Both the position numbers and the translations under genes were made by a program. From sequence record OR449013: DNA of 64,000 bases; one strand, given 5' to 3'. Shown in pieces: positions 1 through 64,000 of this stretch. Position 1 is the first letter of the stretch, and each line of letters starts with the position of its first letter. This DNA is from Escherichia phage Mangalyan. The notes under the pieces were generated by a model. The model searched no databases, had not been told where the DNA came from, and saw nothing but the letters and a program-made list of their open reading frames with translations.

Positions 1-54
1 TATCGTGACTTCGCTTTAAAAGACATTCTTCAGTTTTACTAAGGAATCTTAACG

Positions 55-1038
55 ATGATGACAAAGTTAACTCTTGAGCAAATTTTAACACTAAAGCAAC
101 AAGGATACACTAATAGACAAATTGCTCGTGAATTTTTAGGCCGTGAGTCACGTGAGAGCTGGATCCGACTACAGCTTAAACGTGCACAAGAGAATATGTC
201 AGAGATTGTAGGAGAAGCAACGGAGCGCTTCCTTGAAGAGCACAAAGGTGCTAAAGTTTGGGTGTATGATACAGAGACATCCCCAACAAACGGCTGGTTC
301 TTTGGGCACTATAAGACCAACATTCAAACCTGTGGTATTGAAGTTATGCCCTATATGCTAACTTTCGCAGGTAAGTGGTTAGACAGCTCTAGTGTGGTTG
401 ACTGCGCTCTTCCAGATTACAAAATGTGGGATGAGGATATTCACAATGATCTCGAATTGATTCAGGATTTGTGGTATTATCTGGATAAATGCGATGTCGC
501 AGTAGCCCACAATTCAGGTTTTGACTGCGGGTGGGCCAACCAACGATTTGCATTTCACGGGTTGCCTCCAACAAGCCCCTACAAAGAGGTTGACACCCTT
601 AAAATGATCAAGAAGGCATTCCGTTTGAATGCAAACACTTTAGAGTATGCATGCAAATACTTCCAACTGGCCCGACAGAAACTGATTGACCACACATTTG
701 AAATGTGGATCAAGTGTGTCCATGGCGATCTTGAGGCATTTAAACAGATGCGGGAGTATAATGTTGGTGATATCCTGTCTCTGGAAGGCTTGTATTTGCT
801 GGCTCGCCCGTTTGCTAAGCAGCACCCAAACATGTCATTGTACTACCAGGACGAGGAGCCAAAGGTTCGTTGCCCACGCTGTGGTGGAGAACACCTTCAC
901 GAGGAAGAAGCTTTGGCGTATACTCAGCTGAGTGCATTTAAAACATACCGCTGCGAAGGTTGTGGATCTGTTGTTCGTGATCGTAACAACATCCGTACCA
1001 GAGAAGAGATGAAAAACACCCTGATTCAGATAATCTAA
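55..1038 (+). CDS. HTH + DEDD-type (DnaQ-like) 3'-5' exonuclease-like protein with C-terminal Cys4 zinc ribbon
   Basis: 327-aa ORF, SD AAGGA upstream of ATG; motifs YDTET (Exo I), HNSGFD (Exo II), YNVGD (Exo III); CPRCG...CEGCG ribbon. Confidence 0.5.
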   Translation: MMTKLTLEQILTLKQQGYTNRQIAREFLGRESRESWIRLQLKRAQENMSEIVGEATERFLEEHKGAKVWVYDTETSPTNGWFFGHYKTNIQTCGIEVMPYMLTFAGKWLDSSSVVDCALPDYKMWDEDIHNDLELIQDLWYYLDKCDVAVAHNSGFDCGWANQRFAFHGLPPTSPYKEVDTLKMIKKAFRLNANTLEYACKYFQLARQKLIDHTFEMWIKCVHGDLEAFKQMREYNVGDILSLEGLYLLARPFAKQHPNMSLYYQDEEPKVRCPRCGGEHLHEEEALAYTQLSAFKTYRCEGCGSVVRDRNNIRTREEMKNTLIQII

Positions 1039-1045
1039 CAAGTAG

Positions 1046-1075
1046 AGGGAGGCTTGCGCCTCCCTTTTCCTTTTG
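1046..1075 (+). terminator. rho-independent terminator
   Basis: GGGAGGC-ttgc-GCCTCCC hairpin followed by TTTTCCTTTT, directly after the stop at 1038. Confidence 0.6.
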
Positions 1076-1083
1076 GAGGCACT

Positions 1084-1902
1084 TTGAGCAAGAAAGAGTC
1101 TAACGACAAGTATTACACAAACCCAGGGTATGCAGAATATCTTGTTGGTAAAGTAAAAGATAAGTATGGGAATTGTGCATACGTTGAGCCTTCTGCTGGA
1201 AGAGGTTCTTTTTCAAAACTATTTTCAGAGATACTGTCGTACGATTTAGTACCAGATCCTGAATTTGAAGGACCAACACCGTGCATTCAGGCAAACTTCT
1301 TGGAGATGCACCCCAAGGCAGATGTCTTCATAGGTAACCCACCATTTGGCAAGAATTCATCTTTAGCTTGCAAATTCTTTAACCATTGTGCATCATTGCT
1401 AGAGCTTGGCGGGGCTATAGCCTTCATCTTGCCACGGACATTTGAAAAAATATTTTTTTCAAACAAACTGGACATGTCTATGCACCTTGTCTACAGCGAA
1501 AGGTGCCCTAAGAACTCGTTTTTACTTAATGGCAAACCTTATGACGTGCCATGTGTTTTCCAAATTTGGGAGAAAAAGGCGTGCAATAGGGATCCTGTAG
1601 AGATTGGAGAGAATAAGTTATTTTCTTTTAGCACACCGGATGACTACGACTTCTGTGTAAGACGTGTTGGGTATAACGCTGGAAAAGTATTGGGTGATGA
1701 TGATCCAAAATCTGAAGAATCTACATATTTCATAAAATCTTTAGTTGACGGTGTTGACAGAGTGTTTGCTGAATGCTATTCTTCTTTTCAAGAAGAAGCA
1801 GGTAAGACTGCTGGAATGAAGAGTATAGGCAAGAAAGAACTACAATACATTTTGGAGACCCGGTATGATCAAAAGCATAGACTTGACCAAAGAACTTGCT
1901 GA
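1084..1902 (+). CDS. N6-adenine DNA methyltransferase-like protein
   Basis: EPSAGRGSF (AdoMet motif I-like) then FIGNPPFG (motif IV NPPF); no in-frame ATG before motif I, so TTG 1084 after GGAGG is assumed; start uncertain (track gives 1054). Confidence 0.5.
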   Translation: MSKKESNDKYYTNPGYAEYLVGKVKDKYGNCAYVEPSAGRGSFSKLFSEILSYDLVPDPEFEGPTPCIQANFLEMHPKADVFIGNPPFGKNSSLACKFFNHCASLLELGGAIAFILPRTFEKIFFSNKLDMSMHLVYSERCPKNSFLLNGKPYDVPCVFQIWEKKACNRDPVEIGENKLFSFSTPDDYDFCVRRVGYNAGKVLGDDDPKSEESTYFIKSLVDGVDRVFAECYSSFQEEAGKTAGMKSIGKKELQYILETRYDQKHRLDQRTC

Positions 1903-1945
1903 TGCAAAAGCTTTTGGTGAGACAGCGGTACAAAGAGGCCAGGCT

Positions 1946-2323
1946 ATGGGACTGGCACTACCTTTCGTCTTAAAAGAGCACTTTACAGATTTTCAACTTA
2001 TCAAGGGTGATAAGGGAATTCTTATCCTGGAGCATAAGTTGAGTAAGAAACGCTATAAAGTTGTTTTTAATTCTAAAGCTCCAACAAAACTGGGATTCAG
2101 AACTTACAATCTTAACCCATCCTACACTAAGGGTGTAGGAAGAGTAGAACAACAGCATTTCAGTGCTAGAGCTTCTTTAGCCCCCTTGATGCTAAATTTT
2201 TCAGGGGTGGCTTTAGGATACCTTGACAAGAAAAGAGTTCTTCATGTCCGTTTCACAGACTTTGTAACGCTTTTAGCTAACAATGAGGTAGATGAAAAGG
2301 GACGTGTAAAAACAAACTTCTAA
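1946..2323 (+). CDS. hypothetical protein
   Basis: ORF track 1865..2323; internal ATG 1946 preferred because of SD AAGAGG 7 nt upstream; no recognisable motif. Confidence 0.35.
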   Translation: MGLALPFVLKEHFTDFQLIKGDKGILILEHKLSKKRYKVVFNSKAPTKLGFRTYNLNPSYTKGVGRVEQQHFSARASLAPLMLNFSGVALGYLDKKRVLHVRFTDFVTLLANNEVDEKGRVKTNF

Positions 2324-2350
2324 TAACGCATAGTATGATTGGAGACCGCA

Positions 2351-2542
2351 ATGACACTAAAGTTAACAGTTCCAGACAGCTTTTCAGAAAACTTTATCCC
2401 AGAAATGATGGATAAGATGCGATCATTGCTTGATCAGATTGAAGAGGCTGTTTGGGAAGACGATGCTGTAGTGGCTAACGAGCTGGTAGATAAGTGTAAA
2501 AGTATTATTGATGCAGTTGAAGAATACCACGGAGGTTTTTGA
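2351..2542 (+). CDS. hypothetical small acidic protein
   Basis: SD GGAGA 5 nt before ATG 2351; stop overlaps next start (TGATG). Confidence 0.4.
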   Translation: MTLKLTVPDSFSENFIPEMMDKMRSLLDQIEEAVWEDDAVVANELVDKCKSIIDAVEEYHGGF

Positions 2543-3156
2543 TGGATATTATTGTTCTTAACGCCCCACCTAGTAGTGGTAAGGATCACATTGCAGATCT
2601 CTTGTTGGAAGCTATTCCTAACTCACACCATCGTGAGGTTAAGGAGATGCTCTTCAGCGTGGCAATTAAGGCAGCTGGTGTAACTCCTCAACTCTGGAAT
2701 GCACTTTATGACCGCCACTACAAAGAAGAGCCTTGCCCTTTCTTAATGATAGACGGTAAGCATGTTTCTCCGCGAGAGTGGATGATCCATTGTAGTGAAA
2801 ATCTGATTAAACCTATCTTTGGTGAAGATGCTTTCGGTAAGGCCGCAGTCACATCCTTGAAGAAAGATTTCCCTAAAGGTAAAGGGGTTGTTGTTTACTC
2901 CGATGGTGGATTCAAAGAGGAGCTGGCATGCCTTAGTGAGTACGCATACAGCACAGGTGGAGATCTGTTGTTGTTCCGTATTCACCGTGTCGGATATGAC
3001 TGGGGAAATGATTCCAGAACCTATCTAAGTCTGGAAAAGAACGGAATAAAAGGGATTGAGTTCGATGTTGTAAACCCTGAAGGTGCACCTTGGGAGTGTG
3101 CATCGGAGATTGTGTGCAAGTATATTGATGCTAAAGAGGCCCAAGAAGAATGTTAA
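2542..3156 (+). CDS. deoxynucleoside monophosphate kinase-like (P-loop) protein
   Basis: SD GGAGG; N-terminal P-loop LNAPPSSGKD resembles the start of phage dNMP kinases. Confidence 0.5.
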   Translation: MDIIVLNAPPSSGKDHIADLLLEAIPNSHHREVKEMLFSVAIKAAGVTPQLWNALYDRHYKEEPCPFLMIDGKHVSPREWMIHCSENLIKPIFGEDAFGKAAVTSLKKDFPKGKGVVVYSDGGFKEELACLSEYAYSTGGDLLLFRIHRVGYDWGNDSRTYLSLEKNGIKGIEFDVVNPEGAPWECASEIVCKYIDAKEAQEEC

Positions 3157-3743
3157 TCGGAATTGATGTAGATTTGACACTGGTAGATTCAGGAACAGCA
3201 TGGTGGGAGTGGTTGGAGCGTTTGTATGGTCCAGCCAGTAAGACAGTCGCTAAACCTTCTAATGGACTGATGTATTACGATCTGTCAAAGTATTGGCCTG
3301 ATCGCCCCAAAGAAAACATCATAGGGCCTTTTGATTTCTGGAGTGACCCATTCCTCTACGACTTTCTTAAGCCTGAAGAGGGGGCTATTGAGGTTATGAA
3401 AGATTTGGTGGCTCGTGGTCACAAGCTTGCATTTATCTCGGTATGCAAGAAAGGTCACCTTGCATCTAAATCAAGGTTCTTAAAGCGTTGGACCAGTGAT
3501 TTTATGGATCTGGACGATCACACCCAGGGTCACGGCTTCTACGCCACACATTTCAAAGGAAATGTGGCTGTAGATGTTATAATTGACGACAGGCATGAAT
3601 ACCTTAACCAATTCGCTTCACGACCTGAAGTTATTAAAATCCTAAAAGATACGCCTTATGAGCAATTCGAGGAGTTAAAGGTCAGTGTTGACTATACCGC
3701 CAATAGCTGGTATAAAATAGGAAAGTTTTTAGAAGGTATTTGA
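3150..3743 (+). CDS. HAD-superfamily 5'-(deoxy)nucleotidase-like protein
   Basis: N-terminal GIDVDLTLVD matches HAD motif I DxDxT; later IIDDRHEY. Confidence 0.45.
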   Translation: MLIGIDVDLTLVDSGTAWWEWLERLYGPASKTVAKPSNGLMYYDLSKYWPDRPKENIIGPFDFWSDPFLYDFLKPEEGAIEVMKDLVARGHKLAFISVCKKGHLASKSRFLKRWTSDFMDLDDHTQGHGFYATHFKGNVAVDVIIDDRHEYLNQFASRPEVIKILKDTPYEQFEELKVSVDYTANSWYKIGKFLEGI

Positions 3744-3744
3744 A

Positions 3745-3945
3745 ATGGGCAGATGTTCTAAAGGTGGCGATCCTGTAGTCAGATACGGTGACTGGCTGGA
3801 GGTATATGATCTGGGAGGTAAGCTAGTGTATGCCTCCAGGATCACCCAAGACATGTGCTCTGATATGTTTAACAGATACCTTGCATTTAAGGCCAACATA
3901 AACCCAGACGAAATTTCCAAAATTAAAACAAGGAGAGCTAAATAA
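3745..3945 (+). CDS. hypothetical protein
   Basis: 66-aa ORF tightly packed between neighbours; no motif. Confidence 0.4.
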   Translation: MGRCSKGGDPVVRYGDWLEVYDLGGKLVYASRITQDMCSDMFNRYLAFKANINPDEISKIKTRRAK

Positions 3946-4928
3946 TGCTAAAACTGTGCACTGCAAAGATCATTGCTGACAGCATTTCCGAGAAAGGTAA
4001 GCGTATCACCACTTTTGAGCTAGAGTATCCTCGAATTATTCACTCAGAGCTTATGACGCACCGAGTGTTCAGCCGAAACGCCATGTCTTCCCGTGCAGTT
4101 CCTGTCGGCAAGATGCTGCAGCAGATTGTGGAGAATCCGGCAATGCCAGTTCGCTTCGGTGTAAATAAGCGAGGTATGGAAGATGGTGGAGAACACGATC
4201 AAAAGATCCGTGTAGAGTACACTGACATGGAGCTAACCCCTGAAGAGTTTTGGAAAGAAGCTGCAAAAAACGCCGCTTGGCATGCAGAGAAGTTCGCCCT
4301 TGCTGGTTACCATAAACAAGTATGTAACCGCTTAGTGGAGCCGTTTCAGCGCATGAAAACAGTTGTAACAAGCACAGAGTGGAATAATTTTTTCCATCTC
4401 CGTTGCTGGCACGATGCGGATCCTACGATTCAGATGTTGGCTAATTGTATGTGGGAAGCTCTTGTGAATAGCACTCCTGAAATCCTTAAACCATGGCAAT
4501 GGCACACTCCATATGTAGAGCACGTTTATTTGGACGGAGAGTTTAACTACGCTGTACGTGACACAGAAGGAAAGCTCTGCATTCTCGATACTAAAGAAGC
4601 TCTGTCTATCAGTGCTAGTTGCTGTGCACAAGTATCTTATCGAAATATTGACAGCACGTTTGAAAAGGCAGACAGTGTGGCTAAAAAATTGATTGGTGGG
4701 GATCGTATCCATGCAAGCCCTTACGAGCACCAGGCAACACCTATGGATCACGATAACGCAATGGAACGTTTAAACTACTACCTGTCTTCATGTGAAATCA
4801 CACAAGACAGCTGTGTTTGGCAGGAAGGTGTAACCCATCAAGACCGTGATGGTAAATTCTGGTCTGCCAACTTTTGTGGGTGGGTTCAGCACAGACAACT
4901 GCTTAATAACCACTTCGTGAAAGGTTAA
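3945..4928 (+). CDS. thyX: FAD-dependent thymidylate synthase ThyX-like protein
   Basis: SD AGGAGAG; ELMTHRVFSRNAMSSR resembles the ThyX RHRxxSxNxxSxRY block; HLRCWHDADPTIQ resembles ThyX LRADSHAQWEIQ; divergent, with a C-terminal extension. Confidence 0.55.
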   Translation: MLKLCTAKIIADSISEKGKRITTFELEYPRIIHSELMTHRVFSRNAMSSRAVPVGKMLQQIVENPAMPVRFGVNKRGMEDGGEHDQKIRVEYTDMELTPEEFWKEAAKNAAWHAEKFALAGYHKQVCNRLVEPFQRMKTVVTSTEWNNFFHLRCWHDADPTIQMLANCMWEALVNSTPEILKPWQWHTPYVEHVYLDGEFNYAVRDTEGKLCILDTKEALSISASCCAQVSYRNIDSTFEKADSVAKKLIGGDRIHASPYEHQATPMDHDNAMERLNYYLSSCEITQDSCVWQEGVTHQDRDGKFWSANFCGWVQHRQLLNNHFVKG

Positions 4929-4929
4929 T

Positions 4930-4957
4930 CCTATCACAGCGATAGGTAACTTTTGTG
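4930..4957 (+). terminator. weak hairpin terminator after thyX-like gene
   Basis: CCTATC-acagc-GATAGG then taacTTTTgtg. Confidence 0.3.
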
Positions 4958-4986
4958 TTGACTAATAGTATCAGATAATCTATAAT
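4958..4986 (+). promoter_or_regulatory. sigma70-like promoter
   Basis: TTGACT, 17-nt spacer, TATAAT. Confidence 0.6.
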
Positions 4987-5014
4987 AATGGCTCACTTTG
5001 TTGGTGAGCCAGAA

Positions 5015-5488
5015 ATGGAGACAGATATGAGTAATGTTATGATTCCTAAAAAGACATTTATTTCAGTTACTTTAGATTTCCTAGCTACCGTCCCTGGGTT
5101 TAACGTTCGCACACGAAACGGTCTCCGAGCTGCACTCTTTGCCGTAGGGTTTGATTTAAAAAGTATTGATGTTCTTCGTGGAAAAAACGTTCGATGCAAA
5201 AATAAGCCAACACATTATCGAAAGGCAGATGTATTTGCTGGTGTTATGCGTGCAGACTTTAGATACCCGCAAATGTATAACGGTGTAGATATTTTAGATG
5301 TGGATAAAGCACCTGGTGAGGCAATGCTTGTTCAAGATCTCCCGTATGATATCCCAGTAGAGGATCGTGTTAATGTAAGAAAGTATACAAAACAATCTGA
5401 AAAGGCTGAAGATATTCATATTGTTGATGAACCTTTCAATTTTGAAGATCTGCATCGCCTGGAAAAATTATTCGGTATTGAAAGCTAA
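5015..5488 (+). CDS. hypothetical protein
   Basis: ORF track start 4988 lies 1 nt after the -10, so a downstream in-frame ATG is preferred (5015 with GGTGAG SD, or 5027 with GGAGA SD). Confidence 0.45.
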   Translation: METDMSNVMIPKKTFISVTLDFLATVPGFNVRTRNGLRAALFAVGFDLKSIDVLRGKNVRCKNKPTHYRKADVFAGVMRADFRYPQMYNGVDILDVDKAPGEAMLVQDLPYDIPVEDRVNVRKYTKQSEKAEDIHIVDEPFNFEDLHRLEKLFGIES

Positions 5489-5498
5489 GGTGGTGAAG

Positions 5499-5729
5499 AT
5501 GAGCCATAACTCCAAGTGGAAGGATCTTGGTTTTGCAAGTCGGGCAGAGTATGTTGGTTGGCTTTGGTTCAACGGCCTGACAAACGATATTAAAATGTAT
5601 GATGATGTTTATTATGACGAGTATACAGGTAAAATTATAAATATCTCTGTAGAAGAGGATACCTTTATCCAGCAAGATACTGATACCTGCCTTGATAAAT
5701 ACGTTAATGAAGTGGAGGAAGCAAATTGA
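5499..5729 (+). CDS. hypothetical protein
   Basis: ATG 5499 preceded by AAGGTGGTG; track ORF 5421..5729 trimmed. Confidence 0.45.
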   Translation: MSHNSKWKDLGFASRAEYVGWLWFNGLTNDIKMYDDVYYDEYTGKIINISVEEDTFIQQDTDTCLDKYVNEVEEAN

Positions 5730-8041
5730 TCACCAAGGTAATTAAAAGCAACGGATGTGAGGTAGCATTCGATCCAGAACGTTTAAATAAGGCAGCTATT
5801 TTCGGTGACGACGGTAACGGCAATTGGTCACATATTGCACTGGATGCATACAAACGACTGTATGATGGATGTACAACCAAAGAAGTTAACCAAGCTATCA
5901 TAGACTCCTGTGTTAGCCGTAAAGACGAAGCACATTCCCGTATGGCTGGTCGTGTTCTTATTGGTCAGATTTATAAAGAGGCTTTTGGAGGGTTTACAAA
6001 GATCCCTTCCTTACCATCATTTTACAATACCATGGTTGAGAAAGGGTATTGGGAGGATATGGGCTATAGCTTTACCGAGCTAAACACTTTAGACGCTGTT
6101 ATTGACCACAGTAAAGATCTCGGTTATGGCTATGCAGTCCTTAAACAGTTTCGCGACAAATACGGGATCAAGGATACTCTTAAAGACACCTTGTTTGAAT
6201 CTCCCCAGATGATGTTTATGGGGATAGCAATGGCTGTCATGAAGAATATGCCGAAAGAACGTCGTATCAACGATGTTGTAAAATTATACACTTATCTGTC
6301 CGACTTAAAGATCAATGCCCCGACACCGTACTTAAACGGGCTGCGCACAGGTAAGACAGGGTATGCATCTTGTTGTGTAATAAAAGCTGACGATACAGCA
6401 AAATCTATTGGTGTGGCACGTGAAGTTGCGTACACAATGACGGTTAACCAAGCAGGTATCGGCTACTATTTATCATCAAGATCTGCAGGCGATGGTGTTC
6501 GTGGTAACACTATTAAACACATGGGTAAGATTCCATATTATCGAGGTATTGATGCTGGGGTTAAGGAGAACAGACAACAATCACGTGGCGGTTCTGCAAC
6601 AGTATCATTTCTTGCACTAGACCCGCAGATTGATGAGCTAATCCGTTTGAGAAACCCTATGACTGTTGCTTCAAAAAGAATCAACACCATGGACTACTCC
6701 ATCGGTATTAATAGGTCGTTTATCAACCGTGTGGCTAAGAATTTGGATTGGATGCTTGTTTCTTATAAGCACGCGCCTCAACTGCATGAGGGTATCTTCA
6801 CCATGTCTATGGAGGAGTTTGATGCAGAGGTTGATCGTATTGCTAAAGATGACAGTATTCCTAAAACATGGATCCGGGCCAGAGATCTTGCTGTTGAACT
6901 GATCACGCAGCGTACTGAGGTGGGAAGGCTGTATGTATACTGGACAGATGAGATGAATAGACATACACCTTTTAAAGATGTGATCTATTCAAGTAACCTG
7001 TGTGCAGAAATAGCCCTCCCGACAAAAGGCTATTCAGATATGCGTAATATCTTCAAGTACGATGCTGATGATGGAGAGGTTGCATTGTGCTTCCTGTCAT
7101 CTCTTGTAGCTGGGAGGGTTACTCCAGAGGAGTATGAGGATGTTGCATACTATACGGTGCTTATGATTGACAATGTTATGGAAATCATGACATATCCGTA
7201 TGAAAATATGGAAAGCACAGTTAAAAAACGCAGATCCATCGGGGTTGGCCTTACCAATGTTGCACATTTTATTGCCAGCCACAAGGTTACTTACGGATCT
7301 CCTGAAAGTAAACAGCTCGTTCACGATCTTGCAGAACTTCACAGCTACAGCTTGCATAAGGCAAGTTTACGGTTGGCAAAAGAGCGTGGTGTCTGCGAGT
7401 GGATGCATAAAACAAAATATCCAGAAGGTTGGTTACCAATCGACACCTATAACAAAGAGGTCGATAGCGTGGTGAAAGATCCTTCTCTTAAACAGGATTG
7501 GGAAGGGTTACGTAAAGAAATCATTGAAAATGGTGGGCTACGTAATAGCGTTCTTGAAGCATATATGCCTAATGAAAGCTCTTCGCTGGCAACAAACACC
7601 ACTAACGGGGTCTATCCTGTCCGTGAGCACATTATCTTTAAAAAGTCGCCACAAGGGCAGGTGCTGTTTATCGTTCCTGACTATGATGAGTTGAAAGAGT
7701 ATTACACTTCGGCTTGGGACGTTGATACTAACGACATGATCGATATGTATGCTGTGATTCAAAAATTCACAGGTCAGGCAATCAGCGCGGATTTGTACAT
7801 AGACTACACCAAGTTGAAAGATGGTAAAATTTCAATGAAGGAGCAGCTAGGGTACCTTATCCGTGCCACTAAATTCGGAATGAAGACATGGTATTATTTA
7901 AACTCTAGGGTTGGTGCTGGCGACTCCTTGGCAGAGGAACTTCATGCCAAGAAACAGGCTGAAGATGAAACCAGAAAGAACTATCCTTTGAATGCAGATA
8001 GTTCAGTTGAAGATCAGTATTGCGAAAGTTGTGCACTATAA
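5726..8041 (+). CDS. nrdA: class I ribonucleotide reductase large subunit
   Basis: 771 aa; N-terminal ATP-cone-like VIKSNGCEVAFDPERLNK; active-site block SSNLCAEIALP; TTG start after GGAGGAAG. Confidence 0.85.
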   Translation: MITKVIKSNGCEVAFDPERLNKAAIFGDDGNGNWSHIALDAYKRLYDGCTTKEVNQAIIDSCVSRKDEAHSRMAGRVLIGQIYKEAFGGFTKIPSLPSFYNTMVEKGYWEDMGYSFTELNTLDAVIDHSKDLGYGYAVLKQFRDKYGIKDTLKDTLFESPQMMFMGIAMAVMKNMPKERRINDVVKLYTYLSDLKINAPTPYLNGLRTGKTGYASCCVIKADDTAKSIGVAREVAYTMTVNQAGIGYYLSSRSAGDGVRGNTIKHMGKIPYYRGIDAGVKENRQQSRGGSATVSFLALDPQIDELIRLRNPMTVASKRINTMDYSIGINRSFINRVAKNLDWMLVSYKHAPQLHEGIFTMSMEEFDAEVDRIAKDDSIPKTWIRARDLAVELITQRTEVGRLYVYWTDEMNRHTPFKDVIYSSNLCAEIALPTKGYSDMRNIFKYDADDGEVALCFLSSLVAGRVTPEEYEDVAYYTVLMIDNVMEIMTYPYENMESTVKKRRSIGVGLTNVAHFIASHKVTYGSPESKQLVHDLAELHSYSLHKASLRLAKERGVCEWMHKTKYPEGWLPIDTYNKEVDSVVKDPSLKQDWEGLRKEIIENGGLRNSVLEAYMPNESSSLATNTTNGVYPVREHIIFKKSPQGQVLFIVPDYDELKEYYTSAWDVDTNDMIDMYAVIQKFTGQAISADLYIDYTKLKDGKISMKEQLGYLIRATKFGMKTWYYLNSRVGAGDSLAEELHAKKQAEDETRKNYPLNADSSVEDQYCESCAL

Positions 8042-8048
8042 TTTTAAA

Positions 8049-8068
8049 GGGGCTTCGGCCCCATTTTA
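8049..8068 (+). terminator. intergenic hairpin between nrdA and nrdB (attenuator or partial terminator)
   Basis: GGGGC-ttcg-GCCCC followed by ATTTTA. Confidence 0.35.
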
Positions 8069-8080
8069 GAGGTTAGAATA

Positions 8081-9169
8081 ATGGCTGTATTTAATGCTGA
8101 GAACACCGCTCATAAAACTGGTGACTATCCGCTGTTTCTAGGACAGCAAATGGGTATGTACGACTCTATCAACAAAAAATATCCACAACTGTTTGAACTA
8201 TACAAAAAACAAAAAGAACAAGACTGGGCAGAGGATGAAGTGGATTTGTCGCAATCTATTTCAGATTTTGTAACATGCTCAAAGTCAACTTATGACGTGA
8301 TGGTGCAGACCTTGATGTGGCAATGGGAGGCTGATAGCGTTGCGGCAAGATCTATCATTTGTCTGTTTTCACCATTTATCACCAATAGTGAGCTTTTCAC
8401 TCTATTGATGAAACAGTCAGAGATTGAAGTTCTTCACGCACTAACTTACTCAGAGATTGTTAGACAATGCCTCCCCAATGCCCGTGAGATTATAGAAGAG
8501 ATTCAGGAAAACCAAAACGTTCTGAGCAGATCCGGCGTTATTGTCAAATACATGCAAGAGCTTGAGGTTATTGGTGCAAAATACCGACTGGATCCTTCTA
8601 GTGTTGAAGAAGATGTTGTGCGGAAATGCATTCTTAGAGCGCTTTTTGCACTTTTAGCTCTGGAAAGTATTGAGTTTATTGCAAGTTTTGCATGCACTTT
8701 CGCAGTAGCTGAGCAGGGTATCTTTGTTCAGGTGGCGCAGCTTGTTCAAAAAATCATGCTTGACGAAATGCTACATTCGAAAGGTGATTTTGCCATCATT
8801 GATATCCTGCTTAATGATCCCGCATGGGAGAAAAGCTTCCTTGAGATAAAAGGGGAGTTAAAAGAGATTCTTGATGAAGTACGAACCAAAGAGTACGGTT
8901 GGAGTGACTATATTTTCAGCGAAGGAAGAGCGATTATAGGTCTTAACTCACCGTTGCTTAAAGAATGGGTTGACTATAACTGCTCACCGATTTATGATTA
9001 CTACGACATCGACAAAGACTTTGTGCCGCCAACAAAGGACCCTCTACCGTTTATGCAGGTGTGGATGAAACCTTCATTGCAACAGACGGCGAACCAAGAA
9101 ATGTCGAACACTGACTACCGCGTCAACACAACTGTTAACGACGCTGAAGAAGAAATTTGGGAGTTTTAA
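8081..9169 (+). CDS. nrdB: class I ribonucleotide reductase small subunit
   Basis: 362 aa immediately downstream of nrdA; ferritin-like E..H pairs (VLHALTYSE, DEMLHSKGD); acidic C-terminal tail. Confidence 0.8.
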   Translation: MAVFNAENTAHKTGDYPLFLGQQMGMYDSINKKYPQLFELYKKQKEQDWAEDEVDLSQSISDFVTCSKSTYDVMVQTLMWQWEADSVAARSIICLFSPFITNSELFTLLMKQSEIEVLHALTYSEIVRQCLPNAREIIEEIQENQNVLSRSGVIVKYMQELEVIGAKYRLDPSSVEEDVVRKCILRALFALLALESIEFIASFACTFAVAEQGIFVQVAQLVQKIMLDEMLHSKGDFAIIDILLNDPAWEKSFLEIKGELKEILDEVRTKEYGWSDYIFSEGRAIIGLNSPLLKEWVDYNCSPIYDYYDIDKDFVPPTKDPLPFMQVWMKPSLQQTANQEMSNTDYRVNTTVNDAEEEIWEF

Positions 9170-9172
9170 TAC

Positions 9173-9451
9173 ATGAGCTGTGAAAAATCTTTTTTCTTTA
9201 TTATTTACGGTAAAGATAACTGCCCACATTGTGTAAGAGCAAAAGAATTTGCAGTCAGTAAGGGTCTGCCTTTTGTATATAAGACACTTGGCGAGGGTTA
9301 CACAAAAGAAGAGCTTATTGAGAAGTGCAGTCCAATCGTACCCAGAACGTTGCCGCAGATCTTCTTAGAAAGTAATCTTGAAAGTGTCCATATAGGCGGT
9401 GCCGACGATTTCATCTCTTTTGTTAAGAATGGTTTTGGAGAGAAAAAGTGA
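9173..9451 (+). CDS. glutaredoxin/thioredoxin-like protein (NrdH/NrdC-like)
   Basis: 92 aa with CPHC redox motif; located between nrdB and nrdD. Confidence 0.6.
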   Translation: MSCEKSFFFIIYGKDNCPHCVRAKEFAVSKGLPFVYKTLGEGYTKEELIEKCSPIVPRTLPQIFLESNLESVHIGGADDFISFVKNGFGEKK

Positions 9452-10308
9452 AAGTTGTAAAACGGGACGGTAGAGAAGAGGTCTATAACGGAATTAAGGT
9501 GATCAAGGCGGCAGAGTCCGCCTTACTTGAGTCTGGACATACTGAAGAAGAAGCTTACCGGATCGCCTGCGCGGTTAATGAAGTTGTTGCTAACACTCTA
9601 CCAACCGACCAGTGCACGATCTCTGTAAAAAATATCCATATCCTTGTTGAAGACGCTCTTATGGATATGGGTTTAAAATGTGCAGCCAGAGAATACATCC
9701 AGTATAGGCAGACAAGAGATAATAATAGAGAGGCAGGTGGAAAACTGCTTGCAGATATTAGTGGCTTCTTGGATCGCACTTGTGATGAATTTACAAAAGA
9801 AAACGCAAATAAGCCTACCAATCATGTACACACTCATCGTGACCTGCTTGCAGGCATCCTTAGCAAACACCTTGCATCAACACAGATCCTGCCAGACCGT
9901 GTCTCAGAAGAGCACAATAGAGGCTTCATCCATGTGCATGATCTTGACTACTTGATCAGTCCGTTAACAAACTGTTGTTTGGTAAATTATCCAGATATGT
10001 TGGAAAACGGATTCAACATTGGTAACGCCCATGTCAGTAAGCCGAAGTCAATAGGGGTTGCAACAACAATCCTTAGCCAAATCTCTAGTGCAGTAGCTAG
10101 TGCTCAATATGGTGGTCAGACTATGAGCCATATTGATCATTATCTGGCACAGTATGCTGAAGCGACCTATGAGAAGAACCTTAAATTTTGCCAGGAACAT
10201 TGGTTGCCAGATGCTGAGACTGTTGCAATGCAAATGACAGATAAAGACGTATTTGACAGCATGCAGACTTTGCTCTATCAAATCAATACGTTAACTTCTG
10301 TCAACGGT
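9448..10308 (+). CDS. nrdD: anaerobic ribonucleotide reductase NrdD, exon 1
   Basis: ATP-cone start MKVVKRDGREEVYNGIKV; frame ends ...LYQINTLTSVNG; last exon base is T, as expected for a group I 5' splice site. Confidence 0.75.
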
Positions 10309-11099
10309 TAACAAACTGGCCGTTGTAAAACTCTCCTAACCTCATAAGAGGGGTCGGTAAATCCGGCTAACGGGGAACGCTAAGGCGAAAGCTATGCCAA
10401 TCCCGTGACTAGTTCTTACAGGAGTTGGAACGGTTGTAACGACTAACGAAAGGCAGAGATGCTTGACAAACATTTCTGAACCAAGTAGTGTAGGGGTTAG
10501 TTGAAATACTAACTTCGAAATGGAGAGGCTCTATGAAAAAGATCATTCTTAATGGTGAAGAATCAAACTATGTGATTGATGAGGTTGGAAACGTATACGG
10601 AAAACGTGGAATGCTACACCCAATATTGTGGGGAGGTTATGGAAAAGGTAAAAAGCATGTTAAACGCCGTTATATGTACTCTTTCAACCACAAAGGTAAA
10701 AAGATTCGAATCCAAACCTCAAGGATTGTTGCCTTGTATTGTTTGCCGGATGTCCCAGAAGACCCTGAAAACTGGGAAGTGAATCATAAAGATGGCAATA
10801 CATTGAATGATCATCCGTCTAACCTAGAGTGGGTTTTGCCGGAAGATAATAAGAGACATGCTTTCCGAACAGGACTTTGTCCAGGTAAGTGCTATAGGAA
10901 AGTGCAGGCATACAAAGGGAAAACCTTGGTGGGTGAATATCCTTCACTCTATGCCTGTGCAAAAGCCTTAAATTTGAACGTAGGTAACGTTCATAGGGCT
11001 ATCGAAGGAAATGCCGAAGGTAAGCATCTCACAATAAAGGGTTATTATCTTATTGAAGTAGAGTAAGAGATAGTCTGGCCCTGTGGAAACACAGGGAGG
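10309..11099 (+). mobile_element. group I intron interrupting nrdD (boundaries +/- a few nt)
   Basis: nrdD reading frame breaks at 10309 and resumes in another frame at ~11100; 5' part 10312-10532 is ORF-free and GC-rich with GNRA-like loops (GCGAAAGC); internal HNH ORF; intron ends in G. Confidence 0.6.
10533..11066 (+). CDS. intron-encoded HNH homing endonuclease
   Basis: 177 aa; HNH block EVNHKDGNTLNDHPSNLEWVLPEDNKRHA; SD GGAGAGG before ATG; lies entirely inside the nrdD interruption. Confidence 0.65.
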   Translation: MKKIILNGEESNYVIDEVGNVYGKRGMLHPILWGGYGKGKKHVKRRYMYSFNHKGKKIRIQTSRIVALYCLPDVPEDPENWEVNHKDGNTLNDHPSNLEWVLPEDNKRHAFRTGLCPGKCYRKVQAYKGKTLVGEYPSLYACAKALNLNVGNVHRAIEGNAEGKHLTIKGYYLIEVE

Positions 11100-12368
11100 A
11101 GACAGCAGACTCCATTCATCACATTGAGTTTAGGACTGGATACCTCGGTCTTTGGTAGAATGATTACCAAAAACTACTTGAAAGTCCACAAAATGGGTCT
11201 TGGTGAAGAACGTATTACACCTGTATTCCCTAAAGTGCTGTTCTTCCTGGAAGAGGGTGTTAACATGAACCCTGGGGATCCTAACTATGATTTGAAACGA
11301 TTAGCTCTGGAATGCTGTGCAGAACGTATCTACCCTGACTTCGTATCTGTACCACTAAATAGAAAAGTGACAGGCTCGACAGATGGCAAAGTAACGAGCA
11401 TGGGTTGCCGGAGTTTTCTTAGCAAATATAATGACTTGGAAACAGGTGAGGAAAAATACCTTGGCAGATTCAACTTGGGTGTTGTTAGCCTTAACCTGCC
11501 AATGATTGCGGCAAAAGCTAAGACGGAAGGTGTTGATTTCTTTGCAGTTCTTGACGAATACTTGGATCTTGCATACGAGGCTCACCTTGTAAGGGTTAAC
11601 CGTCTAAAAGGAACAAAGGCAGGGCAGAACCCCATCATGTGGTGTGAAGGCGCTCTTGCTCGCCTGGATCCTGAAGAAAGTATTGATAAACTCTTCTATG
11701 ACGGGTACGCTTCCATCAGCATTGGGTATATTGGTGTGTATGAAACCTGTCAGATTTTGGGCAGAGAGGGTGACAAGGCTTTAGCTCTTGGAATCCTTCA
11801 GCACATGAGAGATGCTTGTGAGCGATACAAGAAGGAAAGTAGACTAGCGTTTAGCTTGTACGGCACCCCTTCTGAGAGTCTATGCTATAAAGCTGCAACC
11901 TGTCTGGATCGTGAATATCCTGAAGTGTTGAAGCACGAGCATGAATATCTCACCAACAGTTTCCATCAGCCAGTATGGATCAATAGCTCTCCTTTTGATA
12001 AGTGGGCGTATGAGGAAGGTTTTGCTATGATCTCCTCTGGTGGCAACATCGGATATGTAGAGACACCGAATCTGAAAAACAACTTAGATGCTTTAGAGGC
12101 TCTTGTTGACTTCGGGTATAAACACATTATGTATTTTGGTATTAACCAACCTGTGGATAAATGTCTCAAGTGTGGTTTCTCTGGGGAGTTCAGTGCAACA
12201 GCTAAAGGCTTTGTATGCCCAGAGTGTGGAAACCATGAAGAGGGAACGATCAGTGTGATCAGACGTGTGTCTGGATACCTTTCCAGTCCTAACTCCCGTC
12301 CTTATAATAAAGGTAAGCAAGCGGAAGTTATCGAGCGAGTTAAGCACTATGGAAGTTGTAGTTGCTGA
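11100..12368 (+). CDS. nrdD: anaerobic ribonucleotide reductase NrdD, exon 2
   Basis: frame reads RQQTPFITLSLGLDTS... from 11100 (no start codon needed); C-terminal Cys4 CLKCG...CPECG and glycyl-radical motif RVSGYL. Confidence 0.75.
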   Translation, partial: RQQTPFITLSLGLDTSVFGRMITKNYLKVHKMGLGEERITPVFPKVLFFLEEGVNMNPGDPNYDLKRLALECCAERIYPDFVSVPLNRKVTGSTDGKVTSMGCRSFLSKYNDLETGEEKYLGRFNLGVVSLNLPMIAAKAKTEGVDFFAVLDEYLDLAYEAHLVRVNRLKGTKAGQNPIMWCEGALARLDPEESIDKLFYDGYASISIGYIGVYETCQILGREGDKALALGILQHMRDACERYKKESRLAFSLYGTPSESLCYKAATCLDREYPEVLKHEHEYLTNSFHQPVWINSSPFDKWAYEEGFAMISSGGNIGYVETPNLKNNLDALEALVDFGYKHIMYFGINQPVDKCLKCGFSGEFSATAKGFVCPECGNHEEGTISVIRRVSGYLSSPNSRPYNKGKQAEVIERVKHYGSCSC

Positions 12369-12432
12369 TACTTGACAAAAGCCACAAGGATGTGGCACCA
12401 TACAGATGTTTAGGGAAGTTAGGAAACAAGAG

Positions 12433-13566
12433 ATGGCTAAATTATCGACAGAAGAGTTTATAGAGAAGGCGAAAATCATTCACGGTTATAAATACAATTA
12501 CAAGAAAACAGTGTACGTGGATTGCTATGCGAAGGTTTGCATTACCTGTCAAATCCATGGAGATTTTATGCAAGCACCTTGTCAACACTTGCAAGGTCGT
12601 GGTTGTCCTTTTTGTGCAAAACTTTCTCGTGCTACAAAGTGTAATAAAGGTCTTAAATTTGTAGAAAGAGCCAAAGAAATCCATGGAGATAACTATGACT
12701 ACTCTCTCGTATACTACAAGACTTGCAAAGATAAAGTAGAAATAATCTGCAATACTTGTGGAAATCACTTTACACAGACACCTGACAATCATATAAATTT
12801 GAAAAGAGGTTGTCCAGTTTGCAAGGGGTCAAGAATCTCACAAAGCAAAACCAAACCTCATGAAAAGTGGGTTGAGGACATAGAGAAGAAAAATACTTAT
12901 ATTGAAATATTAGAAGAGATCACCACTGGGTGGAATAAAGTATTATGTCGTTGCAAAGTTTGCAACCACGAATGGTCAGCTACGCCTGTTATCCTTAAGC
13001 GTGGTCACGGCTGCCCCGGATGTGGCGGATCTATGAAAAAGACCACTGAAGAGTTTATCCAGGACGCTGTGGCTATCCACGGGAACAAGTATGATTACTC
13101 TAAAGTGAGGTATGTGAATTCACACATCAAGGTTACAATTGTTTGCACAGATCATGGAGATTTCTGTCAATCCCCTACCCAGCATTTAGGAGGGGGAGGG
13201 TGTCCTAAATGCACCAAAAGAGGATTTTTATCCCACGATTGTGGTAAACTTTACATTATGGTTGATGATCCGGAAGTGCCTACATTTATGAAAATAGGTG
13301 TCAGTCATAATGAAAGTAAGCGAAGAGACCAGATACTTAAAAGTGCACAAAGATCTGGAGCTGGTATCTGCGATCTGTACATAGTGAAAACGTTGGAAGG
13401 ATCAACTGAAAACATGCTGGCTGTAGAAAAATCTATGCACAAAGCCTTCAGTAAATATAAAATAAACTTCCCTGTAAAATTTGATGGTAGCACCGAATTC
13501 TTCTACTACAGGCCTGAGGTGTTCAGCACAGTGGAAGCAGCGTACAAAGAGATCTGCGGTAAATGA
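12433..13566 (+). CDS. multi-zinc-ribbon protein with C-terminal T5orf172/GIY-YIG-like domain
   Basis: four tandem ~45-aa modules (IHG.KY.Y ... GCPxC); C-terminal YIMVDD...KIGVS...R...E resembles the GIY-YIG/T5orf172 fold; SD AGGAAA before ATG 12433. Confidence 0.5.
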   Translation: MAKLSTEEFIEKAKIIHGYKYNYKKTVYVDCYAKVCITCQIHGDFMQAPCQHLQGRGCPFCAKLSRATKCNKGLKFVERAKEIHGDNYDYSLVYYKTCKDKVEIICNTCGNHFTQTPDNHINLKRGCPVCKGSRISQSKTKPHEKWVEDIEKKNTYIEILEEITTGWNKVLCRCKVCNHEWSATPVILKRGHGCPGCGGSMKKTTEEFIQDAVAIHGNKYDYSKVRYVNSHIKVTIVCTDHGDFCQSPTQHLGGGGCPKCTKRGFLSHDCGKLYIMVDDPEVPTFMKIGVSHNESKRRDQILKSAQRSGAGICDLYIVKTLEGSTENMLAVEKSMHKAFSKYKINFPVKFDGSTEFFYYRPEVFSTVEAAYKEICGK

Positions 13567-13618
13567 TCGTAGAAAGATACACATATCTTAAACATGCTAT
13601 AAACTAAGGAGGTACAGT

Positions 13619-13735
13619 ATGTCTACAGGCATTTATAAAATTTGCAAGTGTGGTTGTCGTTGCAATCTTCGTTGGTGCAAGGCACTGGACGATTTTATTT
13701 GGCATTGTCCTGAATGCGATGCAGAGTACTTATAA
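13619..13735 (+). CDS. small Cys-rich (zinc-ribbon-like) peptide, 38 aa
   Basis: perfect SD AAGGAGG 7 nt before ATG; 8 Cys in CKCGCRC...CPEC; below the track's 60-aa cutoff. Confidence 0.4.
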   Translation: MSTGIYKICKCGCRCNLRWCKALDDFIWHCPECDAEYL

Positions 13736-13886
13736 GCATAAGGGGTCGAAATGCGGAAATCTATCAAGAAAATCAAGATAAAATTGTTAGCACTGAAGCG
13801 TAAGTATAAAAAGTTATACGGCTTCATCAAATGGACTTTTATAAGTTTATCTTGAATAGAAGCACACCACAGAAGAGAGGTTCCTT

Positions 13887-14123
13887 ATGGTAGGTGTCTG
13901 TGTAAAAGCTAACAGATGGTTTACATTCGGCAAGGATTACGAAATTATCTTTCATTCGGACAGAGCCACAACAGTAGAAAGCGATGATGGGTGCTACTGG
14001 TTCGTTAGTTACCAGGGTGATGGGTATTATAGATCTACTGATTCCAGAGGGGAAGAAGCTGTTTTCTTAGATAGAGCTTATTGTGGGCCTGAATATCCCT
14101 ACCTCAAAGAGGGTAAGGAATGA
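13887..14123 (+). CDS. hypothetical protein
   Basis: 78-aa ORF; stop overlaps nrdG start. Confidence 0.45.
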   Translation: MVGVCVKANRWFTFGKDYEIIFHSDRATTVESDDGCYWFVSYQGDGYYRSTDSRGEEAVFLDRAYCGPEYPYLKEGKE

Positions 14124-14593
14124 ATGTTGTTAATATTATAGAGTGTAGCATGGTTGACGGCCCAGGCATTAGGACAACGGTGTTCTGTTCTGGTTGTCCA
14201 CATCACTGCGTTGGTTGCCAAAACAAAAGTGTTTGGTCACCCGCTAAAGGGGAACCGTTAACAAATGACACAATTGAGAGTATACTTCACTCTATAGAGC
14301 CGAAACATATTACTGGCGTTACATTATGCGGTGGCGAACCTTTAGCGCCTTACAATATCGATGGTATGTACTCGATCATTCTCGCTATCCGTGAACGCTT
14401 CGGCAACACAAAAACTATCTGGGTGTACACAGGGTATTTGTTTGAAGAAGTCCCAGGTTATATTAAAGATAGTGTCGATTACATTATGGATGGTAAGTAC
14501 GAAAAAGATAACCCCACCAAAAAACCATTCAGAGGTAGTGATAACCAAAGAATGTTTAAAAAAGTATCAGGCGGTTGGGTTCAGGTAGACTAG
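14120..14593 (+). CDS. nrdG: anaerobic RNR activating enzyme (radical SAM)
   Basis: 157 aa; CSGCPHHCVGC (Cx3Cx2C radical-SAM cluster); adjacent to nrdD. Confidence 0.75.
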   Translation: MNVVNIIECSMVDGPGIRTTVFCSGCPHHCVGCQNKSVWSPAKGEPLTNDTIESILHSIEPKHITGVTLCGGEPLAPYNIDGMYSIILAIRERFGNTKTIWVYTGYLFEEVPGYIKDSVDYIMDGKYEKDNPTKKPFRGSDNQRMFKKVSGGWVQVD

Positions 14594-14596
14594 CTG

Positions 14597-14626
14597 TTGA
14601 CAAAGCTTTGTTTAGATAGGTATAAT
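14597..14626 (+). promoter_or_regulatory. sigma70-like promoter
   Basis: TTGACA, 18-nt spacer, TATAAT. Confidence 0.6.
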
Positions 14627-14657
14627 TATCGTAAAATGAAAGCAGAGGAGGTGCCAA

Positions 14658-14771
14658 ATGGCTAAAAAAGCCTTGAAGAAGGCGTACAAAAAAGAAATTG
14701 CGCTTGAGCTCAAGAAAAAACACAAGCGTGAAAAGAAACATCATGAGGATGAAGAGGAGCTGCAACAGTGA
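14658..14771 (+). CDS. small highly basic peptide, 37 aa
   Basis: SD GAGGAGG before ATG; MAKKALKKAYKKEIALELKKKHKREKKHH...; stop overlaps next GTG start. Confidence 0.4.
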   Translation: MAKKALKKAYKKEIALELKKKHKREKKHHEDEEELQQ

Positions 14772-15118
14772 CACAAGAACGTATCGATTTGGCTAATAAG
14801 TTTGTAGATCTCATTTTGCCACGGTTAGTTACTCAACATGCAGACGCTATTTCTACTAATCTTGATGGCTTACGCCTAATGCTGAATCGCACAGATGACC
14901 CTCGCATTCGGGCTGATTTAGAAGCCTCTGCCAACAAACTGGAAAAGTTCTTGCAAGTAGATACGCAAGAAGCCTTACACAAGATTATGGTGGAAGGTTT
15001 CTCTAAAGAATTTACCATTAAAGAGCTTAAGGAGCTGATCCACCAAGAAGAGATGAATATCCGAGTTCAGGCTGTTGCAAGCAGCATGGAAGCGGCTATT
15101 GAAAAACTGTTGCAGTAA
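14768..15118 (+). CDS. hypothetical protein
   Basis: 116-aa ORF, GTG start overlapping upstream stop. Confidence 0.45.
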   Translation: MTQERIDLANKFVDLILPRLVTQHADAISTNLDGLRLMLNRTDDPRIRADLEASANKLEKFLQVDTQEALHKIMVEGFSKEFTIKELKELIHQEEMNIRVQAVASSMEAAIEKLLQ

Positions 15119-15156
15119 AAGTACTTGGCACATCTCAATCTGAAAGGAGTCCCAAC

Positions 15157-15945
15157 ATGGGTCGAGCTAAAGAAACAAAACGCATGCGTGATGAAGCTAG
15201 AGAGGCTCGCAAATCTGATCGCCTGCGCAAGGCTGCTGAGAAATTTGCTGACGAAAGAGAGCACACCGCTCCAGCTCTCCGACCAATGAATAAGAAGCAG
15301 CAAAAGTATCTTGATTATCTAGGGTCACGTAAGATTATCATTGTAAACGGTGTGTTTGGATCCGGTAAGACATTCATGGCATCTGCATATGCAGGTGATC
15401 TTCTGCGTAAGAACGAGATTGATAAGATCATTGTTGCACGTCCTTACGTTCAGACAGGAAAGACTTCAGGATTTAAACCTGGAAATGCAATGCAGAAACT
15501 GTGGCCCTATCTTCGAAGCATGATGGACACGATTTGTCGTCGTGTTGGCAAAGGTGCTTTTGCCGCAATGCTGGGAGACGGTCAGAACAGTCGTATCGAG
15601 ATTTGTGAAGTTGAAAGCATTCGTGGTCGTAGTTTCGATGAGCGATGCTTTGTCCTGATTGACGAGGCACAGCAAACTAACCCTGAAGAAATGTTGTCAA
15701 TTATCACAAGGATCTCTGATCAGGCCACCCTTGTAATCATGGGCGATAATAGCCAACGTGACATCCCTGGTAAATCTGGACTTGCATGGGTGACGGATTT
15801 CTTTACTCGTCATCCAGATCCTGAGGTTGGAATGATCAGCTTTGATAGTCCAGACGATGTCGTTCGTTCCGGATTGGGTCGTCAGATTGCACTCAATCTT
15901 ATTGAGGATCGTGCAAATCATATTTGGACCCCTGTTTCCGAGTAA
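15157..15945 (+). CDS. phoH: PhoH-like ATPase
   Basis: 262 aa; Walker A VNGVFGSGKTF; Walker B-like CFVLIDEAQ. Confidence 0.8.
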   Translation: MGRAKETKRMRDEAREARKSDRLRKAAEKFADEREHTAPALRPMNKKQQKYLDYLGSRKIIIVNGVFGSGKTFMASAYAGDLLRKNEIDKIIVARPYVQTGKTSGFKPGNAMQKLWPYLRSMMDTICRRVGKGAFAAMLGDGQNSRIEICEVESIRGRSFDERCFVLIDEAQQTNPEEMLSIITRISDQATLVIMGDNSQRDIPGKSGLAWVTDFFTRHPDPEVGMISFDSPDDVVRSGLGRQIALNLIEDRANHIWTPVSE

Positions 15946-15989
15946 CACAGAAGGGTGGTTATTCCACCCTTAGATATCTAAAACAGTTG

Positions 15990-16018
15990 TTGACAAACAG
16001 GTAAGCTTTAGATATTAT
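15990..16018 (+). promoter_or_regulatory. sigma70-like promoter
   Basis: TTGACA, 17-nt spacer, TATTAT; preceded by a GGGTGG-ttatt-CCACCC hairpin. Confidence 0.55.
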
Positions 16019-16043
16019 TATCGGACAAGGAGAAGGAGATAGT

Positions 16044-16355
16044 ATGGCTACAGTACAAGAGAAACTGAATAAAATATACTGCCTGTTTGTCTATAACGGC
16101 GAGACAATTCTGGCATATAAAGGATCCAAGAATGTATGGATCAAGGACAGTGGTGGTAATATAATCAACTTAGCGTTGCTACGTGAGCGCCGACACAGAT
16201 TCTTTATCGAGTCTCGGATTATTGAAAGCAGCACCTGCTACAGAACAGGCGATAAAGTAATTGTTGACAATGATACGTGGTATGTGGTAGACTGGCAATC
16301 ACTGAGCTGTGATGCTTCTGACAATCGTAAGTACTCTATAGTGATTGCTAAATAA
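16044..16355 (+). CDS. hypothetical protein
   Basis: 103-aa ORF with SD AAGGAGA. Confidence 0.5.
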   Translation: MATVQEKLNKIYCLFVYNGETILAYKGSKNVWIKDSGGNIINLALLRERRHRFFIESRIIESSTCYRTGDKVIVDNDTWYVVDWQSLSCDASDNRKYSIVIAK

Positions 16356-16415
16356 AGGTAAATGTGAATCAGGTTTAAATAAATAGCTTTCAACTTCCAA
16401 TATTAAGGATCTCTC

Positions 16416-17465
16416 ATGAATTTAACACCTCGCAGCACCATGGTACACGGCATGAAAGAAAAACAGAACGGTTTCGAACCTATGAGTAATAAAATGTTTG
16501 GTATGCCGGGGGGTATTATGGAAACATATAGCTACCCAACACCTGTTGTTGACCACGTTCTTTATATCGACGATTTGGAAGACTTACAAGATCATATGTC
16601 TCGTCTGCAGACGATCCGTATGGCTCAGCCGGAAGAAAGCATTCGGGTGATCATCAATAGCCCAGGGGGCTGCGTGCACATTGCAATGGCTTATTTGCAG
16701 GCATTCCGCGAGTCTCAGGCAAGCGTTGTTGCACACGCTGAAGGGATGTGCTGCTCGGCAGGAACAATCTTATGGCTGGGCTGCAAAGAACGAACTGTGG
16801 CTCCGGACACAGAATTTATGTTCCACTACTATCAAGGTGGCACCTATGGTAACGGTGTGAACATGAATACCCAGATCAACTACTGGAAGAAACGTTTTGA
16901 ACGCCTGATCGAAAAATACTACGGTGGGGTGTTAACAGAAGATGAGATCGCATCCATCACAGCTGGCGGTGAAGTGTGGTTAGATGGAGAAGAACTGGCA
17001 TCTAGAACTGGTGCTATCATTCTGGACGATGAAAACATTCAGCGCATTCAGAATGGACAGAAACCGAAAAAGCTTTTGGCAAAAAGTGATGAAGAAGGTG
17101 TGCTAGGCGAAGCAGGCCTGCCAGAGATTCACCAATGCACATCTCTGGACGAGCTGGTTCATGCTGTTGAGTCTGCAAAAGCAAATGGTATGAAAGATGA
17201 TGTTCACACTGTGTTCCTGAATCTGCAGATGGAAAGTGGCGAGACCGTCCGGATCGCCCTGGGTGAAATTACTTCAGAAGATCTGCAGCGATTCTCTGTC
17301 GTCGAACTTCAGGATATTCTGTCTCAATTGAAGACTACTCTGAACGGCGGTGAAGAGGTTAAGGTGAAAGACAAGACCCGCAAGCGTCTGATGGACAATA
17401 TCATTAAAACAGCAAAAGAGCTCAATGAAAAAATCCTGGGTGCAGGAATTGTCGAAGAAGCTTAA
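16416..17465 (+). CDS. ClpP-like (S14) serine peptidase with C-terminal extension
   Basis: INSPGG; GMCCSAG (catalytic Ser context); FMFHYYQGG (His context); ~150-aa acidic C-terminal extension. Confidence 0.6.
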   Translation: MNLTPRSTMVHGMKEKQNGFEPMSNKMFGMPGGIMETYSYPTPVVDHVLYIDDLEDLQDHMSRLQTIRMAQPEESIRVIINSPGGCVHIAMAYLQAFRESQASVVAHAEGMCCSAGTILWLGCKERTVAPDTEFMFHYYQGGTYGNGVNMNTQINYWKKRFERLIEKYYGGVLTEDEIASITAGGEVWLDGEELASRTGAIILDDENIQRIQNGQKPKKLLAKSDEEGVLGEAGLPEIHQCTSLDELVHAVESAKANGMKDDVHTVFLNLQMESGETVRIALGEITSEDLQRFSVVELQDILSQLKTTLNGGEEVKVKDKTRKRLMDNIIKTAKELNEKILGAGIVEEA

Positions 17466-17479
17466 ACATTAATTCTAAA

Positions 17480-17500
17480 GCCCTCTTCGGAGGGCTTTTA
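17480..17500 (+). terminator. rho-independent terminator
   Basis: GCCCTC-ttcg-GAGGGC followed by TTTTAT. Confidence 0.6.
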
Positions 17501-17516
17501 TGATCTGGAGATTTGC

Positions 17517-18050
17517 ATGACTTGTGCTAGAAAACCTGATGAACAACGTAACGCCTACGATGAGTATGTGACACCGGAGTGGTGTGCAGAAGGGCTGTAT
17601 GACCTTATTCCGTTCCCAGAAGACTGGACCTACTTAGAGCCTTGCAGGAATAGTGCCTCAGGTGTGTTCTACTCCCGTATGCCGTTAGGATCTGCATGGG
17701 GAGAAATACAAGAAGGTGTTGACTATCTGAATACAGAATACAACCATGTTGACTGTATTATCACCAACCCACCATACAGCCTGGCTCGTGAGTTTGTAGA
17801 CAAGGCGTTGAAAGATGCTGACGTAGTTATTATGCTTTTGCGTCTTAATTTTCTGGAAAGCAAAGCCAGATTTGAATGGTGGCTTGATAATGCACCTACT
17901 ACTGTGATCACAATATCTAAGCGTCCATCATTTCAATCAAACGGCAGAACTGACGGGCAAGCATATGCATATTTTGTGTGGGATAAGAAAAACCGTTTAG
18001 ACTTGCCGCCGTTTATGTGGTTGGCACCCCCAGAGGTAGACCTGAAATGA
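17517..18050 (+). CDS. N6-adenine methyltransferase-like protein (paralog of 1084..1902)
   Basis: IITNPPYS (motif IV); N-terminal YVTPEW parallels YYTNPGY of the other copy. Confidence 0.45.
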   Translation: MTCARKPDEQRNAYDEYVTPEWCAEGLYDLIPFPEDWTYLEPCRNSASGVFYSRMPLGSAWGEIQEGVDYLNTEYNHVDCIITNPPYSLAREFVDKALKDADVVIMLLRLNFLESKARFEWWLDNAPTTVITISKRPSFQSNGRTDGQAYAYFVWDKKNRLDLPPFMWLAPPEVDLK

Positions 18051-18331
18051 AAATGAGTGCTAAGGACAAATTACACCAGCTAGCGCTAAAACGCCCTGTA
18101 ACGCTCCCTGACGAGCTTAACTCCATTTATGATGCGATTGTAGGGGAGATACAAAATAAAGCGTTAGCAGGCTTTCTGGGGTGCGGATTTTCGATAAATC
18201 TACCCTCGCATCTCTCAGATTACTTCCCGCACATTGTTGGAGATTTAAGGGCAGGAGGTCTGCAGGTAGATGTTGTTGGCATCTCCCCAGAGAAAAATAA
18301 TACGGTTGCCTACTTGACAGTAACCTGGTAG
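18047..18331 (+). CDS. hypothetical protein
   Basis: ATG overlapping upstream stop (ATGA); track ORF 18017..18331. Confidence 0.45.
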   Translation: MKMSAKDKLHQLALKRPVTLPDELNSIYDAIVGEIQNKALAGFLGCGFSINLPSHLSDYFPHIVGDLRAGGLQVDVVGISPEKNNTVAYLTVTW

Positions 18332-18367
18332 TTGTGTATTGTTGTTTTCAACAAGAGGGGGTCATTT

Positions 18368-18607
18368 ATGTACAAGTCATTTTCAATCTACTCAAGACAG
18401 GCGAAACACTACACAGAGATCCTGATCACTCAGAAAAAATCTGTGGAAGGTGAGTGGGAATATCACCATAAAATGTTGCGTCCAGACTGGGTTTTTGATA
18501 GACTTATTGCTATGATCCCTCTCGGAGAAGTATACCCTCTGACAGCCCATCGCGATGCTTGGGATTTAATTGATTACATAGATTCATTTAAGGAGCCTAG
18601 ATTATGA
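18368..18607 (+). CDS. hypothetical protein
   Basis: SD GAGGGGG before ATG 18368. Confidence 0.45.
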   Translation: MYKSFSIYSRQAKHYTEILITQKKSVEGEWEYHHKMLRPDWVFDRLIAMIPLGEVYPLTAHRDAWDLIDYIDSFKEPRL

Positions 18608-19002
18608 AGATTGAGATTACTAAAGAAGGTAAGAAAGTGTCCGGCAACTATGCAACAGTAATTCGGGATTTAATGTTTGAAGCCACCAAGATCGGTACAT
18701 CTAAAGTTGGTCAAACTGTTAGTGTGAAAAGTAATATCTCCACAGGAGAGAAGGTATTCATTGTGGTCAAAGGGCAGGATCCCGTGGAAGGAACAGTGGG
18801 CCGAGGTGGCTACCTGTGCATTTCTGAAGAGCCGCGTATGTTAGTGGCTGACGCTACTATGGGTGGGAAACGTGTGTGCGAGGCGGATGAGGTAATGATT
18901 ATCCAACCTGTTGATCCAGATGACCCAGCAACTTGGGTGGTAGGAAATGAAATCTTCTCTTTAGAAGAGTTATCCTTCCCAGCACCGCGCTCTGTTCAGT
19001 AA
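18604..19002 (+). CDS. small acidic protein, MKxK paralog family
   Basis: SD AAGGAG; starts MKIEITKEG. Confidence 0.5.
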   Translation: MKIEITKEGKKVSGNYATVIRDLMFEATKIGTSKVGQTVSVKSNISTGEKVFIVVKGQDPVEGTVGRGGYLCISEEPRMLVADATMGGKRVCEADEVMIIQPVDPDDPATWVVGNEIFSLEELSFPAPRSVQ

Positions 19003-19041
19003 TAATTTATCTTACCAGGGACGGTAGAAGCAGGAGGTAGC

Positions 19042-19275
19042 ATGAAAGTTAAATTTCTTACAGATTTAGGGTACCCTTCCTTGGTTGACTGCGTTGGTAA
19101 AATTGTGGAAGCAAAACGGCTATCTGCAAACGAGAATGTTGTCCTGGTTAAGGGAAAGGATTTACTAGCTGCAGGTGCAGAGTCTGGCAGGATCTCTCCT
19201 GACTATACATATTACCTATCTTTAAGTAATCTGCCAGAACGAGGCGGCAAAGGCCTTGAAGTTGTGGAGGAGTGA
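19042..19275 (+). CDS. small acidic protein, MKxK paralog family
   Basis: SD AGGAGG; MKVKFL...LVKGKDLLAAGA...LEVVEE. Confidence 0.5.
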   Translation: MKVKFLTDLGYPSLVDCVGKIVEAKRLSANENVVLVKGKDLLAAGAESGRISPDYTYYLSLSNLPERGGKGLEVVEE

Positions 19276-19280
19276 CAGGT

Positions 19281-19805
19281 ATGCTTCTTATTAACTGGGA
19301 AGACCTCTATGGGGACAAAGACCCTGTTGCGTTTGTTGATCGTAGATGGAGATATACTGAAGAACAACTGGCTGCAAAAAATTTAACTGCGAAACGCAGA
19401 AAGATTATCCAGTGCAAGTACAAATACGCACAGTTTGCTGCAAAAGTGTCTCCACAAATCGAGAGCTTTGTACTTAAATTGTATGACGAGTATCTCAAAT
19501 TCAAATTGGATTTTGTGCAGGTATACCGTGCACAGGTACGCCCAGATACCAGCATTTGCAGATGGAAGGTTGTTTGTGACGGTAAAGCTTTGCCGATCAG
19601 CTTGACAATTGAGCAGCGTTGGGGGTATCATGAGTGTGGTCTGTATGAGACTTGGGATGTCATTGTAGATCCTGCTAAGTACCTGAACACAGAGGAGCTG
19701 GAATATATCAATAAGGTTATTCTAGATATGTTTTTCAACTACACCCGTGAAAACTCTGAGAAAGAACGAGATAATTTTCTTGACACCATCAGCAACCATC
19801 TGTAG
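19281..19805 (+). CDS. hypothetical protein
   Basis: SD GGAGGAG 10 nt before ATG 19281. Confidence 0.5.
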   Translation: MLLINWEDLYGDKDPVAFVDRRWRYTEEQLAAKNLTAKRRKIIQCKYKYAQFAAKVSPQIESFVLKLYDEYLKFKLDFVQVYRAQVRPDTSICRWKVVCDGKALPISLTIEQRWGYHECGLYETWDVIVDPAKYLNTEELEYINKVILDMFFNYTRENSEKERDNFLDTISNHL

Positions 19806-19835
19806 TATATAATTTAACCTACAAAGAGAGGACTA

Positions 19836-20072
19836 ATGAGTATAGATGTTGCGCTAATAGGTTACCTGGTAATAGCCGTTATAACGGCAGTATTCTTGAC
19901 AGGTGTATGCATCGTGTCCACACGAAGGGTGAAGTTTGATGATTTTATCACTATCATCACTGCTGCACCTTTTTGGCCTGTTGTTATCTTCATCGTGATA
20001 ATGTGCCTGGTGGATTACTACAAGAATACCCGTAAGGAGAAAAAGGAGAGTAGGGATGGAGACTGCACCTAA
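19836..20072 (+). CDS. small membrane protein (two predicted TM helices)
   Basis: hydrophobic segments LIGYLVIAVITAVFLTGV and FWPVVIFIVIMCLV; SD AGAGAGG. Confidence 0.45.
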   Translation: MSIDVALIGYLVIAVITAVFLTGVCIVSTRRVKFDDFITIITAAPFWPVVIFIVIMCLVDYYKNTRKEKKESRDGDCT

Positions 20073-20291
20073 AACTGTTTATACTGTTCTTAAAGAGATT
20101 GCGTTCTACGCAGATCTTAGCCAGGCACCTTTATGGGAAAAGAGCATGTATTTAAAATGGTGCATTAATTTAGGGAGATCTTCCAGTGTTTCAAGCCATG
20201 TTTATTGAAATGCTATCTGGGGTATTGTTACTGGTAACCATCTTAGGTGGTGCAGTTCTGATGTATAACTATCTTGAAAAAGGAGACAGCA

Positions 20292-20477
20292 ATGGTAAAA
20301 AATAAATCTTTAGAGCAGGCTGAAAACCTTCTCCACGAGCTGGTAAAGGAGTGGAAAGTTGAATACTCAGATTTTAATGCAAGAGAGGGGGAAGATTATT
20401 GGCCTACGGAGCGCTCAGAGGGAGAGTGGTATCAAGATTTCATAGAATGGTTATATCAGACGTGTGATGAGGGGTGA
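20292..20477 (+). CDS. hypothetical acidic protein
   Basis: SD AGGAGA 5 nt before ATG. Confidence 0.4.
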   Translation: MVKNKSLEQAENLLHELVKEWKVEYSDFNAREGEDYWPTERSEGEWYQDFIEWLYQTCDEG

Positions 20478-20479
20478 CG

Positions 20480-20935
20480 ATGTTTGTTAAATATGTAAAA
20501 ACGTGCCTCAACAACCTTGGTAGAGAGCATTGGTACACCTTGCTTGAAAAAGGAGAAATTTTAACAAAATCTGGAAAGATAACTTTGATACCCTTGGATG
20601 ATAAAGACCCGTCACTACTTGTCATAGATGATTACGTTACAGGTGTGTCGTACGAGGTCTCTGTGGAGAGGTTAATACGCAGATCTGGAGGGCCTTATGA
20701 CCGAAGAGAGTATGTTTTCGATTCTGTTACAGAGAAGGAGGATCCGTCTCTAATGTTTAGGATGGTAATCAGGGATATGAAATCATCTATAAATAGGATC
20801 GTAAAGGACATTAAAGAGCCTTTTAGGGTAAAAGTTAAGAAGTTTTTTGATTCTAAGATTAACATACTCGCCGTTGTACTAGGCGTAATTCAACTTCTGT
20901 TAATTTTGCACTATCTTGAACTGTTGTTCAAGTAG
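20480..20935 (+). CDS. hypothetical protein with C-terminal membrane anchor
   Basis: C-terminal ILAVVLGVIQLLLIL. Confidence 0.45.
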   Translation: MFVKYVKTCLNNLGREHWYTLLEKGEILTKSGKITLIPLDDKDPSLLVIDDYVTGVSYEVSVERLIRRSGGPYDRREYVFDSVTEKEDPSLMFRMVIRDMKSSINRIVKDIKEPFRVKVKKFFDSKINILAVVLGVIQLLLILHYLELLFK

Positions 20936-20995
20936 TGTGCAACAAGGCACAAAGGAGGTGCCATGATTAAATAAACTAAGAAAGAGGTAGAGAGA

Positions 20996-21343
20996 ATGCC
21001 AAAGATTAAGTCGGTATTAATGTGGGCAGCTGTTGTAGCTTTTGTAGGATACTGGACTTGGGAAACTGAATTAAAAGATATCGGATATACCAGTCTTGAG
21101 AGCAAGGCATGCATTGGCATAACCGATGCATTCAGGCAAAATGCTATGGATCACGAATGTGTTGATGCAGATATAGATGAGAAACTGTCTAAGGACAAGG
21201 ATTTTTACCATGGTCATGCCTTGCTTGATAGTGGTGACACTGTGGAATTCTGGTCGTGGTTCCGTGAAGATGGAACAATAAAGACAGCAGTAAAGATTTC
21301 CAACAAAGAGTTAATGCTGTTGCAGCAGAAGGAGGTGCAATGA
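20996..21343 (+). CDS. hypothetical protein with N-terminal TM/signal anchor
   Basis: SD GAGGTAGAGAG; N-terminal SVLMWAAVVAFVGYW. Confidence 0.45.
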   Translation: MPKIKSVLMWAAVVAFVGYWTWETELKDIGYTSLESKACIGITDAFRQNAMDHECVDADIDEKLSKDKDFYHGHALLDSGDTVEFWSWFREDGTIKTAVKISNKELMLLQQKEVQ

Positions 21344-21627
21344 TTTGGATATCCTACACTGATGGCACCATGCTGTATACCGCAGGTACTAGGTATGAAG
21401 TTCAGGAGGACGATAAAAAATTTATCGTAAAAACATTTGACAAGGACGACAACCTTTTGCTAGAGTTAACTTACAAAGTTGGAGAGGTATCCAATATCCA
21501 GCTGGATTGCGGTCATAAAGATAATCCACTCAAAAAACCTGGGATAGGCAAGGCTTCAGAAGAACGTTTGTCTCGTGTTGCAGAAAGCGTTTCTCCCCAA
21601 AAATCTAAGAAGAGGATTAGAAAATGA
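21340..21627 (+). CDS. hypothetical protein
   Basis: SD GGAGGTG; overlaps upstream stop. Confidence 0.4.
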   Translation: MIWISYTDGTMLYTAGTRYEVQEDDKKFIVKTFDKDDNLLLELTYKVGEVSNIQLDCGHKDNPLKKPGIGKASEERLSRVAESVSPQKSKKRIRK

Positions 21628-21824
21628 GTGACAAAATTCTTAAATTTAATACCTACTATGAGAATGATTTGAACGATCTGTATTATATAGTGCGTAGCGA
21701 AAACCCAAATGTAGTACTGTTTTGTCGAGAACCTTTCAAAAAAGAGGAGATTGAATCTACCATGAATGTGGATCAGATTTCACACCTGCTGCTCCTTGGA
21801 TCATTAAAAGAGGCTGTATTCTAA
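21624..21824 (+). CDS. hypothetical protein
   Basis: 66-aa ORF, coupled start. Confidence 0.4.
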   Translation: MSDKILKFNTYYENDLNDLYYIVRSENPNVVLFCREPFKKEEIESTMNVDQISHLLLLGSLKEAVF

Positions 21825-21843
21825 ACCAGGGTGGAGGGTTTTT

Positions 21844-22029
21844 ATGAAGCACTACTGTCTGTCTGGTAGAATGGGTGCAGATTGTGATTGGGTTTTCTTG
21901 AAACTTGTCAGTATTCGAGAGTTCATTCCAGAGGAAGAGCAAGAAAGCGAGCTGATGTCATGGATCAACCATTACGGTAACACTTTTAGGCATGTTAAGG
22001 TGGAAGAGTTGCCAAGCGAGGCTGATTGA
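21844..22029 (+). CDS. hypothetical protein
   Basis: SD GGTGGAGGG. Confidence 0.4.
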   Translation: MKHYCLSGRMGADCDWVFLKLVSIREFIPEEEQESELMSWINHYGNTFRHVKVEELPSEAD

Positions 22030-22124
22030 CTATGATTGCATCAATATTAACGTTTATGGGTGGCGTGGCATTCGGATTCATTGTTTGCCTGTTTATAGTG
22101 ATTATGTCTATGCGAGGCTGAATT

Positions 22125-22418
22125 ATGAAACTTTTTGAGTGGTTTAAAAAGTTTAAATATAAAGCTGTAGCCATCGTGCCGTGGTCCATTCAGTGGGTGG
22201 ACGATGAGGGATTACCAATTCCAGGTGATAAAGACACGGGATACTGGATCATGCTTGAGAACGGGTTCGGTAAACGGAAATATTCCTGCACGGATACCTC
22301 AGGAGCATCTTTTAGGAGAATTCCTGGGTATAAATGTATGATTGTGTGGAAGATGTCTGGTGTACCTCCGGCTAATGCACAATATCTTACTACCAATCCA
22401 ACCACAGAAGAGGACTAG
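22125..22418 (+). CDS. hypothetical protein
   Basis: 97-aa ORF. Confidence 0.4.
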   Translation: MKLFEWFKKFKYKAVAIVPWSIQWVDDEGLPIPGDKDTGYWIMLENGFGKRKYSCTDTSGASFRRIPGYKCMIVWKMSGVPPANAQYLTTNPTTEED

Positions 22419-22420
22419 TA

Positions 22421-22702
22421 ATGAAAAAGATTTGCGATACAGATGTGGAGTTCAAGGTGTGTAGTAAGGAGACCTATTGGGAAGTGAGACAAAAGGTATA
22501 TTTGTTTGGACTTATCCCATATTGGTCTAAATTCTACTGGGGAGCAGATGAATTAGGGAGATATGCCACCAAAGCTATGGCGCTTATAGGTATAGCTGAA
22601 TATATTGCTGCTAGGGACAGGGCTGGAAAAACCTGCTACTACACTGCTGACGAGATTCGTAACAGTGTTTACGTCCCCCAACCACCTGAAGGAGACCGTT
22701 GA
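22421..22702 (+). CDS. hypothetical protein
   Basis: 93-aa ORF, SD GAGGA. Confidence 0.4.
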   Translation: MKKICDTDVEFKVCSKETYWEVRQKVYLFGLIPYWSKFYWGADELGRYATKAMALIGIAEYIAARDRAGKTCYYTADEIRNSVYVPQPPEGDR

Positions 22703-22926
22703 TGAAAGTTAAAGTTTTAGATTCAAGCTTCTATATTGGTCAGGAGCCTTTAGTGGGTAAAGTGTTTACCGCTGTCCCTAACGAAGATTACCCTGACCTT
22801 TTAAAAATAAAGGGTGCAGATCTTATTGCCGCTGGTGCATCTCAGGACTGCTTTGACAGCCAGTGGACCTACAACTTTGCCCTAGGTGAGGATGTGGAGA
22901 TAATGGAGGACGATCATGAAGGTTAA
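22702..22926 (+). CDS. small acidic protein, MKxK paralog family
   Basis: SD AAGGAGA; MKVKVLDSSFYIGQ...IKGADLIAAGA. Confidence 0.5.
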   Translation: MKVKVLDSSFYIGQEPLVGKVFTAVPNEDYPDLLKIKGADLIAAGASQDCFDSQWTYNFALGEDVEIMEDDHEG

Positions 22927-23170
22927 AATTCTTGATTCTAACGTCTACTTGGGGCAATCCTTTCTTAAAGGGAAGGTTGTACCTGCGGTATACTTCGAAG
23001 GGTTGCCGTGGGATGATCCTGTGCGGCAACATCACAGTTATGTAGGCCACAACGTGGTGTTTATCTTAGGATCAGACCTGATCACCGCTGGTGCACCTGA
23101 ATATTATTTCGGGGAAGAGTCCTATTATGCCTTTGGGGTAGGTTCAGATGCAGATATTGTAGAGCTGTGA
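22916..23170 (+). CDS. small acidic protein, MKxK paralog family
   Basis: SD GGAGGA; MKVKILDSNVYLGQ...LGSDLITAGA. Confidence 0.5.
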   Translation: MKVKILDSNVYLGQSFLKGKVVPAVYFEGLPWDDPVRQHHSYVGHNVVFILGSDLITAGAPEYYFGEESYYAFGVGSDADIVEL

Positions 23171-23182
23171 TGGGTAACCGTT

Positions 23183-23581
23183 GTGAAAAATAAACTGTTC
23201 AAAGTTACAATGAAAATTCGCGGAGCTTGGAGCGTAAAGCAAGGGCGTATTCCGGAATTTGAGAAAGACTTCTACGTAGTCTCCACCTCGGAGGAGGCTG
23301 CATGCTGGCAGGCTGGCTATGCCTATGCAAGAACCTGGTACGAAGGATACCAGACTGGGGGCTATGACGGAGAAATTGTCAGCAAGGGTGTAGAAGAAAT
23401 TAATGTGTTGACAAGTGAAAAAGTTTTTGTTATAGTGCATCCAGATTCCAGAGTGAAGCATTACTGGAATGCCAGAACAAAAACTTGGACACCGTTTGCA
23501 GACTCTGCTACACCACTTTTAAACCAAAAAGCTCTTGACTCTGCCCCGAGCTATGGGGTTGTTGAAGAAAAGCTAAACTGA
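23183..23581 (+). CDS. hypothetical protein (paralog of 25391..25786)
   Basis: shared C-terminal block HYWNARTKTWTPF vs YYWDVLNNEWTPD; start uncertain. Confidence 0.4.
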   Translation: MKNKLFKVTMKIRGAWSVKQGRIPEFEKDFYVVSTSEEAACWQAGYAYARTWYEGYQTGGYDGEIVSKGVEEINVLTSEKVFVIVHPDSRVKHYWNARTKTWTPFADSATPLLNQKALDSAPSYGVVEEKLN

Positions 23582-23598
23582 AACAGTGAGGTGTCACT

Positions 23599-23889
23599 AT
23601 GATGGATTTAATTCTAAATATTGATAACGCAGAAGAGGTTAAAGACGATGGTGTAACAAGCATGGACCAACCATGCCCTGCCAAGATTGACTCAAAATGG
23701 ACATATAAGTTTGACGGAGAGATCTCTGCAAATGATGAAAAGGTTGTAGATGCTGCAGCCATTTTGAACGCTCTAGGGTACGACCCTGTAAATTCTTTGA
23801 TCAAGGATCCTGTTGAGTTTGCAGAGTATGTTCGAAAAATGGCAGATCTTGCTGTAGATATTTTAAATACTATCGACAACAATCTGTAA
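23599..23889 (+). CDS. hypothetical acidic protein
   Basis: SD GTGAGGTG. Confidence 0.45.
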   Translation: MMDLILNIDNAEEVKDDGVTSMDQPCPAKIDSKWTYKFDGEISANDEKVVDAAAILNALGYDPVNSLIKDPVEFAEYVRKMADLAVDILNTIDNNL

Positions 23890-23895
23890 AAACTG

Positions 23896-23924
23896 TTGAC
23901 ACAACGCTTCAGCTATAGTATTAT
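23896..23924 (+). promoter_or_regulatory. sigma70-like promoter
   Basis: TTGACA, 17-nt spacer, TATTAT. Confidence 0.6.
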
Positions 23925-23971
23925 TGTTTTCAAAGAGAGAGTTATTCCCTCTTCTTTAAAAGGAACACGTT

Positions 23972-24289
23972 ATGCAAATTGAGATCACTGGCAACGTAGA
24001 AATCACCGAAGGTATGGTGTCTTTCATTTCCCACAAAATGTCAAAACTGGAGCGTCTACATCCTTCTGTAAATCATGCACGTGTAAGTGTAAAAGTTGAA
24101 AATGATCACCAGGAAGTTATGGCGTTCATTTTTGACACTTCTGGAAAAGAAGTTATTGCCAAAGCTAAAGGCAGTGATGCTTACGAGGCAACTGACCGTA
24201 TGGTAGATGTTGCAGCACGTCAGCTGGCTAAATGCGGTGGAAAGAAAGGTAAAGGGAAAGGAAAAGTAAAGATTGACTTTGGAGAATGA
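23972..24289 (+). CDS. small protein, MKxK-related, Gly/Lys-rich tail
   Basis: MQIEITGN...; C-terminal KKGKGKGKVK. Confidence 0.45.
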   Translation: MQIEITGNVEITEGMVSFISHKMSKLERLHPSVNHARVSVKVENDHQEVMAFIFDTSGKEVIAKAKGSDAYEATDRMVDVAARQLAKCGGKKGKGKGKVKIDFGE

Positions 24290-24426
24290 GGTGCTACAAT
24301 GGGCGTGATTAAGAAATTAGTCCCAAGTGTATAGATTGCATGCTTTGAAATTATGTTTGCAATCGCAGTTGTAGTTAATGTGTTAGGTTACGGCTATTAA
24401 TATCAAATAATTGAGGAGACCTCTAA

Positions 24427-24696
24427 ATGAAAATTAAATTATTCAAAACCGAGCTGGCAGACAAAAACTGTGGACTGGTTGAAGGCATGATCGTTGAAGC
24501 ACAACCAGTGGACTACATGAAGGTAGTTCGTGATGCCTTGGGTGAAGGTTTTGATCTGATGGAACCAGCTCTGCGAGAAGATGTTATTGAGATGGCTAAA
24601 AAGCACACACCTGAAGGTTTGGTGGTGTTTGTTGCACCTGGTAACGGAGAAGAGTTGATTGTAACCCCTGATGTGTATGAGATTGTAGAAGAGTAA
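24427..24696 (+). CDS. small acidic protein, MKxK paralog family
   Basis: SD GAGGAGA; MKIKLFKTE...VYEIVEE. Confidence 0.5.
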   Translation: MKIKLFKTELADKNCGLVEGMIVEAQPVDYMKVVRDALGEGFDLMEPALREDVIEMAKKHTPEGLVVFVAPGNGEELIVTPDVYEIVEE

Positions 24697-24790
24697 TCCT
24701 GCTCGGATCAGCATACTCCTTCAATAAAAAGAAAAGTTTGTAATTATTTGTGGGAAAGGAGTCCCCATCTCTTGCCAGAGGTGATACTAT

Positions 24791-25054
24791 ATGATTATTT
24801 ATTTTAAAACTTCAGGTGGATACCCTGATTCTCAAAGCTTGATCGGAAAAACGTGCACAGCATACTCACCTCTTGATGAGGAGGTAAGCGATATCATACG
24901 AGATATGTATCGGATTGACCCCCAAGAAGCTTTTGATCAAAACCTTGTATTTGTCAAGGGCTCAGACATGAAGTCTTTGGGAGCATTTCCTGAAGCAGAT
25001 GATGATGCCGTTTATTCGTTTATGGCCCCTTTTGAAGCTATGGTTGTTGGGTGA
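24791..25054 (+). CDS. small acidic protein, MKxK-related
   Basis: VFVKGSDMKSLGA block shared with family. Confidence 0.45.
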   Translation: MIIYFKTSGGYPDSQSLIGKTCTAYSPLDEEVSDIIRDMYRIDPQEAFDQNLVFVKGSDMKSLGAFPEADDDAVYSFMAPFEAMVVG

Positions 25055-25058
25055 GAAT

Positions 25059-25391
25059 ATGAAAGTACGATTTATTGGTGAAACAATTCCTGTGCATCTC
25101 CGGTCGCCTGAAGATTCTGCAGATCTTGCATCTCAGAAGGCGAGAGGTTATGATAAGAAAGTAATCTCAACCGATGTAGAACTTGAGGCTACTAGTTTAC
25201 CTGACCCTGCTGCATTCTTTAATCATTATGGATACTATTTCAGCAATCTGATGAATATCGGTGAGCTTGTGTTTATTAGTGGTGGAGAAATTGTCAGCAA
25301 GCTTGGCGGCGATCCGGATGTCTTTCATGAAACCTGTCCTTTTGCATTTGTGGTGGGTTCAGATGTGGAAGTTATTGAGGAGGTGCGGTAA
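25059..25391 (+). CDS. small acidic protein, MKxK paralog family
   Basis: ATG 25059 (MKVRFIG) preferred over track start 24999; ends VEVIEEVR. Confidence 0.45.
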   Translation: MKVRFIGETIPVHLRSPEDSADLASQKARGYDKKVISTDVELEATSLPDPAAFFNHYGYYFSNLMNIGELVFISGGEIVSKLGGDPDVFHETCPFAFVVGSDVEVIEEVR

Positions 25392-25786
25392 TGGTAAGCC
25401 TATACCGTGTTGAGTATAGCTCAGATACTGTGTACAACGTAAGAAGCAAAGATCGCAGCGACAGAGTGCAAGAAATGTATGTTCTTGCCGACAGTCAGTT
25501 ATCTGCAGCGTTCAAGGCAGGGGCTCTTGCATCTCGTTGGAAATTTGAAGGCGGATCTTTCTATGAAGAAACCCTTGAAGATTCTGTTGTTATTTCTTCT
25601 GTAGAGGTTTCAGATGACTACGAAGGGAAAAAGTTCGTAATGCGGCACCCACACAGCAACATTGCGTACTACTGGGATGTTCTGAACAACGAGTGGACCC
25701 CAGATCTTCAGAAGGCTACTGTGCTAACACCGTTTTTGGCAGATAAGTTCCCACCAGAAGGTAATTTATCCGCACTGTTTCAGTAA
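25391..25786 (+). CDS. hypothetical protein (paralog of 23183..23581)
   Basis: shared C-terminal YYW...WTPD block. Confidence 0.45.
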   Translation: MVSLYRVEYSSDTVYNVRSKDRSDRVQEMYVLADSQLSAAFKAGALASRWKFEGGSFYEETLEDSVVISSVEVSDDYEGKKFVMRHPHSNIAYYWDVLNNEWTPDLQKATVLTPFLADKFPPEGNLSALFQ

Positions 25787-25804
25787 TTTTCTTGCACACA
25801 GGTG

Positions 25805-25833
25805 TTGACAACACCAACCCTGTGTGAAATAAT
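25805..25833 (+). promoter_or_regulatory. sigma70-like promoter with -35 inside a palindrome
   Basis: TTGACA, 17-nt spacer, AATAAT; -35 embedded in GGTGTTGACAACACC, itself inside CACACAGG...CCTGTGTG. Confidence 0.5.
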
Positions 25834-25865
25834 ACCTTCATCTTAACAAGACAGGAGACTGATTG

Positions 25866-26123
25866 ATGAAGATTAAACTGAAAAACCTTGAAATGGCAGA
25901 GATTCAGGATGGTGTTGATTTCCGCTCTAAAGATGGTGACATCTTAGAGGTAAATCTTCCAACCTACAAGCTGATTAAAGGTTTTGGCAACGTTCCGGAA
26001 GAGGATATTCCAGAAATTCTTATGATGTTGATTCTTGACGGAACTGTGTTTGTAGGTGAAGGTGAGAACGCTATTGCAATCCCAAGCCATTTTTATGAAG
26101 TAGTTGACGAAGAGGTGCTGTAA
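25866..26123 (+). CDS. small acidic protein, MKxK paralog family
   Basis: SD AGGAGA; MKIKLKNLE...YEVVDEEVL. Confidence 0.5.
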   Translation: MKIKLKNLEMAEIQDGVDFRSKDGDILEVNLPTYKLIKGFGNVPEEDIPEILMMLILDGTVFVGEGENAIAIPSHFYEVVDEEVL

Positions 26124-26474
26124 ATGAAAGTAGAAATTACCGGTTTTGATGTGAATGCGGTTCCGGAAGATATTTTATCTAAATTGCCGGAAGGTTTTGG
26201 TAACGGTGTTGTGGTGGACGCTGTTCCTCCTACCAAAGACATTCTGCTGCAGTATGGTGTAGCAGAGGAAGATGTTGATAAAGTTCTTACAATGATGGCA
26301 ATCGATCGTGTTGTCGTTGTTAAAGGTCTCGATAATTTTGAGAGTGATCCTCTGATTATTCGTGGAGATGACTACAAAATCATCGATAATGAAGGCCAAG
26401 AGTTCTATGAGCCTTGTGCAGAAGATATTCTTAACTTATTACTGGAAGCAGGCACCGAAGAGGAGGACGAATAA
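26124..26474 (+). CDS. small acidic protein, MKxK paralog family
   Basis: SD GAGGTG; MKVEITGFD. Confidence 0.5.
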   Translation: MKVEITGFDVNAVPEDILSKLPEGFGNGVVVDAVPPTKDILLQYGVAEEDVDKVLTMMAIDRVVVVKGLDNFESDPLIIRGDDYKIIDNEGQEFYEPCAEDILNLLLEAGTEEEDE

Positions 26475-26803
26475 TGAAGATTGACCCGTTACTGAAGGCT
26501 CGTGCAGAAAAAGCGTACACCATTAAGCTGACCAACCTAGTTCCTACTTGTCATCCAGATGTAGGTTGGCCCGAAGGTTTGGTGGAAGGAACTGTAACAG
26601 CTGCATACCTTCCTAACATCAAATACCTCATGGAGATCTTAGAGATGGATGAGGAAACTGCAGAACAGTTCCAGTTGGATATGAAACAGAGTGGGACTCT
26701 GGTTATTCACGGGTGGTATAATACTAAAGATGCAGAAGACCCTCTGGTAACTTCTAATCTGGCATATGAAATCTTAGGGCCTTTGAACCTGGAGGAAGAC
26801 TAA
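26474..26803 (+). CDS. small acidic protein
   Basis: SD GAGGAGG; MKIDPLLK. Confidence 0.45.
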   Translation: MKIDPLLKARAEKAYTIKLTNLVPTCHPDVGWPEGLVEGTVTAAYLPNIKYLMEILEMDEETAEQFQLDMKQSGTLVIHGWYNTKDAEDPLVTSNLAYEILGPLNLEED

Positions 26804-27090
26804 TGAAAGATCTGGTTAAGATTAAGATTAAAGATACCAATGGGGAGCTCAGCCATTTTGGAATTAATGATGGTGACGAGCTGATCGCACACCTGCCTAC
26901 CAAGGAGGTTGTAAGCAAAGCAGTTGCCGGAGAAGAAGCTGCAATGCAGGCTGCAGGTGTGGATGAAAACTATGTAGCTATGTGCATGTGCCGAGATCAG
27001 GTTGTTCTGTATAAAGCGTATAGACCAAACGGAGCCACGGAGTGGCTTGTATTCCGACCCGAAGGATATGAAATCTTAGAGGCACTATGA
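26803..27090 (+). CDS. small acidic protein, MKxK-related
   Basis: SD GGAGGAAG; MKDLVKIKIKD...GYEILEAL. Confidence 0.45.
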   Translation: MKDLVKIKIKDTNGELSHFGINDGDELIAHLPTKEVVSKAVAGEEAAMQAAGVDENYVAMCMCRDQVVLYKAYRPNGATEWLVFRPEGYEILEAL

Positions 27091-27179
27091 TAAATCTTGC
27101 CAAGGTTGCAACGGCACTGTTAATTATTTGCTGGTCAGTAACCTTAACACTGTGTCTTGTATTTCAGTGAGGTGCTTGT

Positions 27180-27443
27180 ATGAACATCCTGATGTGGGTT
27201 GTAGCAGTGGCGTTTGTTGCATGTTTTTGCTGCTGGGTTGCGGTGAGGATTTCTGTAGCTACCCTTCGGAAGTTGGGGTTCTCAGAGTGGGATATTAATA
27301 TCCTTTCTTTTCGCAATGAAACAATCTCAGCCGCCCTGCTCTGTAAGAAATTCAAGTGGGAACCTTGCGAGGTCATGAACTATCTAAGAACGGGAGATAT
27401 CCCTGAAAGATTTAAAAAAGTTCTTGACGACAAGGATAAATGA
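27180..27443 (+). CDS. small membrane protein
   Basis: N-terminal ILMWVVAVAFVACFCCWVAV; SD GTGAGGTG. Confidence 0.45.
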   Translation: MNILMWVVAVAFVACFCCWVAVRISVATLRKLGFSEWDINILSFRNETISAALLCKKFKWEPCEVMNYLRTGDIPERFKKVLDDKDK

Positions 27444-27471
27444 TAGTATAGTGACTAACAAGAGGTGAGGA

Positions 27472-27612
27472 ATGACTGATTTTACTGAAGCTTTAATGAT
27501 GGCCTTGTCTGTTTTAGCGCTATCGGTGTGTTTTGGGGCGTTATTCACATCTCTGGTTAAAGTTTTACATACAGTATTATTACCCAAGGAGCGCAGTAAT
27601 GACGAAGATTGA
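27472..27612 (+). CDS. small membrane peptide, 46 aa
   Basis: SD AGAGGTGAGGA before ATG; hydrophobic ALMMALSVLALSVCFGALF; below track cutoff. Confidence 0.35.
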   Translation: MTDFTEALMMALSVLALSVCFGALFTSLVKVLHTVLLPKERSNDED

Positions 27613-27850
27613 CTTAAATGCTGGAGACCATGTTGTTGTCAAATGCATCGGAGATTATCTTGGATTCACAATCGGCAATACTTACGAGGCGGTAGTGGCG
27701 AAGGTTTACCATGATAAAGTCCTCAGTCTTGTATTTGACTGCGATGATGATGGGGATGACCGATACGTCTGTGAGGTGCTGGCACGAGACGATAGTGAAG
27801 ACCAGAAATTCCTGGTTATTGAACTGAACGGTATTTTTGTAGAACGTTAA
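27599..27850 (+). CDS. hypothetical acidic protein
   Basis: ATG 27599 with SD AAGGAG; track ORF 27533..27850 trimmed. Confidence 0.45.
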   Translation: MTKIDLNAGDHVVVKCIGDYLGFTIGNTYEAVVAKVYHDKVLSLVFDCDDDGDDRYVCEVLARDDSEDQKFLVIELNGIFVER

Positions 27851-27878
27851 TTTAAAACAACATAAGGAGACTCTTACT

Positions 27879-28184
27879 ATGGCTAAATCTAAAGTTGAAC
27901 TGTTCACCTCTCTTCCTTCTGACACTGCAGAGCGTGATCGCCTTCGCAAAACAATCGAAGAACTGGTAGAACTCCAACTTCAGATTAAAGATCTGAAAGA
28001 TGCCATTAAGGATATCATTCTCGTTGAGAAGCAGGATCACCTGTATTCTCCTAAATTCATCAAATCTCTGGTGGCTACCGAGTTCGATATTCGCTATGAG
28101 GCTGAAAAACGTCGAGCTAAAATCGAAGAAGAGGTTGAGCACATGTCCGAGGCAGACATTCTGTTCAAACGCTCTGTAGAATAA
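27879..28184 (+). CDS. hypothetical coiled-coil-like protein
   Basis: SD AAGGAGA; charged heptad-like sequence. Confidence 0.5.
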   Translation: MAKSKVELFTSLPSDTAERDRLRKTIEELVELQLQIKDLKDAIKDIILVEKQDHLYSPKFIKSLVATEFDIRYEAEKRRAKIEEEVEHMSEADILFKRSVE

Positions 28185-28192
28185 TGACAAAA

Positions 28193-28216
28193 AGAGGGGC
28201 TTGGGCCCCTCTTTTT
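28193..28216 (+). terminator. rho-independent terminator
   Basis: AGAGGGGC-ttgg-GCCCCTCT followed by TTTTACT. Confidence 0.65.
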
Positions 28217-28239
28217 ACTATCTATGAAGGAGATTTGAG

Positions 28240-28572
28240 ATGGGTATACCGATCACTGTAAAAGAATTGAATGAACGTGATGCAGGTGGTCTATGGCCTG
28301 CACGAAAAATACGCTGCATCCGTATGAAAGAGAACCTTGAGCATCTTGAGCAACAGAAACGGATTGAGGTTGGTGATATTTTCGAAGTATTTTATTCTGA
28401 TCGCCGTAACTGGGAAACCATTCAACCTTCCGGTTTTGTTCTTGCTAAGCTTGACACTGGAGAAGTGATTGTTCCTGGGTTGGATATTGTCTTCGAAATT
28501 ATCCAGGAGTGGGATCCGGACAAGATTAGATACGAAGAGCTATTCGGTGAAGGTATTATCAAACCTGTGTGA
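28240..28572 (+). CDS. hypothetical protein
   Basis: 110-aa ORF, SD GAAGGAGA. Confidence 0.5.
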   Translation: MGIPITVKELNERDAGGLWPARKIRCIRMKENLEHLEQQKRIEVGDIFEVFYSDRRNWETIQPSGFVLAKLDTGEVIVPGLDIVFEIIQEWDPDKIRYEELFGEGIIKPV

Positions 28573-28580
28573 GGTGGATT

Positions 28581-28880
28581 ATGTCTACAAAGGCGGCTAA
28601 ATACTCCTACATGCCATCAACCTCTGCAGAGGTAGACTTTAGTTTCGATGTGTTTCCACTGTTTGAGGTGGTTCTGGCATACCCAACAATACTATCTACT
28701 CCTGAATCACTTGTGCCTGTTAAGTTGCAGAACGCTATGCATTCCATGCACTACAACAACAAATGTAGGCACAGATGGTGTCAGGACGAGGAAAAAGATT
28801 TGGATAGTTTGAGAGATTTTGACAGTCACCTTTTGACACCTTTCAGCTACTCCAACCTTGATAAGCCTTCGTGGGTATAG
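28581..28880 (+). CDS. hypothetical protein
   Basis: ATG 28581 with SD GAGGTGGA; track 28569..28880. Confidence 0.45.
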   Translation: MSTKAAKYSYMPSTSAEVDFSFDVFPLFEVVLAYPTILSTPESLVPVKLQNAMHSMHYNNKCRHRWCQDEEKDLDSLRDFDSHLLTPFSYSNLDKPSWV

Positions 28881-28904
28881 CAAAATATCAAATTTAAGAC
28901 ACCT

Positions 28905-28930
28905 AGGACGCTCTGTGGCGTCCTTTTCTT
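28905..28930 (+). terminator. rho-independent terminator
   Basis: AGGACGC-tctgtg-GCGTCCT followed by TTTCTTTATC. Confidence 0.6.
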
Positions 28931-29093
28931 TATCTGGTGCACGATTGCATACCTTGGGCAGTTAATCTCATTACAGAGCGTTTAAGAGCTCCCTACAAAC
29001 AACTCCATATTTCGAGCGTAGCGAGAACGCACGTCCGTTTTGACCCAAATCACCATACGCTCGGATTTTAACCAAACCCTCGCGGCGTTTCTG

Positions 29094-29122
29094 TTGACAC
29101 ATTACCGATCCAGTGATAGTAT
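29094..29122 (+). promoter_or_regulatory. sigma70-like promoter
   Basis: TTGACA, 17-nt spacer, TAGTAT. Confidence 0.5.
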
Positions 29123-29154
29123 CCACACATAGTTTGTAGAATATGGAGTACACA

Positions 29155-29244
29155 ATGAGAACATTGTCCGAAGTTTTAGTGGTGATCCTGATGATCATTA
29201 CGTCCATAGCGGCTGTTGCCGGAATACTCACGGGTGGAACATGA
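29155..29244 (+). CDS. small hydrophobic peptide, 29 aa
   Basis: SD GGAG before ATG; MRTLSEVLVVILMIITSIAAVAGILTGGT; stop overlaps next ATG (ATGA). Confidence 0.35.
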   Translation: MRTLSEVLVVILMIITSIAAVAGILTGGT

Positions 29245-29453
29245 TAAACACACATGCATCTGAAGAGACATCCAAAGGAGTGACTATATGTCCCTTGGCT
29301 GAGCCAGTGAAAGAGGAAAACTTAGATTCTGAAGATTCTCCATCTTCGCTCCAGGTAGATCCTGAGGCTGATGACCTAACGTGGGAAGACATCGTAGACA
29401 TCTGGTTCTCCATTATGCCTGAGCACGAAGAGTTCAGAGGTGGTAGACTATGA
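29241..29453 (+). CDS. hypothetical acidic protein
   Basis: 70-aa ORF coupled to upstream peptide. Confidence 0.4.
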   Translation: MINTHASEETSKGVTICPLAEPVKEENLDSEDSPSSLQVDPEADDLTWEDIVDIWFSIMPEHEEFRGGRL

Positions 29454-29574
29454 AGCACCGAGCCCACACAGGTTCCTCATGCTAAAGCATGGCCTGAAGA
29501 GGCAAACGTGTATAATTCCTGTGCATTAGAACGTATAAAACCCTGTTCACACTTTCATTCCCAGAGGAGATTTT

Positions 29575-29790
29575 ATGAAGATAGAGATATTTGGTGGAGC
29601 TGACAACACTCGTGGCCTGATTTACCTTGAATTCGATGAATCATACCTGCCAGAGGTGTTAAATATGGACTCTGTTGCTGAGGCTTTGGGAGTAAGTCCT
29701 AAAGATCTCCACTCTGGTGCTGAGATTGATGGTTGGGAGGAGACCATGAACATCGATTTCAGTGAAGTAGGGGATGAACCACTGGACTGA
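29575..29790 (+). CDS. small acidic protein, MKxK paralog family
   Basis: SD GAGGAGA; MKIEIFGG. Confidence 0.5.
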   Translation: MKIEIFGGADNTRGLIYLEFDESYLPEVLNMDSVAEALGVSPKDLHSGAEIDGWEETMNIDFSEVGDEPLD

Positions 29791-31319
29791 CACACAATTA
29801 GTTGCCCGGCTAAAGTGCTGGGAGCACCCATAACACATCTTTCAACTAAATTTTCTACCACCACAATCACTTACCTCCCACACATGACTGTTTGCTTGTT
29901 TAGTGAGCAGTCATGCCTTGACATTCTTGCCTATCCTGATAAAATTAAGTTCTTCTCTTTTCTTTTACCGAGTAATTCGGGTTTTCTGTTCTCTTCGGTT
30001 TGAAGGGGTATGGAGATACACCTGAGTGAACAGGGTGAACAACCGAACCATTGGCTATGGCATTAGCATGGCGAAGCGGACGGGTGACGAAAGAGGGGCC
30101 GGAGGACACCAGTCACTGCCATATGATATATGGGTGATAACCTGAAGAGTCTGAATAAGTGTTTAAGTACCAGTCAGAGGAAAAGGTGAATGGTAGCCGA
30201 AGGGGGAGGGGGGTTACCTGCTTCTGTAAACATGCATCTGAAATACTACTTTAGATAACCTGAACCTGCCTTTCTGACAAATATTCCCTATTAAACTTGA
30301 ATTATTTATAGAAAATACCACAACACCACTTAAGTCTTTGATTTTACACACAAATCTTACAGATATTAAACCTCTCTATTTAACATACCTGTAACATATA
30401 CTATACTCCACCTGTCTGATCAATTTCCCCAACTACATCCCCATATTTTCCCTGTCTGTACTACCCCTGCCCCGCCGGGAGTCCCGTCATATCTGGCTTT
30501 CCAGCAAATATCACACCCACAAATATCATCACCTGAAGAGGGTTTCATCCCATAATACATGCCTTACCTGAAGAGCGCTTCATACACCACATAAATTTTT
30601 TAATTGACCCCCTCCCCGCCGCCGGAGAGGTTGGCTTTTCCCACACAGACCTGGAGAGTCAGCCAGAAATATCTGAAGAGGGTCTAGTTCTGCCCTGTCA
30701 TAAGCGGTAGCGACTGGAGTGCTGCTAGGCGGACGAAATGGGAATACTTCTCATTCTTATAACAATTCTCAAATATCGAGGCAGTGAGGCAAATTAATAG
30801 GTGAGGCCGTTCACACAGTGGCACAACATTTGCAACCTATCTTGTGGGATTGAATGAGAATACCTATCATTGTGAGAACTGTTATCATTACGGGCAATTT
30901 AACATAATACCCATTATGCGCACCACTGGCGATACATACAGGGATTGATAACATGGGTTACTGTTTACGCACATAACAATTATATTTCTTACTATTTGTG
31001 TGGGATATAGTTAGCAGCCGATAGATTAGATATTAACCTGCAGACTTCTGACCGTCCAGACGTCTAAACGCCCACACACCAAGGATTATACATACACTCC
31101 TGAATGTAAACAGGGCCGCAAAAATGCTACCATACAAGCTTGTAAATTTTTCATGCAGCACTTGACAAAGAGGAGAAAAACTTGTCTGACATAATGTGAC
31201 CTAACTGACACAACATGACACTTTTACACACCTATTAGTTTACACACTGGATTGTTTACATTCCTGATTGTTCACATGCTAACCATTTACATGATTGACT
31301 GTTTACACACCGATAATCA

Positions 31320-31339
31320 GCCATGCCATTCGTTTGCAT
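31320..31339 (+). repeat. 20-nt direct repeat GCCATGCCATTCGTTTGCAT (copy 1)
   Basis: identical 20-mer recurs at 31551..31570. Confidence 0.7.
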
Positions 31340-31397
31340 GACAATAATTATACATGACAATAATCGCACTGATCATAATTAGCATGACATAATATAA

Positions 31398-31437
31398 AAG
31401 CAGGGCAACTATTAGCAGATCTATAGTTGCCTTGCTT
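31398..31437. repeat. inverted repeat, 15-nt arms around a 10-nt spacer containing AGATCT
   Basis: AAGCAGGGCAACTAT ... ATAGTTGCCTTGCTT (1 mismatch); GGCAACTAT/ATAGTTGCC recurs at ~31464 and ~31563. Confidence 0.65.
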
Positions 31438-31550
31438 GTTATGTCATGATTAACTAAATACAAGGCAACTATGATCTGATTAATAGTTTGCAGACAAACT
31501 ATCACGGGGGTGATGGTTACTGCTTTTATATTATGTCGCGACTCCGTCGC

Positions 31551-31570
31551 GCCATGCCATTCGTTTGCAT
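31551..31570 (+). repeat. 20-nt direct repeat GCCATGCCATTCGTTTGCAT (copy 2)
   Basis: identical to 31320..31339. Confidence 0.7.
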
Positions 31571-32176
31571 AGTTGCCTTATTGTTACAGATAAAATAATT
31601 GTATTGTTAATTATTTCTTATCTTTCTATTAGTCATCTAATGATTTCAGTTAATATAGTAACGTACAGTAAACATTAGACGACTAAAGATTTCTATGCTT
31701 ATGGTAACCTAACGTGACAATTCCAGACTGTTTACGAAAAATGTTGACACCTGGGCCGATTTATGTTATGCAGTTTACACGAATAATTATTTTATGCAGG
31801 TATTGACTATTCCGTTATTCTATGGTTGGAATAAATGCTTAGCAGGCTATAGAATGGCGAGCGTACGTAAATTCTGAGATCTGGCGGCTATAGTTATACT
31901 CGATTTTTCACGTAGAAAACGCTTTTGTAGTTATGTAAGTGTATGACTTATAAAGTTGACAAGCTATTGAATATATGCATCAGGTTAAATTTTGTGCAAA
32001 TGCTGCATTACGTGCAATTTTGGAAGGAAAAACGTGTAAAAATGGCCCTGCTACCACACAATGAAAAATTATGCAATAGTTATTTTATATGTATGTTTGT
32101 ACAGTGTGTGGGATTGATGGCTCGTCAATTATTCCACTTGCCAGGTAGGGCCGTTTATGGTAGGGGGAAGAGCAGA

Positions 32177-32202
32177 CAAAAAGAAAGGGGCCTAAGCCCC
32201 TT
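32177..32202 (-). terminator. rho-independent terminator closing the - strand gene block
   Basis: on - strand AAGGGGC-ttag-GCCCCTT followed by TCTTTTTGTCT. Confidence 0.55.
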
Positions 32203-32220
32203 GATAATTCAGTTAAAAAA

Positions 32221-32640
32221 TTATAATGATTCGTATATTTCAAAAATCCGATTTGCCAGGTCGTTACGGTAGCGGAATTTTTCCTCGCGTTTGATCATAA
32301 GATCTTTATAGCCGTACTCTTTAAGCACTTCATTAACTTTATGGCGGCATACTTTCATATTATCCTGCGCGTCACCAATAAATCTGTTGCTATGGTGCAT
32401 GGCTTTAATTTCTTCTTCCAGGACCAGGGCAACTATGCGGACCGGATCAAGCTGATAGGCGGTAACATCCATGCGGCATTGTAGACGGCTTTTAACGTCT
32501 GCCACCGGATATACTGCAACCTCTTCCCCGTCAACATTGACAATAATTAGTTTACCATCGATTTCGAATCCTTTCGCCGCCGGACCGTGACAAAAAGCGT
32601 TATCAAAGCTATATGCCGGATTATTAGATTTAATGTTCAT
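32221..32640 (-). CDS. hypothetical protein
   Basis: 139-aa ORF; SD AAGAGGT before ATG. Confidence 0.5.
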   Translation of the reverse strand: MNIKSNNPAYSFDNAFCHGPAAKGFEIDGKLIIVNVDGEEVAVYPVADVKSRLQCRMDVTAYQLDPVRIVALVLEEEIKAMHHSNRFIGDAQDNMKVCRHKVNEVLKEYGYKDLMIKREEKFRYRNDLANRIFEIYESL

Positions 32641-32689
32641 GGTGTTTTTACCTCTTAGTTAATTTTCTTACAACTCCCCTTCAAAAAAG

Positions 32690-32718
32690 AATATAGCAAA
32701 ACTGCCGATCCCTGTCAA
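32690..32718 (-). promoter_or_regulatory. sigma70-like promoter with -35 inside a hairpin
   Basis: - strand TTGACA, 17-nt spacer, TATATT; -35 lies in ATCCCTG-gttga-CAGGGAT. Confidence 0.5.
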
Positions 32719-32783
32719 CCAGGGATAGCATAATTTTTATGTGATCAAGGGGCTTTATTACCCCCTGACCGTAACTTGTTGTA

Positions 32784-33047
32784 TTATTTGTTGCTCATCC
32801 AGTTTTCCCAAGCTGCCTGATAATCTGCCTCACTGCGGCGGATCTCTTCTTGTTCTTCAAGCCGGATCTCTTCTTCCAGGTACCCCAGGATATCGGATTT
32901 TTTGGTCTGGCGTAGCATCCAGTCATCTTTTTTGCGAGTAAAGATCTTATAAGCTTTCTCGCAAACCTCTTTTTTGCTACCTTTTTGGACTTCAAGAATT
33001 CTGTAGGCCATGTACTGAACTAATTTAAGCTGATCCAGACGTTTCAT
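32784..33047 (-). CDS. hypothetical charged protein
   Basis: ATG 33047 with SD AGAGGA; track start 33119 is TTG. Confidence 0.45.
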   Translation of the reverse strand: MKRLDQLKLVQYMAYRILEVQKGSKKEVCEKAYKIFTRKKDDWMLRQTKKSDILGYLEEEIRLEEQEEIRRSEADYQAAWENWMSNK

Positions 33048-33125
33048 GATGTTTTCCTCTTTATGCGGTTCGTTTTGATTAGTTGATAATACAGCAGTTC
33101 GCAGATCAGTCTTTAGCAATTCATG

Positions 33126-33344
33126 CTATTTACTCACAACGGTGTCGAAAACAAATTTTTCTTTGTTGTCTAAACTCACGTATCCGATTCGACCACGCAA
33201 GCCGCAAGTAGTGCCGTACTCGTAACCATTAAGGCCTTTAACCTTCCAATCCGTACCCATTAAAACCGCATTATATTCCTGACCAACTACAAAAGCGCCC
33301 CCAGTCGATTCAATGCAAACAACTTTAATTTTACGGGTTGTCAT
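33126..33344 (-). CDS. hypothetical protein
   Basis: 72-aa ORF, SD AGAGAGAAAG. Confidence 0.5.
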   Translation of the reverse strand: MTTRKIKVVCIESTGGAFVVGQEYNAVLMGTDWKVKGLNGYEYGTTCGLRGRIGYVSLDNKEKFVFDTVVSK

Positions 33345-33404
33345 TTTCTTTCTCTCTTTGTGTGGTTCTGATTAGTGGGCCTTTTGGCCCGTGTCATTAT
33401 CTTA

Positions 33405-33677
33405 TTACTTACGGCGGCAGAATTCAAGCGTTTTTAATTGATAATCTTCCTCAGCCTGGAGTACAACCGCCTCGATCATTTCGTTGGCATTGTTGAAGCC
33501 ATACCCTTTAGCGAACTCATCCGCACCACCTTCGTGATCATGTTCTGCGTTCATCGCTTCCACGAAATGGAATTCAAGATTATTGAGATAAGGGCTTGAT
33601 GTTCCGTCCTCTTTTTCGATGAGATCCCAAATAGCATTAAAACGTGATTCGACTTCTTGATTAATCCAGCTTGACAT
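33405..33677 (-). CDS. hypothetical acidic protein
   Basis: SD GAGAGGA before ATG. Confidence 0.5.
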   Translation of the reverse strand: MSSWINQEVESRFNAIWDLIEKEDGTSSPYLNNLEFHFVEAMNAEHDHEGGADEFAKGYGFNNANEMIEAVVLQAEEDYQLKTLEFCRRK

Positions 33678-33731
33678 AATGTTTTCCTCTCTTCTGGTTG
33701 TTGTGTGGGCACTTTTGCCCCTTCAAGATAA

Positions 33732-33760
33732 ATGTTACCCCACCACCTGGCAGATGTCAA
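33732..33760 (-). promoter_or_regulatory. candidate sigma70-like promoter
   Basis: - strand TTGACA, 17-nt spacer, TAACAT. Confidence 0.4.
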
Positions 33761-33784
33761 CGGTTTTTATAGTTCTTATATGAC

Positions 33785-33829
33785 AGGCAGGCCCGGTGAT
33801 TGTCTCCACCCGTCGCCAGGTGCCTGCCG
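33785..33829 (-). repeat. GC-rich hairpin element, copy C (reverse orientation)
   Basis: reverse complement CGGCAGGCACCTGGCGACGGGTGGAGACAATCACCGGGCC matches 42999..43034 and 43133..43174. Confidence 0.6.
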
Positions 33830-33888
33830 TGAAACAAGTATAACAAAAAACAGGACCATTGCAAGCCCTGTTTTGTAGTTTATAAGGA

Positions 33889-34080
33889 TTATATTTTTTC
33901 GCCTATGTAGTCCGGTCGGTTTTTCTCTGTCATGCGCTTGAGCAATTCTTGCATGTTGCTTATGGCTTGCAGTGTATCCCCTTCCAGGCTTGAATCGACA
34001 TAATCAGGATCGTCTATGACCTTTCTATGATTATGATAACGCAGTACCGCCAATACCTTTCTAACTTGTTCGATATTCAT
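33889..34080 (-). CDS. hypothetical protein
   Basis: 63-aa ORF. Confidence 0.45.
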   Translation of the reverse strand: MNIEQVRKVLAVLRYHNHRKVIDDPDYVDSSLEGDTLQAISNMQELLKRMTEKNRPDYIGEKI

Positions 34081-34093
34081 TTTTTATCGCTCT

Positions 34094-34228
34094 TTAAAAC
34101 AAGGTGCCAACCGTTTCCAATAGATCACTGACCATCAGGACAATACTGATCAGCACATATCTAACCATAAGGGGAAAGAGCGCCAGCGATCCCGCCACGA
34201 TCCCCATGGTAATAATTATCTTTCTCAT
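34094..34228 (-). CDS. small hydrophobic membrane peptide, 44 aa
   Basis: ATG 2 nt after upstream stop (coupled); MRKIIITMGIVAGSLALFPLMVRYVLISIVLMV; below track cutoff. Confidence 0.35.
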   Translation of the reverse strand: MRKIIITMGIVAGSLALFPLMVRYVLISIVLMVSDLLETVGTLF

Positions 34229-34230
34229 GG

Positions 34231-34515
34231 TTAACGGTTCACGTAAGTTTTCCCGTTTACGGTTATCGGCAGATCCTCCAGGTCTGGATCTTCTTTAAGG
34301 TCGCGAGCAAGCTCACCGCACCGGATACCCTCGAATCCGTAGTACTCTGTTGTGCCGTCCTTAAAAGTTTTTGCGGCAAGGCATAACCGATAAGTAACAC
34401 CGATTTGATTGACTGCATGAATATCTGTTAGATTAACCTCTTTTGCCAGCTCTTTGGCCATTGCAGGCGCATTAAGTCCAACAACCAGGGCAACCACTGC
34501 GATCATCTTTTTCAT
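34231..34515 (-). CDS. small secreted/periplasmic protein (signal peptide)
   Basis: SD AAGAGGA; N-terminal MKKMIAVVALVVGLNAPAMA followed by KE. Confidence 0.5.
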   Translation of the reverse strand: MKKMIAVVALVVGLNAPAMAKELAKEVNLTDIHAVNQIGVTYRLCLAAKTFKDGTTEYYGFEGIRCGELARDLKEDPDLEDLPITVNGKTYVNR

Positions 34516-34604
34516 TGTGTCTATCCTCTTTCTGCTGCGTTTAAGGCGGTCACCGCCGCCTGTTTATGCTTTGTTAGTTAATGGGGCGCACGGTATAGAT
34601 TAAA

Positions 34605-34829
34605 CTATGCTGTACGCTCAACTATAACAACGGCTTGAGGGATCTCACCTTCCACCACTATCAAGGCTTTTTTCTGCGTAATGGATATCTTTACCCGTTG
34701 CAGCGTGGCGGTGAAGTCTTTCATTTCGTCACGTGGTGTTTTAGTGCAATGCCAGATCTCAGGTTTGCCGATCTGCAAGCCGCGTAAAAATTCCGTTTTG
34801 CCTGTTTTGTTAGTTATCATTTGATTCAC
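34605..34829 (-). CDS. hypothetical protein
   Basis: 74-aa ORF; SD GAGGTG. Confidence 0.45.
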   Translation of the reverse strand: MNQMITNKTGKTEFLRGLQIGKPEIWHCTKTPRDEMKDFTATLQRVKISITQKKALIVVEGEIPQAVVIVERTA

Positions 34830-34830
34830 C

Positions 34831-34935
34831 TCAACCGATACCGTGGGAAGATAGGATCATGTTAGCCATAGTTGCAACCAATCCAACCAATAATGCCAGG
34901 CCAACTACTACAACCGTGAAAATTTTTTCTAACAT
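34831..34935 (-). CDS. small hydrophobic membrane peptide, 34 aa
   Basis: SD GAGGG before ATG; MLEKIFTVVVVGLALLVGLVATMANMILS; the antisense track ORF 34859..35104 is rejected. Confidence 0.35.
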   Translation of the reverse strand: MLEKIFTVVVVGLALLVGLVATMANMILSSHGIG

Positions 34936-35012
34936 GATTCTACCCTCAGTAATGGCGGGAAGTATTCCCGCGCTATGTAGTACACTTTACCAGATTGTTG
35001 ACTGTTGTCAAA

Positions 35013-35207
35013 CTAATTTTTACAAGGGATCAGTAAACTTCTTGCTACTGCTTCACGTAGTCCTTGACTTTTTATCAGATCTATTGTTGCAGGATGGCAA
35101 GTAAAAGCCTTTGACCATTTTTGATCCCCTGGTTTACGGGCAAAAATGTAAACTTCCCCGTCGATTTCATCCCAACGAGTATTGCTTGTTAGTTTTTTAA
35201 GCGCCAT
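35013..35207 (-). CDS. hypothetical protein
   Basis: ATG 35207 with SD AAGAGA; track start 35237. Confidence 0.45.
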   Translation of the reverse strand: MALKKLTSNTRWDEIDGEVYIFARKPGDQKWSKAFTCHPATIDLIKSQGLREAVARSLLIPCKN

Positions 35208-35295
35208 GATGATTTCTCTTTTAGTTGTGAGCGGCACTATTGCCGCCCTATATGATAAACTATACCAGAATAAAAAACAGTGTCAAGCTATTTTA

Positions 35296-35535
35296 TCACA
35301 TTCCAACCATCGCGGCACGGATCGCCGTAGTGCTGTACTTGAAGCCGTCCGGGGTCTTATCTTGTCCGGTTAGCTCCAGAAAAAGCATCATATCCCGCGC
35401 CGCATCATTACGATTAGCATTAGCGTTAATAAAGCCTTGGGCCAACCGGTACAATGACTCATCGTTATTAATCCAAAGGCTTACATTCCAATGAGTTTTG
35501 TTTTTGTAACCGTTATAACCTTTATTGCTTTTCAT
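35296..35535 (-). CDS. hypothetical protein
   Basis: 79-aa ORF, SD GAGGT. Confidence 0.5.
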   Translation of the reverse strand: MKSNKGYNGYKNKTHWNVSLWINNDESLYRLAQGFINANANRNDAARDMMLFLELTGQDKTPDGFKYSTTAIRAAMVGM

Positions 35536-35626
35536 GGTGTTTACCTCTTCTTTGTTCCGGGTGGAGGATCATTCTACCACCTTATGTATTATGCTTTGTT
35601 AGATGGTTGTTTGTTGCCAAACTATT

Positions 35627-35806
35627 TTAACGATAATCATCATATGCTTTATTTACCTGGCGAATATAACATTCAAAAGCCAGATCAATAGATTTATATT
35701 CACGGATATACTCACCATAGGAAACCACATACATTTCTATAGCTTCCTCATATGCGAGGAGAATAGAATCTAAGCCTACGATCTCAGTTTTTGCAATAAT
35801 AGCCAT
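35627..35806 (-). CDS. hypothetical protein, 59 aa
   Basis: SD AGAGGA before ATG; fills an otherwise empty 350-nt gap; just under track cutoff. Confidence 0.45.
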   Translation of the reverse strand: MAIIAKTEIVGLDSILLAYEEAIEMYVVSYGEYIREYKSIDLAFECYIRQVNKAYDDYR

Positions 35807-35881
35807 GATTTTTATCCTCTTTGTGGTTGGTGGGGCTTGTTGCCCCCTTTGATTTATATACTACAGTTTTATATGGTCATG

Positions 35882-36115
35882 TCAACACTTTTCAAAAAAT
35901 TTTTCTGCCGTGATATTCTTCCCGGTAGGGTTCGCTACTTTCAAAATTTTATCATGCACTGGACGCCCAAAAGAATAAGATCCGTATACAGTAAACCAAT
36001 AATCTCCGTCAGGCTGTACTATTACCGCCGCATATGGTACGCCTTTTTCGTTTTTGCTGACAAAATAGATCACATTACCATTAATAGCCTCAGCGCGTTT
36101 AATTTGTTCCATCAT
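35882..36115 (-). CDS. hypothetical protein
   Basis: 77-aa ORF, SD AGAGAGG. Confidence 0.5.
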   Translation of the reverse strand: MMEQIKRAEAINGNVIYFVSKNEKGVPYAAVIVQPDGDYWFTVYGSYSFGRPVHDKILKVANPTGKNITAEKFFEKC

Positions 36116-36182
36116 GATGATTTGCCTCTCTTTATTTTTTTTATGATTTTATGCTGTAGGGGCCTTTTCGGCCCCGCCAGGT

Positions 36183-36467
36183 TTATTTATTGATAGCGTG
36201 CAGCGGGAAAGCTACGCCAGGTTGATAGATAACCTTTACAACCTCATCAGGACAAAAGAAATTGCAGAACTCACCGCAATAGGCCTCATCCTCTTTTAAT
36301 TCTTCATCAACATACTCAAAAAAGTAGTCGATGCTTGGATAATCCTGGCCGGGATTATAGTCGACCATCGTTAATAATAACTCTTGATCATTCCGTAAGA
36401 TATGCATACCCGCTTTTAAGTATTTTGCTTCCATTTCTACTGCATCGCCAGCGGTAACAATAGCCAT
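36183..36467 (-). CDS. hypothetical acidic Cys-containing protein
   Basis: SD AGGAG; CGEFCNFFC. Confidence 0.5.
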   Translation of the reverse strand: MAIVTAGDAVEMEAKYLKAGMHILRNDQELLLTMVDYNPGQDYPSIDYFFEYVDEELKEDEAYCGEFCNFFCPDEVVKVIYQPGVAFPLHAINK

Positions 36468-36690
36468 GGTTTTAACTCCTATCTATCCGGTTAATGATTT
36501 GGGGCCGCCCCCTGATGCGTCCTATTATCCATATTGTGGGGCTTGATGCAAGTACTTCTTTAAAAATTTTTTAAGCGCCTTGGGGCCGCTGTAACGCTAA
36601 AATAATAAAGACCATGCAACCGCATAGCCTTAATGTGATTATATCGCTGCAGGCCCTGCTAGGGGCCTTATTTTGCATCATTTACCGGAA

Positions 36691-36990
36691 CTATACAGAG
36701 AAAACATCGTTCACAATAGCGATCACAATGCCGCCCACCTTGTCACGGTCAACAATGCACAAATCACCATAGATCATGTGGTAGTCTGGATGATCTTTCA
36801 CAGAATAGTCAATAAGCGTTTTCTTGTCGTCCAGCTTCGTAACTTCCATTCTCATAACGATATGAGAATCATCAAAGGCATTATTCCGAAAAATCATAGC
36901 CTGGCCGCCAGGGCACCCGGTGATCTCCACTTCCACACCATCTACGATCTGACCATCAAAGAAATAAAGATTATTAGCCTGGATAAACAT
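36691..36990 (-). CDS. hypothetical protein
   Basis: ATG 36990 with SD AAGGAG; track start 36999 is GTG inside the spacer. Confidence 0.5.
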   Translation of the reverse strand: MFIQANNLYFFDGQIVDGVEVEITGCPGGQAMIFRNNAFDDSHIVMRMEVTKLDDKKTLIDYSVKDHPDYHMIYGDLCIVDRDKVGGIVIAIVNDVFSV

Positions 36991-37036
36991 GCCTATCACT
37001 CCTTGTTAACTGCGTGGTATTTTAACAGGGTTTAAA

Positions 37037-37081
37037 TTTACTTTATTGATGGCCTTGGAGTCAAGGCCATCTAAAAATAAA
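37037..37081 (-). promoter_or_regulatory. conserved ~45-nt promoter cassette, copy 1
   Basis: - strand TTTATTTTTAGATGGCCTTGACTCCAAGGCCATCAATAAAGTAAA: AT-rich upstream, 9-bp hairpin carrying TTGACT, then GTAAAT/TAAATT. Confidence 0.5.
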
Positions 37082-37083
37082 TT

Positions 37084-37284
37084 TTACAGGCCTACAATCT
37101 CTTTAATTCGTTTTACTGCTGCCTCAGCGCCTTGAGGGTAAAAATTATGGTAACCAATCACGCGAGTGATACTAATCGCCGTTTGATGATCTTCATAATC
37201 ACCTTTAAAGATTTCTTGACCGTCAATCAGCACGGCAATTTTTTCTTCTTTTTTGAAGTTAATAACGCGGATATTGTTGCTCAT
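37084..37284 (-). CDS. hypothetical protein
   Basis: 66-aa ORF, SD AAGGAG. Confidence 0.5.
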   Translation of the reverse strand: MSNNIRVINFKKEEKIAVLIDGQEIFKGDYEDHQTAISITRVIGYHNFYPQGAEAAVKRIKEIVGL

Positions 37285-37425
37285 TTTGTTTCTCCTTTCT
37301 GGTTTTTGTGGTGGTGGGGATTAGCTCCCCGTTGATTGTTATTATCCACATTCCGGACCGGATTGCAACACCCCGGAAGAATTTTTTTTTTTTTAAAGAT
37401 AGGCCCCCATGATCGGGGGCCGTTC

Positions 37426-37545
37426 TTAGTTACTTACAGCGATAAAGTACATCCCTACGCCTAGCAATATTTCAAGGGCGATAATCTCAAGCCATACCAT
37501 AACGCGGCGCACCTTATCGGTGCGGGGCTTATCCTTGGGTGTCAT
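37426..37545 (-). CDS. small membrane peptide, 39 aa
   Basis: SD GGGGGAG; ATGA overlap with upstream stop; MTPKDKPRTDKVRRVMVWLEIIALEILLGVGMYFIAV. Confidence 0.4.
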   Translation of the reverse strand: MTPKDKPRTDKVRRVMVWLEIIALEILLGVGMYFIAVSN

Positions 37546-37787
37546 CGTCTCCCCCTTCCCTTCTGGTAGTAGTGACGTGGTTTACAATGGCCCCCAGGAG
37601 TATTATCACCACGCACATTACAAGAAAAATTATCTCTGTCGTTGTTCGATCCATTGTTATAAAATTCCTTAAGATCAGGCCTGAAAATAAAGCTTTCATT
37701 ATTGAATCCATCCCGCCAGGCGGCTGGCCTCAAATCTTCACTAAATGGATTAATTAACGTGGTATTATTTAAACGGCTGGCCCACAT
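37542..37787 (-). CDS. hypothetical Asn/Gly-rich protein
   Basis: ATG 37787 with SD GAGAGGA; stop overlaps downstream ATG. Confidence 0.4.
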   Translation of the reverse strand: MWASRLNNTTLINPFSEDLRPAAWRDGFNNESFIFRPDLKEFYNNGSNNDRDNFSCNVRGDNTPGGHCKPRHYYQKGRGRR

Positions 37788-38136
37788 ATTTTCTATTCCT
37801 CTCAAATAAGCGATCCGCCTCAGTTAAACAAATCTCATGGGCGTGATCTCTGGTTTTAGCTTCATCGAAAACCTGTTGTGCAAGGCTGCAACGTAGGGAG
37901 ACTGGAAGATCACTATAATAGGCGTTGACAAACGTTTGAGCGTCGTACAGGTCGGAAAATACTTTACCCTTTCTATTATTCCCCTTGTCAACAATTGCAA
38001 GGATAACCAATACAATAGTTGCAACCACCCCCAGGAAAATAGATATAATAAACCATAAAAAGGCGGATCTTCCCATCTTGCCAGCGATCCAGGCGTTAAA
38101 CAAGGCAACCAATACAGCCAAAATAATAAATTCCAT
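37765..38136 (-). CDS. membrane protein (two N-terminal TM helices)
   Basis: ATG 38136 with SD AAGAGGT; MEFIILAVLVALFNAWIAG...FLWFIISIFLGVVATIVLVILAIV. Confidence 0.5.
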   Translation of the reverse strand: MEFIILAVLVALFNAWIAGKMGRSAFLWFIISIFLGVVATIVLVILAIVDKGNNRKGKVFSDLYDAQTFVNAYYSDLPVSLRCSLAQQVFDEAKTRDHAHEICLTEADRLFERNRKYVGQPFK

Positions 38137-38200
38137 TCTATGTACCTCTTTTACAGTTCTGATTAACAATAAGGCGGCAAATATGCCGCCTGTTACCTGA

Positions 38201-38581
38201 TTAAAAATTATCGCCGTAAATCTTTCCGCTTTCTACCCATACCACCACGCGAGGCATACTATCCCACACGTCTTGTTTTAGATTGAGCGCGTGCAATTCT
38301 TCGGTGGTGCTCATACCGGGCACGGGCTGATTGTATACTGCAAAACGACCGCCTGCATAATCATAGGCCAGGGTTAAATCACACTGGATCATCTTTTTGA
38401 TCATGGCATTAAGCATGGCGTTAGCCGCATATTGGTCACGTTTTAAAGGCAACTCTTTGATTAGTTTGCGATAGTTTTCGATATGGTCGCACACTGTTTC
38501 ACGCGGAAGATCTTTCATATCCTCGCGAAAGGTAACCAGGTTAAACATAACGGTGTCAATAGCCTTGGTAGTGTTTTTCAT
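38201..38581 (-). CDS. hypothetical protein
   Basis: 126-aa ORF, SD AAGAGGA; GC hairpin in 5' leader. Confidence 0.5.
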   Translation of the reverse strand: MKNTTKAIDTVMFNLVTFREDMKDLPRETVCDHIENYRKLIKELPLKRDQYAANAMLNAMIKKMIQCDLTLAYDYAGGRFAVYNQPVPGMSTTEELHALNLKQDVWDSMPRVVVWVESGKIYGDNF

Positions 38582-38635
38582 GATTTTATCCTCTTTGTTT
38601 TGTGTGGGGGCAAACGTCTTGCCCCCTTGAGTTTT

Positions 38636-38663
38636 AATATAGCAGGTTTTTAGGTTATTGCAA
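38636..38663 (-). promoter_or_regulatory. candidate sigma70-like promoter
   Basis: - strand TTGCAA, 16-nt spacer, TATATT. Confidence 0.45.
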
Positions 38664-38671
38664 CACTTTAT

Positions 38672-39295
38672 TTATGAAAAAGTCATCTCGCCATATTCAT
38701 CCACATCAAACCGCCAATCATTGGCCTCGATAAGGCCGATCAGGTTTTCGGTAGTGAATTGTTCAAGATAGGCCCCCTCCAGGTCTACGTAAACCTTGCG
38801 GGATAGCTCCCGTACCGTCTCGGTGATCAGCTCTTCCAGGTCTTCCACTTTGTTTTCTTGTTTGGCGGTCAGATCTAGCCAGGTGGTATCAATGTATCCG
38901 CTTACAGTGTTTTCATGGCTGTAATGGCTGTACTTGTCGCGTTCAACACTGGCCGATAACTCGCCATCGTGCATTGTGCCGAACAAGTGACGAATTGATC
39001 GGAACTTGGTCAGGGCCTTGACTTTACGCAAGAATTTTTCTAAGTCTACATTTTCAGCACTAATCGATGCGCCATCGCCTTGACACCAAAAGCCGGACCA
39101 ATGTACTTCGGTATCTTCAAGGCCGTACTCTGGAAAAACTTGTTCTTTATAGTATTCAATTACATTTTCTGCAAAAAAGTTATCCCCGCTGTGTTCTTCT
39201 CTTTCGCGTACCATTTCAATGGCTTTTTCTTTTTGTTCGTCGGTCAGCACGTCGAAAGATAAATTGTAACCTGTGGTAATGTTAACGGTGGTCAT
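38672..39295 (-). CDS. hypothetical acidic protein, 207 aa
   Basis: SD AGGAG; conserved-looking HWSGFWCQGDGASI block; family not recognised. Confidence 0.5.
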   Translation of the reverse strand: MTTVNITTGYNLSFDVLTDEQKEKAIEMVREREEHSGDNFFAENVIEYYKEQVFPEYGLEDTEVHWSGFWCQGDGASISAENVDLEKFLRKVKALTKFRSIRHLFGTMHDGELSASVERDKYSHYSHENTVSGYIDTTWLDLTAKQENKVEDLEELITETVRELSRKVYVDLEGAYLEQFTTENLIGLIEANDWRFDVDEYGEMTFS

Positions 39296-39369
39296 GATAT
39301 TTTCTCCTGTTTTCTTTGTTAGTGGCGGGAAGTTTTCCCGCCTATGTTTTTAATTATACTTATCAAGAT

Positions 39370-39630
39370 TTACTTGTCAACACTATTTTTTAAATTATTG
39401 TGGCGCAAAATGTTTAAAATCTCCTCAACGTCATCAACACGGCGGCAATTTTTAAACGCTACCAATTGCCCCAAGATTTTAATTACTGGGCGGCCTTGCC
39501 AGTGACCTTGAAGAAAGCGCGCTTTAACTTTATCGGTGGAACTATCACGCCACCAAATAGCCTTGTTGTTGCAGTAGTAAAAATTATTCAGGATAACATC
39601 AACCTTATCAAAATTTTTTAATTTACGCAT
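39370..39630 (-). CDS. hypothetical basic protein
   Basis: 86-aa ORF, SD AAAGGAG. Confidence 0.5.
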   Translation of the reverse strand: MRKLKNFDKVDVILNNFYYCNNKAIWWRDSSTDKVKARFLQGHWQGRPVIKILGQLVAFKNCRRVDDVEEILNILRHNNLKNSVDK

Positions 39631-39840
39631 GGCGTTTACTCCTTTCTCTCTTTGATGTGGTTAGTATAGCTAACCTGTTTAAGATGTCAAGCTTTAAATA
39701 AAATCACTGTCAATAATATTTTTAACGCCATAAAACGGTCCTGGGCGATGTTTTCAGGTTAAAGGGGGCGATTTTGCATAGGTGGGGGCCTTTTTGGCGC
39801 TTACAGGGCCAACCAGGGGCGCTATTCGTAGGATAGAAAC

Positions 39841-39865
39841 AAAAAGCCCCGCACAATGGCGGGGC
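39841..39865 (-). terminator. rho-independent terminator
   Basis: on - strand GCCCCGC-cattgt-GCGGGGC followed by TTTTTGTTTC. Confidence 0.65.
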
Positions 39866-39873
39866 GTTGGTTG

Positions 39874-40071
39874 TTATTTGTCTTTATGGCGGTACCGTTC
39901 CGCCTGTCGTTCACGTTCCAAAAGTAGGCTGGGCAATTTACGATCATAATGATTGCGCCAGATCTTCCCAAACCTTTTTGGCTTATTCAGTTTATTGTTA
40001 CGCTGGCGGCGTTCCGGCAGCTCTTCGGAATCATGAGGGCGCTTTACAATTTTCTCGAAATTAATTTTCAT
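39874..40071 (-). CDS. small highly basic protein
   Basis: 65 aa, Arg/Lys-rich; SD GGGGGG. Confidence 0.45.
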   Translation of the reverse strand: MKINFEKIVKRPHDSEELPERRQRNNKLNKPKRFGKIWRNHYDRKLPSLLLERERQAERYRHKDK

Positions 40072-40415
40072 ATATTCCCCCCCTTGCTAACTTCAATATT
40101 GGCCTGAATGGCCCGGATACGGCGCTTTATAACTTCCTGATCTGTGTGATCGTATCCCCAAAAGTCCACAATTTTTGCGCCCCCCGCCTCCAGGCGGTAT
40201 AGTGTTTCCTGCATTTTGTAAGCCGGGATCGGTCGCGGTGTTACTTGGTCACCTTCTTTATTTTTATACTTTATAATATAATCTTCGTTATCGTTAAATG
40301 TCCAAAATGGATATTCTGCAAGGGCGGTACTTCCTCTTTCCTTTTTATCCTGGATCTTGTTTACAATTAAAGCCGTAGCAATAGCGCCAATAATAAAACT
40401 AGCCCCGCTAATCAT
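40068..40415 (-). CDS. membrane-anchored protein
   Basis: ATG 40415 with SD AAGGAG; N-terminal TM ISGASFIIGAIATALIV. Confidence 0.45.
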   Translation of the reverse strand: MISGASFIIGAIATALIVNKIQDKKERGSTALAEYPFWTFNDNEDYIIKYKNKEGDQVTPRPIPAYKMQETLYRLEAGGAKIVDFWGYDHTDQEVIKRRIRAIQANIEVSKGGNI

Positions 40416-40489
40416 GTACTTTCTCCTTTCATTGTATTGATAAACTATCTTTATAGATGGCCCTGCAACCAGGACCACCGAAAAAATAA

Positions 40490-40735
40490 CTATTTCACAA
40501 TGCCTACAAAACAGATTCCGCCTTCACCTATATAGGCAATATCGGTAATTTTATAATTTGTCAAGATCCGCGTGTTCAGCTCATTAATAAAATCGGTCAT
40601 CGCGTTGGTGTAGTTGTCTTCCGTATCTAAGGCATAATCCCAGGTGTAAACCTTTTTACGTCCGAAGCCTTTTACCATGATACGGGCGCTTTTGGTGTTG
40701 GTAGGGGCATAATATTTGGTGATTAGTGCTGCCAT
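40490..40735 (-). CDS. hypothetical protein
   Basis: 81-aa ORF, SD AGGAG. Confidence 0.5.
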   Translation of the reverse strand: MAALITKYYAPTNTKSARIMVKGFGRKKVYTWDYALDTEDNYTNAMTDFINELNTRILTNYKITDIAYIGEGGICFVGIVK

Positions 40736-40778
40736 GGTTTTAACTCCTATGCATTAGTTCAGTGTTAACAGTATAAAG

Positions 40779-40823
40779 TTTACTTTATTGATGGCCCTGG
40801 TGTCAAGGCCATCTAAAAATAAA
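40779..40823 (-). promoter_or_regulatory. conserved ~45-nt promoter cassette, copy 2
   Basis: near-identical to 37037..37081; -35 here is TTGACA. Confidence 0.5.
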
Positions 40824-40824
40824 T

Positions 40825-41166
40825 TTACTCGTTTTCTTCCAGTTCTGCAAGCTCTTCTTTCACTTCTTCCAGCTCTGTCTGCAATTCTTGGTACTCTTCA
40901 TCGTCCTCAATATCCAGGCTGTCGATGTAGTCGCTAAATCCGCAGCGGTAAGCGATAGGATCTAACTCCTTGAGGATACGCGACGGAAGAAAAGAAATGT
41001 TTCCGATCATAATTTCGCCATAGATCTCGTCTAGCCATTCATCATAGTTTTCGTCGTACTTGTCCTCGTCGATTTCAAAGTTATCGATCTTGTTCTCAAG
41101 GTCTGCGATCTGTTTTTTCAGCGCGGCGATCTGAATAGCTTTTTCTGCGGCGGTCATAGTAGTCAT
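40825..41166 (-). CDS. hypothetical acidic coiled-coil protein
   Basis: 113-aa ORF, SD AAGGAGA. Confidence 0.5.
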   Translation of the reverse strand: MTTMTAAEKAIQIAALKKQIADLENKIDNFEIDEDKYDENYDEWLDEIYGEIMIGNISFLPSRILKELDPIAYRCGFSDYIDSLDIEDDEEYQELQTELEEVKEELAELEENE

Positions 41167-41216
41167 GGTGTTTTCTCCTTTTTGTGTTTTGGGAAGTTTT
41201 CCCGTTTACGTGTTTA

Positions 41217-41244
41217 AGTATACCGATTTGGGTTAGCTTGTCAA
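41217..41244 (-). promoter_or_regulatory. sigma70-like promoter
   Basis: - strand TTGACA, 16-nt spacer, TATACT. Confidence 0.5.
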
Positions 41245-41364
41245 TTAAAAATTTAAGAAAAATTTTGCAAAACTGTTGGCGCTACCCATCAACATTTGCG
41301 CCAGGATGTACCCAATGATGCAAACGATGATGGTTACCTTTGTGTGCTGGCGTGTAGTGCTCAT
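41245..41364 (-). CDS. small hydrophobic peptide, 39 aa
   Basis: SD GGAGGC 6 nt before ATG; MSTTRQHTKVTIIVCIIGYILAQMLMGSANSFAKFF. Confidence 0.35.
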   Translation of the reverse strand: MSTTRQHTKVTIIVCIIGYILAQMLMGSANSFAKFFLNF

Positions 41365-41398
41365 CTTTAAGCCTCCTTTTCCGCTCAACTGTGGTTAG

Positions 41399-41443
41399 TT
41401 TACTTTATTGATGGCCCTGGAGTCAAGGCCATCTAAAAATAAA
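41399..41443 (-). promoter_or_regulatory. conserved ~45-nt promoter cassette, copy 3
   Basis: near-identical to copies at 37037 and 40779. Confidence 0.5.
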
Positions 41444-41444
41444 C

Positions 41445-41840
41445 TCAATAAGTTTTTAGTACTTTCCCGTCCAATCTGTCAAGCTGGATCTCGATAGCTG
41501 CAGAAAACCTATTGTAAACCACATCGCCCAGGGAGTCCAGCCAATCTATGACGTTATATACCTGCTCTTTATTCTTGCAAGTCCGGATCCGTTTCATTAC
41601 GTAAGACGGATCAATATTAGCGCTCTCGTTGTTGTGGTCCTGCGCCTGGCCTGCTGCGCTAATTATAGATTTTACAACCACCTGAAAGGGCTTTAAGGTG
41701 CCTTTTGCGTTCATCTCACGCGCTTTTGCGGCGCGGTTGTTATATGTTACACAACGGCGGCAAATGTTGACCAAATGCATATCAATAATTTTTTCATCGT
41801 TTGCCAGTTCGTTCATGATGCGGCGTACGTTCTTATTCAT
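41445..41840 (-). CDS. hypothetical protein
   Basis: 131-aa ORF, SD AAAGGA. Confidence 0.5.
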   Translation of the reverse strand: MNKNVRRIMNELANDEKIIDMHLVNICRRCVTYNNRAAKAREMNAKGTLKPFQVVVKSIISAAGQAQDHNNESANIDPSYVMKRIRTCKNKEQVYNVIDWLDSLGDVVYNRFSAAIEIQLDRLDGKVLKTY

Positions 41841-41922
41841 GATCTTTTTCCTTTGTGCTGGCGGGAAACATTCCCGCCTTTTGTGTCTAGTTTACTTAAA
41901 TTTTGCAGCGTGTCAATGATTT

Positions 41923-42321
41923 TTATTCGTGGGCGCATGTTACAATGTGTTTTTTATAGCCCAGGTGGTCAGCAAGTGCCGACAAAAACTCTTCTTCGTA
42001 GATCCAGCCGTCGGCAGTGATCCCCATAGCATTTAATGCGCTCTCAAGTGCTGCGTTAGCTTTATCGTAACCGTGACCGCTCGCCTTGCCGCCAGTATAA
42101 CCGTACTTATTGTTCTTGTTGTCGTGAATCCAAAACACGCAGTAGTGAGTGTTCCCGCTGGCGGCGGCATAATACCGGATCTCAGCTACTTCGTGCAAAT
42201 TATTGTCATCGTCCAGGCCCACCAGATTATAAGCCTTGTAAAATCCACGATCACGGCGGCAGTTCTTGACATCAGAAAAAGAAAAGTCCGCATTATCAAA
42301 ATTAAAGGTAGTGGTTTTCAT
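41923..42321 (-). CDS. hypothetical protein
   Basis: 132-aa ORF, SD AAGAGGA; family not recognised. Confidence 0.5.
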   Translation of the reverse strand: MKTTTFNFDNADFSFSDVKNCRRDRGFYKAYNLVGLDDDNNLHEVAEIRYYAAASGNTHYCVFWIHDNKNNKYGYTGGKASGHGYDKANAALESALNAMGITADGWIYEEEFLSALADHLGYKKHIVTCAHE

Positions 42322-42385
42322 GATTTTATCCTCTTAGTGTCTTTTGTGCTTTTAGTGTATTTGGTGTCTGACTATATGTCAATAC

Positions 42386-42583
42386 TTATTTTTTATTAAA
42401 CCAGTGGTTGATCTGGCCTTTTGTCAGGGCGCAACGATTAAGCTGTTGCCGGGTATAGCTCTGACCGCGACGGAATTTATAAAGGCCTTGCCCGTTGTTG
42501 ATGGTTACGTCCACCTGGCAAACCATTTGATCGGTGACGGCCTGGCGAGTGTTGCGACGTACTTTAATTCCGTAGGCGTTCAT
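42386..42583 (-). CDS. hypothetical basic protein
   Basis: 65-aa ORF, SD AGAGGA. Confidence 0.45.
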   Translation of the reverse strand: MNAYGIKVRRNTRQAVTDQMVCQVDVTINNGQGLYKFRRGQSYTRQQLNRCALTKGQINHWFNKK

Positions 42584-42998
42584 GATTTTTTATCCTCTCT
42601 GTTAATTAGTGTGGTGTTGTTCACCTTGCGAGGATAAGAATAACAGAACTATCCGAGCTGTCAACCATTAGTTAGAATTATTTTTTGGGCAGAATTCTCC
42701 AGCCGCCGCCCCTGCCAGGTTAACCATCATTTTTTCGTACTCTTCTTTATGTTCCAACGCTCCCGCCATAGCCTTTTCAACCAGGGCGATAACTTCAGCG
42801 GCATTGATCGCTACATTTTCCAGGGGATTATATTACTTTTCATTTTTGTACCTCTTCTGTAGCTGCTTACTTTATAGCGTGGACCTGCCAGGCTGGCCCC
42901 GCCAGGTTGCAACGGTTAGCGCATCAGGTTAGAATTTTTTTTTTGAAAAGTGTTGACAGCGGCCCCGCCAGGTGGCACAATATACCTATCGAAAGGAC

Positions 42999-43034
42999 GG
43001 CAGGCACCGGTGACGGGGGAGACAACCACCGGGG
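42999..43034 (+). repeat. GC-rich hairpin element, copy A
   Basis: GGCAGGCACCGGTGACGGGGGAGACAACCACCGGGG; CCGGTG/CACCGG stem; followed by GAGAACGGTTATCATTATCATTTAAAAA. Confidence 0.6.
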
Positions 43035-43132
43035 ATGGGCGCTGCATAAAATGAGAACGGTTATCATTATCATTTAAAAATTTATGCAAAAAGTCCTTGC
43101 TTTCTTTGTCCTGTGTGATACTATAATAACAA

Positions 43133-43174
43133 GCCGGGGCAACAGGGGCCGGGAGACAATCACCGGGGGTGCCC
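43133..43174 (+). repeat. GC-rich hairpin element, copy B
   Basis: GGGGCCGGGAGACAATCACCGGGGGTGCCC; followed by GAGAATGATTATCATTCAAAAT. Confidence 0.6.
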
Positions 43175-43321
43175 GTTATTCTGCAAACGAGAATGATTAT
43201 CATTCAAAATTCTAAATGAGAACTCCTCGCATTTAATAAATTTAATTAGCATGCTAATTACCCTCCGTAACAATTTCCTATAAAACAGTATCCCATAAAA
43301 TATTCCCATATAGAAATTTTA

Positions 43322-43504
43322 AAAATCCATTTCTGAAAACGAAAAATCGATTTCGTCCCCAAAAATTTCAGGTCGAGATCCGGAACGATTTCCAGAAAAT
43401 CCGATTTAGAAAACGAAAAACAGATCGAGTACTGAGAAATTTATCGAGAAAAATTTTCAGAAAATCCAAGCCATGAAATGAAAAGTAGATCGAGTACTGG
43501 AAAA
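43322..43504. repeat. AT-rich iteron array (~60-nt period)
   Basis: three degenerate direct repeats built on TTTCAGAAAATCC...GAAAA..AGATCGAGTACTG; inverted copies near 43672-43700. Confidence 0.55.
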
Positions 43505-43806
43505 ATTGTACCGCAACCCACTGATAGTGATGGGTTTTCCGTCATAAATCACTAAGAGTGAGTGGAGAAAGGTATGGTGGAGAGGTGTGTATGTGTGGGA
43601 AATATGGAACGGTGATCTCGAGTATGGTGCAAACGGCTAGATAGATTGGCACAATTTTCCGCGCTTGTGTTGAAAAAATCCATTTTAGTTTTCGATCCAT
43701 TTTCTGATTTTCTAAGAATTTTAAAATATCTATGTGTTCAAAATATCAGGAGAAAATACATTTTAGAAATTCCCCTGATTTCTGGCAACTTGGCAATTTA
43801 AAAATA

Positions 43807-44139
43807 TCAGGTGCCCAGTTTGTTCTTTCCTTTATATAAACGCAAGGGTATAGTTTTTGTAACAGTCCACCTTCCCACACCTTCCCAGTTCCAGTTGTAG
43901 GCATGGTACCCGGTTACGCATGCACTGCTAGAGTGGTCATAGGCATAAGAGAACGCTATACGCACCAAATGGAACCAGTCTTTCCACGGTTGTGGTCCGT
44001 AAGCTTTTCTCCAACACCGACACAAACTAAATGTCTCAAGAATAGGCAGGATAACAAATCCATACACCGCCACCAGAATAGCCAGCGCAATGATTGTCAG
44101 GAATACATACCCTGCAGTTGAAACGATGATCTCTGTCAT
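43807..44139 (-). CDS. membrane protein
   Basis: N-terminal hydrophobic IIVSTAGYVFLTIIALAILVAVYGFVILPIL. Confidence 0.45.
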   Translation of the reverse strand: MTEIIVSTAGYVFLTIIALAILVAVYGFVILPILETFSLCRCWRKAYGPQPWKDWFHLVRIAFSYAYDHSSSACVTGYHAYNWNWEGVGRWTVTKTIPLRLYKGKNKLGT

Positions 44140-44333
44140 TTGTCGTCCCCTTTCTTACGGATATAGATGTGAGAGCCTGCCTGTATATAAATTTCTCGAC
44201 CATCTTCTGCAAAGATATGAAATACACGATCACCTTCATACTCGATACGTGATATCTTCATAATGGTCTTTCCACCTGGGATGCGGATCTCGTCCCCCAC
44301 AGCGATGTTCCATGCAGATTTAAGCTTAAACAT
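44136..44333 (-). CDS. hypothetical protein
   Basis: ATG 44333 with SD AAGGAGGG; track start 44339 is GTG. Confidence 0.45.
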   Translation of the reverse strand: MFKLKSAWNIAVGDEIRIPGGKTIMKISRIEYEGDRVFHIFAEDGREIYIQAGSHIYIRKKGDDK

Positions 44334-44571
44334 CTGCACCCTCCTTTGGGAACTTAAACTCTGGCATAGCCATATACGCTACAACAGGGTTGTGATCAAA
44401 GTAGAACTGACCGTTAATTATCCCGGTTTTACTCACATAGTTACCAGATCCTGCAAGAACAACCTCGCAAGCTCCGAAATCTACATTGCCATCCTCATCA
44501 GCCATGGCTACGATATACTTTCCAAGAGGCATGTTTTTAACGCCATCTACAAATGTCCACTCTGTGTTCAT
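44326..44571 (-). CDS. hypothetical protein
   Basis: 81-aa ORF. Confidence 0.45.
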   Translation of the reverse strand: MNTEWTFVDGVKNMPLGKYIVAMADEDGNVDFGACEVVLAGSGNYVSKTGIINGQFYFDHNPVVAYMAMPEFKFPKEGADV

Positions 44572-44580
44572 ACTTTACCC

Positions 44581-44913
44581 TTAAGGTAGCCAGTAAACAA
44601 TCTCGCCTTTCAGCTTCATGTCGTTTCCAACATAAATTTCCCAGCCATCCATCTTAGCAACTGTAGGCCCAAAGTCATCCGCACCCCTTACCTCTTTCCA
44701 GGTCCCGTAGTCAGGTTGCCAGATATAGAATCCACCCTCTTTATCCCATGCTCCGTACACTACGTTTAACAGGTTTCCCATTGCAACAATGGTGGGCCGT
44801 GGGAATAATACATCTACAGATGCGCCACAATTTCTGGTATCTTTTAAGTTGCAATCCCAAAAGATGTCTGCCAGTGTGGCGGCGATAGCTTTACGTCTTT
44901 CCAATGTTACCAT
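44581..44913 (-). CDS. hypothetical protein
   Basis: 110-aa ORF. Confidence 0.5.
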   Translation of the reverse strand: MVTLERRKAIAATLADIFWDCNLKDTRNCGASVDVLFPRPTIVAMGNLLNVVYGAWDKEGGFYIWQPDYGTWKEVRGADDFGPTVAKMDGWEIYVGNDMKLKGEIVYWLP

Positions 44914-44920
44914 ATCATAC

Positions 44921-45112
44921 TCACTTGTTGTTAATAAGTTCTAAAACTTTCTGTCTTACTTTGTCAAGGTCTGTGGATTCAAAAACTGTACGGTATCCCC
45001 AACTTTGCCCATAGGAGTGACTGCAATCCCCGTAGCACCATTGCTCAATTTGATAGTATTCAAGGAACGGGTGCTGTCTAACTATGATACCATCTCGGTT
45101 AAAAATTACCAT
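44921..45112 (-). CDS. hypothetical protein
   Basis: 63-aa ORF. Confidence 0.45.
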   Translation of the reverse strand: MVIFNRDGIIVRQHPFLEYYQIEQWCYGDCSHSYGQSWGYRTVFESTDLDKVRQKVLELINNK

Positions 45113-45175
45113 AATACATCGCTCTCTGTTAGTTTATGCGTATATTATACACTGCAGTTTTCAGATGTCAACCTC

Positions 45176-45370
45176 TTACAGATTGCTCCAGTACAATCGG
45201 CATTTACATTTTGGGCAATGAGGTTCTTTTATATAATAACCATCAGTCTTTGGAACACTTTTTGGTGCAGTTTTAAGATTGTACCTGGTAAAACATCGGA
45301 AGCAGGTTACCTCTCCCACCTGTTGATCGTTGATCCACTCACCAGAGTAAAGTTCTTTCTTGTTTCTCAT
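45176..45370 (-). CDS. small zinc-ribbon protein
   Basis: ATG 45370 with SD GGGAGAG; CFRCF...CPKCKC. Confidence 0.45.
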   Translation of the reverse strand: MRNKKELYSGEWINDQQVGEVTCFRCFTRYNLKTAPKSVPKTDGYYIKEPHCPKCKCRLYWSNL

Positions 45371-45602
45371 AATTCTCTCCCAAATCATCTGCAATCTTAT
45401 ACCAAAATCTCCAGCCAGAAAGCACACGGGAACACTTTGAGGATTGAATCTTTACTTGGCTCGGAAGTTCTTTTTCCGTATGATAGGTAGAAATACCCTC
45501 CTGCAGATTCGAATATAGCTCCTTCGGTTGTATCTACCACAGCAAGAATTAAGATTTTAGTCTCCACAGTGCTCTCCTCTCTTAGTTGTTGTGGAAACTA
45601 TA

Positions 45603-46118
45603 TCACCTCAGAAGATGGTCGTCAACACTTTTGTACTCTACTACAACCACATCAATATCTGTGGTTGCAAGATTAATTACATCTTCTACATGTTCCCACT
45701 TTAGACCTCCAATACCGCATCCGATTTTAGGAATGTAGAACGGCAATGACATACCTTTGAATACCTCGTTGACTCGCTCAAAACCTTTCATGATTGAGAA
45801 GTATTCAGCATTGGGCCCTGGGTAGAACTGGGTATACAGGTTGATTCCATATACGACCCTGGCCTTGGCAAAATGCTCCCAACAAGAAAACATACCCAGC
45901 TTGTCTAGATTACCATAAGCAGTCTCTTTGTCGGCTGCCAGTGCTTGAGGGAACTCACGGGCAATATCTTTCGCTATACCTGCACCCATTGTGTGAAAGC
46001 AGTTACAACCGTGGATCATGTGGCCTGACCCTTTCTTGAAAATGGAGATTAGATCTCCCTTTACAGTATCAATAATCACGGTATTCCAGCTCCTCTTCTG
46101 CAATTTCCAAAAACTCAT
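45603..46118 (-). CDS. macrodomain protein, TARG1/OARD1-like ADP-ribose hydrolase (start uncertain, 46076-46178)
   Basis: VKGDLISIF...HMIHGCNCFHTMGAGIAKDI and PKIGCGIGGLKWEHVEDVI align by eye with human OARD1 (YVKGDLFACP...AHCISEDCRMGAGIA; PRIGCGLDRLQWENV); 5' end overlaps upstream gene. Confidence 0.7.
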   Translation of the reverse strand: MSFWKLQKRSWNTVIIDTVKGDLISIFKKGSGHMIHGCNCFHTMGAGIAKDIAREFPQALAADKETAYGNLDKLGMFSCWEHFAKARVVYGINLYTQFYPGPNAEYFSIMKGFERVNEVFKGMSLPFYIPKIGCGIGGLKWEHVEDVINLATTDIDVVVVEYKSVDDHLLR

Positions 46119-46494
46119 CCCAACCCTGTGGCATATTTGAGTTGCCGAAGTGGCTTTCGTAGTAGAGATTTTTACCACTTGGAAGGTAGAAATCTGTTAC
46201 CTCATAGAATCCACAATCGTCGCACTCACCTTCTTCAAACTTGGCCTCAACCTTAATACCGAGGAAGGTGAAAAGTTTATGGATATCTTCAGTTTCGAAC
46301 TCCCAGTGAATGTTGTTTTCCGCATCGGTGTAGAACTGGATCAGCAGACCATTGTCCAGTTTACCAAAATACTCTGTGAAGTAACTTCCTTCCCAGAAAT
46401 CTTTATGACAAATAATATCCATGCGTTTGCCCATAATAATGGTGTGAGCGTTTTGGGCATCGTCACGAATCAGTTTTGGCATTTCATAGGTCAT
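46069..46494 (-). CDS. hypothetical acidic protein
   Basis: 141-aa ORF, SD GGAGAA; overlaps macrodomain gene start. Confidence 0.5.
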   Translation of the reverse strand: MTYEMPKLIRDDAQNAHTIIMGKRMDIICHKDFWEGSYFTEYFGKLDNGLLIQFYTDAENNIHWEFETEDIHKLFTFLGIKVEAKFEEGECDDCGFYEVTDFYLPSGKNLYYESHFGNSNMPQGWDEFLEIAEEELEYRDY

Positions 46495-46562
46495 CTTAGT
46501 TCTCCGGGTTCAACAGGTGGTGGCGCTATAGGAAGATCATAAAACATGGCTATCACATCCTC

Positions 46563-46760
46563 TTACACAGGAATTGCTTCAAATAGACCGTTATCTATAC
46601 CGTCCTTCAGATAGAGATTATATTCTATGTCGGTATCTGTATAAAGGGCAGCATCCAGCATTCTATCTGTGAGTCCATCCATCGGGTGGAGAAACCACCA
46701 CCCACGCCAGTCAAAGTAACAGCCTGGTGCATCTTCTCTTACACGGATTCGATAAATCAT
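46563..46760 (-). CDS. hypothetical Trp-rich protein
   Basis: 65-aa ORF, SD AGGAGG. Confidence 0.45.
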   Translation of the reverse strand: MIYRIRVREDAPGCYFDWRGWWFLHPMDGLTDRMLDAALYTDTDIEYNLYLKDGIDNGLFEAIPV

Positions 46761-46855
46761 GGGCAGTGGCCTCCTGTTAGTTATACATCCCAGTTTTCTT
46801 CGTTCATCACGTCCTCCCGTCTATGAAGTTATAATTGCACACCTTTCAACCTGTG

Positions 46856-47272
46856 TCAACAGAAAACTTCAACAAACTCTTCCACAGTTTTAATGTCGTG
46901 GGAAAAAGGTTTACGGCTATAACGGGCAATAGCACTATCAACCACCGCTCGGTACTCAAGATCTTCAGAGTATTTCATGAAGCATTGCAGTGTTTCTGGA
47001 CAGATAGCTAGATAGCTCCACCACCCTTCATCAGATTGATAGTCAAAGCCCATGCTCTCCAACCATGAAGCATATACGCCTGCACCTTCCAGCCAGTGAG
47101 TATTTTCATCCAGAAACTTGTTAACAGACATGTGAGCTTCTAAGCACTTGTCCAGCTCTTTTCCGTTAACCAGCCACGCACTAACTGTGGCGCATCCAAG
47201 GTCTACAGATTGAGTTGACAGGTTGTATTGGTCATAGTTCTCAGGTTTAACAATGATATCTTCTAATGTCAT
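46856..47272 (-). CDS. hypothetical protein
   Basis: 138-aa ORF, SD AAGGAG. Confidence 0.5.
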   Translation of the reverse strand: MTLEDIIVKPENYDQYNLSTQSVDLGCATVSAWLVNGKELDKCLEAHMSVNKFLDENTHWLEGAGVYASWLESMGFDYQSDEGWWSYLAICPETLQCFMKYSEDLEYRAVVDSAIARYSRKPFSHDIKTVEEFVEVFC

Positions 47273-47290
47273 TTTTCAGATCTCCTTATA

Positions 47291-47319
47291 CAAAAATGCC
47301 CCACCCTTTCGGGCAGGGC
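47291..47319 (-). terminator. rho-independent terminator (copy 1 of an identical pair)
   Basis: on - strand GCCCTGCCC-gaaa-GGGTGGGGC (9 bp incl. 2 G.U) followed by ATTTTTG; the same stem has A.C mismatches if read on +. Confidence 0.7.
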
Positions 47320-47334
47320 TATGTTAGTTAGGTG

Positions 47335-47958
47335 CTAAAAGTATTCATAGAGGTATCCATCGGGGGCTGGAATTTTTTCATGAATGTAGTAATCAACACA
47401 TATTCCGGTTTCTCTTCTACAAGAATTGTGGGATACCCATTCTTTAAGAACGTTTCCATTCATGTCCAGCCTTCTTACATTTTTACACCGTCTACCGCTG
47501 GTGCTTCTATGCAACAGAATATCCTCCGTCTGCTTGTCTTTATTTTCTCCCCAGGTCGTTAAACGGATATTATCAAAAGAGTACCCTTTGAAATCATCTA
47601 TCCTGTCACAAGAAGGCTTTTTCCTTTTGTCGTATCCGCTGGCTACCCACTGATCATACAACTCTTTGTAACCGTTCAGGTATAGCCACTCCTTAAACTC
47701 TTTTTTGGTGTAAGTCGGAGGAGGGTGGCCTCTTTGCTTGCTGTTGCACTTTTGAGCCTTGTACAGCACGCGTATTACACCTTTTTCTGAAGAGTCGTGG
47801 GAAAACCTGTCAGCCTCCCTGCTGGCCTTCTTGCAACACTCTTTGCACTTATTAAGATGACCGTCAGACATCTTTGGGTGTTTGTAGAACTCGGAGAGGT
47901 TTTTCACCTCTCCGCACTTGATGCACCTCTTACAATGCGTGGATTCTGCTTTTTCCAT
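47335..47958 (-). CDS. zinc-finger HNH-like endonuclease (putative homing endonuclease)
   Basis: N-terminal CKRCIKCG...[10 protein letters not shown]; later [26 protein letters not shown] resembles an HNH core; ATG 47958 assumed. Confidence 0.45.
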
Positions 47959-49201
47959 ATTGCAAACCCACCGGAGCGAAAGGTATGTCATCACAGAAGT
48001 CATACTGTGCTGGATTCTGATCCATCGGGTCATCTTCCTCGTCATTTACAGGAGGAGCGTCTACAGTGTTTTGCTGTGGAGCTGCTTCCTGTTTGGCAGC
48101 TTGAGGTTCTTGATGGTCAGTGGACCCAGCACCGTTCTTGATCCAATCGTACAACGGCTCAGCCAGATTAGTCAAGACATCTTTTGCTTCTGCAGTAATT
48201 GCCGCTGCAAAATCATCAACTTTCGTTTTCTTGTCAATACGGCGACAAGCGTTCAACACCGCATTGCCGACACTGGCACCTACTTCATCTTCAGTTCGGT
48301 TGGTGGCTTGAGCATACTCTTTCTTAAGCTCGATGGTGACTACGTGCAGTGTTTTAGCCACGCCTAGTGGGTCGTCTACCTTAAACCCACGATCCAGGAT
48401 GATCTGCAACGCATTGATGCTATGCCCCGTCTCCACACCAATAGGGTCGTAAGAGGATTTACGCTTGCCACCAGGGCCTTGAGTGCCGTTCTCTGCCTTA
48501 GGTGGGTAGGCTTTGAAACCACTGATAATGTTTCCGGTGTCTTTGTCCACAATGGCTGCAACACGACCGCCTACCACCAGGTCTTTAAGCTGCTCATCAG
48601 TTACAACCATAGCACCTTCGCCAATCTTGTGGTCATTTACAGTAACCACGTTGCCAACAATCTGAGTCACATCACCATAGATGCGTAAAACGTCCTGATT
48701 GGCATTCTGCTGAGGTTTCTGCTTCTGGCCTTGTGATTGTGCACCTTGTTGCTGTTTTTGCTGCTGAGTCGCTGCTGGAGCCTCTCCTGCGCCCAGCTTA
48801 ACCATCTTAGCCAGTGAGCCTTTGTAGTAGGTCTTACCGTTATGCTCGTTTGCCTTCAAAGGGATATTTACGATCCATCCTGGCGTTACGGTTTCCCACT
48901 TGTCATCAATCTTAACAGAGACAGAGTCTTGATGACCCGGTTTAAGCAGTTTATCACCCATGCTGATCCAGACTTCTTCACCACCTTGAAGCAGGTTATC
49001 AGAGGAATCCAGTTCAGAAATCAGTAAAGAGATGGTGTGGCTGGACTCAATTTTCTTACCTTGCCACACAGTGGTTTTAATACCTGTTGTAGGATCAGCA
49101 CCTTTGATAGGCTTGATGCTGACGCGTTTAATCATGCCGTGAGCCAGTAAAACAGTTTCACGCGGATTCATCGGGTTAGCGAATTGTTGAATAACGCTCA
49201 T
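47930..49201 (-). CDS. SSB-like protein with acidic C-terminal tail
   Basis: 423 aa; Gln-rich linker; acidic tail [22 protein letters not shown] resembles the SSB C-terminal DDDIPF tip (frame continues 16 aa beyond); SD AAGGAGA. Confidence 0.4.
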
Positions 49202-49566
49202 TATTTGTCTCCTTGTTCTTCGTTAGTGTTTGCCGTGTGTGCAAACCCTGCTTGAATTAATTTGTCCTGAACTTGAGCCAACAGGCCCATTGCAAAACTT
49301 GTGGTCCCAGAGAGGGCCATCAGCATATCTCGTTGTTGAGCTACCCAACCTAAGGCATAGTCCAAACGACGATATTTTTCTTCTTCACGCAGAGCCTGAA
49401 ATAATTGTTCAGCCTCCGGTTGTTGTGTGAGCTCCTGAAGTCTTCCCATGAAAGAAGAAAGCACTAGCAAAAGAGACACTTGATCTTTACTTAACCCTAA
49501 GAAAAATTCTTGAGGTTGTTCTTGCTCGTTCATCGCAACCGACGCTTGATCGTTCATTTGTTCCAT
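49201..49566 (-). CDS. hypothetical acidic protein
   Basis: 121-aa ORF, SD GGAGA; TAATG overlap with downstream gene. Confidence 0.5.
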   Translation of the reverse strand: MEQMNDQASVAMNEQEQPQEFFLGLSKDQVSLLLVLSSFMGRLQELTQQPEAEQLFQALREEEKYRRLDYALGWVAQQRDMLMALSGTTSFAMGLLAQVQDKLIQAGFAHTANTNEEQGDK

Positions 49567-49649
49567 TATGGAATCTCCGATTTTATTTGAACAACATAGA
49601 AGGAGACACTATTTTAGCATCCCCTTCTGTAAATTACAATAGGTATTTG

Positions 49650-49895
49650 TTAGCCAATCACTTCGAAAGTTCCCCAATTCCCGTCCAGCAGGCAGGTGAT
49701 CGGATCCCCATCGTCGTCAAAGATTTCAAAGTTTTCAGCATCCAGGATGTGGCCCTCGAACACAATACTTTCGTCGCCACCACCAGAAATAACAGCGTAT
49801 TCCTTACCTTGAGTCAAGTTTTGACACCCTTTGCCACCAAAACCTACTTCAACACAACGTACTTTCTGTCCTGCGCGAGCAACTACTTCAGTCAT
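49650..49895 (-). CDS. hypothetical protein
   Basis: 81-aa ORF, SD AGGAGA. Confidence 0.5.
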   Translation of the reverse strand: MTEVVARAGQKVRCVEVGFGGKGCQNLTQGKEYAVISGGGDESIVFEGHILDAENFEIFDDDGDPITCLLDGNWGTFEVIG

Positions 49896-49912
49896 CTTAA
49901 GGTCTCCTGATA

Positions 49913-50215
49913 TTAATCGTCAAGTTCAAAATAGATTTTAACAGCTTCATCAAAGATTGGAATCCCGATGTTGTTAATAAGCTGCCAAACTACCATATCT
50001 TTACCTGGGTCGGGGAGAATGTCAACCTTTCTCCATGCGCTGTATATCCAGTTCGGACCACCTTCTGCACTAACTGGCAGATTTTCACCAGCCTCCTGCA
50101 GATACTTATACAGCAAAAGATATTCTGGATACTCTAGAACACTGTCCTCTGTAGTATATAGCAGTTCACGGTATACTTTTAAGAACCCTGCGGGGGTGAT
50201 GTTTTCAGTCTTCAT
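49913..50215 (-). CDS. hypothetical protein
   Basis: ATG 50215 with SD AGGAGAAG; track start 50233 lacks SD. Confidence 0.45.
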   Translation of the reverse strand: MKTENITPAGFLKVYRELLYTTEDSVLEYPEYLLLYKYLQEAGENLPVSAEGGPNWIYSAWRKVDILPDPGKDMVVWQLINNIGIPIFDEAVKIYFELDD

Positions 50216-50594
50216 TTGCTGCTTCTCCTGCATTCATCAGATCTGCCATAGCGTCACCCACGAAGAGAACAACCACATCGTTGACAGCGTCAGCATCATC
50301 TTTGTTGACGTTGCTGAATTTAGGACACACAGCAATGATCATATAGACACCGTTACCAACTTGAACTGTCCGTGTGGTGCACATCATGGCGGTATTTGTG
50401 CCTTCTTTGAAGGCGAAGCCTTGAAGACGCTCCTCTAAAGTGTTACCGGTAGATTTCAGAAGCGCCAGCTCGTCCAAGGCATAGATGATATCTCCGGAAG
50501 TTAGTGTTGCCTTGCCATCAGACACCATAATCACTCCATCAGCACCATCAAACTTAGAGGCTTCAAAGATATCGATATCCCAAATATTTTTCAT
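50205..50594 (-). CDS. hypothetical protein
   Basis: ATG 50594 (track GTG 50597); SD GAGGAAG. Confidence 0.45.
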   Translation of the reverse strand: MKNIWDIDIFEASKFDGADGVIMVSDGKATLTSGDIIYALDELALLKSTGNTLEERLQGFAFKEGTNTAMMCTTRTVQVGNGVYMIIAVCPKFSNVNKDDADAVNDVVVLFVGDAMADLMNAGEAANED

Positions 50595-50866
50595 CACGCT
50601 TCCTCATCATCTAAGTAATCATCAAGAGAGGTGAAGATTTCACCGAAGTATTCTAAGATTTCTAGCTCACGTGTGGTGCAGCAAACATAATCGCCTTGGT
50701 CGTCCTTAATAGTGGCCTCTTTACCCAGAATATCTACTTCAAGTTCATCGTTCAACAGGACGGCCCCTGTGTAAACTTTGTCAGCTGTGCAGTCCCGAAA
50801 AGCAGAGTCCTTCTCCAGATAGTCTGGCTTAACCTTGGCTTTAATTCGTTGATATTGTTTGGTCAT
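50594..50866 (-). CDS. small Cys-containing protein (paralog of 50930..51184)
   Basis: ATG 50866 with SD AAGGGGA; shared block SAFRDCT vs RAFKDCT. Confidence 0.45.
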   Translation of the reverse strand: MTKQYQRIKAKVKPDYLEKDSAFRDCTADKVYTGAVLLNDELEVDILGKEATIKDDQGDYVCCTTRELEILEYFGEIFTSLDDYLDDEEA

Positions 50867-50929
50867 TGCTGTGGTCCCCTTTCGTTTTGATAGGGCCATT
50901 ATAGTAGGCCCTATGACTGTTGTCAAGCA

Positions 50930-51184
50930 TTAATGTTCAGGTTTTACAAAAACTACTTCATTAACAGTGCACCAGACAGAGTCTCCTTCATCATCTTTAA
51001 AGGTAAGGCACTGTGCTGAGTTTTCCAACTCATCAAGCTCTTCCTGTGATAGAGGAGCTCCTTCTTCCAGAAGGGCTTTTACCAAAGGGTTCTCACAAAA
51101 CTCTGCTTCATAAATTGCACCGATTGTGCAATCTTTAAAAGCTCGGTCATTTTCAACGCATTCTGGCTTCAGAGTAATTTTCAT
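50930..51184 (-). CDS. small Cys-containing protein (paralog of 50594..50866)
   Basis: SD AAGGAGA; RAFKDCT block. Confidence 0.5.
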   Translation of the reverse strand: MKITLKPECVENDRAFKDCTIGAIYEAEFCENPLVKALLEEGAPLSQEELDELENSAQCLTFKDDEGDSVWCTVNEVVFVKPEH

Positions 51185-51284
51185 CTTAGCGGTCTCCTTA
51201 AGTGTTAAACAATCAACGCTCTGTTTGTGTGAAGCATCTTATATCTAATCTTACTTCCTGTCAACGACTATTTTCGATCATCCA

Positions 51285-51632
51285 CTAAGGATCAAGATAA
51301 GTTTGTTGACTTTTTGCCCACTGACAAACTTCATTGTACATCTGAACCTCGTTGTCCGTCAATTCACGAATAGGTTCATCTATACCCTCATTTTTATGGT
51401 AATCCCATTCTGCGTCTATCTCCCACAGCCATGACTTGTTGTCACCACGCTTACGCACACAGAAATCACCAGGGCGGCCTGCCAGTGCATTTAAGAACTC
51501 GTTCTCCGCTCGCTCCTGGAGAATACTAAGGAGCAAAACGTTGGAGCATGACCGTAAAATATGCTTCAGCTCACAATCATCAATCTCAACTTCAATACGT
51601 TGTTTGACTGTGTGGGTACCTTTTACTAACAT
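51285..51632 (-). CDS. hypothetical protein
   Basis: ATG 51632 with SD GAGGAGG; track start 51659 is TTG. Confidence 0.45.
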   Translation of the reverse strand: MLVKGTHTVKQRIEVEIDDCELKHILRSCSNVLLLSILQERAENEFLNALAGRPGDFCVRKRGDNKSWLWEIDAEWDYHKNEGIDEPIRELTDNEVQMYNEVCQWAKSQQTYLDP

Positions 51633-51642
51633 CCTACCTCCT

Positions 51643-51837
51643 CTAAACGAACTCTGCAAGAGTTGTGTTGTTCACTGCACCGCAGTAAATGGAGTATCCC
51701 AGCCCATTAGAGTGCAGAAACCACGGCGTGCCGAAATTATCTTTCACGTAGACATCACCGTTGTTTGTAAAGGGCCAATATTCTTCACCAAGGGTAAAAT
51801 ACCTATTCATACCTTCAGCAAGATACTTTACTTTCAT
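51643..51837 (-). CDS. small protein, 'GKxY...KDxxG..W' paralog family
   Basis: SD GAAGAGGA; FTLGEEYWPF...VKDNFGTPWFL. Confidence 0.5.
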   Translation of the reverse strand: MKVKYLAEGMNRYFTLGEEYWPFTNNGDVYVKDNFGTPWFLHSNGLGYSIYCGAVNNTTLAEFV

Positions 51838-52061
51838 AGGTCCTCTTCAACAACTACAAACTTGGCAAGCAAAGTGGTTCCGTAGATATGATACTCACCG
51901 TTTGCCAGGTGAGAGATATACCAGGCAACCCCTTCCTCGTCTTTAATCATTTTGTTTGCACGAGCTTTATCGTAATAAACCTCGTAGGTCTTTCCTTCTT
52001 TAAAGAATGACAGGTCTGTCATCTTTTCTTCTACAAAGGTAGCTTTAACCAAAGTCGTCAT
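51834..52061 (-). CDS. small protein, 'GKxY...KDxxG..W' paralog family
   Basis: SD AAGGAGA; FKEGKTYEVYY...IKDEEGVAWYI. Confidence 0.5.
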   Translation of the reverse strand: MTTLVKATFVEEKMTDLSFFKEGKTYEVYYDKARANKMIKDEEGVAWYISHLANGEYHIYGTTLLAKFVVVEEDL

Positions 52062-52342
52062 TGATCGGTCTCCTTCTTGTTAAGTCTGAATACTGCAATA
52101 ATAGCATTCCCAAGGTGCAGTGTCAAGTCATTTCCAAGATACCACAGCATCCCACGGTCATCTTTAATGAAAGGGTAACAATCTGGTGCCTTCCAGACAT
52201 TGTACACTTTCCCAACCTGAAAGAAATCAGGCCCTGTTGGGATTTTAGTGCCTGGCCACACTTGAGATACCTGAACACACTCCACCTGCATAATAACAGG
52301 GATAGTCATGGATGTAAATGTTTTTGTTGGTTCTACTACCAT
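52058..52342 (-). CDS. small protein, 'GKxY...KDxxG..W' paralog family
   Basis: ATG 52342 with SD AGAGGAGA; FQVGKVYNVW...IKDDRGMLWYL. Confidence 0.45.
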   Translation of the reverse strand: MVVEPTKTFTSMTIPVIMQVECVQVSQVWPGTKIPTGPDFFQVGKVYNVWKAPDCYPFIKDDRGMLWYLGNDLTLHLGNAIIAVFRLNKKETDQ

Positions 52343-52391
52343 AAAAGTCTCCTCTTTGCTCAACAACACTTCCATGTGTTGATAGTTTACA

Positions 52392-52748
52392 TTAGTGACA
52401 ATCACCCCAATTACGACCACACAGGTATTCACCTGTGATCTGGAACGGGACGCCCATCATTTTAGAAGCTTGCCAGAAGCAATGCACCACCATTTCACCC
52501 ACAGGGCTCCAGATAAGTTCAAGCTTTCCGTCATCGTTCAGGATAGGATCGTACACCGTGTTTCCGTCTCTGTCAACCACTTCGTTTCCGTCCTCATCCT
52601 TGCGTGCCTTTTTGTACTTATGACCGTCGAACACATGAAGTTTGGCCTCCTGCTCTGCCTTAAATGCTTCCAGTTCTTCGATTGTGTCGAAGGTGTACAC
52701 AGTCTTATACTTCGGTGTGTCAGGGACCTGAAGTTGGTACTCATCCAT
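52392..52748 (-). CDS. hypothetical protein
   Basis: 118-aa ORF; no SD upstream of ATG; preceded by a 190-nt structured leader. Confidence 0.45.
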   Translation of the reverse strand: MDEYQLQVPDTPKYKTVYTFDTIEELEAFKAEQEAKLHVFDGHKYKKARKDEDGNEVVDRDGNTVYDPILNDDGKLELIWSPVGEMVVHCFWQASKMMGVPFQITGEYLCGRNWGDCH

Positions 52749-52940
52749 CTGTTCAGGTAGGTCGTTAAGCTACCCCGCACCATTACGTGCATAGCCATAC
52801 AGTTTCCTGTATGGATCGGACTACCTCACTGCCTTGGTAACAAGGCACCTCCCATTTCGACCGCACTTGCTGGCCTACTCTACTCGCTTCTTCACACCAA
52901 CCTGTGTTGGAGCTATGCTTTCGATAGTCTCTGAACGTTA

Positions 52941-53447
52941 CTACCAGGTGTAGTTTTTAGAGATATGTTTCCACTGTCTTCTTTGCTTTATGGCTCTGAC
53001 CGTCTCATAAGGATACCCAAGATCCCTAATCTCACATTGTCGTAGACCACTCTGCAACAGTTCGCAAATCTCTATTACCTCATCTTCTGTCAGCACAGCG
53101 TTGGCATTATACTCACCAACTGGCCTTACTCTGAGGTCATTATCATAGGCGTGCTTGATATTTCCACCAGGGGTGGTCCATTCCAGGTTCCAGTATGCAT
53201 TGTTGTACTTATTCCCATCCTTATGGTTCACCCATGTGAGCCTTTCAGGATCTGGGTTTGATACAAAGCATTCAGCAACCAGGTGGTGGACACCTTTTGT
53301 GCACTGCTTCCCCTCGATTAGCATGGTTACGCAAAGGTAACCTCTACCATTATCAAAATAAAACATTGTTGTATGATCACGTTTCGATAAAGGTATTGTT
53401 CCATCATCAAACACGGTATACCCGTGATAATCAGCTGTTCTAGCCAT
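52941..53447 (-). CDS. free-standing HNH homing endonuclease-like protein
   Basis: VHHLVAECFVSNPDPERLTWVNHKDGNKYNNAYWNLEW (HNH core), same family as the intron ORF; SD AAGGGG. Confidence 0.7.
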   Translation of the reverse strand: MARTADYHGYTVFDDGTIPLSKRDHTTMFYFDNGRGYLCVTMLIEGKQCTKGVHHLVAECFVSNPDPERLTWVNHKDGNKYNNAYWNLEWTTPGGNIKHAYDNDLRVRPVGEYNANAVLTEDEVIEICELLQSGLRQCEIRDLGYPYETVRAIKQRRQWKHISKNYTW

Positions 53448-53582
53448 TTTAACTACACCCCTTTAGTCTTCGCTGCGGATTAGCATATTGAGCTTTTACC
53501 ATACTCAGGTGTAAAAGTCAACTTAGCTTTCCCGTCAATTAAAGAGGTTATTCGACATAGATCACTCTATGAAGCCACAATG

Positions 53583-56500
53583 TTATTTATGGTAATAGAT
53601 AATACGACGAACACCTTCATCGTACCACCCACGCTTCACCATTTGATGGTGCATGAGTATCCCAACTAAGTCACACAACGATGCGCCGCCATTTTGTTGG
53701 TATGCATTAAGTAAAGAGTGTTTAGATCGGGTCCAGATGGCATGACCATCAAAAGAGTAGATAAACTTCTTACCCGTTGCTTCCCAGAATTTCTCCAGAT
53801 CTTCTTTACGCCCCTTAAGACCAGGGTTGGCATCCCAAAGTGCATCGATTACCCTTTGTCCCAACTCTGGAGAGATATCCAGCATGTCTGCAACTTTATC
53901 TTTTTGTGCCCCGTACATAACACCGTACGTGACAGGTTTACCGTCGTTACGGGAAATCTCCTTGCCTGCTACAGAAGAGTAAGCTTTGGCGTTATTACAG
54001 TTACCGCACACTGCCACTTTACCATTCCTTCTCACAATGATTGCTCCAGAAGGGACGGTAACGCAATAAACCAAAGAACCGCTCACCTCGACAGACTCTT
54101 TAGATAGTGTCAGCAACCCTGCTCTCTGTTTGCTACCAATCGTGATTCTGTGCTGTACGGAACGACCTTTTTTGTGAATCGCCACCGTATTATTCCGTAA
54201 ACCACACTGAGTAGCCAGCGCAGACACAACCTCTACAGATTTCTTCCTGCACTCGGCCTGAGAGTAGTAGGCAACTTTTCCACCTTCGGAAGATACCCAC
54301 CCGTCCCAGTTAGATAAAGAAGCTATAAACAGGTTTTTAGATTCTTTATCAAGGTCCATCAGGTTGTAGGTGAAATCCTTATTGCTGTCCAAAAACTCAA
54401 ATACCCAGGACGGAACGTGGAATTGGAACCTTCTCGCCAGTAAGCCCCCTTTTGTGGTTTTCCCGCTCTGCTCTACATAACTAAGGCTTAGAGCAGAAAA
54501 AGTATCTAAAAGCGTTGCAACTTTTCTGCCCTTCCCGACCTGAATCCTGCACACGATGCTGCCGTCCTTATTTGTATGCAAGTGCCCATCATCGTGAATA
54601 GCAATAAGCAAATTAACCTGGGCAGGAGATAAGGTTGTATTCCCATAAAACTCTGCCGCATGGATAAACCTTCTTCCTGAATTAGACCCTTTACCTGCTT
54701 TCAGGTCTTTTGCCAAATCTTCAAACAATTTATTGCTTCTGTGATCCACGGTCAGCATCCTGTGTTGATCTGTAACCATAAAATCCACACTGCTGTTGTG
54801 GAAATGATACATATCCCCACAATAACTACGCTTAACGTAATTTAATGGAGTAACAAGGTTCATCGACGAGGTGTTGTGATCGTACTGGAACACTTGTGTT
54901 CCCGGATCAAGATCTTCAAACCTCACCCACCCTTTCTCCGTGAGAATTTGTGTATCTCCTGAATAACAGTGTGCATCGCCATTACTTACAACATCATAAT
55001 ACAGACCGTTGTCAAACTCAAAGGCACCCCAGGCCCCGATGAGCTGCTCTAAGTTGGACCCGTCAATACCGATCTCAAAGTATCCTGGAGGAACACCCCA
55101 CAGACTACGCATCTCTTTACCCATAACCACTTTAGGAGATGGTTTAGGCATGTTTGCACAAATACTGTGTTTCTGTCGGGAAGTGTTTGTTAACCCAGAA
55201 CTTTTAGCAGGAAGCTTATGGTCAATCTTCAAACGTGGGTGATTAAGAAGACCAGTATCAACCTTATCCTCCTTGATTGGATCAAGGACCGATCTGCGGT
55301 TTCGCAATGATAACCACAAGACGATATCTTTAGCCATCTCTCCGTTCAATTTTTCAAGATTCGGGCATAGGTGTCCAAACGTATCTTTCAGTTGCGGAGA
55401 AGTAATAAGTGCCCTAGCTTTTCTACGTATTTTCCCGAATACTTCCTTTTTAATCCTTTCGGAGTTAGGAAAGCTTCGGAACTTGTGCACGGTTGTCTGG
55501 AACTTAGCATCAGTTTTGTTCCAGAAGTTGATAATTAGGTCACAATACTCTGACTCTAAAAGCTCGTCCATATATGCATACACTCGTGCATCAACATCTG
55601 CATCAGGTAGAGCTTTCTTCTTGCTGTCTTTAGTTACATCCTTAGTTCTCCACATTGTCGGAAGCCAACCAGCACTGATCAGGTATCGCTTAATGTCGTC
55701 CTGATTGCTGATTTTCATAGGTATCTTGCAGTCCGGCATTCGCTTCTGCTGTAGATCACTTATTGCCTGATCCATTAGCTCTTTAGGTAAAGGTTGTGGT
55801 GTGGAAGTGCCCTTAATATAGCCTCTCAAGAAATCAGCCATCTTATCAGGGTCTTTGCAGCCCATCTCTTCACACCATTTTATCCCCATCTTGCTGACAT
55901 CTCCTGTGGAGGTAAATGCTCGCTTAGGCGGGGCTTTGAACTCTAAAGCACTCATGTCCACAGGATAGCCAAGCTTATCTTTTAACCATTTCCAACCATT
56001 GTTGGAGATTGTCCCATCTTGGTTAAACGGCTTTTCAGGGAACTTGGGCCGCTGAGACATTGACAGCTCTTTTAAAGGAAGTTGAGGTTCAACACGATCA
56101 GCGATTTCTTTCATCCACGCATCGCAACGGTCACGTAAAGCAATAGCTCCATCTATGTCGAAGTATACACCCTGACGGGCCTGCAGCTCCATCAGGAAGT
56201 GCTGCAGCATGCCTCGACGTAGTGCGTTCTTCCAGGTGATCTTCTTGAACCCTTTCGGCTTCTCTTTGGCTGGATCGTACATAAAGTTCTGCATGTCAGA
56301 TTTGCCGTAGAATACACCTTTTGATTCCGCTACCAGCTCTTTCCAGAGCAGCTCCTGGATGATAACGTCCTCGAATACACGATCCACATACTTCCACAAC
56401 GGAAGATCGCGCCAGTCATCGATTTGAACTTTCTGGTTACCAAGGGCGTAGCCCCATGCCATAAGGCCGTGAGGACCAACAGGCTGCATTTTCTTAGTAA

Positions 56501-56981
56501 CCGGGTTGAATACAGAGTCCGGACAACCTTTTGGTAAAGGGCGATCAGGCCACAAGATTCGGCTCATCGCCAACGTATCAAACAGGTTAACCTGGTGGTC
56601 GTTGATAGTCCCCATACATTTAGGATCACGGAACATATCAAAATGAATACCGGATAATCTCTCCATCAGCATAAAGTCATAACTGTAGCAGTTATGGCAG
56701 TTCAAAGCTGTTGGTGACCAGTCGGAATTGCCTGTAAGCCAACCCTCCAACTCTGAAAAATCTGCTATGCGAACTTCAAAATCTTTATAAAGAGTTTTCT
56801 TTGCCAGAATAAAGTTCTTAGCCTTCTCTATATCCTCCTCGGAATAGTGTGTGCGGTCATTTAGAGGGAGGAACAGCATAAAACGGTTCTTATTCAGCTC
56901 TTTAAACAGGCCGCAGTGATAATAAAGATCTGGGTCTTCCAGCAAACCGGATGACTCAAAGTCGAACGACCACATGCTCAT
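53583..56981 (-). CDS. family A (T7-like) DNA polymerase precursor containing an intein
   Basis: SD AAGGAGA; N-terminal exonuclease FDFESSG...HCGL and HNCYSYD (T7 gp5-like); motif A GIDGSNLEQLIGAW; motif B-like RNDGKPVTYGVMYGAQ after the intein; 1132 aa including a 323-aa insertion. Confidence 0.75.
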   Translation of the reverse strand: MSMWSFDFESSGLLEDPDLYYHCGLFKELNKNRFMLFLPLNDRTHYSEEDIEKAKNFILAKKTLYKDFEVRIADFSELEGWLTGNSDWSPTALNCHNCYSYDFMLMERLSGIHFDMFRDPKCMGTINDHQVNLFDTLAMSRILWPDRPLPKGCPDSVFNPVTKKMQPVGPHGLMAWGYALGNQKVQIDDWRDLPLWKYVDRVFEDVIIQELLWKELVAESKGVFYGKSDMQNFMYDPAKEKPKGFKKITWKNALRRGMLQHFLMELQARQGVYFDIDGAIALRDRCDAWMKEIADRVEPQLPLKELSMSQRPKFPEKPFNQDGTISNNGWKWLKDKLGYPVDMSALEFKAPPKRAFTSTGDVSKMGIKWCEEMGCKDPDKMADFLRGYIKGTSTPQPLPKELMDQAISDLQQKRMPDCKIPMKISNQDDIKRYLISAGWLPTMWRTKDVTKDSKKKALPDADVDARVYAYMDELLESEYCDLIINFWNKTDAKFQTTVHKFRSFPNSERIKKEVFGKIRRKARALITSPQLKDTFGHLCPNLEKLNGEMAKDIVLWLSLRNRRSVLDPIKEDKVDTGLLNHPRLKIDHKLPAKSSGLTNTSRQKHSICANMPKPSPKVVMGKEMRSLWGVPPGYFEIGIDGSNLEQLIGAWGAFEFDNGLYYDVVSNGDAHCYSGDTQILTEKGWVRFEDLDPGTQVFQYDHNTSSMNLVTPLNYVKRSYCGDMYHFHNSSVDFMVTDQHRMLTVDHRSNKLFEDLAKDLKAGKGSNSGRRFIHAAEFYGNTTLSPAQVNLLIAIHDDGHLHTNKDGSIVCRIQVGKGRKVATLLDTFSALSLSYVEQSGKTTKGGLLARRFQFHVPSWVFEFLDSNKDFTYNLMDLDKESKNLFIASLSNWDGWVSSEGGKVAYYSQAECRKKSVEVVSALATQCGLRNNTVAIHKKGRSVQHRITIGSKQRAGLLTLSKESVEVSGSLVYCVTVPSGAIIVRRNGKVAVCGNCNNAKAYSSVAGKEISRNDGKPVTYGVMYGAQKDKVADMLDISPELGQRVIDALWDANPGLKGRKEDLEKFWEATGKKFIYSFDGHAIWTRSKHSLLNAYQQNGGASLCDLVGILMHHQMVKRGWYDEGVRRIIYYHK
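54000..54968 (-). mobile_element. intein (323 aa) with LAGLIDADG-like endonuclease motifs
   Basis: starts CYSGDTQILTEKGWVRFEDL (block A), ends ...GKVAVCGN followed by +1 Cys; internal LLIAIHDDG and LFIASLSNWDG; inserted between polymerase GDAH and motif B. Confidence 0.65.
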
Positions 56982-57039
56982 ATACAGTTCTCCTTAAAGG
57001 GGAGGCGGTTGTACTACCCCTCCCACTCTTGGTTAAACA

Positions 57040-59118
57040 TTAAAAAGGTGTTTCATCGTCCTCAAAACCAGGGACAGGGTCAGAGGATGGATCATCGTAC
57101 TGGAGGTCTTCCTGCGTGTCAACAGGCTTAACAGTAGGAGTTACAACCTTATCAGCCACAACCTTACCCATAGGTGTTTCTACAACTGTATGCTCCTGAT
57201 CCTCAAACATAGCCTGAGGTCTCCAAACAACCTCCCCACCTTCTCCGTCTGTAAACATCTGCATTTCTTTGTCCCAGTACCAATTGCTGGCATCATGGAA
57301 CTTGCCTGTGTGAGGGTCCATAACTAAAGTGTCAGCAATACCTAAAGTTTTTGCTGGACGGTTTTTAAGACCTACCAGACGGACACGTCCACGAGAACGA
57401 TCCACCATTTCTTCGGCCTCGACACCTATGACTACCCAACTCAACTGTTCAAGCCCAGCCGATCCTCGCAAATTCTCTTTTCGCACAGGATACCAGAAAG
57501 GTAACGGGTTACCATCCTTGTCCTTAGGAGGCACAATCTCTATACGCTTGAGGTGAGCGATCACCAAGATAAACACGTTAAACTGCTTACAAAACGCAGC
57601 CAGTTGGGTCATAGCCATGTCCAGTTCTTTTCGCTCATCCTTAACATTAAGCCCTGAAATTACCATGGACAGGTGATCCAGTACAATATAACGACAATGG
57701 TACAGGCAAACCATTTGCTTAAGCTTAGTAATCAACTCGTCCACCGGAATAGATCCGAAATGTTTGAACACTTTGATTTTTCCAGCTTTTGCCCATGATT
57801 GGTGAATCTCTGCGTGTTCTTGATCAGTTAAAAACTGGCTAGGATCTTCAACAAACTCTTTAACATCAAACCCTAACTGGTTTGCATACAAGGAGTTAAT
57901 TGCTTCCTCTGGGTCCTCCTCAAGATGGATCATGCATAGACGATCATCCTCTTCGTAGTCATCGGCCTTCGGACATGTCGGGTCCATTAGGTATCTTGCA
58001 ATACAGTGTTCCAGTTTTTTAGCTACGGTTGTTTTACCGCCACCTGACGGACCTGTAAGCATTACAAGTGTCCCTTTGTGCAAGCCTTTTAGCATTTTTT
58101 GCAGTTTTGGGAACTCTGCGCTGATATCTACCCCGTTGGAAGTCTTTTTCCGCAAAGACTCGATAGAGAAGTCTTCTAAATCCGACACAGCATCAGGCAC
58201 ATATTTAACAGGGTGCCGGAACATGTTGACAATATCTTCCAGCTTTTTAGCCTTCAGCATGTCTCGGATATCTTTTACACCGTCAGGGTCGTTTACTTCA
58301 CCAGGGTATTCTACGTGGTAAACGTTATCGGCCATCAAAAATGCTGCGATATTGTGCGTGGCCTCAACACCTTTAATGACGTGTTTTTGCTTCTCTACCT
58401 CGTTAGCTGCATCGTTATCCATTGCCAGCACAACTGTTCCATAGCTACGGATAAACTTCTCATTGTTTGCAAAAGTATCTACTGCGTTTGCACATCCACA
58501 GTTAATTCCAACAAAAGGCAGGCAGGGTTTTCCTGCCAGATCACCACCATTGATAACTGCGTCGATCCCGTCCTGGACCTCTTTAGCCCACTGCTTCACC
58601 TTTGCCGGGGCTTTAGCGTTGGTGAGAATCCCTTTTACTTGTATCTGATATGCAGCCTGCCATGCTGCAATAACATCCCCTTCTCCCTCACAAACGTTAA
58701 TCTGCTTACGGTTGTTGGAAGATGCACACAGCTTTTGACCAAACATCTGAGAGTTAGCCTTTACGATGCCAACAACGGAGAAATGGCCCCTTTGCTCTTT
58801 AGGAATCGTCCAGTCACGCTTTTTGAAACCGGACAGATTTCCGTAGCGGTCGTAATATGGGAAATATGTTGCAGTGACTGTCACACCGTCTTCTTGGGAC
58901 AATGCTGATCGCACACCAAAATATTGTGCAGCCATCAGACCGATATTTTGTTGTGGGACAGGGACAATTTTAGTATTTTCTAAAACAGTTTCTACAGTTT
59001 CAACTTCTTTTTCATCACGATAGTCTCGTTTCACACTTCCCCCACTCTTATACTTAGTTGCTTTCGGGTTTGGCTCACCGAAACGGTTGTATGCAGATGC
59101 CATAAATTTACTTCCCAT
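57040..59118 (-). CDS. primase-helicase (TOPRIM primase domain + DnaB-like helicase, T7 gp4-like)
   Basis: TOPRIM-like INVCEGEGD and LAMDNDAAN; Walker A LTGPSGGGKTT; 692 aa; SD AAGGAG. Confidence 0.6.
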   Translation of the reverse strand: MGSKFMASAYNRFGEPNPKATKYKSGGSVKRDYRDEKEVETVETVLENTKIVPVPQQNIGLMAAQYFGVRSALSQEDGVTVTATYFPYYDRYGNLSGFKKRDWTIPKEQRGHFSVVGIVKANSQMFGQKLCASSNNRKQINVCEGEGDVIAAWQAAYQIQVKGILTNAKAPAKVKQWAKEVQDGIDAVINGGDLAGKPCLPFVGINCGCANAVDTFANNEKFIRSYGTVVLAMDNDAANEVEKQKHVIKGVEATHNIAAFLMADNVYHVEYPGEVNDPDGVKDIRDMLKAKKLEDIVNMFRHPVKYVPDAVSDLEDFSIESLRKKTSNGVDISAEFPKLQKMLKGLHKGTLVMLTGPSGGGKTTVAKKLEHCIARYLMDPTCPKADDYEEDDRLCMIHLEEDPEEAINSLYANQLGFDVKEFVEDPSQFLTDQEHAEIHQSWAKAGKIKVFKHFGSIPVDELITKLKQMVCLYHCRYIVLDHLSMVISGLNVKDERKELDMAMTQLAAFCKQFNVFILVIAHLKRIEIVPPKDKDGNPLPFWYPVRKENLRGSAGLEQLSWVVIGVEAEEMVDRSRGRVRLVGLKNRPAKTLGIADTLVMDPHTGKFHDASNWYWDKEMQMFTDGEGGEVVWRPQAMFEDQEHTVVETPMGKVVADKVVTPTVKPVDTQEDLQYDDPSSDPVPGFEDDETPF

Positions 59119-59872
59119 TAATTCTGCTCCTTACTACAGGCTCGTTTGCTAAGAATACGGCTTTTGCCCAGCCACGTGGTGTGAGGCTTCGGATCATCTT
59201 CGTTCTTGCACTCTTTCCACCCAGCTTGGCGTGTTGCATGGAATACCCGCTAACCGCGTCAACTATTTGCGGGACAGGTTTTGTGGCCGGGATTATAAAT
59301 CCATTACCTATCCAGCCGCAAGTTATTTTTGGATAGGCATCACGTGGAGCTATAAATTCAGGAAACCATGGGTTTACATCATCTTCCGGTAAATACCCGC
59401 CATAATCCGAAGGGTGAAAACGGTAATCAGGTTTGCGCCACAGTGTGGACATAACACCCACAGGATTCTCTACATGCCACGGGCAATCGTAAATCTCTCC
59501 CAGCTCTTCCGCAACCCGAGCATCCTTTACAGCATTAATTTGGATCATGGGGTCCTTAGCCAGCTTTTTCTTAAAATGTGCAGCACCTGATACCGCTAAA
59601 TGCGTGCACGGAGGAAATGCAAGAATAAAGTCTGGAGCCGGATACATGCAAAAAGTTTCCTGAGGGAACCACGGGTCAATCCAATAGTCCACATAGTGAA
59701 TGTTGGGATGATCGGTGATCACCTCTGCATAACTGCCGTGATCAGCGCCTTCTGCATTAAAGCACAGACACAGGTACCCAGCTTTTGCCCAGTCAATGAC
59801 TGCACCGCCAGATCCGTCAAATAGACTCCACACAACACCTTTGTGGTAGTGTTCTTTATAGATAAATTTCAA
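59108..59872 (-). CDS. DNA (cytosine-5)-methyltransferase-like protein (short form)
   Basis: motif I SLFDGSGG, motif IV FPPCTHLAVSGA, motif VI HVENPVG; TTG 59872 after AGGAGA assumed because track start 59902 falls inside the terminator hairpin. Confidence 0.5.
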   Translation of the reverse strand: MKFIYKEHYHKGVVWSLFDGSGGAVIDWAKAGYLCLCFNAEGADHGSYAEVITDHPNIHYVDYWIDPWFPQETFCMYPAPDFILAFPPCTHLAVSGAAHFKKKLAKDPMIQINAVKDARVAEELGEIYDCPWHVENPVGVMSTLWRKPDYRFHPSDYGGYLPEDDVNPWFPEFIAPRDAYPKITCGWIGNGFIIPATKPVPQIVDAVSGYSMQHAKLGGKSARTKMIRSLTPRGWAKAVFLANEPVVRSRINGK

Positions 59873-59889
59873 TTTGCTGTCTCCTAATG

Positions 59890-59917
59890 CAAAAAGCCCC
59901 ACCCTTTCGGGCAGGGC
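59890..59917 (-). terminator. rho-independent terminator (copy 2 of an identical pair)
   Basis: same GCCCTGCCC-gaaa-GGGTGGGGC + TTTTTGC as at 47291..47319. Confidence 0.7.
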
Positions 59918-59923
59918 CTAGTG

Positions 59924-60406
59924 TTAAACCCGGATACCTATTGTATACTCGGTGGATACCAATGTCAAATCTAAATTTAAAATTTCTTGCATCTCATAGT
60001 ATGCATCCAGGGTGAGATACATTTCCCCATCCTTTTCTACATACTTGTCCAAGTGCTTGAGGCATTTCGGATAACTATCAAGGGCAGCCTTTAGGCACTC
60101 AAACTCTGTGCTGTTGATGAGTCCTTCCATCTTGGCTACCCGTTCTGGGGTAACGATAGCACTGTAGTGAGATTTAGCTTCCTGAATGCAATGGGTCCAA
60201 GCATCAACTTTCTCTTCGAAAAGTCCGAAGAACTTCTTTTTGGTGAGCTTCAGATTCTTTAAGTGCTTAAGCACTCGGTTGCCGATCACAGCTACATCAC
60301 GAAACTTAAGGATCACTTTGTCGATATCCTCGCGGCCTATTTTCACAAAGCAAGCCTCACACATTTCAGGAGCTGCGTAACCTACTTTCCACATAAAATC
60401 TGACAT
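59924..60406 (-). CDS. hypothetical protein
   Basis: 160-aa ORF, SD AAGGAGA. Confidence 0.5.
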   Translation of the reverse strand: MSDFMWKVGYAAPEMCEACFVKIGREDIDKVILKFRDVAVIGNRVLKHLKNLKLTKKKFFGLFEEKVDAWTHCIQEAKSHYSAIVTPERVAKMEGLINSTEFECLKAALDSYPKCLKHLDKYVEKDGEMYLTLDAYYEMQEILNLDLTLVSTEYTIGIRV

Positions 60407-60418
60407 AACACTATCTCC

Positions 60419-60817
60419 TTATTCTTCCTGAAAAGCAACGATATCATATGAACTTGCAGACGATCCTGGTGAAGAATGACTCCAGTCTAGGTCATCAGAG
60501 TAGTCAGCGTATTGTGCACCACTACGTAGTTTATATTTTACCCACTTACCTGGTGCAGGGTTTTCACCACCTTCCCATACTTCCCAGCCTTCTGGCAGGC
60601 CGTCCTGGGGATAGTCATCCACCTCACTGATAATCTTAGGGTTTGGCACCAAGATCCCTGCAGGCTCCTCCTTCCGGATAAGTGTCCACACAACGTAGGT
60701 GTCTGAGCAGGAGCATGATAGCAAAGTATATCCACTGTTCAGAACTTCTGCAAGCTCTTTTTCAGCATCTTCCAATTTAGTTAAGTGGTATTGGAGAATC
60801 TTCACACCTGTAATCAT
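60419..60817 (-). CDS. hypothetical protein
   Basis: 132-aa ORF, SD GGGAGG. Confidence 0.5.
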   Translation of the reverse strand: MITGVKILQYHLTKLEDAEKELAEVLNSGYTLLSCSCSDTYVVWTLIRKEEPAGILVPNPKIISEVDDYPQDGLPEGWEVWEGGENPAPGKWVKYKLRSGAQYADYSDDLDWSHSSPGSSASSYDIVAFQEE

Positions 60818-61119
60818 CAGAAACCTCCCACTTCTTCAGCAAATGCAGCTGCTGTCGTCGCTGCATCCAGATAGGACTCTAGTTCACGGGCTGCACGTTT
60901 GTAAATTGAGTGGCGAATATCGTTTGGCAGTTGGTGGAAGTCCACCTCTTCACCGTTGTGGTAAACATGCACATCAGTGATCTGTCTAAATCCGTAATAG
61001 TCAACATCAGAATCACGGCACTCCGGGTCTGGCAACTGGACAACTGCCTGAGCTTCTACAGTGAACATATCGTCAAGTTCGAAATCGATTTCAAAAGTGT
61101 ATGGTTTATAACGTTTCAT
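60817..61119 (-). CDS. hypothetical acidic protein
   Basis: 100-aa ORF, SD AAGGAAG. Confidence 0.5.
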   Translation of the reverse strand: MKRYKPYTFEIDFELDDMFTVEAQAVVQLPDPECRDSDVDYYGFRQITDVHVYHNGEEVDFHQLPNDIRHSIYKRAARELESYLDAATTAAAFAEEVGGF

Positions 61120-61179
61120 CGTTTAGTGCTTCCTTAGTTTTTGTGGGGAGGAGTGCCTCCCCTTTATACTCACATCTTA

Positions 61180-61521
61180 CTACTCAAGGTCTTCAGAGTC
61201 AAGCTCAAAAAGAATCAAACTGTGCATGCCTGCAGAGAGATCAACACACCCTGCAACAATAAGGGTTTGATAGTAAGGTTCAGCACCCTCAATGTCTTCG
61301 TTAAAATCCACAACAAGGTAGTCACCTTTGTTAAAGGTGTATTTGTCCGATGTAAACGCAAAACCTGCCCAGTCCCCTACTGCAGGATCTTTATCAGTCA
61401 CCTTTGTTAGCAGTAGATCTTTTTCACGAGATCTTTTAGTAAAATCGTGAATCACAACATCCTTCTCTTCAGGAGTTGGATTGCCACACACGTAGTTAAC
61501 GATATTTCTCCACAAACTCAT
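61180..61521 (-). CDS. hypothetical protein
   Basis: 113-aa ORF, SD AGAGGGGGA. Confidence 0.5.
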   Translation of the reverse strand: MSLWRNIVNYVCGNPTPEEKDVVIHDFTKRSREKDLLLTKVTDKDPAVGDWAGFAFTSDKYTFNKGDYLVVDFNEDIEGAEPYYQTLIVAGCVDLSAGMHSLILFELDSEDLE

Positions 61522-62888
61522 ACGTCCCCCTCTTCTGCTCTGGTTTCAAAATCTTTCCTGACAATTTTGTCTAAGTCAGGGAATGTTGTATTGTAAAACT
61601 CTACGACTCGCGGGTCAACAATAATGTCAACTTCTCTTAGTGGACGCAACAAGTTTATTCCCTGTATTGTCTTAACTCTACTCAAAGCGACATACGTCAT
61701 CCCAGGAGAGAAAGCTCCGTTCTTTCCAAGGTCTAGGTTGTAACAATCTAGAGTAAGTCCTTGACTTTTATGAGATGTTACGGCGTACCCAGATTTCAGA
61801 GGAAGTTGCTTGTATGACCCAATCACTACCCTCTCTATAAACTTCTCCATCTTCCTTTCTGCAATGTTGTATCTCTGAGAGGGCTTATACTCGTTATTCT
61901 CCCACAACCTCTGCTCTATGTCAACCTGTGTTCCATCTTCAAGCTCTACCACCACTGCCTTGTTCTTAAATTTAACAATTGTGGCACGTGTTCCGTTAAC
62001 ATAATAAGGTACTTTGTGCGTCGGGTCAACATCGTTGGCGGTTATCATAACTTTCATGCCAATTTTCAACTTCATCTCCTGCTCAACTGGCAGGGTGGAG
62101 GGAAACTTACCCTTCATTTCACCAGTGTATACCTTCTCTGGGGCGTTGATGGCATCATAGAACCTTCTGTTCACTTCCTCTGCTTGTTTGTTGGTGGCGC
62201 AAATTGTGAGAGCGTCTGTTGGTACACCGCCTTTGTAACAGCGAGCATTAAGTTCTGCTACAACCTCTTTTATGCGACGACCCTCACGAACACAGTTGAG
62301 CATTGTGGCAAATCGAATAGACTCCTGTCGGAACTGATCTATTAGAGCTATGTTGTGGAGGTCAAGTTCTTTCCAAGATTCGGTGTAGCAACACAGGTCC
62401 GTATGGTAGAAGTTGAAGTAGGCTTCCTTCTCCATAGAAGAGACAACAGGAGGTGCCTGGTAAAAATCGCCAAACAATATGACCTGTATGCCTCCGAAAG
62501 GTTTGTCATTTTTTCGAAGGAAGCGGAGTTTCCTATCCATCTCTATAAACTTATCAGCACGGATCATAGAGATTTCATCGATAATTAGGATGGTAAATGC
62601 CTTGCTTTTCAAAGGCTTTGCTGTTTTTGCCCTTATTGCGGTCCAGTCTGACTCCATGCTCACACCTGCTGCAAGATCGAAGGTTCGGTGTGCTGTTGCT
62701 CCATTAACGTTTAAAGCGGCTACCCCTGTCGGGGCAACCGTTATGCAAGAGTCTCCATACATTGACTGGATCATGTTGATGAGGTACGTCTTCCCACAAC
62801 CTGCGGGTCCTGAAACGAAGACATTCTCACCGCTCATGATTGCAACGAGGGCAGCATCTGTGCCTACATCATACTGCCCTTTTTCCAT
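61518..62888 (-). CDS. Dda/PIF1-like SF1B DNA helicase
   Basis: Walker A VSGPAGCGKTYL; Walker B ILIIDEISMI; VTSHKSQGLTLD; SD GAGGAGG. Confidence 0.75.
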   Translation of the reverse strand: MEKGQYDVGTDAALVAIMSGENVFVSGPAGCGKTYLINMIQSMYGDSCITVAPTGVAALNVNGATAHRTFDLAAGVSMESDWTAIRAKTAKPLKSKAFTILIIDEISMIRADKFIEMDRKLRFLRKNDKPFGGIQVILFGDFYQAPPVVSSMEKEAYFNFYHTDLCCYTESWKELDLHNIALIDQFRQESIRFATMLNCVREGRRIKEVVAELNARCYKGGVPTDALTICATNKQAEEVNRRFYDAINAPEKVYTGEMKGKFPSTLPVEQEMKLKIGMKVMITANDVDPTHKVPYYVNGTRATIVKFKNKAVVVELEDGTQVDIEQRLWENNEYKPSQRYNIAERKMEKFIERVVIGSYKQLPLKSGYAVTSHKSQGLTLDCYNLDLGKNGAFSPGMTYVALSRVKTIQGINLLRPLREVDIIVDPRVVEFYNTTFPDLDKIVRKDFETRAEEGDV

Positions 62889-64000
62889 TACGCCTCCTCG
62901 TAAAGAATGTCGATAGTGTTACCGTCACGATCAACTACATATTCAATAGGGTCTCCATCTTTGCGTGCTTCCGGAGCTACCACAATCTCATAGCGGCATG
63001 CACGGCACTTAGCGCTATTGTGTTGATATGGCACACTAACTACATCTGCAGGGTCAACCATGACAGTCATTACAGTGCCGTAGCTCTTTGCATACTCTTT
63101 GCTGGCGCAGTGTAAGCCATAGGAGCACGCAGCTTCAGGATCATCCTCTACAAAGTTACGAGGCATGGATACAAAAGCACCTTGGTATTGTGGGACTTTA
63201 CCACTGTGCCAATCCACCCACTTGCTGCCGTTAAACTGAACCCCTTTGTAGCAAATGATTCGACCATCTTCTGCAATCTGAATATCATTGGCCTGCATAA
63301 AATCGTAGAGCATGTTTACAGATTTTGCAGAAGGATTGCGTAGCAGGCGAACGAGGAATTTCACATAGCGGTCATCCAGCGTTCCGTCTGCATAATCTTT
63401 CTCAATTTTCTTTGCAATGGTGGATCGCATCTCTACACCGTAGTAGTAGAGCTTACCATCTTTCATGATCAGGTTGTCTGCAAGTGTGGTGAACTCATTC
63501 TTGCGTTCCAGCCAGACAAGGATTTCACCAATTGCCTCATCATATTCCTGAACAGAGATATGGTCGAAGACTTTCTGGTAAACTTCCTCACTTTCGCTGC
63601 GGCGAATTTCAAAAATTCCTTCGTTGCAGGTGATCTGGAGGAGTTCCCCGCAAATAACTACCAAAGGCTCGATGCTTCGAGTCTGTTGCTGAGACACACT
63701 GCTCACCACTTCCAGCACCGGATCTTTGACTTCTACTAAAGGTTCTTCTGACTTGATTGCTACCCCAGTAAACCCCACACCGTGAACAACACACAGTGGG
63801 TATACCACGCCCCAACGTTTAACGGAACCTTCGCCTAAGTCTAAGATCATGGCGTACTTACCGTTATCTTCCAGCCCATATCTAAATAAACGGGCCTCTT
63901 CACGGGTTTCAAAATCCTCACGGGTGTAGCAGACGCTGTCACGGTCAGGATCGAACAACTCTGGGGCACCAACTGCCAGTGTCCAGGTTGTGTCGCCTTT
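62888..64000 (-). CDS. hypothetical protein, 5'-truncated at window edge
   Basis: frame stays open through 63959-64000 upstream of the track start, so the gene continues beyond the window; no motif recognised. Confidence 0.45.
   Translation of the reverse strand, partial: KGDTTWTLAVGAPELFDPDRDSVCYTREDFETREEARLFRYGLEDNGKYAMILDLGEGSVKRWGVVYPLCVVHGVGFTGVAIKSEEPLVEVKDPVLEVVSSVSQQQTRSIEPLVVICGELLQITCNEGIFEIRRSESEEVYQKVFDHISVQEYDEAIGEILVWLERKNEFTTLADNLIMKDGKLYYYGVEMRSTIAKKIEKDYADGTLDDRYVKFLVRLLRNPSAKSVNMLYDFMQANDIQIAEDGRIICYKGVQFNGSKWVDWHSGKVPQYQGAFVSMPRNFVEDDPEAACSYGLHCASKEYAKSYGTVMTVMVDPADVVSVPYQHNSAKCRACRYEIVVAPEARKDGDPIEYVVDRDGNTIDILYEEA

Follow-up and report, generated by a model that had tools for sequence, protein, structure and literature searches.

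The closest described counterparts of the split DNA polymerase gene analysed here are the group I introns with HNH endonuclease genes in Pol A genes of the phages SPO1 (I-HmuI), SP82 (I-HmuII), Bastille (I-BasI), Pf-WMP3 (I-PfoP3I) and PhiI/W31 (I-TslI). The NrdA of Aeh1, which is split by mobE, is reportedly made as two separate polypeptides that come together with no splicing of the RNA. The PhiI/W31 intron has been placed at 'site 881' in E. coli numbering (PMC3428280). In the Pectobacterium phage CB7, a member of a related genus, two polymerase introns with HNH ORFs have been shown to splice by RT-PCR; one HNH insertion failed to splice, and a two-polypeptide arrangement was suggested for one CB7 gene (PMC7344957). 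The paper on phage rV5 reported introns in the terminase gene only.

Free-standing homing endonucleases form a second group of relevance and include T4 Seg/Mob, F-TslI (T3 gene 5.3) and F-CphI of S-PM2. In addition, the PacI restriction endonuclease (PDB 3ldy/3m7k; His-Me finger group 20) serves as a comparison, and the roles of its Tyr and of its missing His have been described (PMC5714182).

We analysed a window of 64,000 nucleotides of Escherichia phage Mangalyan (record OR449013), a Vequintavirus (rV5-like coliphage) with more than 100 records that are about 96% identical. Two ORFs, confirmed on the minus strand at 52941-53447 and 47335-47958, had been claimed as homing-type His-Me/HNH nucleases in a sequence-only reading, which was right. 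They are two different selfish phage elements of an ordinary kind and have been annotated before in close relatives: the record of the BASEL phage EmilHeitz (MZ501062) enters this polymerase as a joined CDS in which a 'putative homing endonuclease' is nested, and gives the same label to the homolog of ORF 47335-47958. The best explanation, which we regard as quite probable, is that an intron-borne HNH endonuclease in the polymerase gene and a free-standing PacI-like homing-type nuclease are present, so that the earlier description of both genes as free-standing applies to 47335-47958 but not to 52941-53447.

The interrupted DNA polymerase gene

The polymerase gene comprises the following features.

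52392-52745, minus strand: DNA polymerase exon 2, DEYQLQV...GRNWGDCH followed by a stop; PHROG 8888
52746-53588, minus strand: group I intron, 843 nt, with helices P7.1/P7.2 and P9.1/P9.2; supported by covariation, intronless alleles and a 5'-half match to Rfam RF00028 below threshold
52940-53467, minus strand: endonuclease cassette, 528 nt (20-nt leader, ORF and 1 nt), delimited against ORF-less introns
52941-53447, minus strand: I-HmuI-type HNH homing endonuclease, 168 aa, intron-encoded; PHROG 59 and 1u3e matches
53589-56981, minus strand: DNA polymerase (family A) exon 1, PHROG 17/8888 DNA polymerase, containing the intein
54000-54968, minus strand: intein, 323 aa, CYSGD...VCGN followed by the +1 Cys

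Exon 1, which ends in ...RRIIYYH (CAT at 53589-53591), aligns to the T7 DNA polymerase through VHDE. It is also collinear with the polymerase of phage slur16, which has no interruption, and exon 2 is identical to the C-terminus of that polymerase. PHROG 8888 ('DNA polymerase') spans both ORFs, with exon 1 at positions 49-185 and exon 2 at positions 185-295. The translation predicted for the spliced gene is likewise collinear with the slur16 polymerase and has YYHDE and the C-terminal NWxxCH restored.

The HNH gene had been read as a free-standing, intergenic gene immediately downstream of a complete polymerase gene. Indeed, the long ORF is closed by an in-frame TAA (53583-53585), and separate CDSs are listed in numerous GenBank records, among them RefSeq rV5 and APECc02. 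However, this apparent polymerase stop is intron sequence; the long ORF stops short of the motif C Asp-Glu and of the C-terminal domain, both of which are located in 52392-52745, where the polymerase resumes. In addition, the two halves of a covariation-supported group I intron flank the HNH ORF, and intronless alleles join both polymerase parts exactly. An intergenic position retains practically no probability, as the collinear polymerase of slur16 already refutes it.

The intron splits polymerase motif C between the catalytic His and Asp (YYH/DEYQ). Its 5' splice site lies after CCAU, where CCAU/AA pairs with UUGUGG in P1 and forms a U.G pair, and its 3' splice site lies after ...CAGAUG, the intron ending in ...UG with a terminal G. 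A P3-P8 core with the P3/P7 pseudoknot is also present. Against the Rfam model RF00028 (gathering threshold 50 bits) the window intron scores 28.5 bits, in its 5' half only, since the 528-nt ORF cassette interrupts the model at P6. Among the ORF-less introns at the same site, that of rV5 scores 64.7 bits and five others reach 70-91 bits (top 91.2); the ORF-less intron of JLBYU08, at 72.5 bits, differs from that of the window at one core position. An alignment of eight introns gave 71 pairs in 14 helices with 98.1% of cells paired, compared to 33-38% in slid controls, and a value as high was reached in 0 of 500 shuffles. Compensatory changes were found for 26 of the pairs, in P2, P3, P4, P6a, P7, P7.2, P8, P9, P9.1 and P9.2.

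Removal of the intron restores the intact polymerase frame of the intronless alleles, in which the predicted exon junction is contiguous; intronless relatives match an artificially spliced junction over 400 nt without a break, at up to 98.5% identity. Three alleles of the site exist among the relatives, namely intronless (about 60), with an ORF-less intron (about 25-28) and with intron and HNH ORF (30). The ORF-less alleles add 276 or 328 nt at the junction, the 276-nt intron being found in about 24 records.

It is conceivable that the polymerase consists of two polypeptides which assemble without RNA splicing, given that the last three bases of the intron, just before exon 2, are an ATG in frame with it, where relatives have TTG or GTG, and that a non-splicing HNH insertion exists in CB7 (PMC7344957). 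An apparent start at this place is, however, expected by chance because, of the four NTG triplets, three can serve as starts, and no Shine-Dalgarno sequence was seen by eye before exon 2. Moreover, a division at this point separates residues of the catalytic HDE triad. The RNA between the exons still has an entire catalytic core in which changes are compensated, together with the U.G pair of the 5' splice site and the terminal G, and introns devoid of an ORF persist in the genomes mentioned above. We therefore consider two unspliced polypeptides very improbable.

From the anatomy of the locus, its exon junction, RNA structure and allele polymorphism we infer both splicing and cleavage. Most likely the 843-nt intron removes itself from the mRNA by self-splicing, so that ...IIYYH is joined to DEYQLQV... 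in a 1248-aa precursor, from which the 323-aa intein would then excise itself.

This intein is an in-frame insertion with an N-terminal Cys, a C-terminal Asn and a +1 Cys (C...GN/C) and is absent from close homologs. Compared to the slur16 polymerase it corresponds to a gap of exactly 323 aa, with Gln replaced by Cys at +1. It contains two LAGLIDADG-like motifs (by eye), and the N-terminal block of Hint_2 matches it at 7e-5, which is under the Pfam cut-off. Only six phage records contain the intein, and its combination with the HNH intron and the long-tail nuclease allele is found in the window and in just one record, PQ014731 (about 93% identical).

The intron-encoded HNH endonuclease

Compared to the otherwise almost identical ORF-less introns of JLBYU08 and HMD-6, the cassette stands in place of a 14-nt P6a hairpin, CAUCCGAGAGGAUG. 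Its leader contains the Shine-Dalgarno-like AAGGGG, and the ORF lies between the arms of a perfect 9-bp inverted repeat (53451-53459 / 52947-52955).

The encoded protein contains WVNHKDGNKYNNAYWNLEW and had been described as a clear HNH endonuclease with VNHKDGNK.NN..NLEW. This is borne out by matches to PHROG 59 'HNH endonuclease' (1.4e-36) and to the solved homing endonuclease I-HmuI (1u3e; 1.8e-5), in which NHKDGNKYNN...NLEW aligns with DHKDGNKDNN...NLRW of I-HmuI. Pfam HNH_3 stayed below its cut-off (17.8 versus 24.8 bits), and the protein of 47335-47958 had no match in a Pfam search. The suggested resemblance to the nrdD-intron ORF (10533-11066) is confined to 48 aa at the HNH core (48%, E 2e-8). 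The ORF is found in 30 Vequintavirus records with at least 94.7% identity, and the HNH motif, the homology to characterised members and the variable presence of the mobile intron at one site place it with the I-HmuI-type enzymes. In a mixed infection the most likely action of the endonuclease is to nick or cut polymerase alleles without the intron, close to the place of insertion, and repair of the cut allele would copy the intron in (homing).

Like the Pol A introns of SPO1 and the other phages, this one is of the phage type with P7.1/P7.2, occupies the site of a catalytic motif, carries its HNH ORF in a peripheral loop and has intron-less alleles. Its position between H and D of the HDE triad corresponds to 'site 881' of PhiI/W31, given that motif C of E. 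coli Pol I is H881-D882-E883, whereas the SPO1 and Pf-WMP3 introns are located at site 674. It also differs from all of these in its host, a large myovirus of the Vequintavirinae, in the intein within the same gene and in the coexistence of ORF-less and ORF-bearing lineages in one genus; the enzyme of the window is known by its sequence.

A free-standing nuclease next to the SSB-like gene

The second nuclease gene is located outside any intron or intein and is surrounded as follows.

47298-47319, minus strand: intrinsic terminator common to the SSB-like and nuclease genes
47335-47958, minus strand: free-standing nuclease gene, 207 aa, with a 4-Cys zinc ribbon, a PacI-type core and an I-HmuI/NUMOD-like C-terminal domain
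47930-49201, minus strand: SSB-like gene, PHROG 4477, with the tail ...DFCDDIPF (F codon 47978-47980)

The protein matches both PacI and I-HmuI in profile and fold. Invariant cysteines (C12, C15, C38, C41) form a CxxC...CKxC motif, and the beta-beta-alpha-metal core has the PacI-type fold with the D-R pair (D118 R119), the loop Tyr (Y126) and the metal-binding Asn (N139); the general-base His is absent, being replaced by Arg. Across 35 family members these four residues vary little or not at all, and they agree with the active PacI set; the conserved Tyr would substitute for the general-base His. The earlier description as a zinc-finger protein with an HNH-like core beside an SSB-like gene is correct with respect to the cysteines and the adjacency, which is in fact an overlap, but the core is PacI-like, with Arg for His and a conserved Tyr, and not a canonical HNH. 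In contrast to PacI, the second Cys4 zinc site is lacking (T/W/G/E at the positions of C109/C112, TTWGE for ACFIC), the N-terminal site alone being conserved, and a helical insert and the C-terminal NUMOD/I-HmuI-like domain are added. As the gene is phage-borne and optional, its product is probably a homing enzyme and not a restriction enzyme. T4 endonuclease VII, after which it is usually named in databases, was considered and rejected: for the 35 members (E<=1), PF02945 was outside the 25 most-matched of 40 Pfam families.

One or both ORFs could be decaying, inactive relics, since the general-base His is missing from 47335-47958 and the intron ORF is sub-threshold for Pfam HNH_3. All sampled alleles of both ORFs are, however, of full length and under purifying selection (dN/dS 0.06-0.17, the range for 52941-53447 being that against three alleles), and the near-invariance of D, R, Y and N in agreement with PacI also argues for activity, which makes decay highly unlikely.

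The SSB-like gene extends 15 aa beyond DIPF (47933-47977) and thereby overlaps the start of the nuclease gene. In relatives it ends in ...DDDIPF (APECc02, without the nuclease gene) or ...DDSIPF (slur16, with a variant nuclease gene), each followed by the stop. The same terminator hairpin follows directly after the SSB-like stop codon in APECc02. As the nuclease gene follows the 3' end of the SSB-like gene and precedes the terminator, the two are probably co-transcribed.

Among near-identical genomes the nuclease gene is optional at this fixed intergenic site: it occurs in about 51 of 121 Vequintavirus records, including rV5, CM1 and slur16 but not APECc02, and in two 5' variants; the site has three alleles. 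Together with the 30 of about 121 relatives that have the HNH ORF, this confirms the expected presence/absence polymorphism. At the junction, the neighbouring gene has a cluster of substitutions in its final codons, and in a pair of Proteus phages with and without a nuclease homolog the cassette interrupts tail-coding DNA. Like Seg/Mob, F-TslI and F-CphI, the gene is thus intergenic, sporadic and located beside a conserved replication gene, with divergence concentrated at its junction, although its product is another catalytic variant.

Further relatives were found in IMG/VR, where 10 of 10 with at least 47% identity lie immediately 3' of a gene with an SSB-Ct-like "(D/E)(I/V)PF" tail. Overall, such adjacency was seen for 14 of 75 nuclease relatives compared to 6 of 818 controls. 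The tail-bearing neighbours are non-homologous and share the tail as their sole common feature, which suggests homing to tail-coding DNA. As judged from these sequence comparisons, the nuclease of ORF 47335-47958 most likely attacks alleles that lack its gene, cutting within or beside the DNA of the acidic SSB-type tail, and the gene would spread by repair of the cleaved allele.

We tentatively propose an uncharacterised family of free-standing homing enzymes with a PacI-type site (Tyr for His), whose homing site is the DNA for the SSB C-terminal tip (D/E)(D/E)x(I/V)PF and not one gene; this is a real possibility, if somewhat short of probable. Since the tip is retained by many unrelated replication proteins of phages for contacts with host partners, the nuclease gene could move between non-homologous genes, whereas the known free-standing enzymes target one conserved gene. 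With the same reserve, the genes concerned may be those of SSB, DUF736, primase-helicase, SF2 helicase and the rV5-type SSB-like protein.

A weaker alternative, which would be equally new, is that the nuclease works together with the tail-bearing proteins. It would then not be selfish but an accessory recombination or repair nuclease, whose very strong adjacency to tail-bearing genes reflects a working partnership, e.g. in a recombination module; homologs within RecT-YqaJ-SSB and ERF modules and the purifying selection on the gene are in line with this. However, the same adjacency is seen outside recombination modules (primase-helicase, SF2 helicase, DUF736), the gene is optional among genomes of about 96% identity, the cassette interrupts tail-coding DNA in the Proteus phages, the protein ends in a NUMOD/I-HmuI-like domain of the sort usually seen in site-specific homing enzymes, and Pfam Endonuclease_7 is not among the 25 most-matched families of the nuclease relatives. 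We regard an accessory role as unlikely and favour homing.

Homing-type elements of the window

The count of five homing-type elements in the window agrees with ours: the nrdD intron with its HNH ORF, the polymerase intein, the polymerase intron with its HNH ORF, ORF 47335-47958 and the T5orf172 protein (12406-13566). The T5orf172 protein is included on a domain match only.

Significance

The practical gain lies in annotation. In RefSeq rV5 and many other records the polymerase is split into two 'DNA polymerase' CDSs with spurious small ORFs and the second nuclease is called 'endonuclease VII'; both labels are wrong. The intronless, ORF-less and ORF-bearing alleles in genomes of about 96% identity are in addition convenient for studying the gain and loss of introns and endonucleases. 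If the association with the SSB tail reflects targeting, a Tyr-type His-Me enzyme would join the known homing endonuclease families, and a homing endonuclease could exploit a short peptide motif under functional constraint as a landing pad that is portable between unrelated genes.

The DNA polymerase gene is split by a group I intron

Both nuclease ORFs flagged in a sequence-only reading of this DNA are present as described there. They lie in a 7.2-kb stretch in which all genes are on the minus strand and which shows 93–97% identity to 121 phage records, nearly all of them Vequintavirus (rV5-like coliphages). The HNH ORF had been taken for a free-standing gene after the polymerase; this architecture was misread, since the polymerase gene resumes beyond it. 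The features concerned are:

53589-56981 (-), polymerase exon 1
54000-54968 (-), intein of 323 aa within exon 1
52746-53588 (-), group I intron
52941-53447 (-), HNH ORF of 168 aa within the intron
52392-52745 (-), polymerase exon 2
47930-49201 (-), SSB-like gene
47335-47958 (-), second nuclease ORF of 207 aa, counting from the ATG at 47958

The long polymerase ORF, the end of which matches positions 49-185 of PHROG 8888 'DNA polymerase', lacks the Asp-Glu of motif C because it stops directly after ...RRIIYYH. Positions 185-295 of the same PHROG are matched by the ORF at 52392-52748, which lies 3' of the HNH gene; this downstream piece starts with DEYQLQV... and terminates with GRNWGDCH as in T7 DNA polymerase. 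In rV5 the HNH gene is absent and the two pieces are separated by 276 nt, which Rfam identifies as a group I intron (64.7 bits, threshold 50). Rfam at gathering threshold gave no match in the whole window, and the intron emerged there only through an E-value cut-off and the comparison to ORF-less alleles; only its 5' half is recognised (28.5 bits) because the HNH ORF interrupts the model.

The 5' splice site, at which P1 has a U.G pair, was placed behind CCAU (53589, -), and the 3' splice site behind ...CAGAUG (52746, -), which results in an intron of 843 nt. The 3' boundary proposed by Rfam (...GUAUG, 52796) was rejected, since it leads to an out-of-frame junction; the accepted site lies 50 nt beyond it, past P9.1/P9.2. 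Joining of the exons yields ...IIYYH/DEYQLQV..., with the predicted spliced junction sequence ...UAUUACCAU / GAUGAGUAC.... Without the 323-aa insertion the spliced translation is collinear with the 925-aa uninterrupted polymerase of slur16 and identical across the junction, and the exons by the boundaries set here amount to 2778 nt, equal to the slur16 gene.

In JLBYU08 (329 nt) and HMD-6 (328 nt) the intron has no ORF. Its core is almost equal to that of the window, and a 14-nt P6a hairpin, CAUCC-GAGA-GGAUG, occupies the position of the window's 528-nt HNH cassette. ORF-bearing and ORF-less introns were realigned with the cassette excised, as a global MAFFT alignment including the cassette misplaced the 5' half. 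The final RNA alignment comprised eight introns of the polymerase site, namely those of the window and APECc02 (both with the cassette excised), JLBYU08, HMD-6, rV5, Avunavirus 18-1-2 and two Vibrio phages, and was scored for P1-P9.2 including the P3/P7 pseudoknot helices and P7.1/P7.2. Standard pairs were found in 98.1% of the cells, compared to 33–38% when the partners were slid by 1–3 columns, 26 of the 71 pairs were changed on both sides, and none of 500 shuffles matched the observed pairing values. Five additional ORF-less introns scored 70–91 bits with Rfam, all above threshold.

The intron-encoded HNH endonuclease

The HNH ORF carries WVNHKDGNKYNNAYWNLEW and resembles I-HmuI, a protein of known crystal structure (1.8e-5). 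A profile check of its HNH assignment gave a clear match to PHROG 59 'HNH endonuclease' (1.4e-36) and only a sub-threshold one to Pfam HNH_3. The suggested kinship with the ORF in the nrdD intron (10533-11066) holds for the HNH core only (48% over 48 aa, E 2e-8). With a dN/dS of 0.06–0.17, purifying selection acts on the HNH ORF.

In the cassette, the ORF (507 nt) is preceded by a 20-nt leader containing AAGGGG and followed by 1 nt. The ORF is bracketed by a perfect 9-bp inverted repeat (53451-53459 / 52947-52955), which has the arms GGUGUAGUU directly 5' of the AUG and AACUACACC at the codons N-Y-T ahead of the stop and links the Shine-Dalgarno-like leader of the ORF to its last codons. This repeat might close an extension of P6, mask the ribosome-binding region and limit translation from unspliced RNA, which is only a suggestion because chance alone would give about 0.6 such repeats in a stretch this long.

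Alleles of the intron site

Mobility of the element had been proposed, and intronless, ORF-less and HNH-bearing alleles indeed occur at the polymerase site among the relatives. A synthetic 400-nt spliced junction found a single contiguous match, with up to 98.5% identity, in intronless relatives including slur16, JeffSchatz, Murica, EduardKellenberger, nomine and ECP26; it was interrupted by 276 nt in rV5-type genomes and by 328 nt in JEP1, and was split over two separate places in 30 genomes. The HNH ORF was found at an identity of at least 94.7% in exactly 30 Vequintavirus records and the 276-nt intron at an identity of at least 95% in about 24. Roughly, intron and HNH ORF are thus found together in 30 records, an intron lacking the ORF in about 25–28 and no intron in about 60. 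The 3' halves of rV5-type and window-type introns are only ~85% identical, compared to ~97% for the exons; the two are distinct lineages at one site.

The peptide around the junction is the same in all 14 alleles compared. In slur16, nomine, ECP26 and EI-SP-GF, four of the seven intronless alleles, the first 12 nt of exon 2 differ by four synonymous changes that are linked, reading GAC GAA TAT CAG instead of the GAT GAG TAC CAA of, for example, JeffSchatz and Murica (first codons of exon 2, 52728-52745), and the other three equal the intron-bearing exons at these positions. The variant haplotype may represent a putative cleavage-resistant target.

Related HNH-bearing introns occupy the same polymerase site in Seunavirus, Certrevirus and Klebsiella and Vibrio phages. 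It has been proposed that free-standing endonuclease genes invade introns. In the Vibrio phages K470 and IBT_VpB-34, whose group I intron at this site lacks an ORF, an annotated HNH gene begins ~250 nt past the intron, before or within the rest of the polymerase region, a layout that by analogy recalls such an invasion path.

Motif C of Pol I is H881-D882-E883, which would place the window intron, located between H and D, at 'site 881', the position also of the PhiI/W31 intron. The PhiI/W31 intron is described as 'site 881' in E. coli numbering (PMC3428280). It belongs to the classic HNH introns of phage Pol A genes together with those of SPO1, SP82, Bastille and Pf-WMP3. In Certrevirus CB7, splicing of two HNH introns of the polymerase gene has been demonstrated by RT-PCR (PMC7344957). 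The rV5 genome paper mentions introns in the terminase gene only and gives the polymerase as 775 aa (PMC3606486). In the RefSeq record of rV5 (NC_011041, 7082-7721) the polymerase is annotated as two CDSs (gp223, gp220), and the 'hypothetical proteins' gp221 and gp222, placed inside or overlapping the 276-nt intron, are annotation artefacts. The intron is an element of a well-known kind and some close relatives are already annotated correctly; the EmilHeitz BASEL record shows a two-part joined polymerase CDS with the endonuclease nested inside.

Among the related records are 16 unannotated GenBank entries (MG0656xx) titled 'Campylobacter phage', 15 of them with C. jejuni as listed host. They share ~96% identity with rV5-like phages of E. 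coli in the polymerase/nuclease stretch and clearly belong to the rV5-like coliphage group; their name or host assignment looks doubtful.

Other mobile-type elements

The polymerase intein shows two LAGLIDADG-like motifs by eye and is found in only 6 of ~121 relatives. Its +1 residue is Cys, and Gln in intein-less alleles. Substitutions concentrate in the 20 residues past the intein (NNAKAYSSVAGKEIS versus NNAEAYTKVAGREVS), which fits co-conversion, as expected. Intein, HNH intron and ORF 47335-47958 assort independently among the relatives, and all three occur together only in PQ014731 (~93% identical).

The nrdD gene (+) is in two parts, 9448-10311 and 11124-12368, which cover positions 1-154 and 163-562 of Pfam NRDD. 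The spacer between them holds the HNH_3 ORF 10533-11066 (+) and, at 10809-11096, a group I intron signal that is partial (27.7 bits). Since the ORF lies nearer the 5' side of the spacer, the layout is unlike that of the polymerase intron. Directly after nrdD, 12406-13566 (+) encodes a putative homing-type nuclease of 386 aa, in which treble-clef zinc fingers are repeated (DUF4379, 2.2e-12) and a T5orf172 domain is present (24.9 bits, cut-off 20).

A second nuclease gene behind the SSB-like gene

ORF 47335-47958 is present in ~51 of the 121 relatives, in line with its presumed mobility; ~31 are full-length matches and ~20 have divergent first 81 nt. Its dN/dS is 0.06–0.12. In Vequintavirus the SSB-like gene has three alleles at its 3' end, and substitutions among them concentrate in the last eight codons.

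3'-end alleles of the SSB-like gene
APECc02: nuclease gene absent; protein ends ...YTFDDDIPF
slur16: variant 192-aa nuclease gene, 8 nt past ...YEFDDSIPF and stop
window/rV5 form: ...YDFCDDIPF plus 15-residue extension; nuclease start codon within the last codons

The terminator is shared: it comes after the nuclease gene in the window and after the SSB-like stop codon in APECc02. The nuclease-less Vequintavirus allele with the short tail may be ancestral or may have arisen by deletion; the microhomology CCTTTC / TACTTT is common to the two junctions. Sequence searches assigned no SSB fold to the 423-aa neighbour (PHROG 4477); the label 'SSB-like' refers to its tail alone.

The extension (47933-47977, -) buries the normally C-terminal Phe of the SSB-type tip. 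It was considered as a product of the nuclease-gene insertion, which was rejected since it occurs also without a nuclease downstream: its motif, IPF-AP(I/V)GL.Y.(K/R)..I(H/Y)(A/V)(L/I), is found in ~200 phage records, hosted by SSBs, rV5-type SSB-like proteins and one primase/helicase, and is present without such a nuclease behind it in Seunavirus-like R7 and phage V3.

Homologs with 48–79% identity lie directly 3' of canonical SSB genes ending in ...DDQEIPF (Proteus prophages) or ...DDEIPHSS. Other genes found directly upstream of homologs are SSB-like ones of the rV5 type, one for a small protein that follows ERF and ends in ...DTEIPF, and one for an SF2 helicase with ...DEDIPF near its end; a homolog in a crAss-like context showed no such tail. 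DDDIPF is the conserved C-terminal interaction motif of SSB (PMC5872125). We scored 78 IMG/VR loci, with 75 testable upstream genes, for an acidic-(I/L/V)PF motif in the last 45 residues, and found it in 14 of the 75 compared to 6 of 818 other ORFs of the same loci (Fisher 7e-12). It is present upstream of all ten relatives with at least 47% identity and of four with ~40% identity, the latter behind primase-helicases ending in ...EEVPF. At least five unrelated families are represented among the upstream proteins (SSB PF00436, DUF736, BT4734_N + DnaB_C primase-helicase, ResIII/Helicase_C and PHROG 4477). In a Proteus pair the nuclease gene is absent in phage V3 and present in a prophage, where the cassette starts directly past the Phe codon; remnants of the DNA that used to encode the tail persist downstream. 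A literature search on homing endonucleases in connection with SSB tails gave no relevant result.

In the window, the primase-helicase 57040-59118 (-), just upstream of the polymerase, has an acidic aromatic tail, ...GFEDDETPF, which resembles SSB-type and T7 gp4-type tails.

Family and active site of the second nuclease

ORF 47335-47958 matches PHROG 1035 'endonuclease VII' (1e-40), and its protein has no Pfam match. About 200 members of its family were found in all. Among 35 family members Pfam assigned 'I-HmuI NUMOD-like' to 14 and NUMOD1 to 9, and Endonuclease_7 is absent from the 25 families listed for them. Two further candidates were considered; neither phi92 gp155 nor the 'endonuclease' located behind the g341c SSB gene is a homolog. 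In the 35-member alignment C12, C15, C38 and C41 are invariant and form a zinc ribbon, followed by the family motif PS(C/V)DR(I/L)DD.KGYS..NI.L.TW.EN and a C-terminal segment; within the motif R119, Y126 and N139 are invariant and D118 is found in at least 90%. The family profile matches I-HmuI over the HNH region and C-terminal domain (E 0.0028), with the general-base His of I-HmuI aligned to Arg, and PacI over the zinc ribbon and VDRSDSFEGYSPQNARL (E 0.0029). In PacI a loop Tyr functionally takes over from the missing His (PMC5714182). This Tyr aligns with the invariant Y126. The second zinc site of PacI is absent from the family.

As an optional phage nuclease gene, ORF 47335-47958 looks ordinary, and its family is mislabelled; only the PacI-type chemistry suggested by the alignment and the consistent placement behind genes with SSB tails go beyond the routine.
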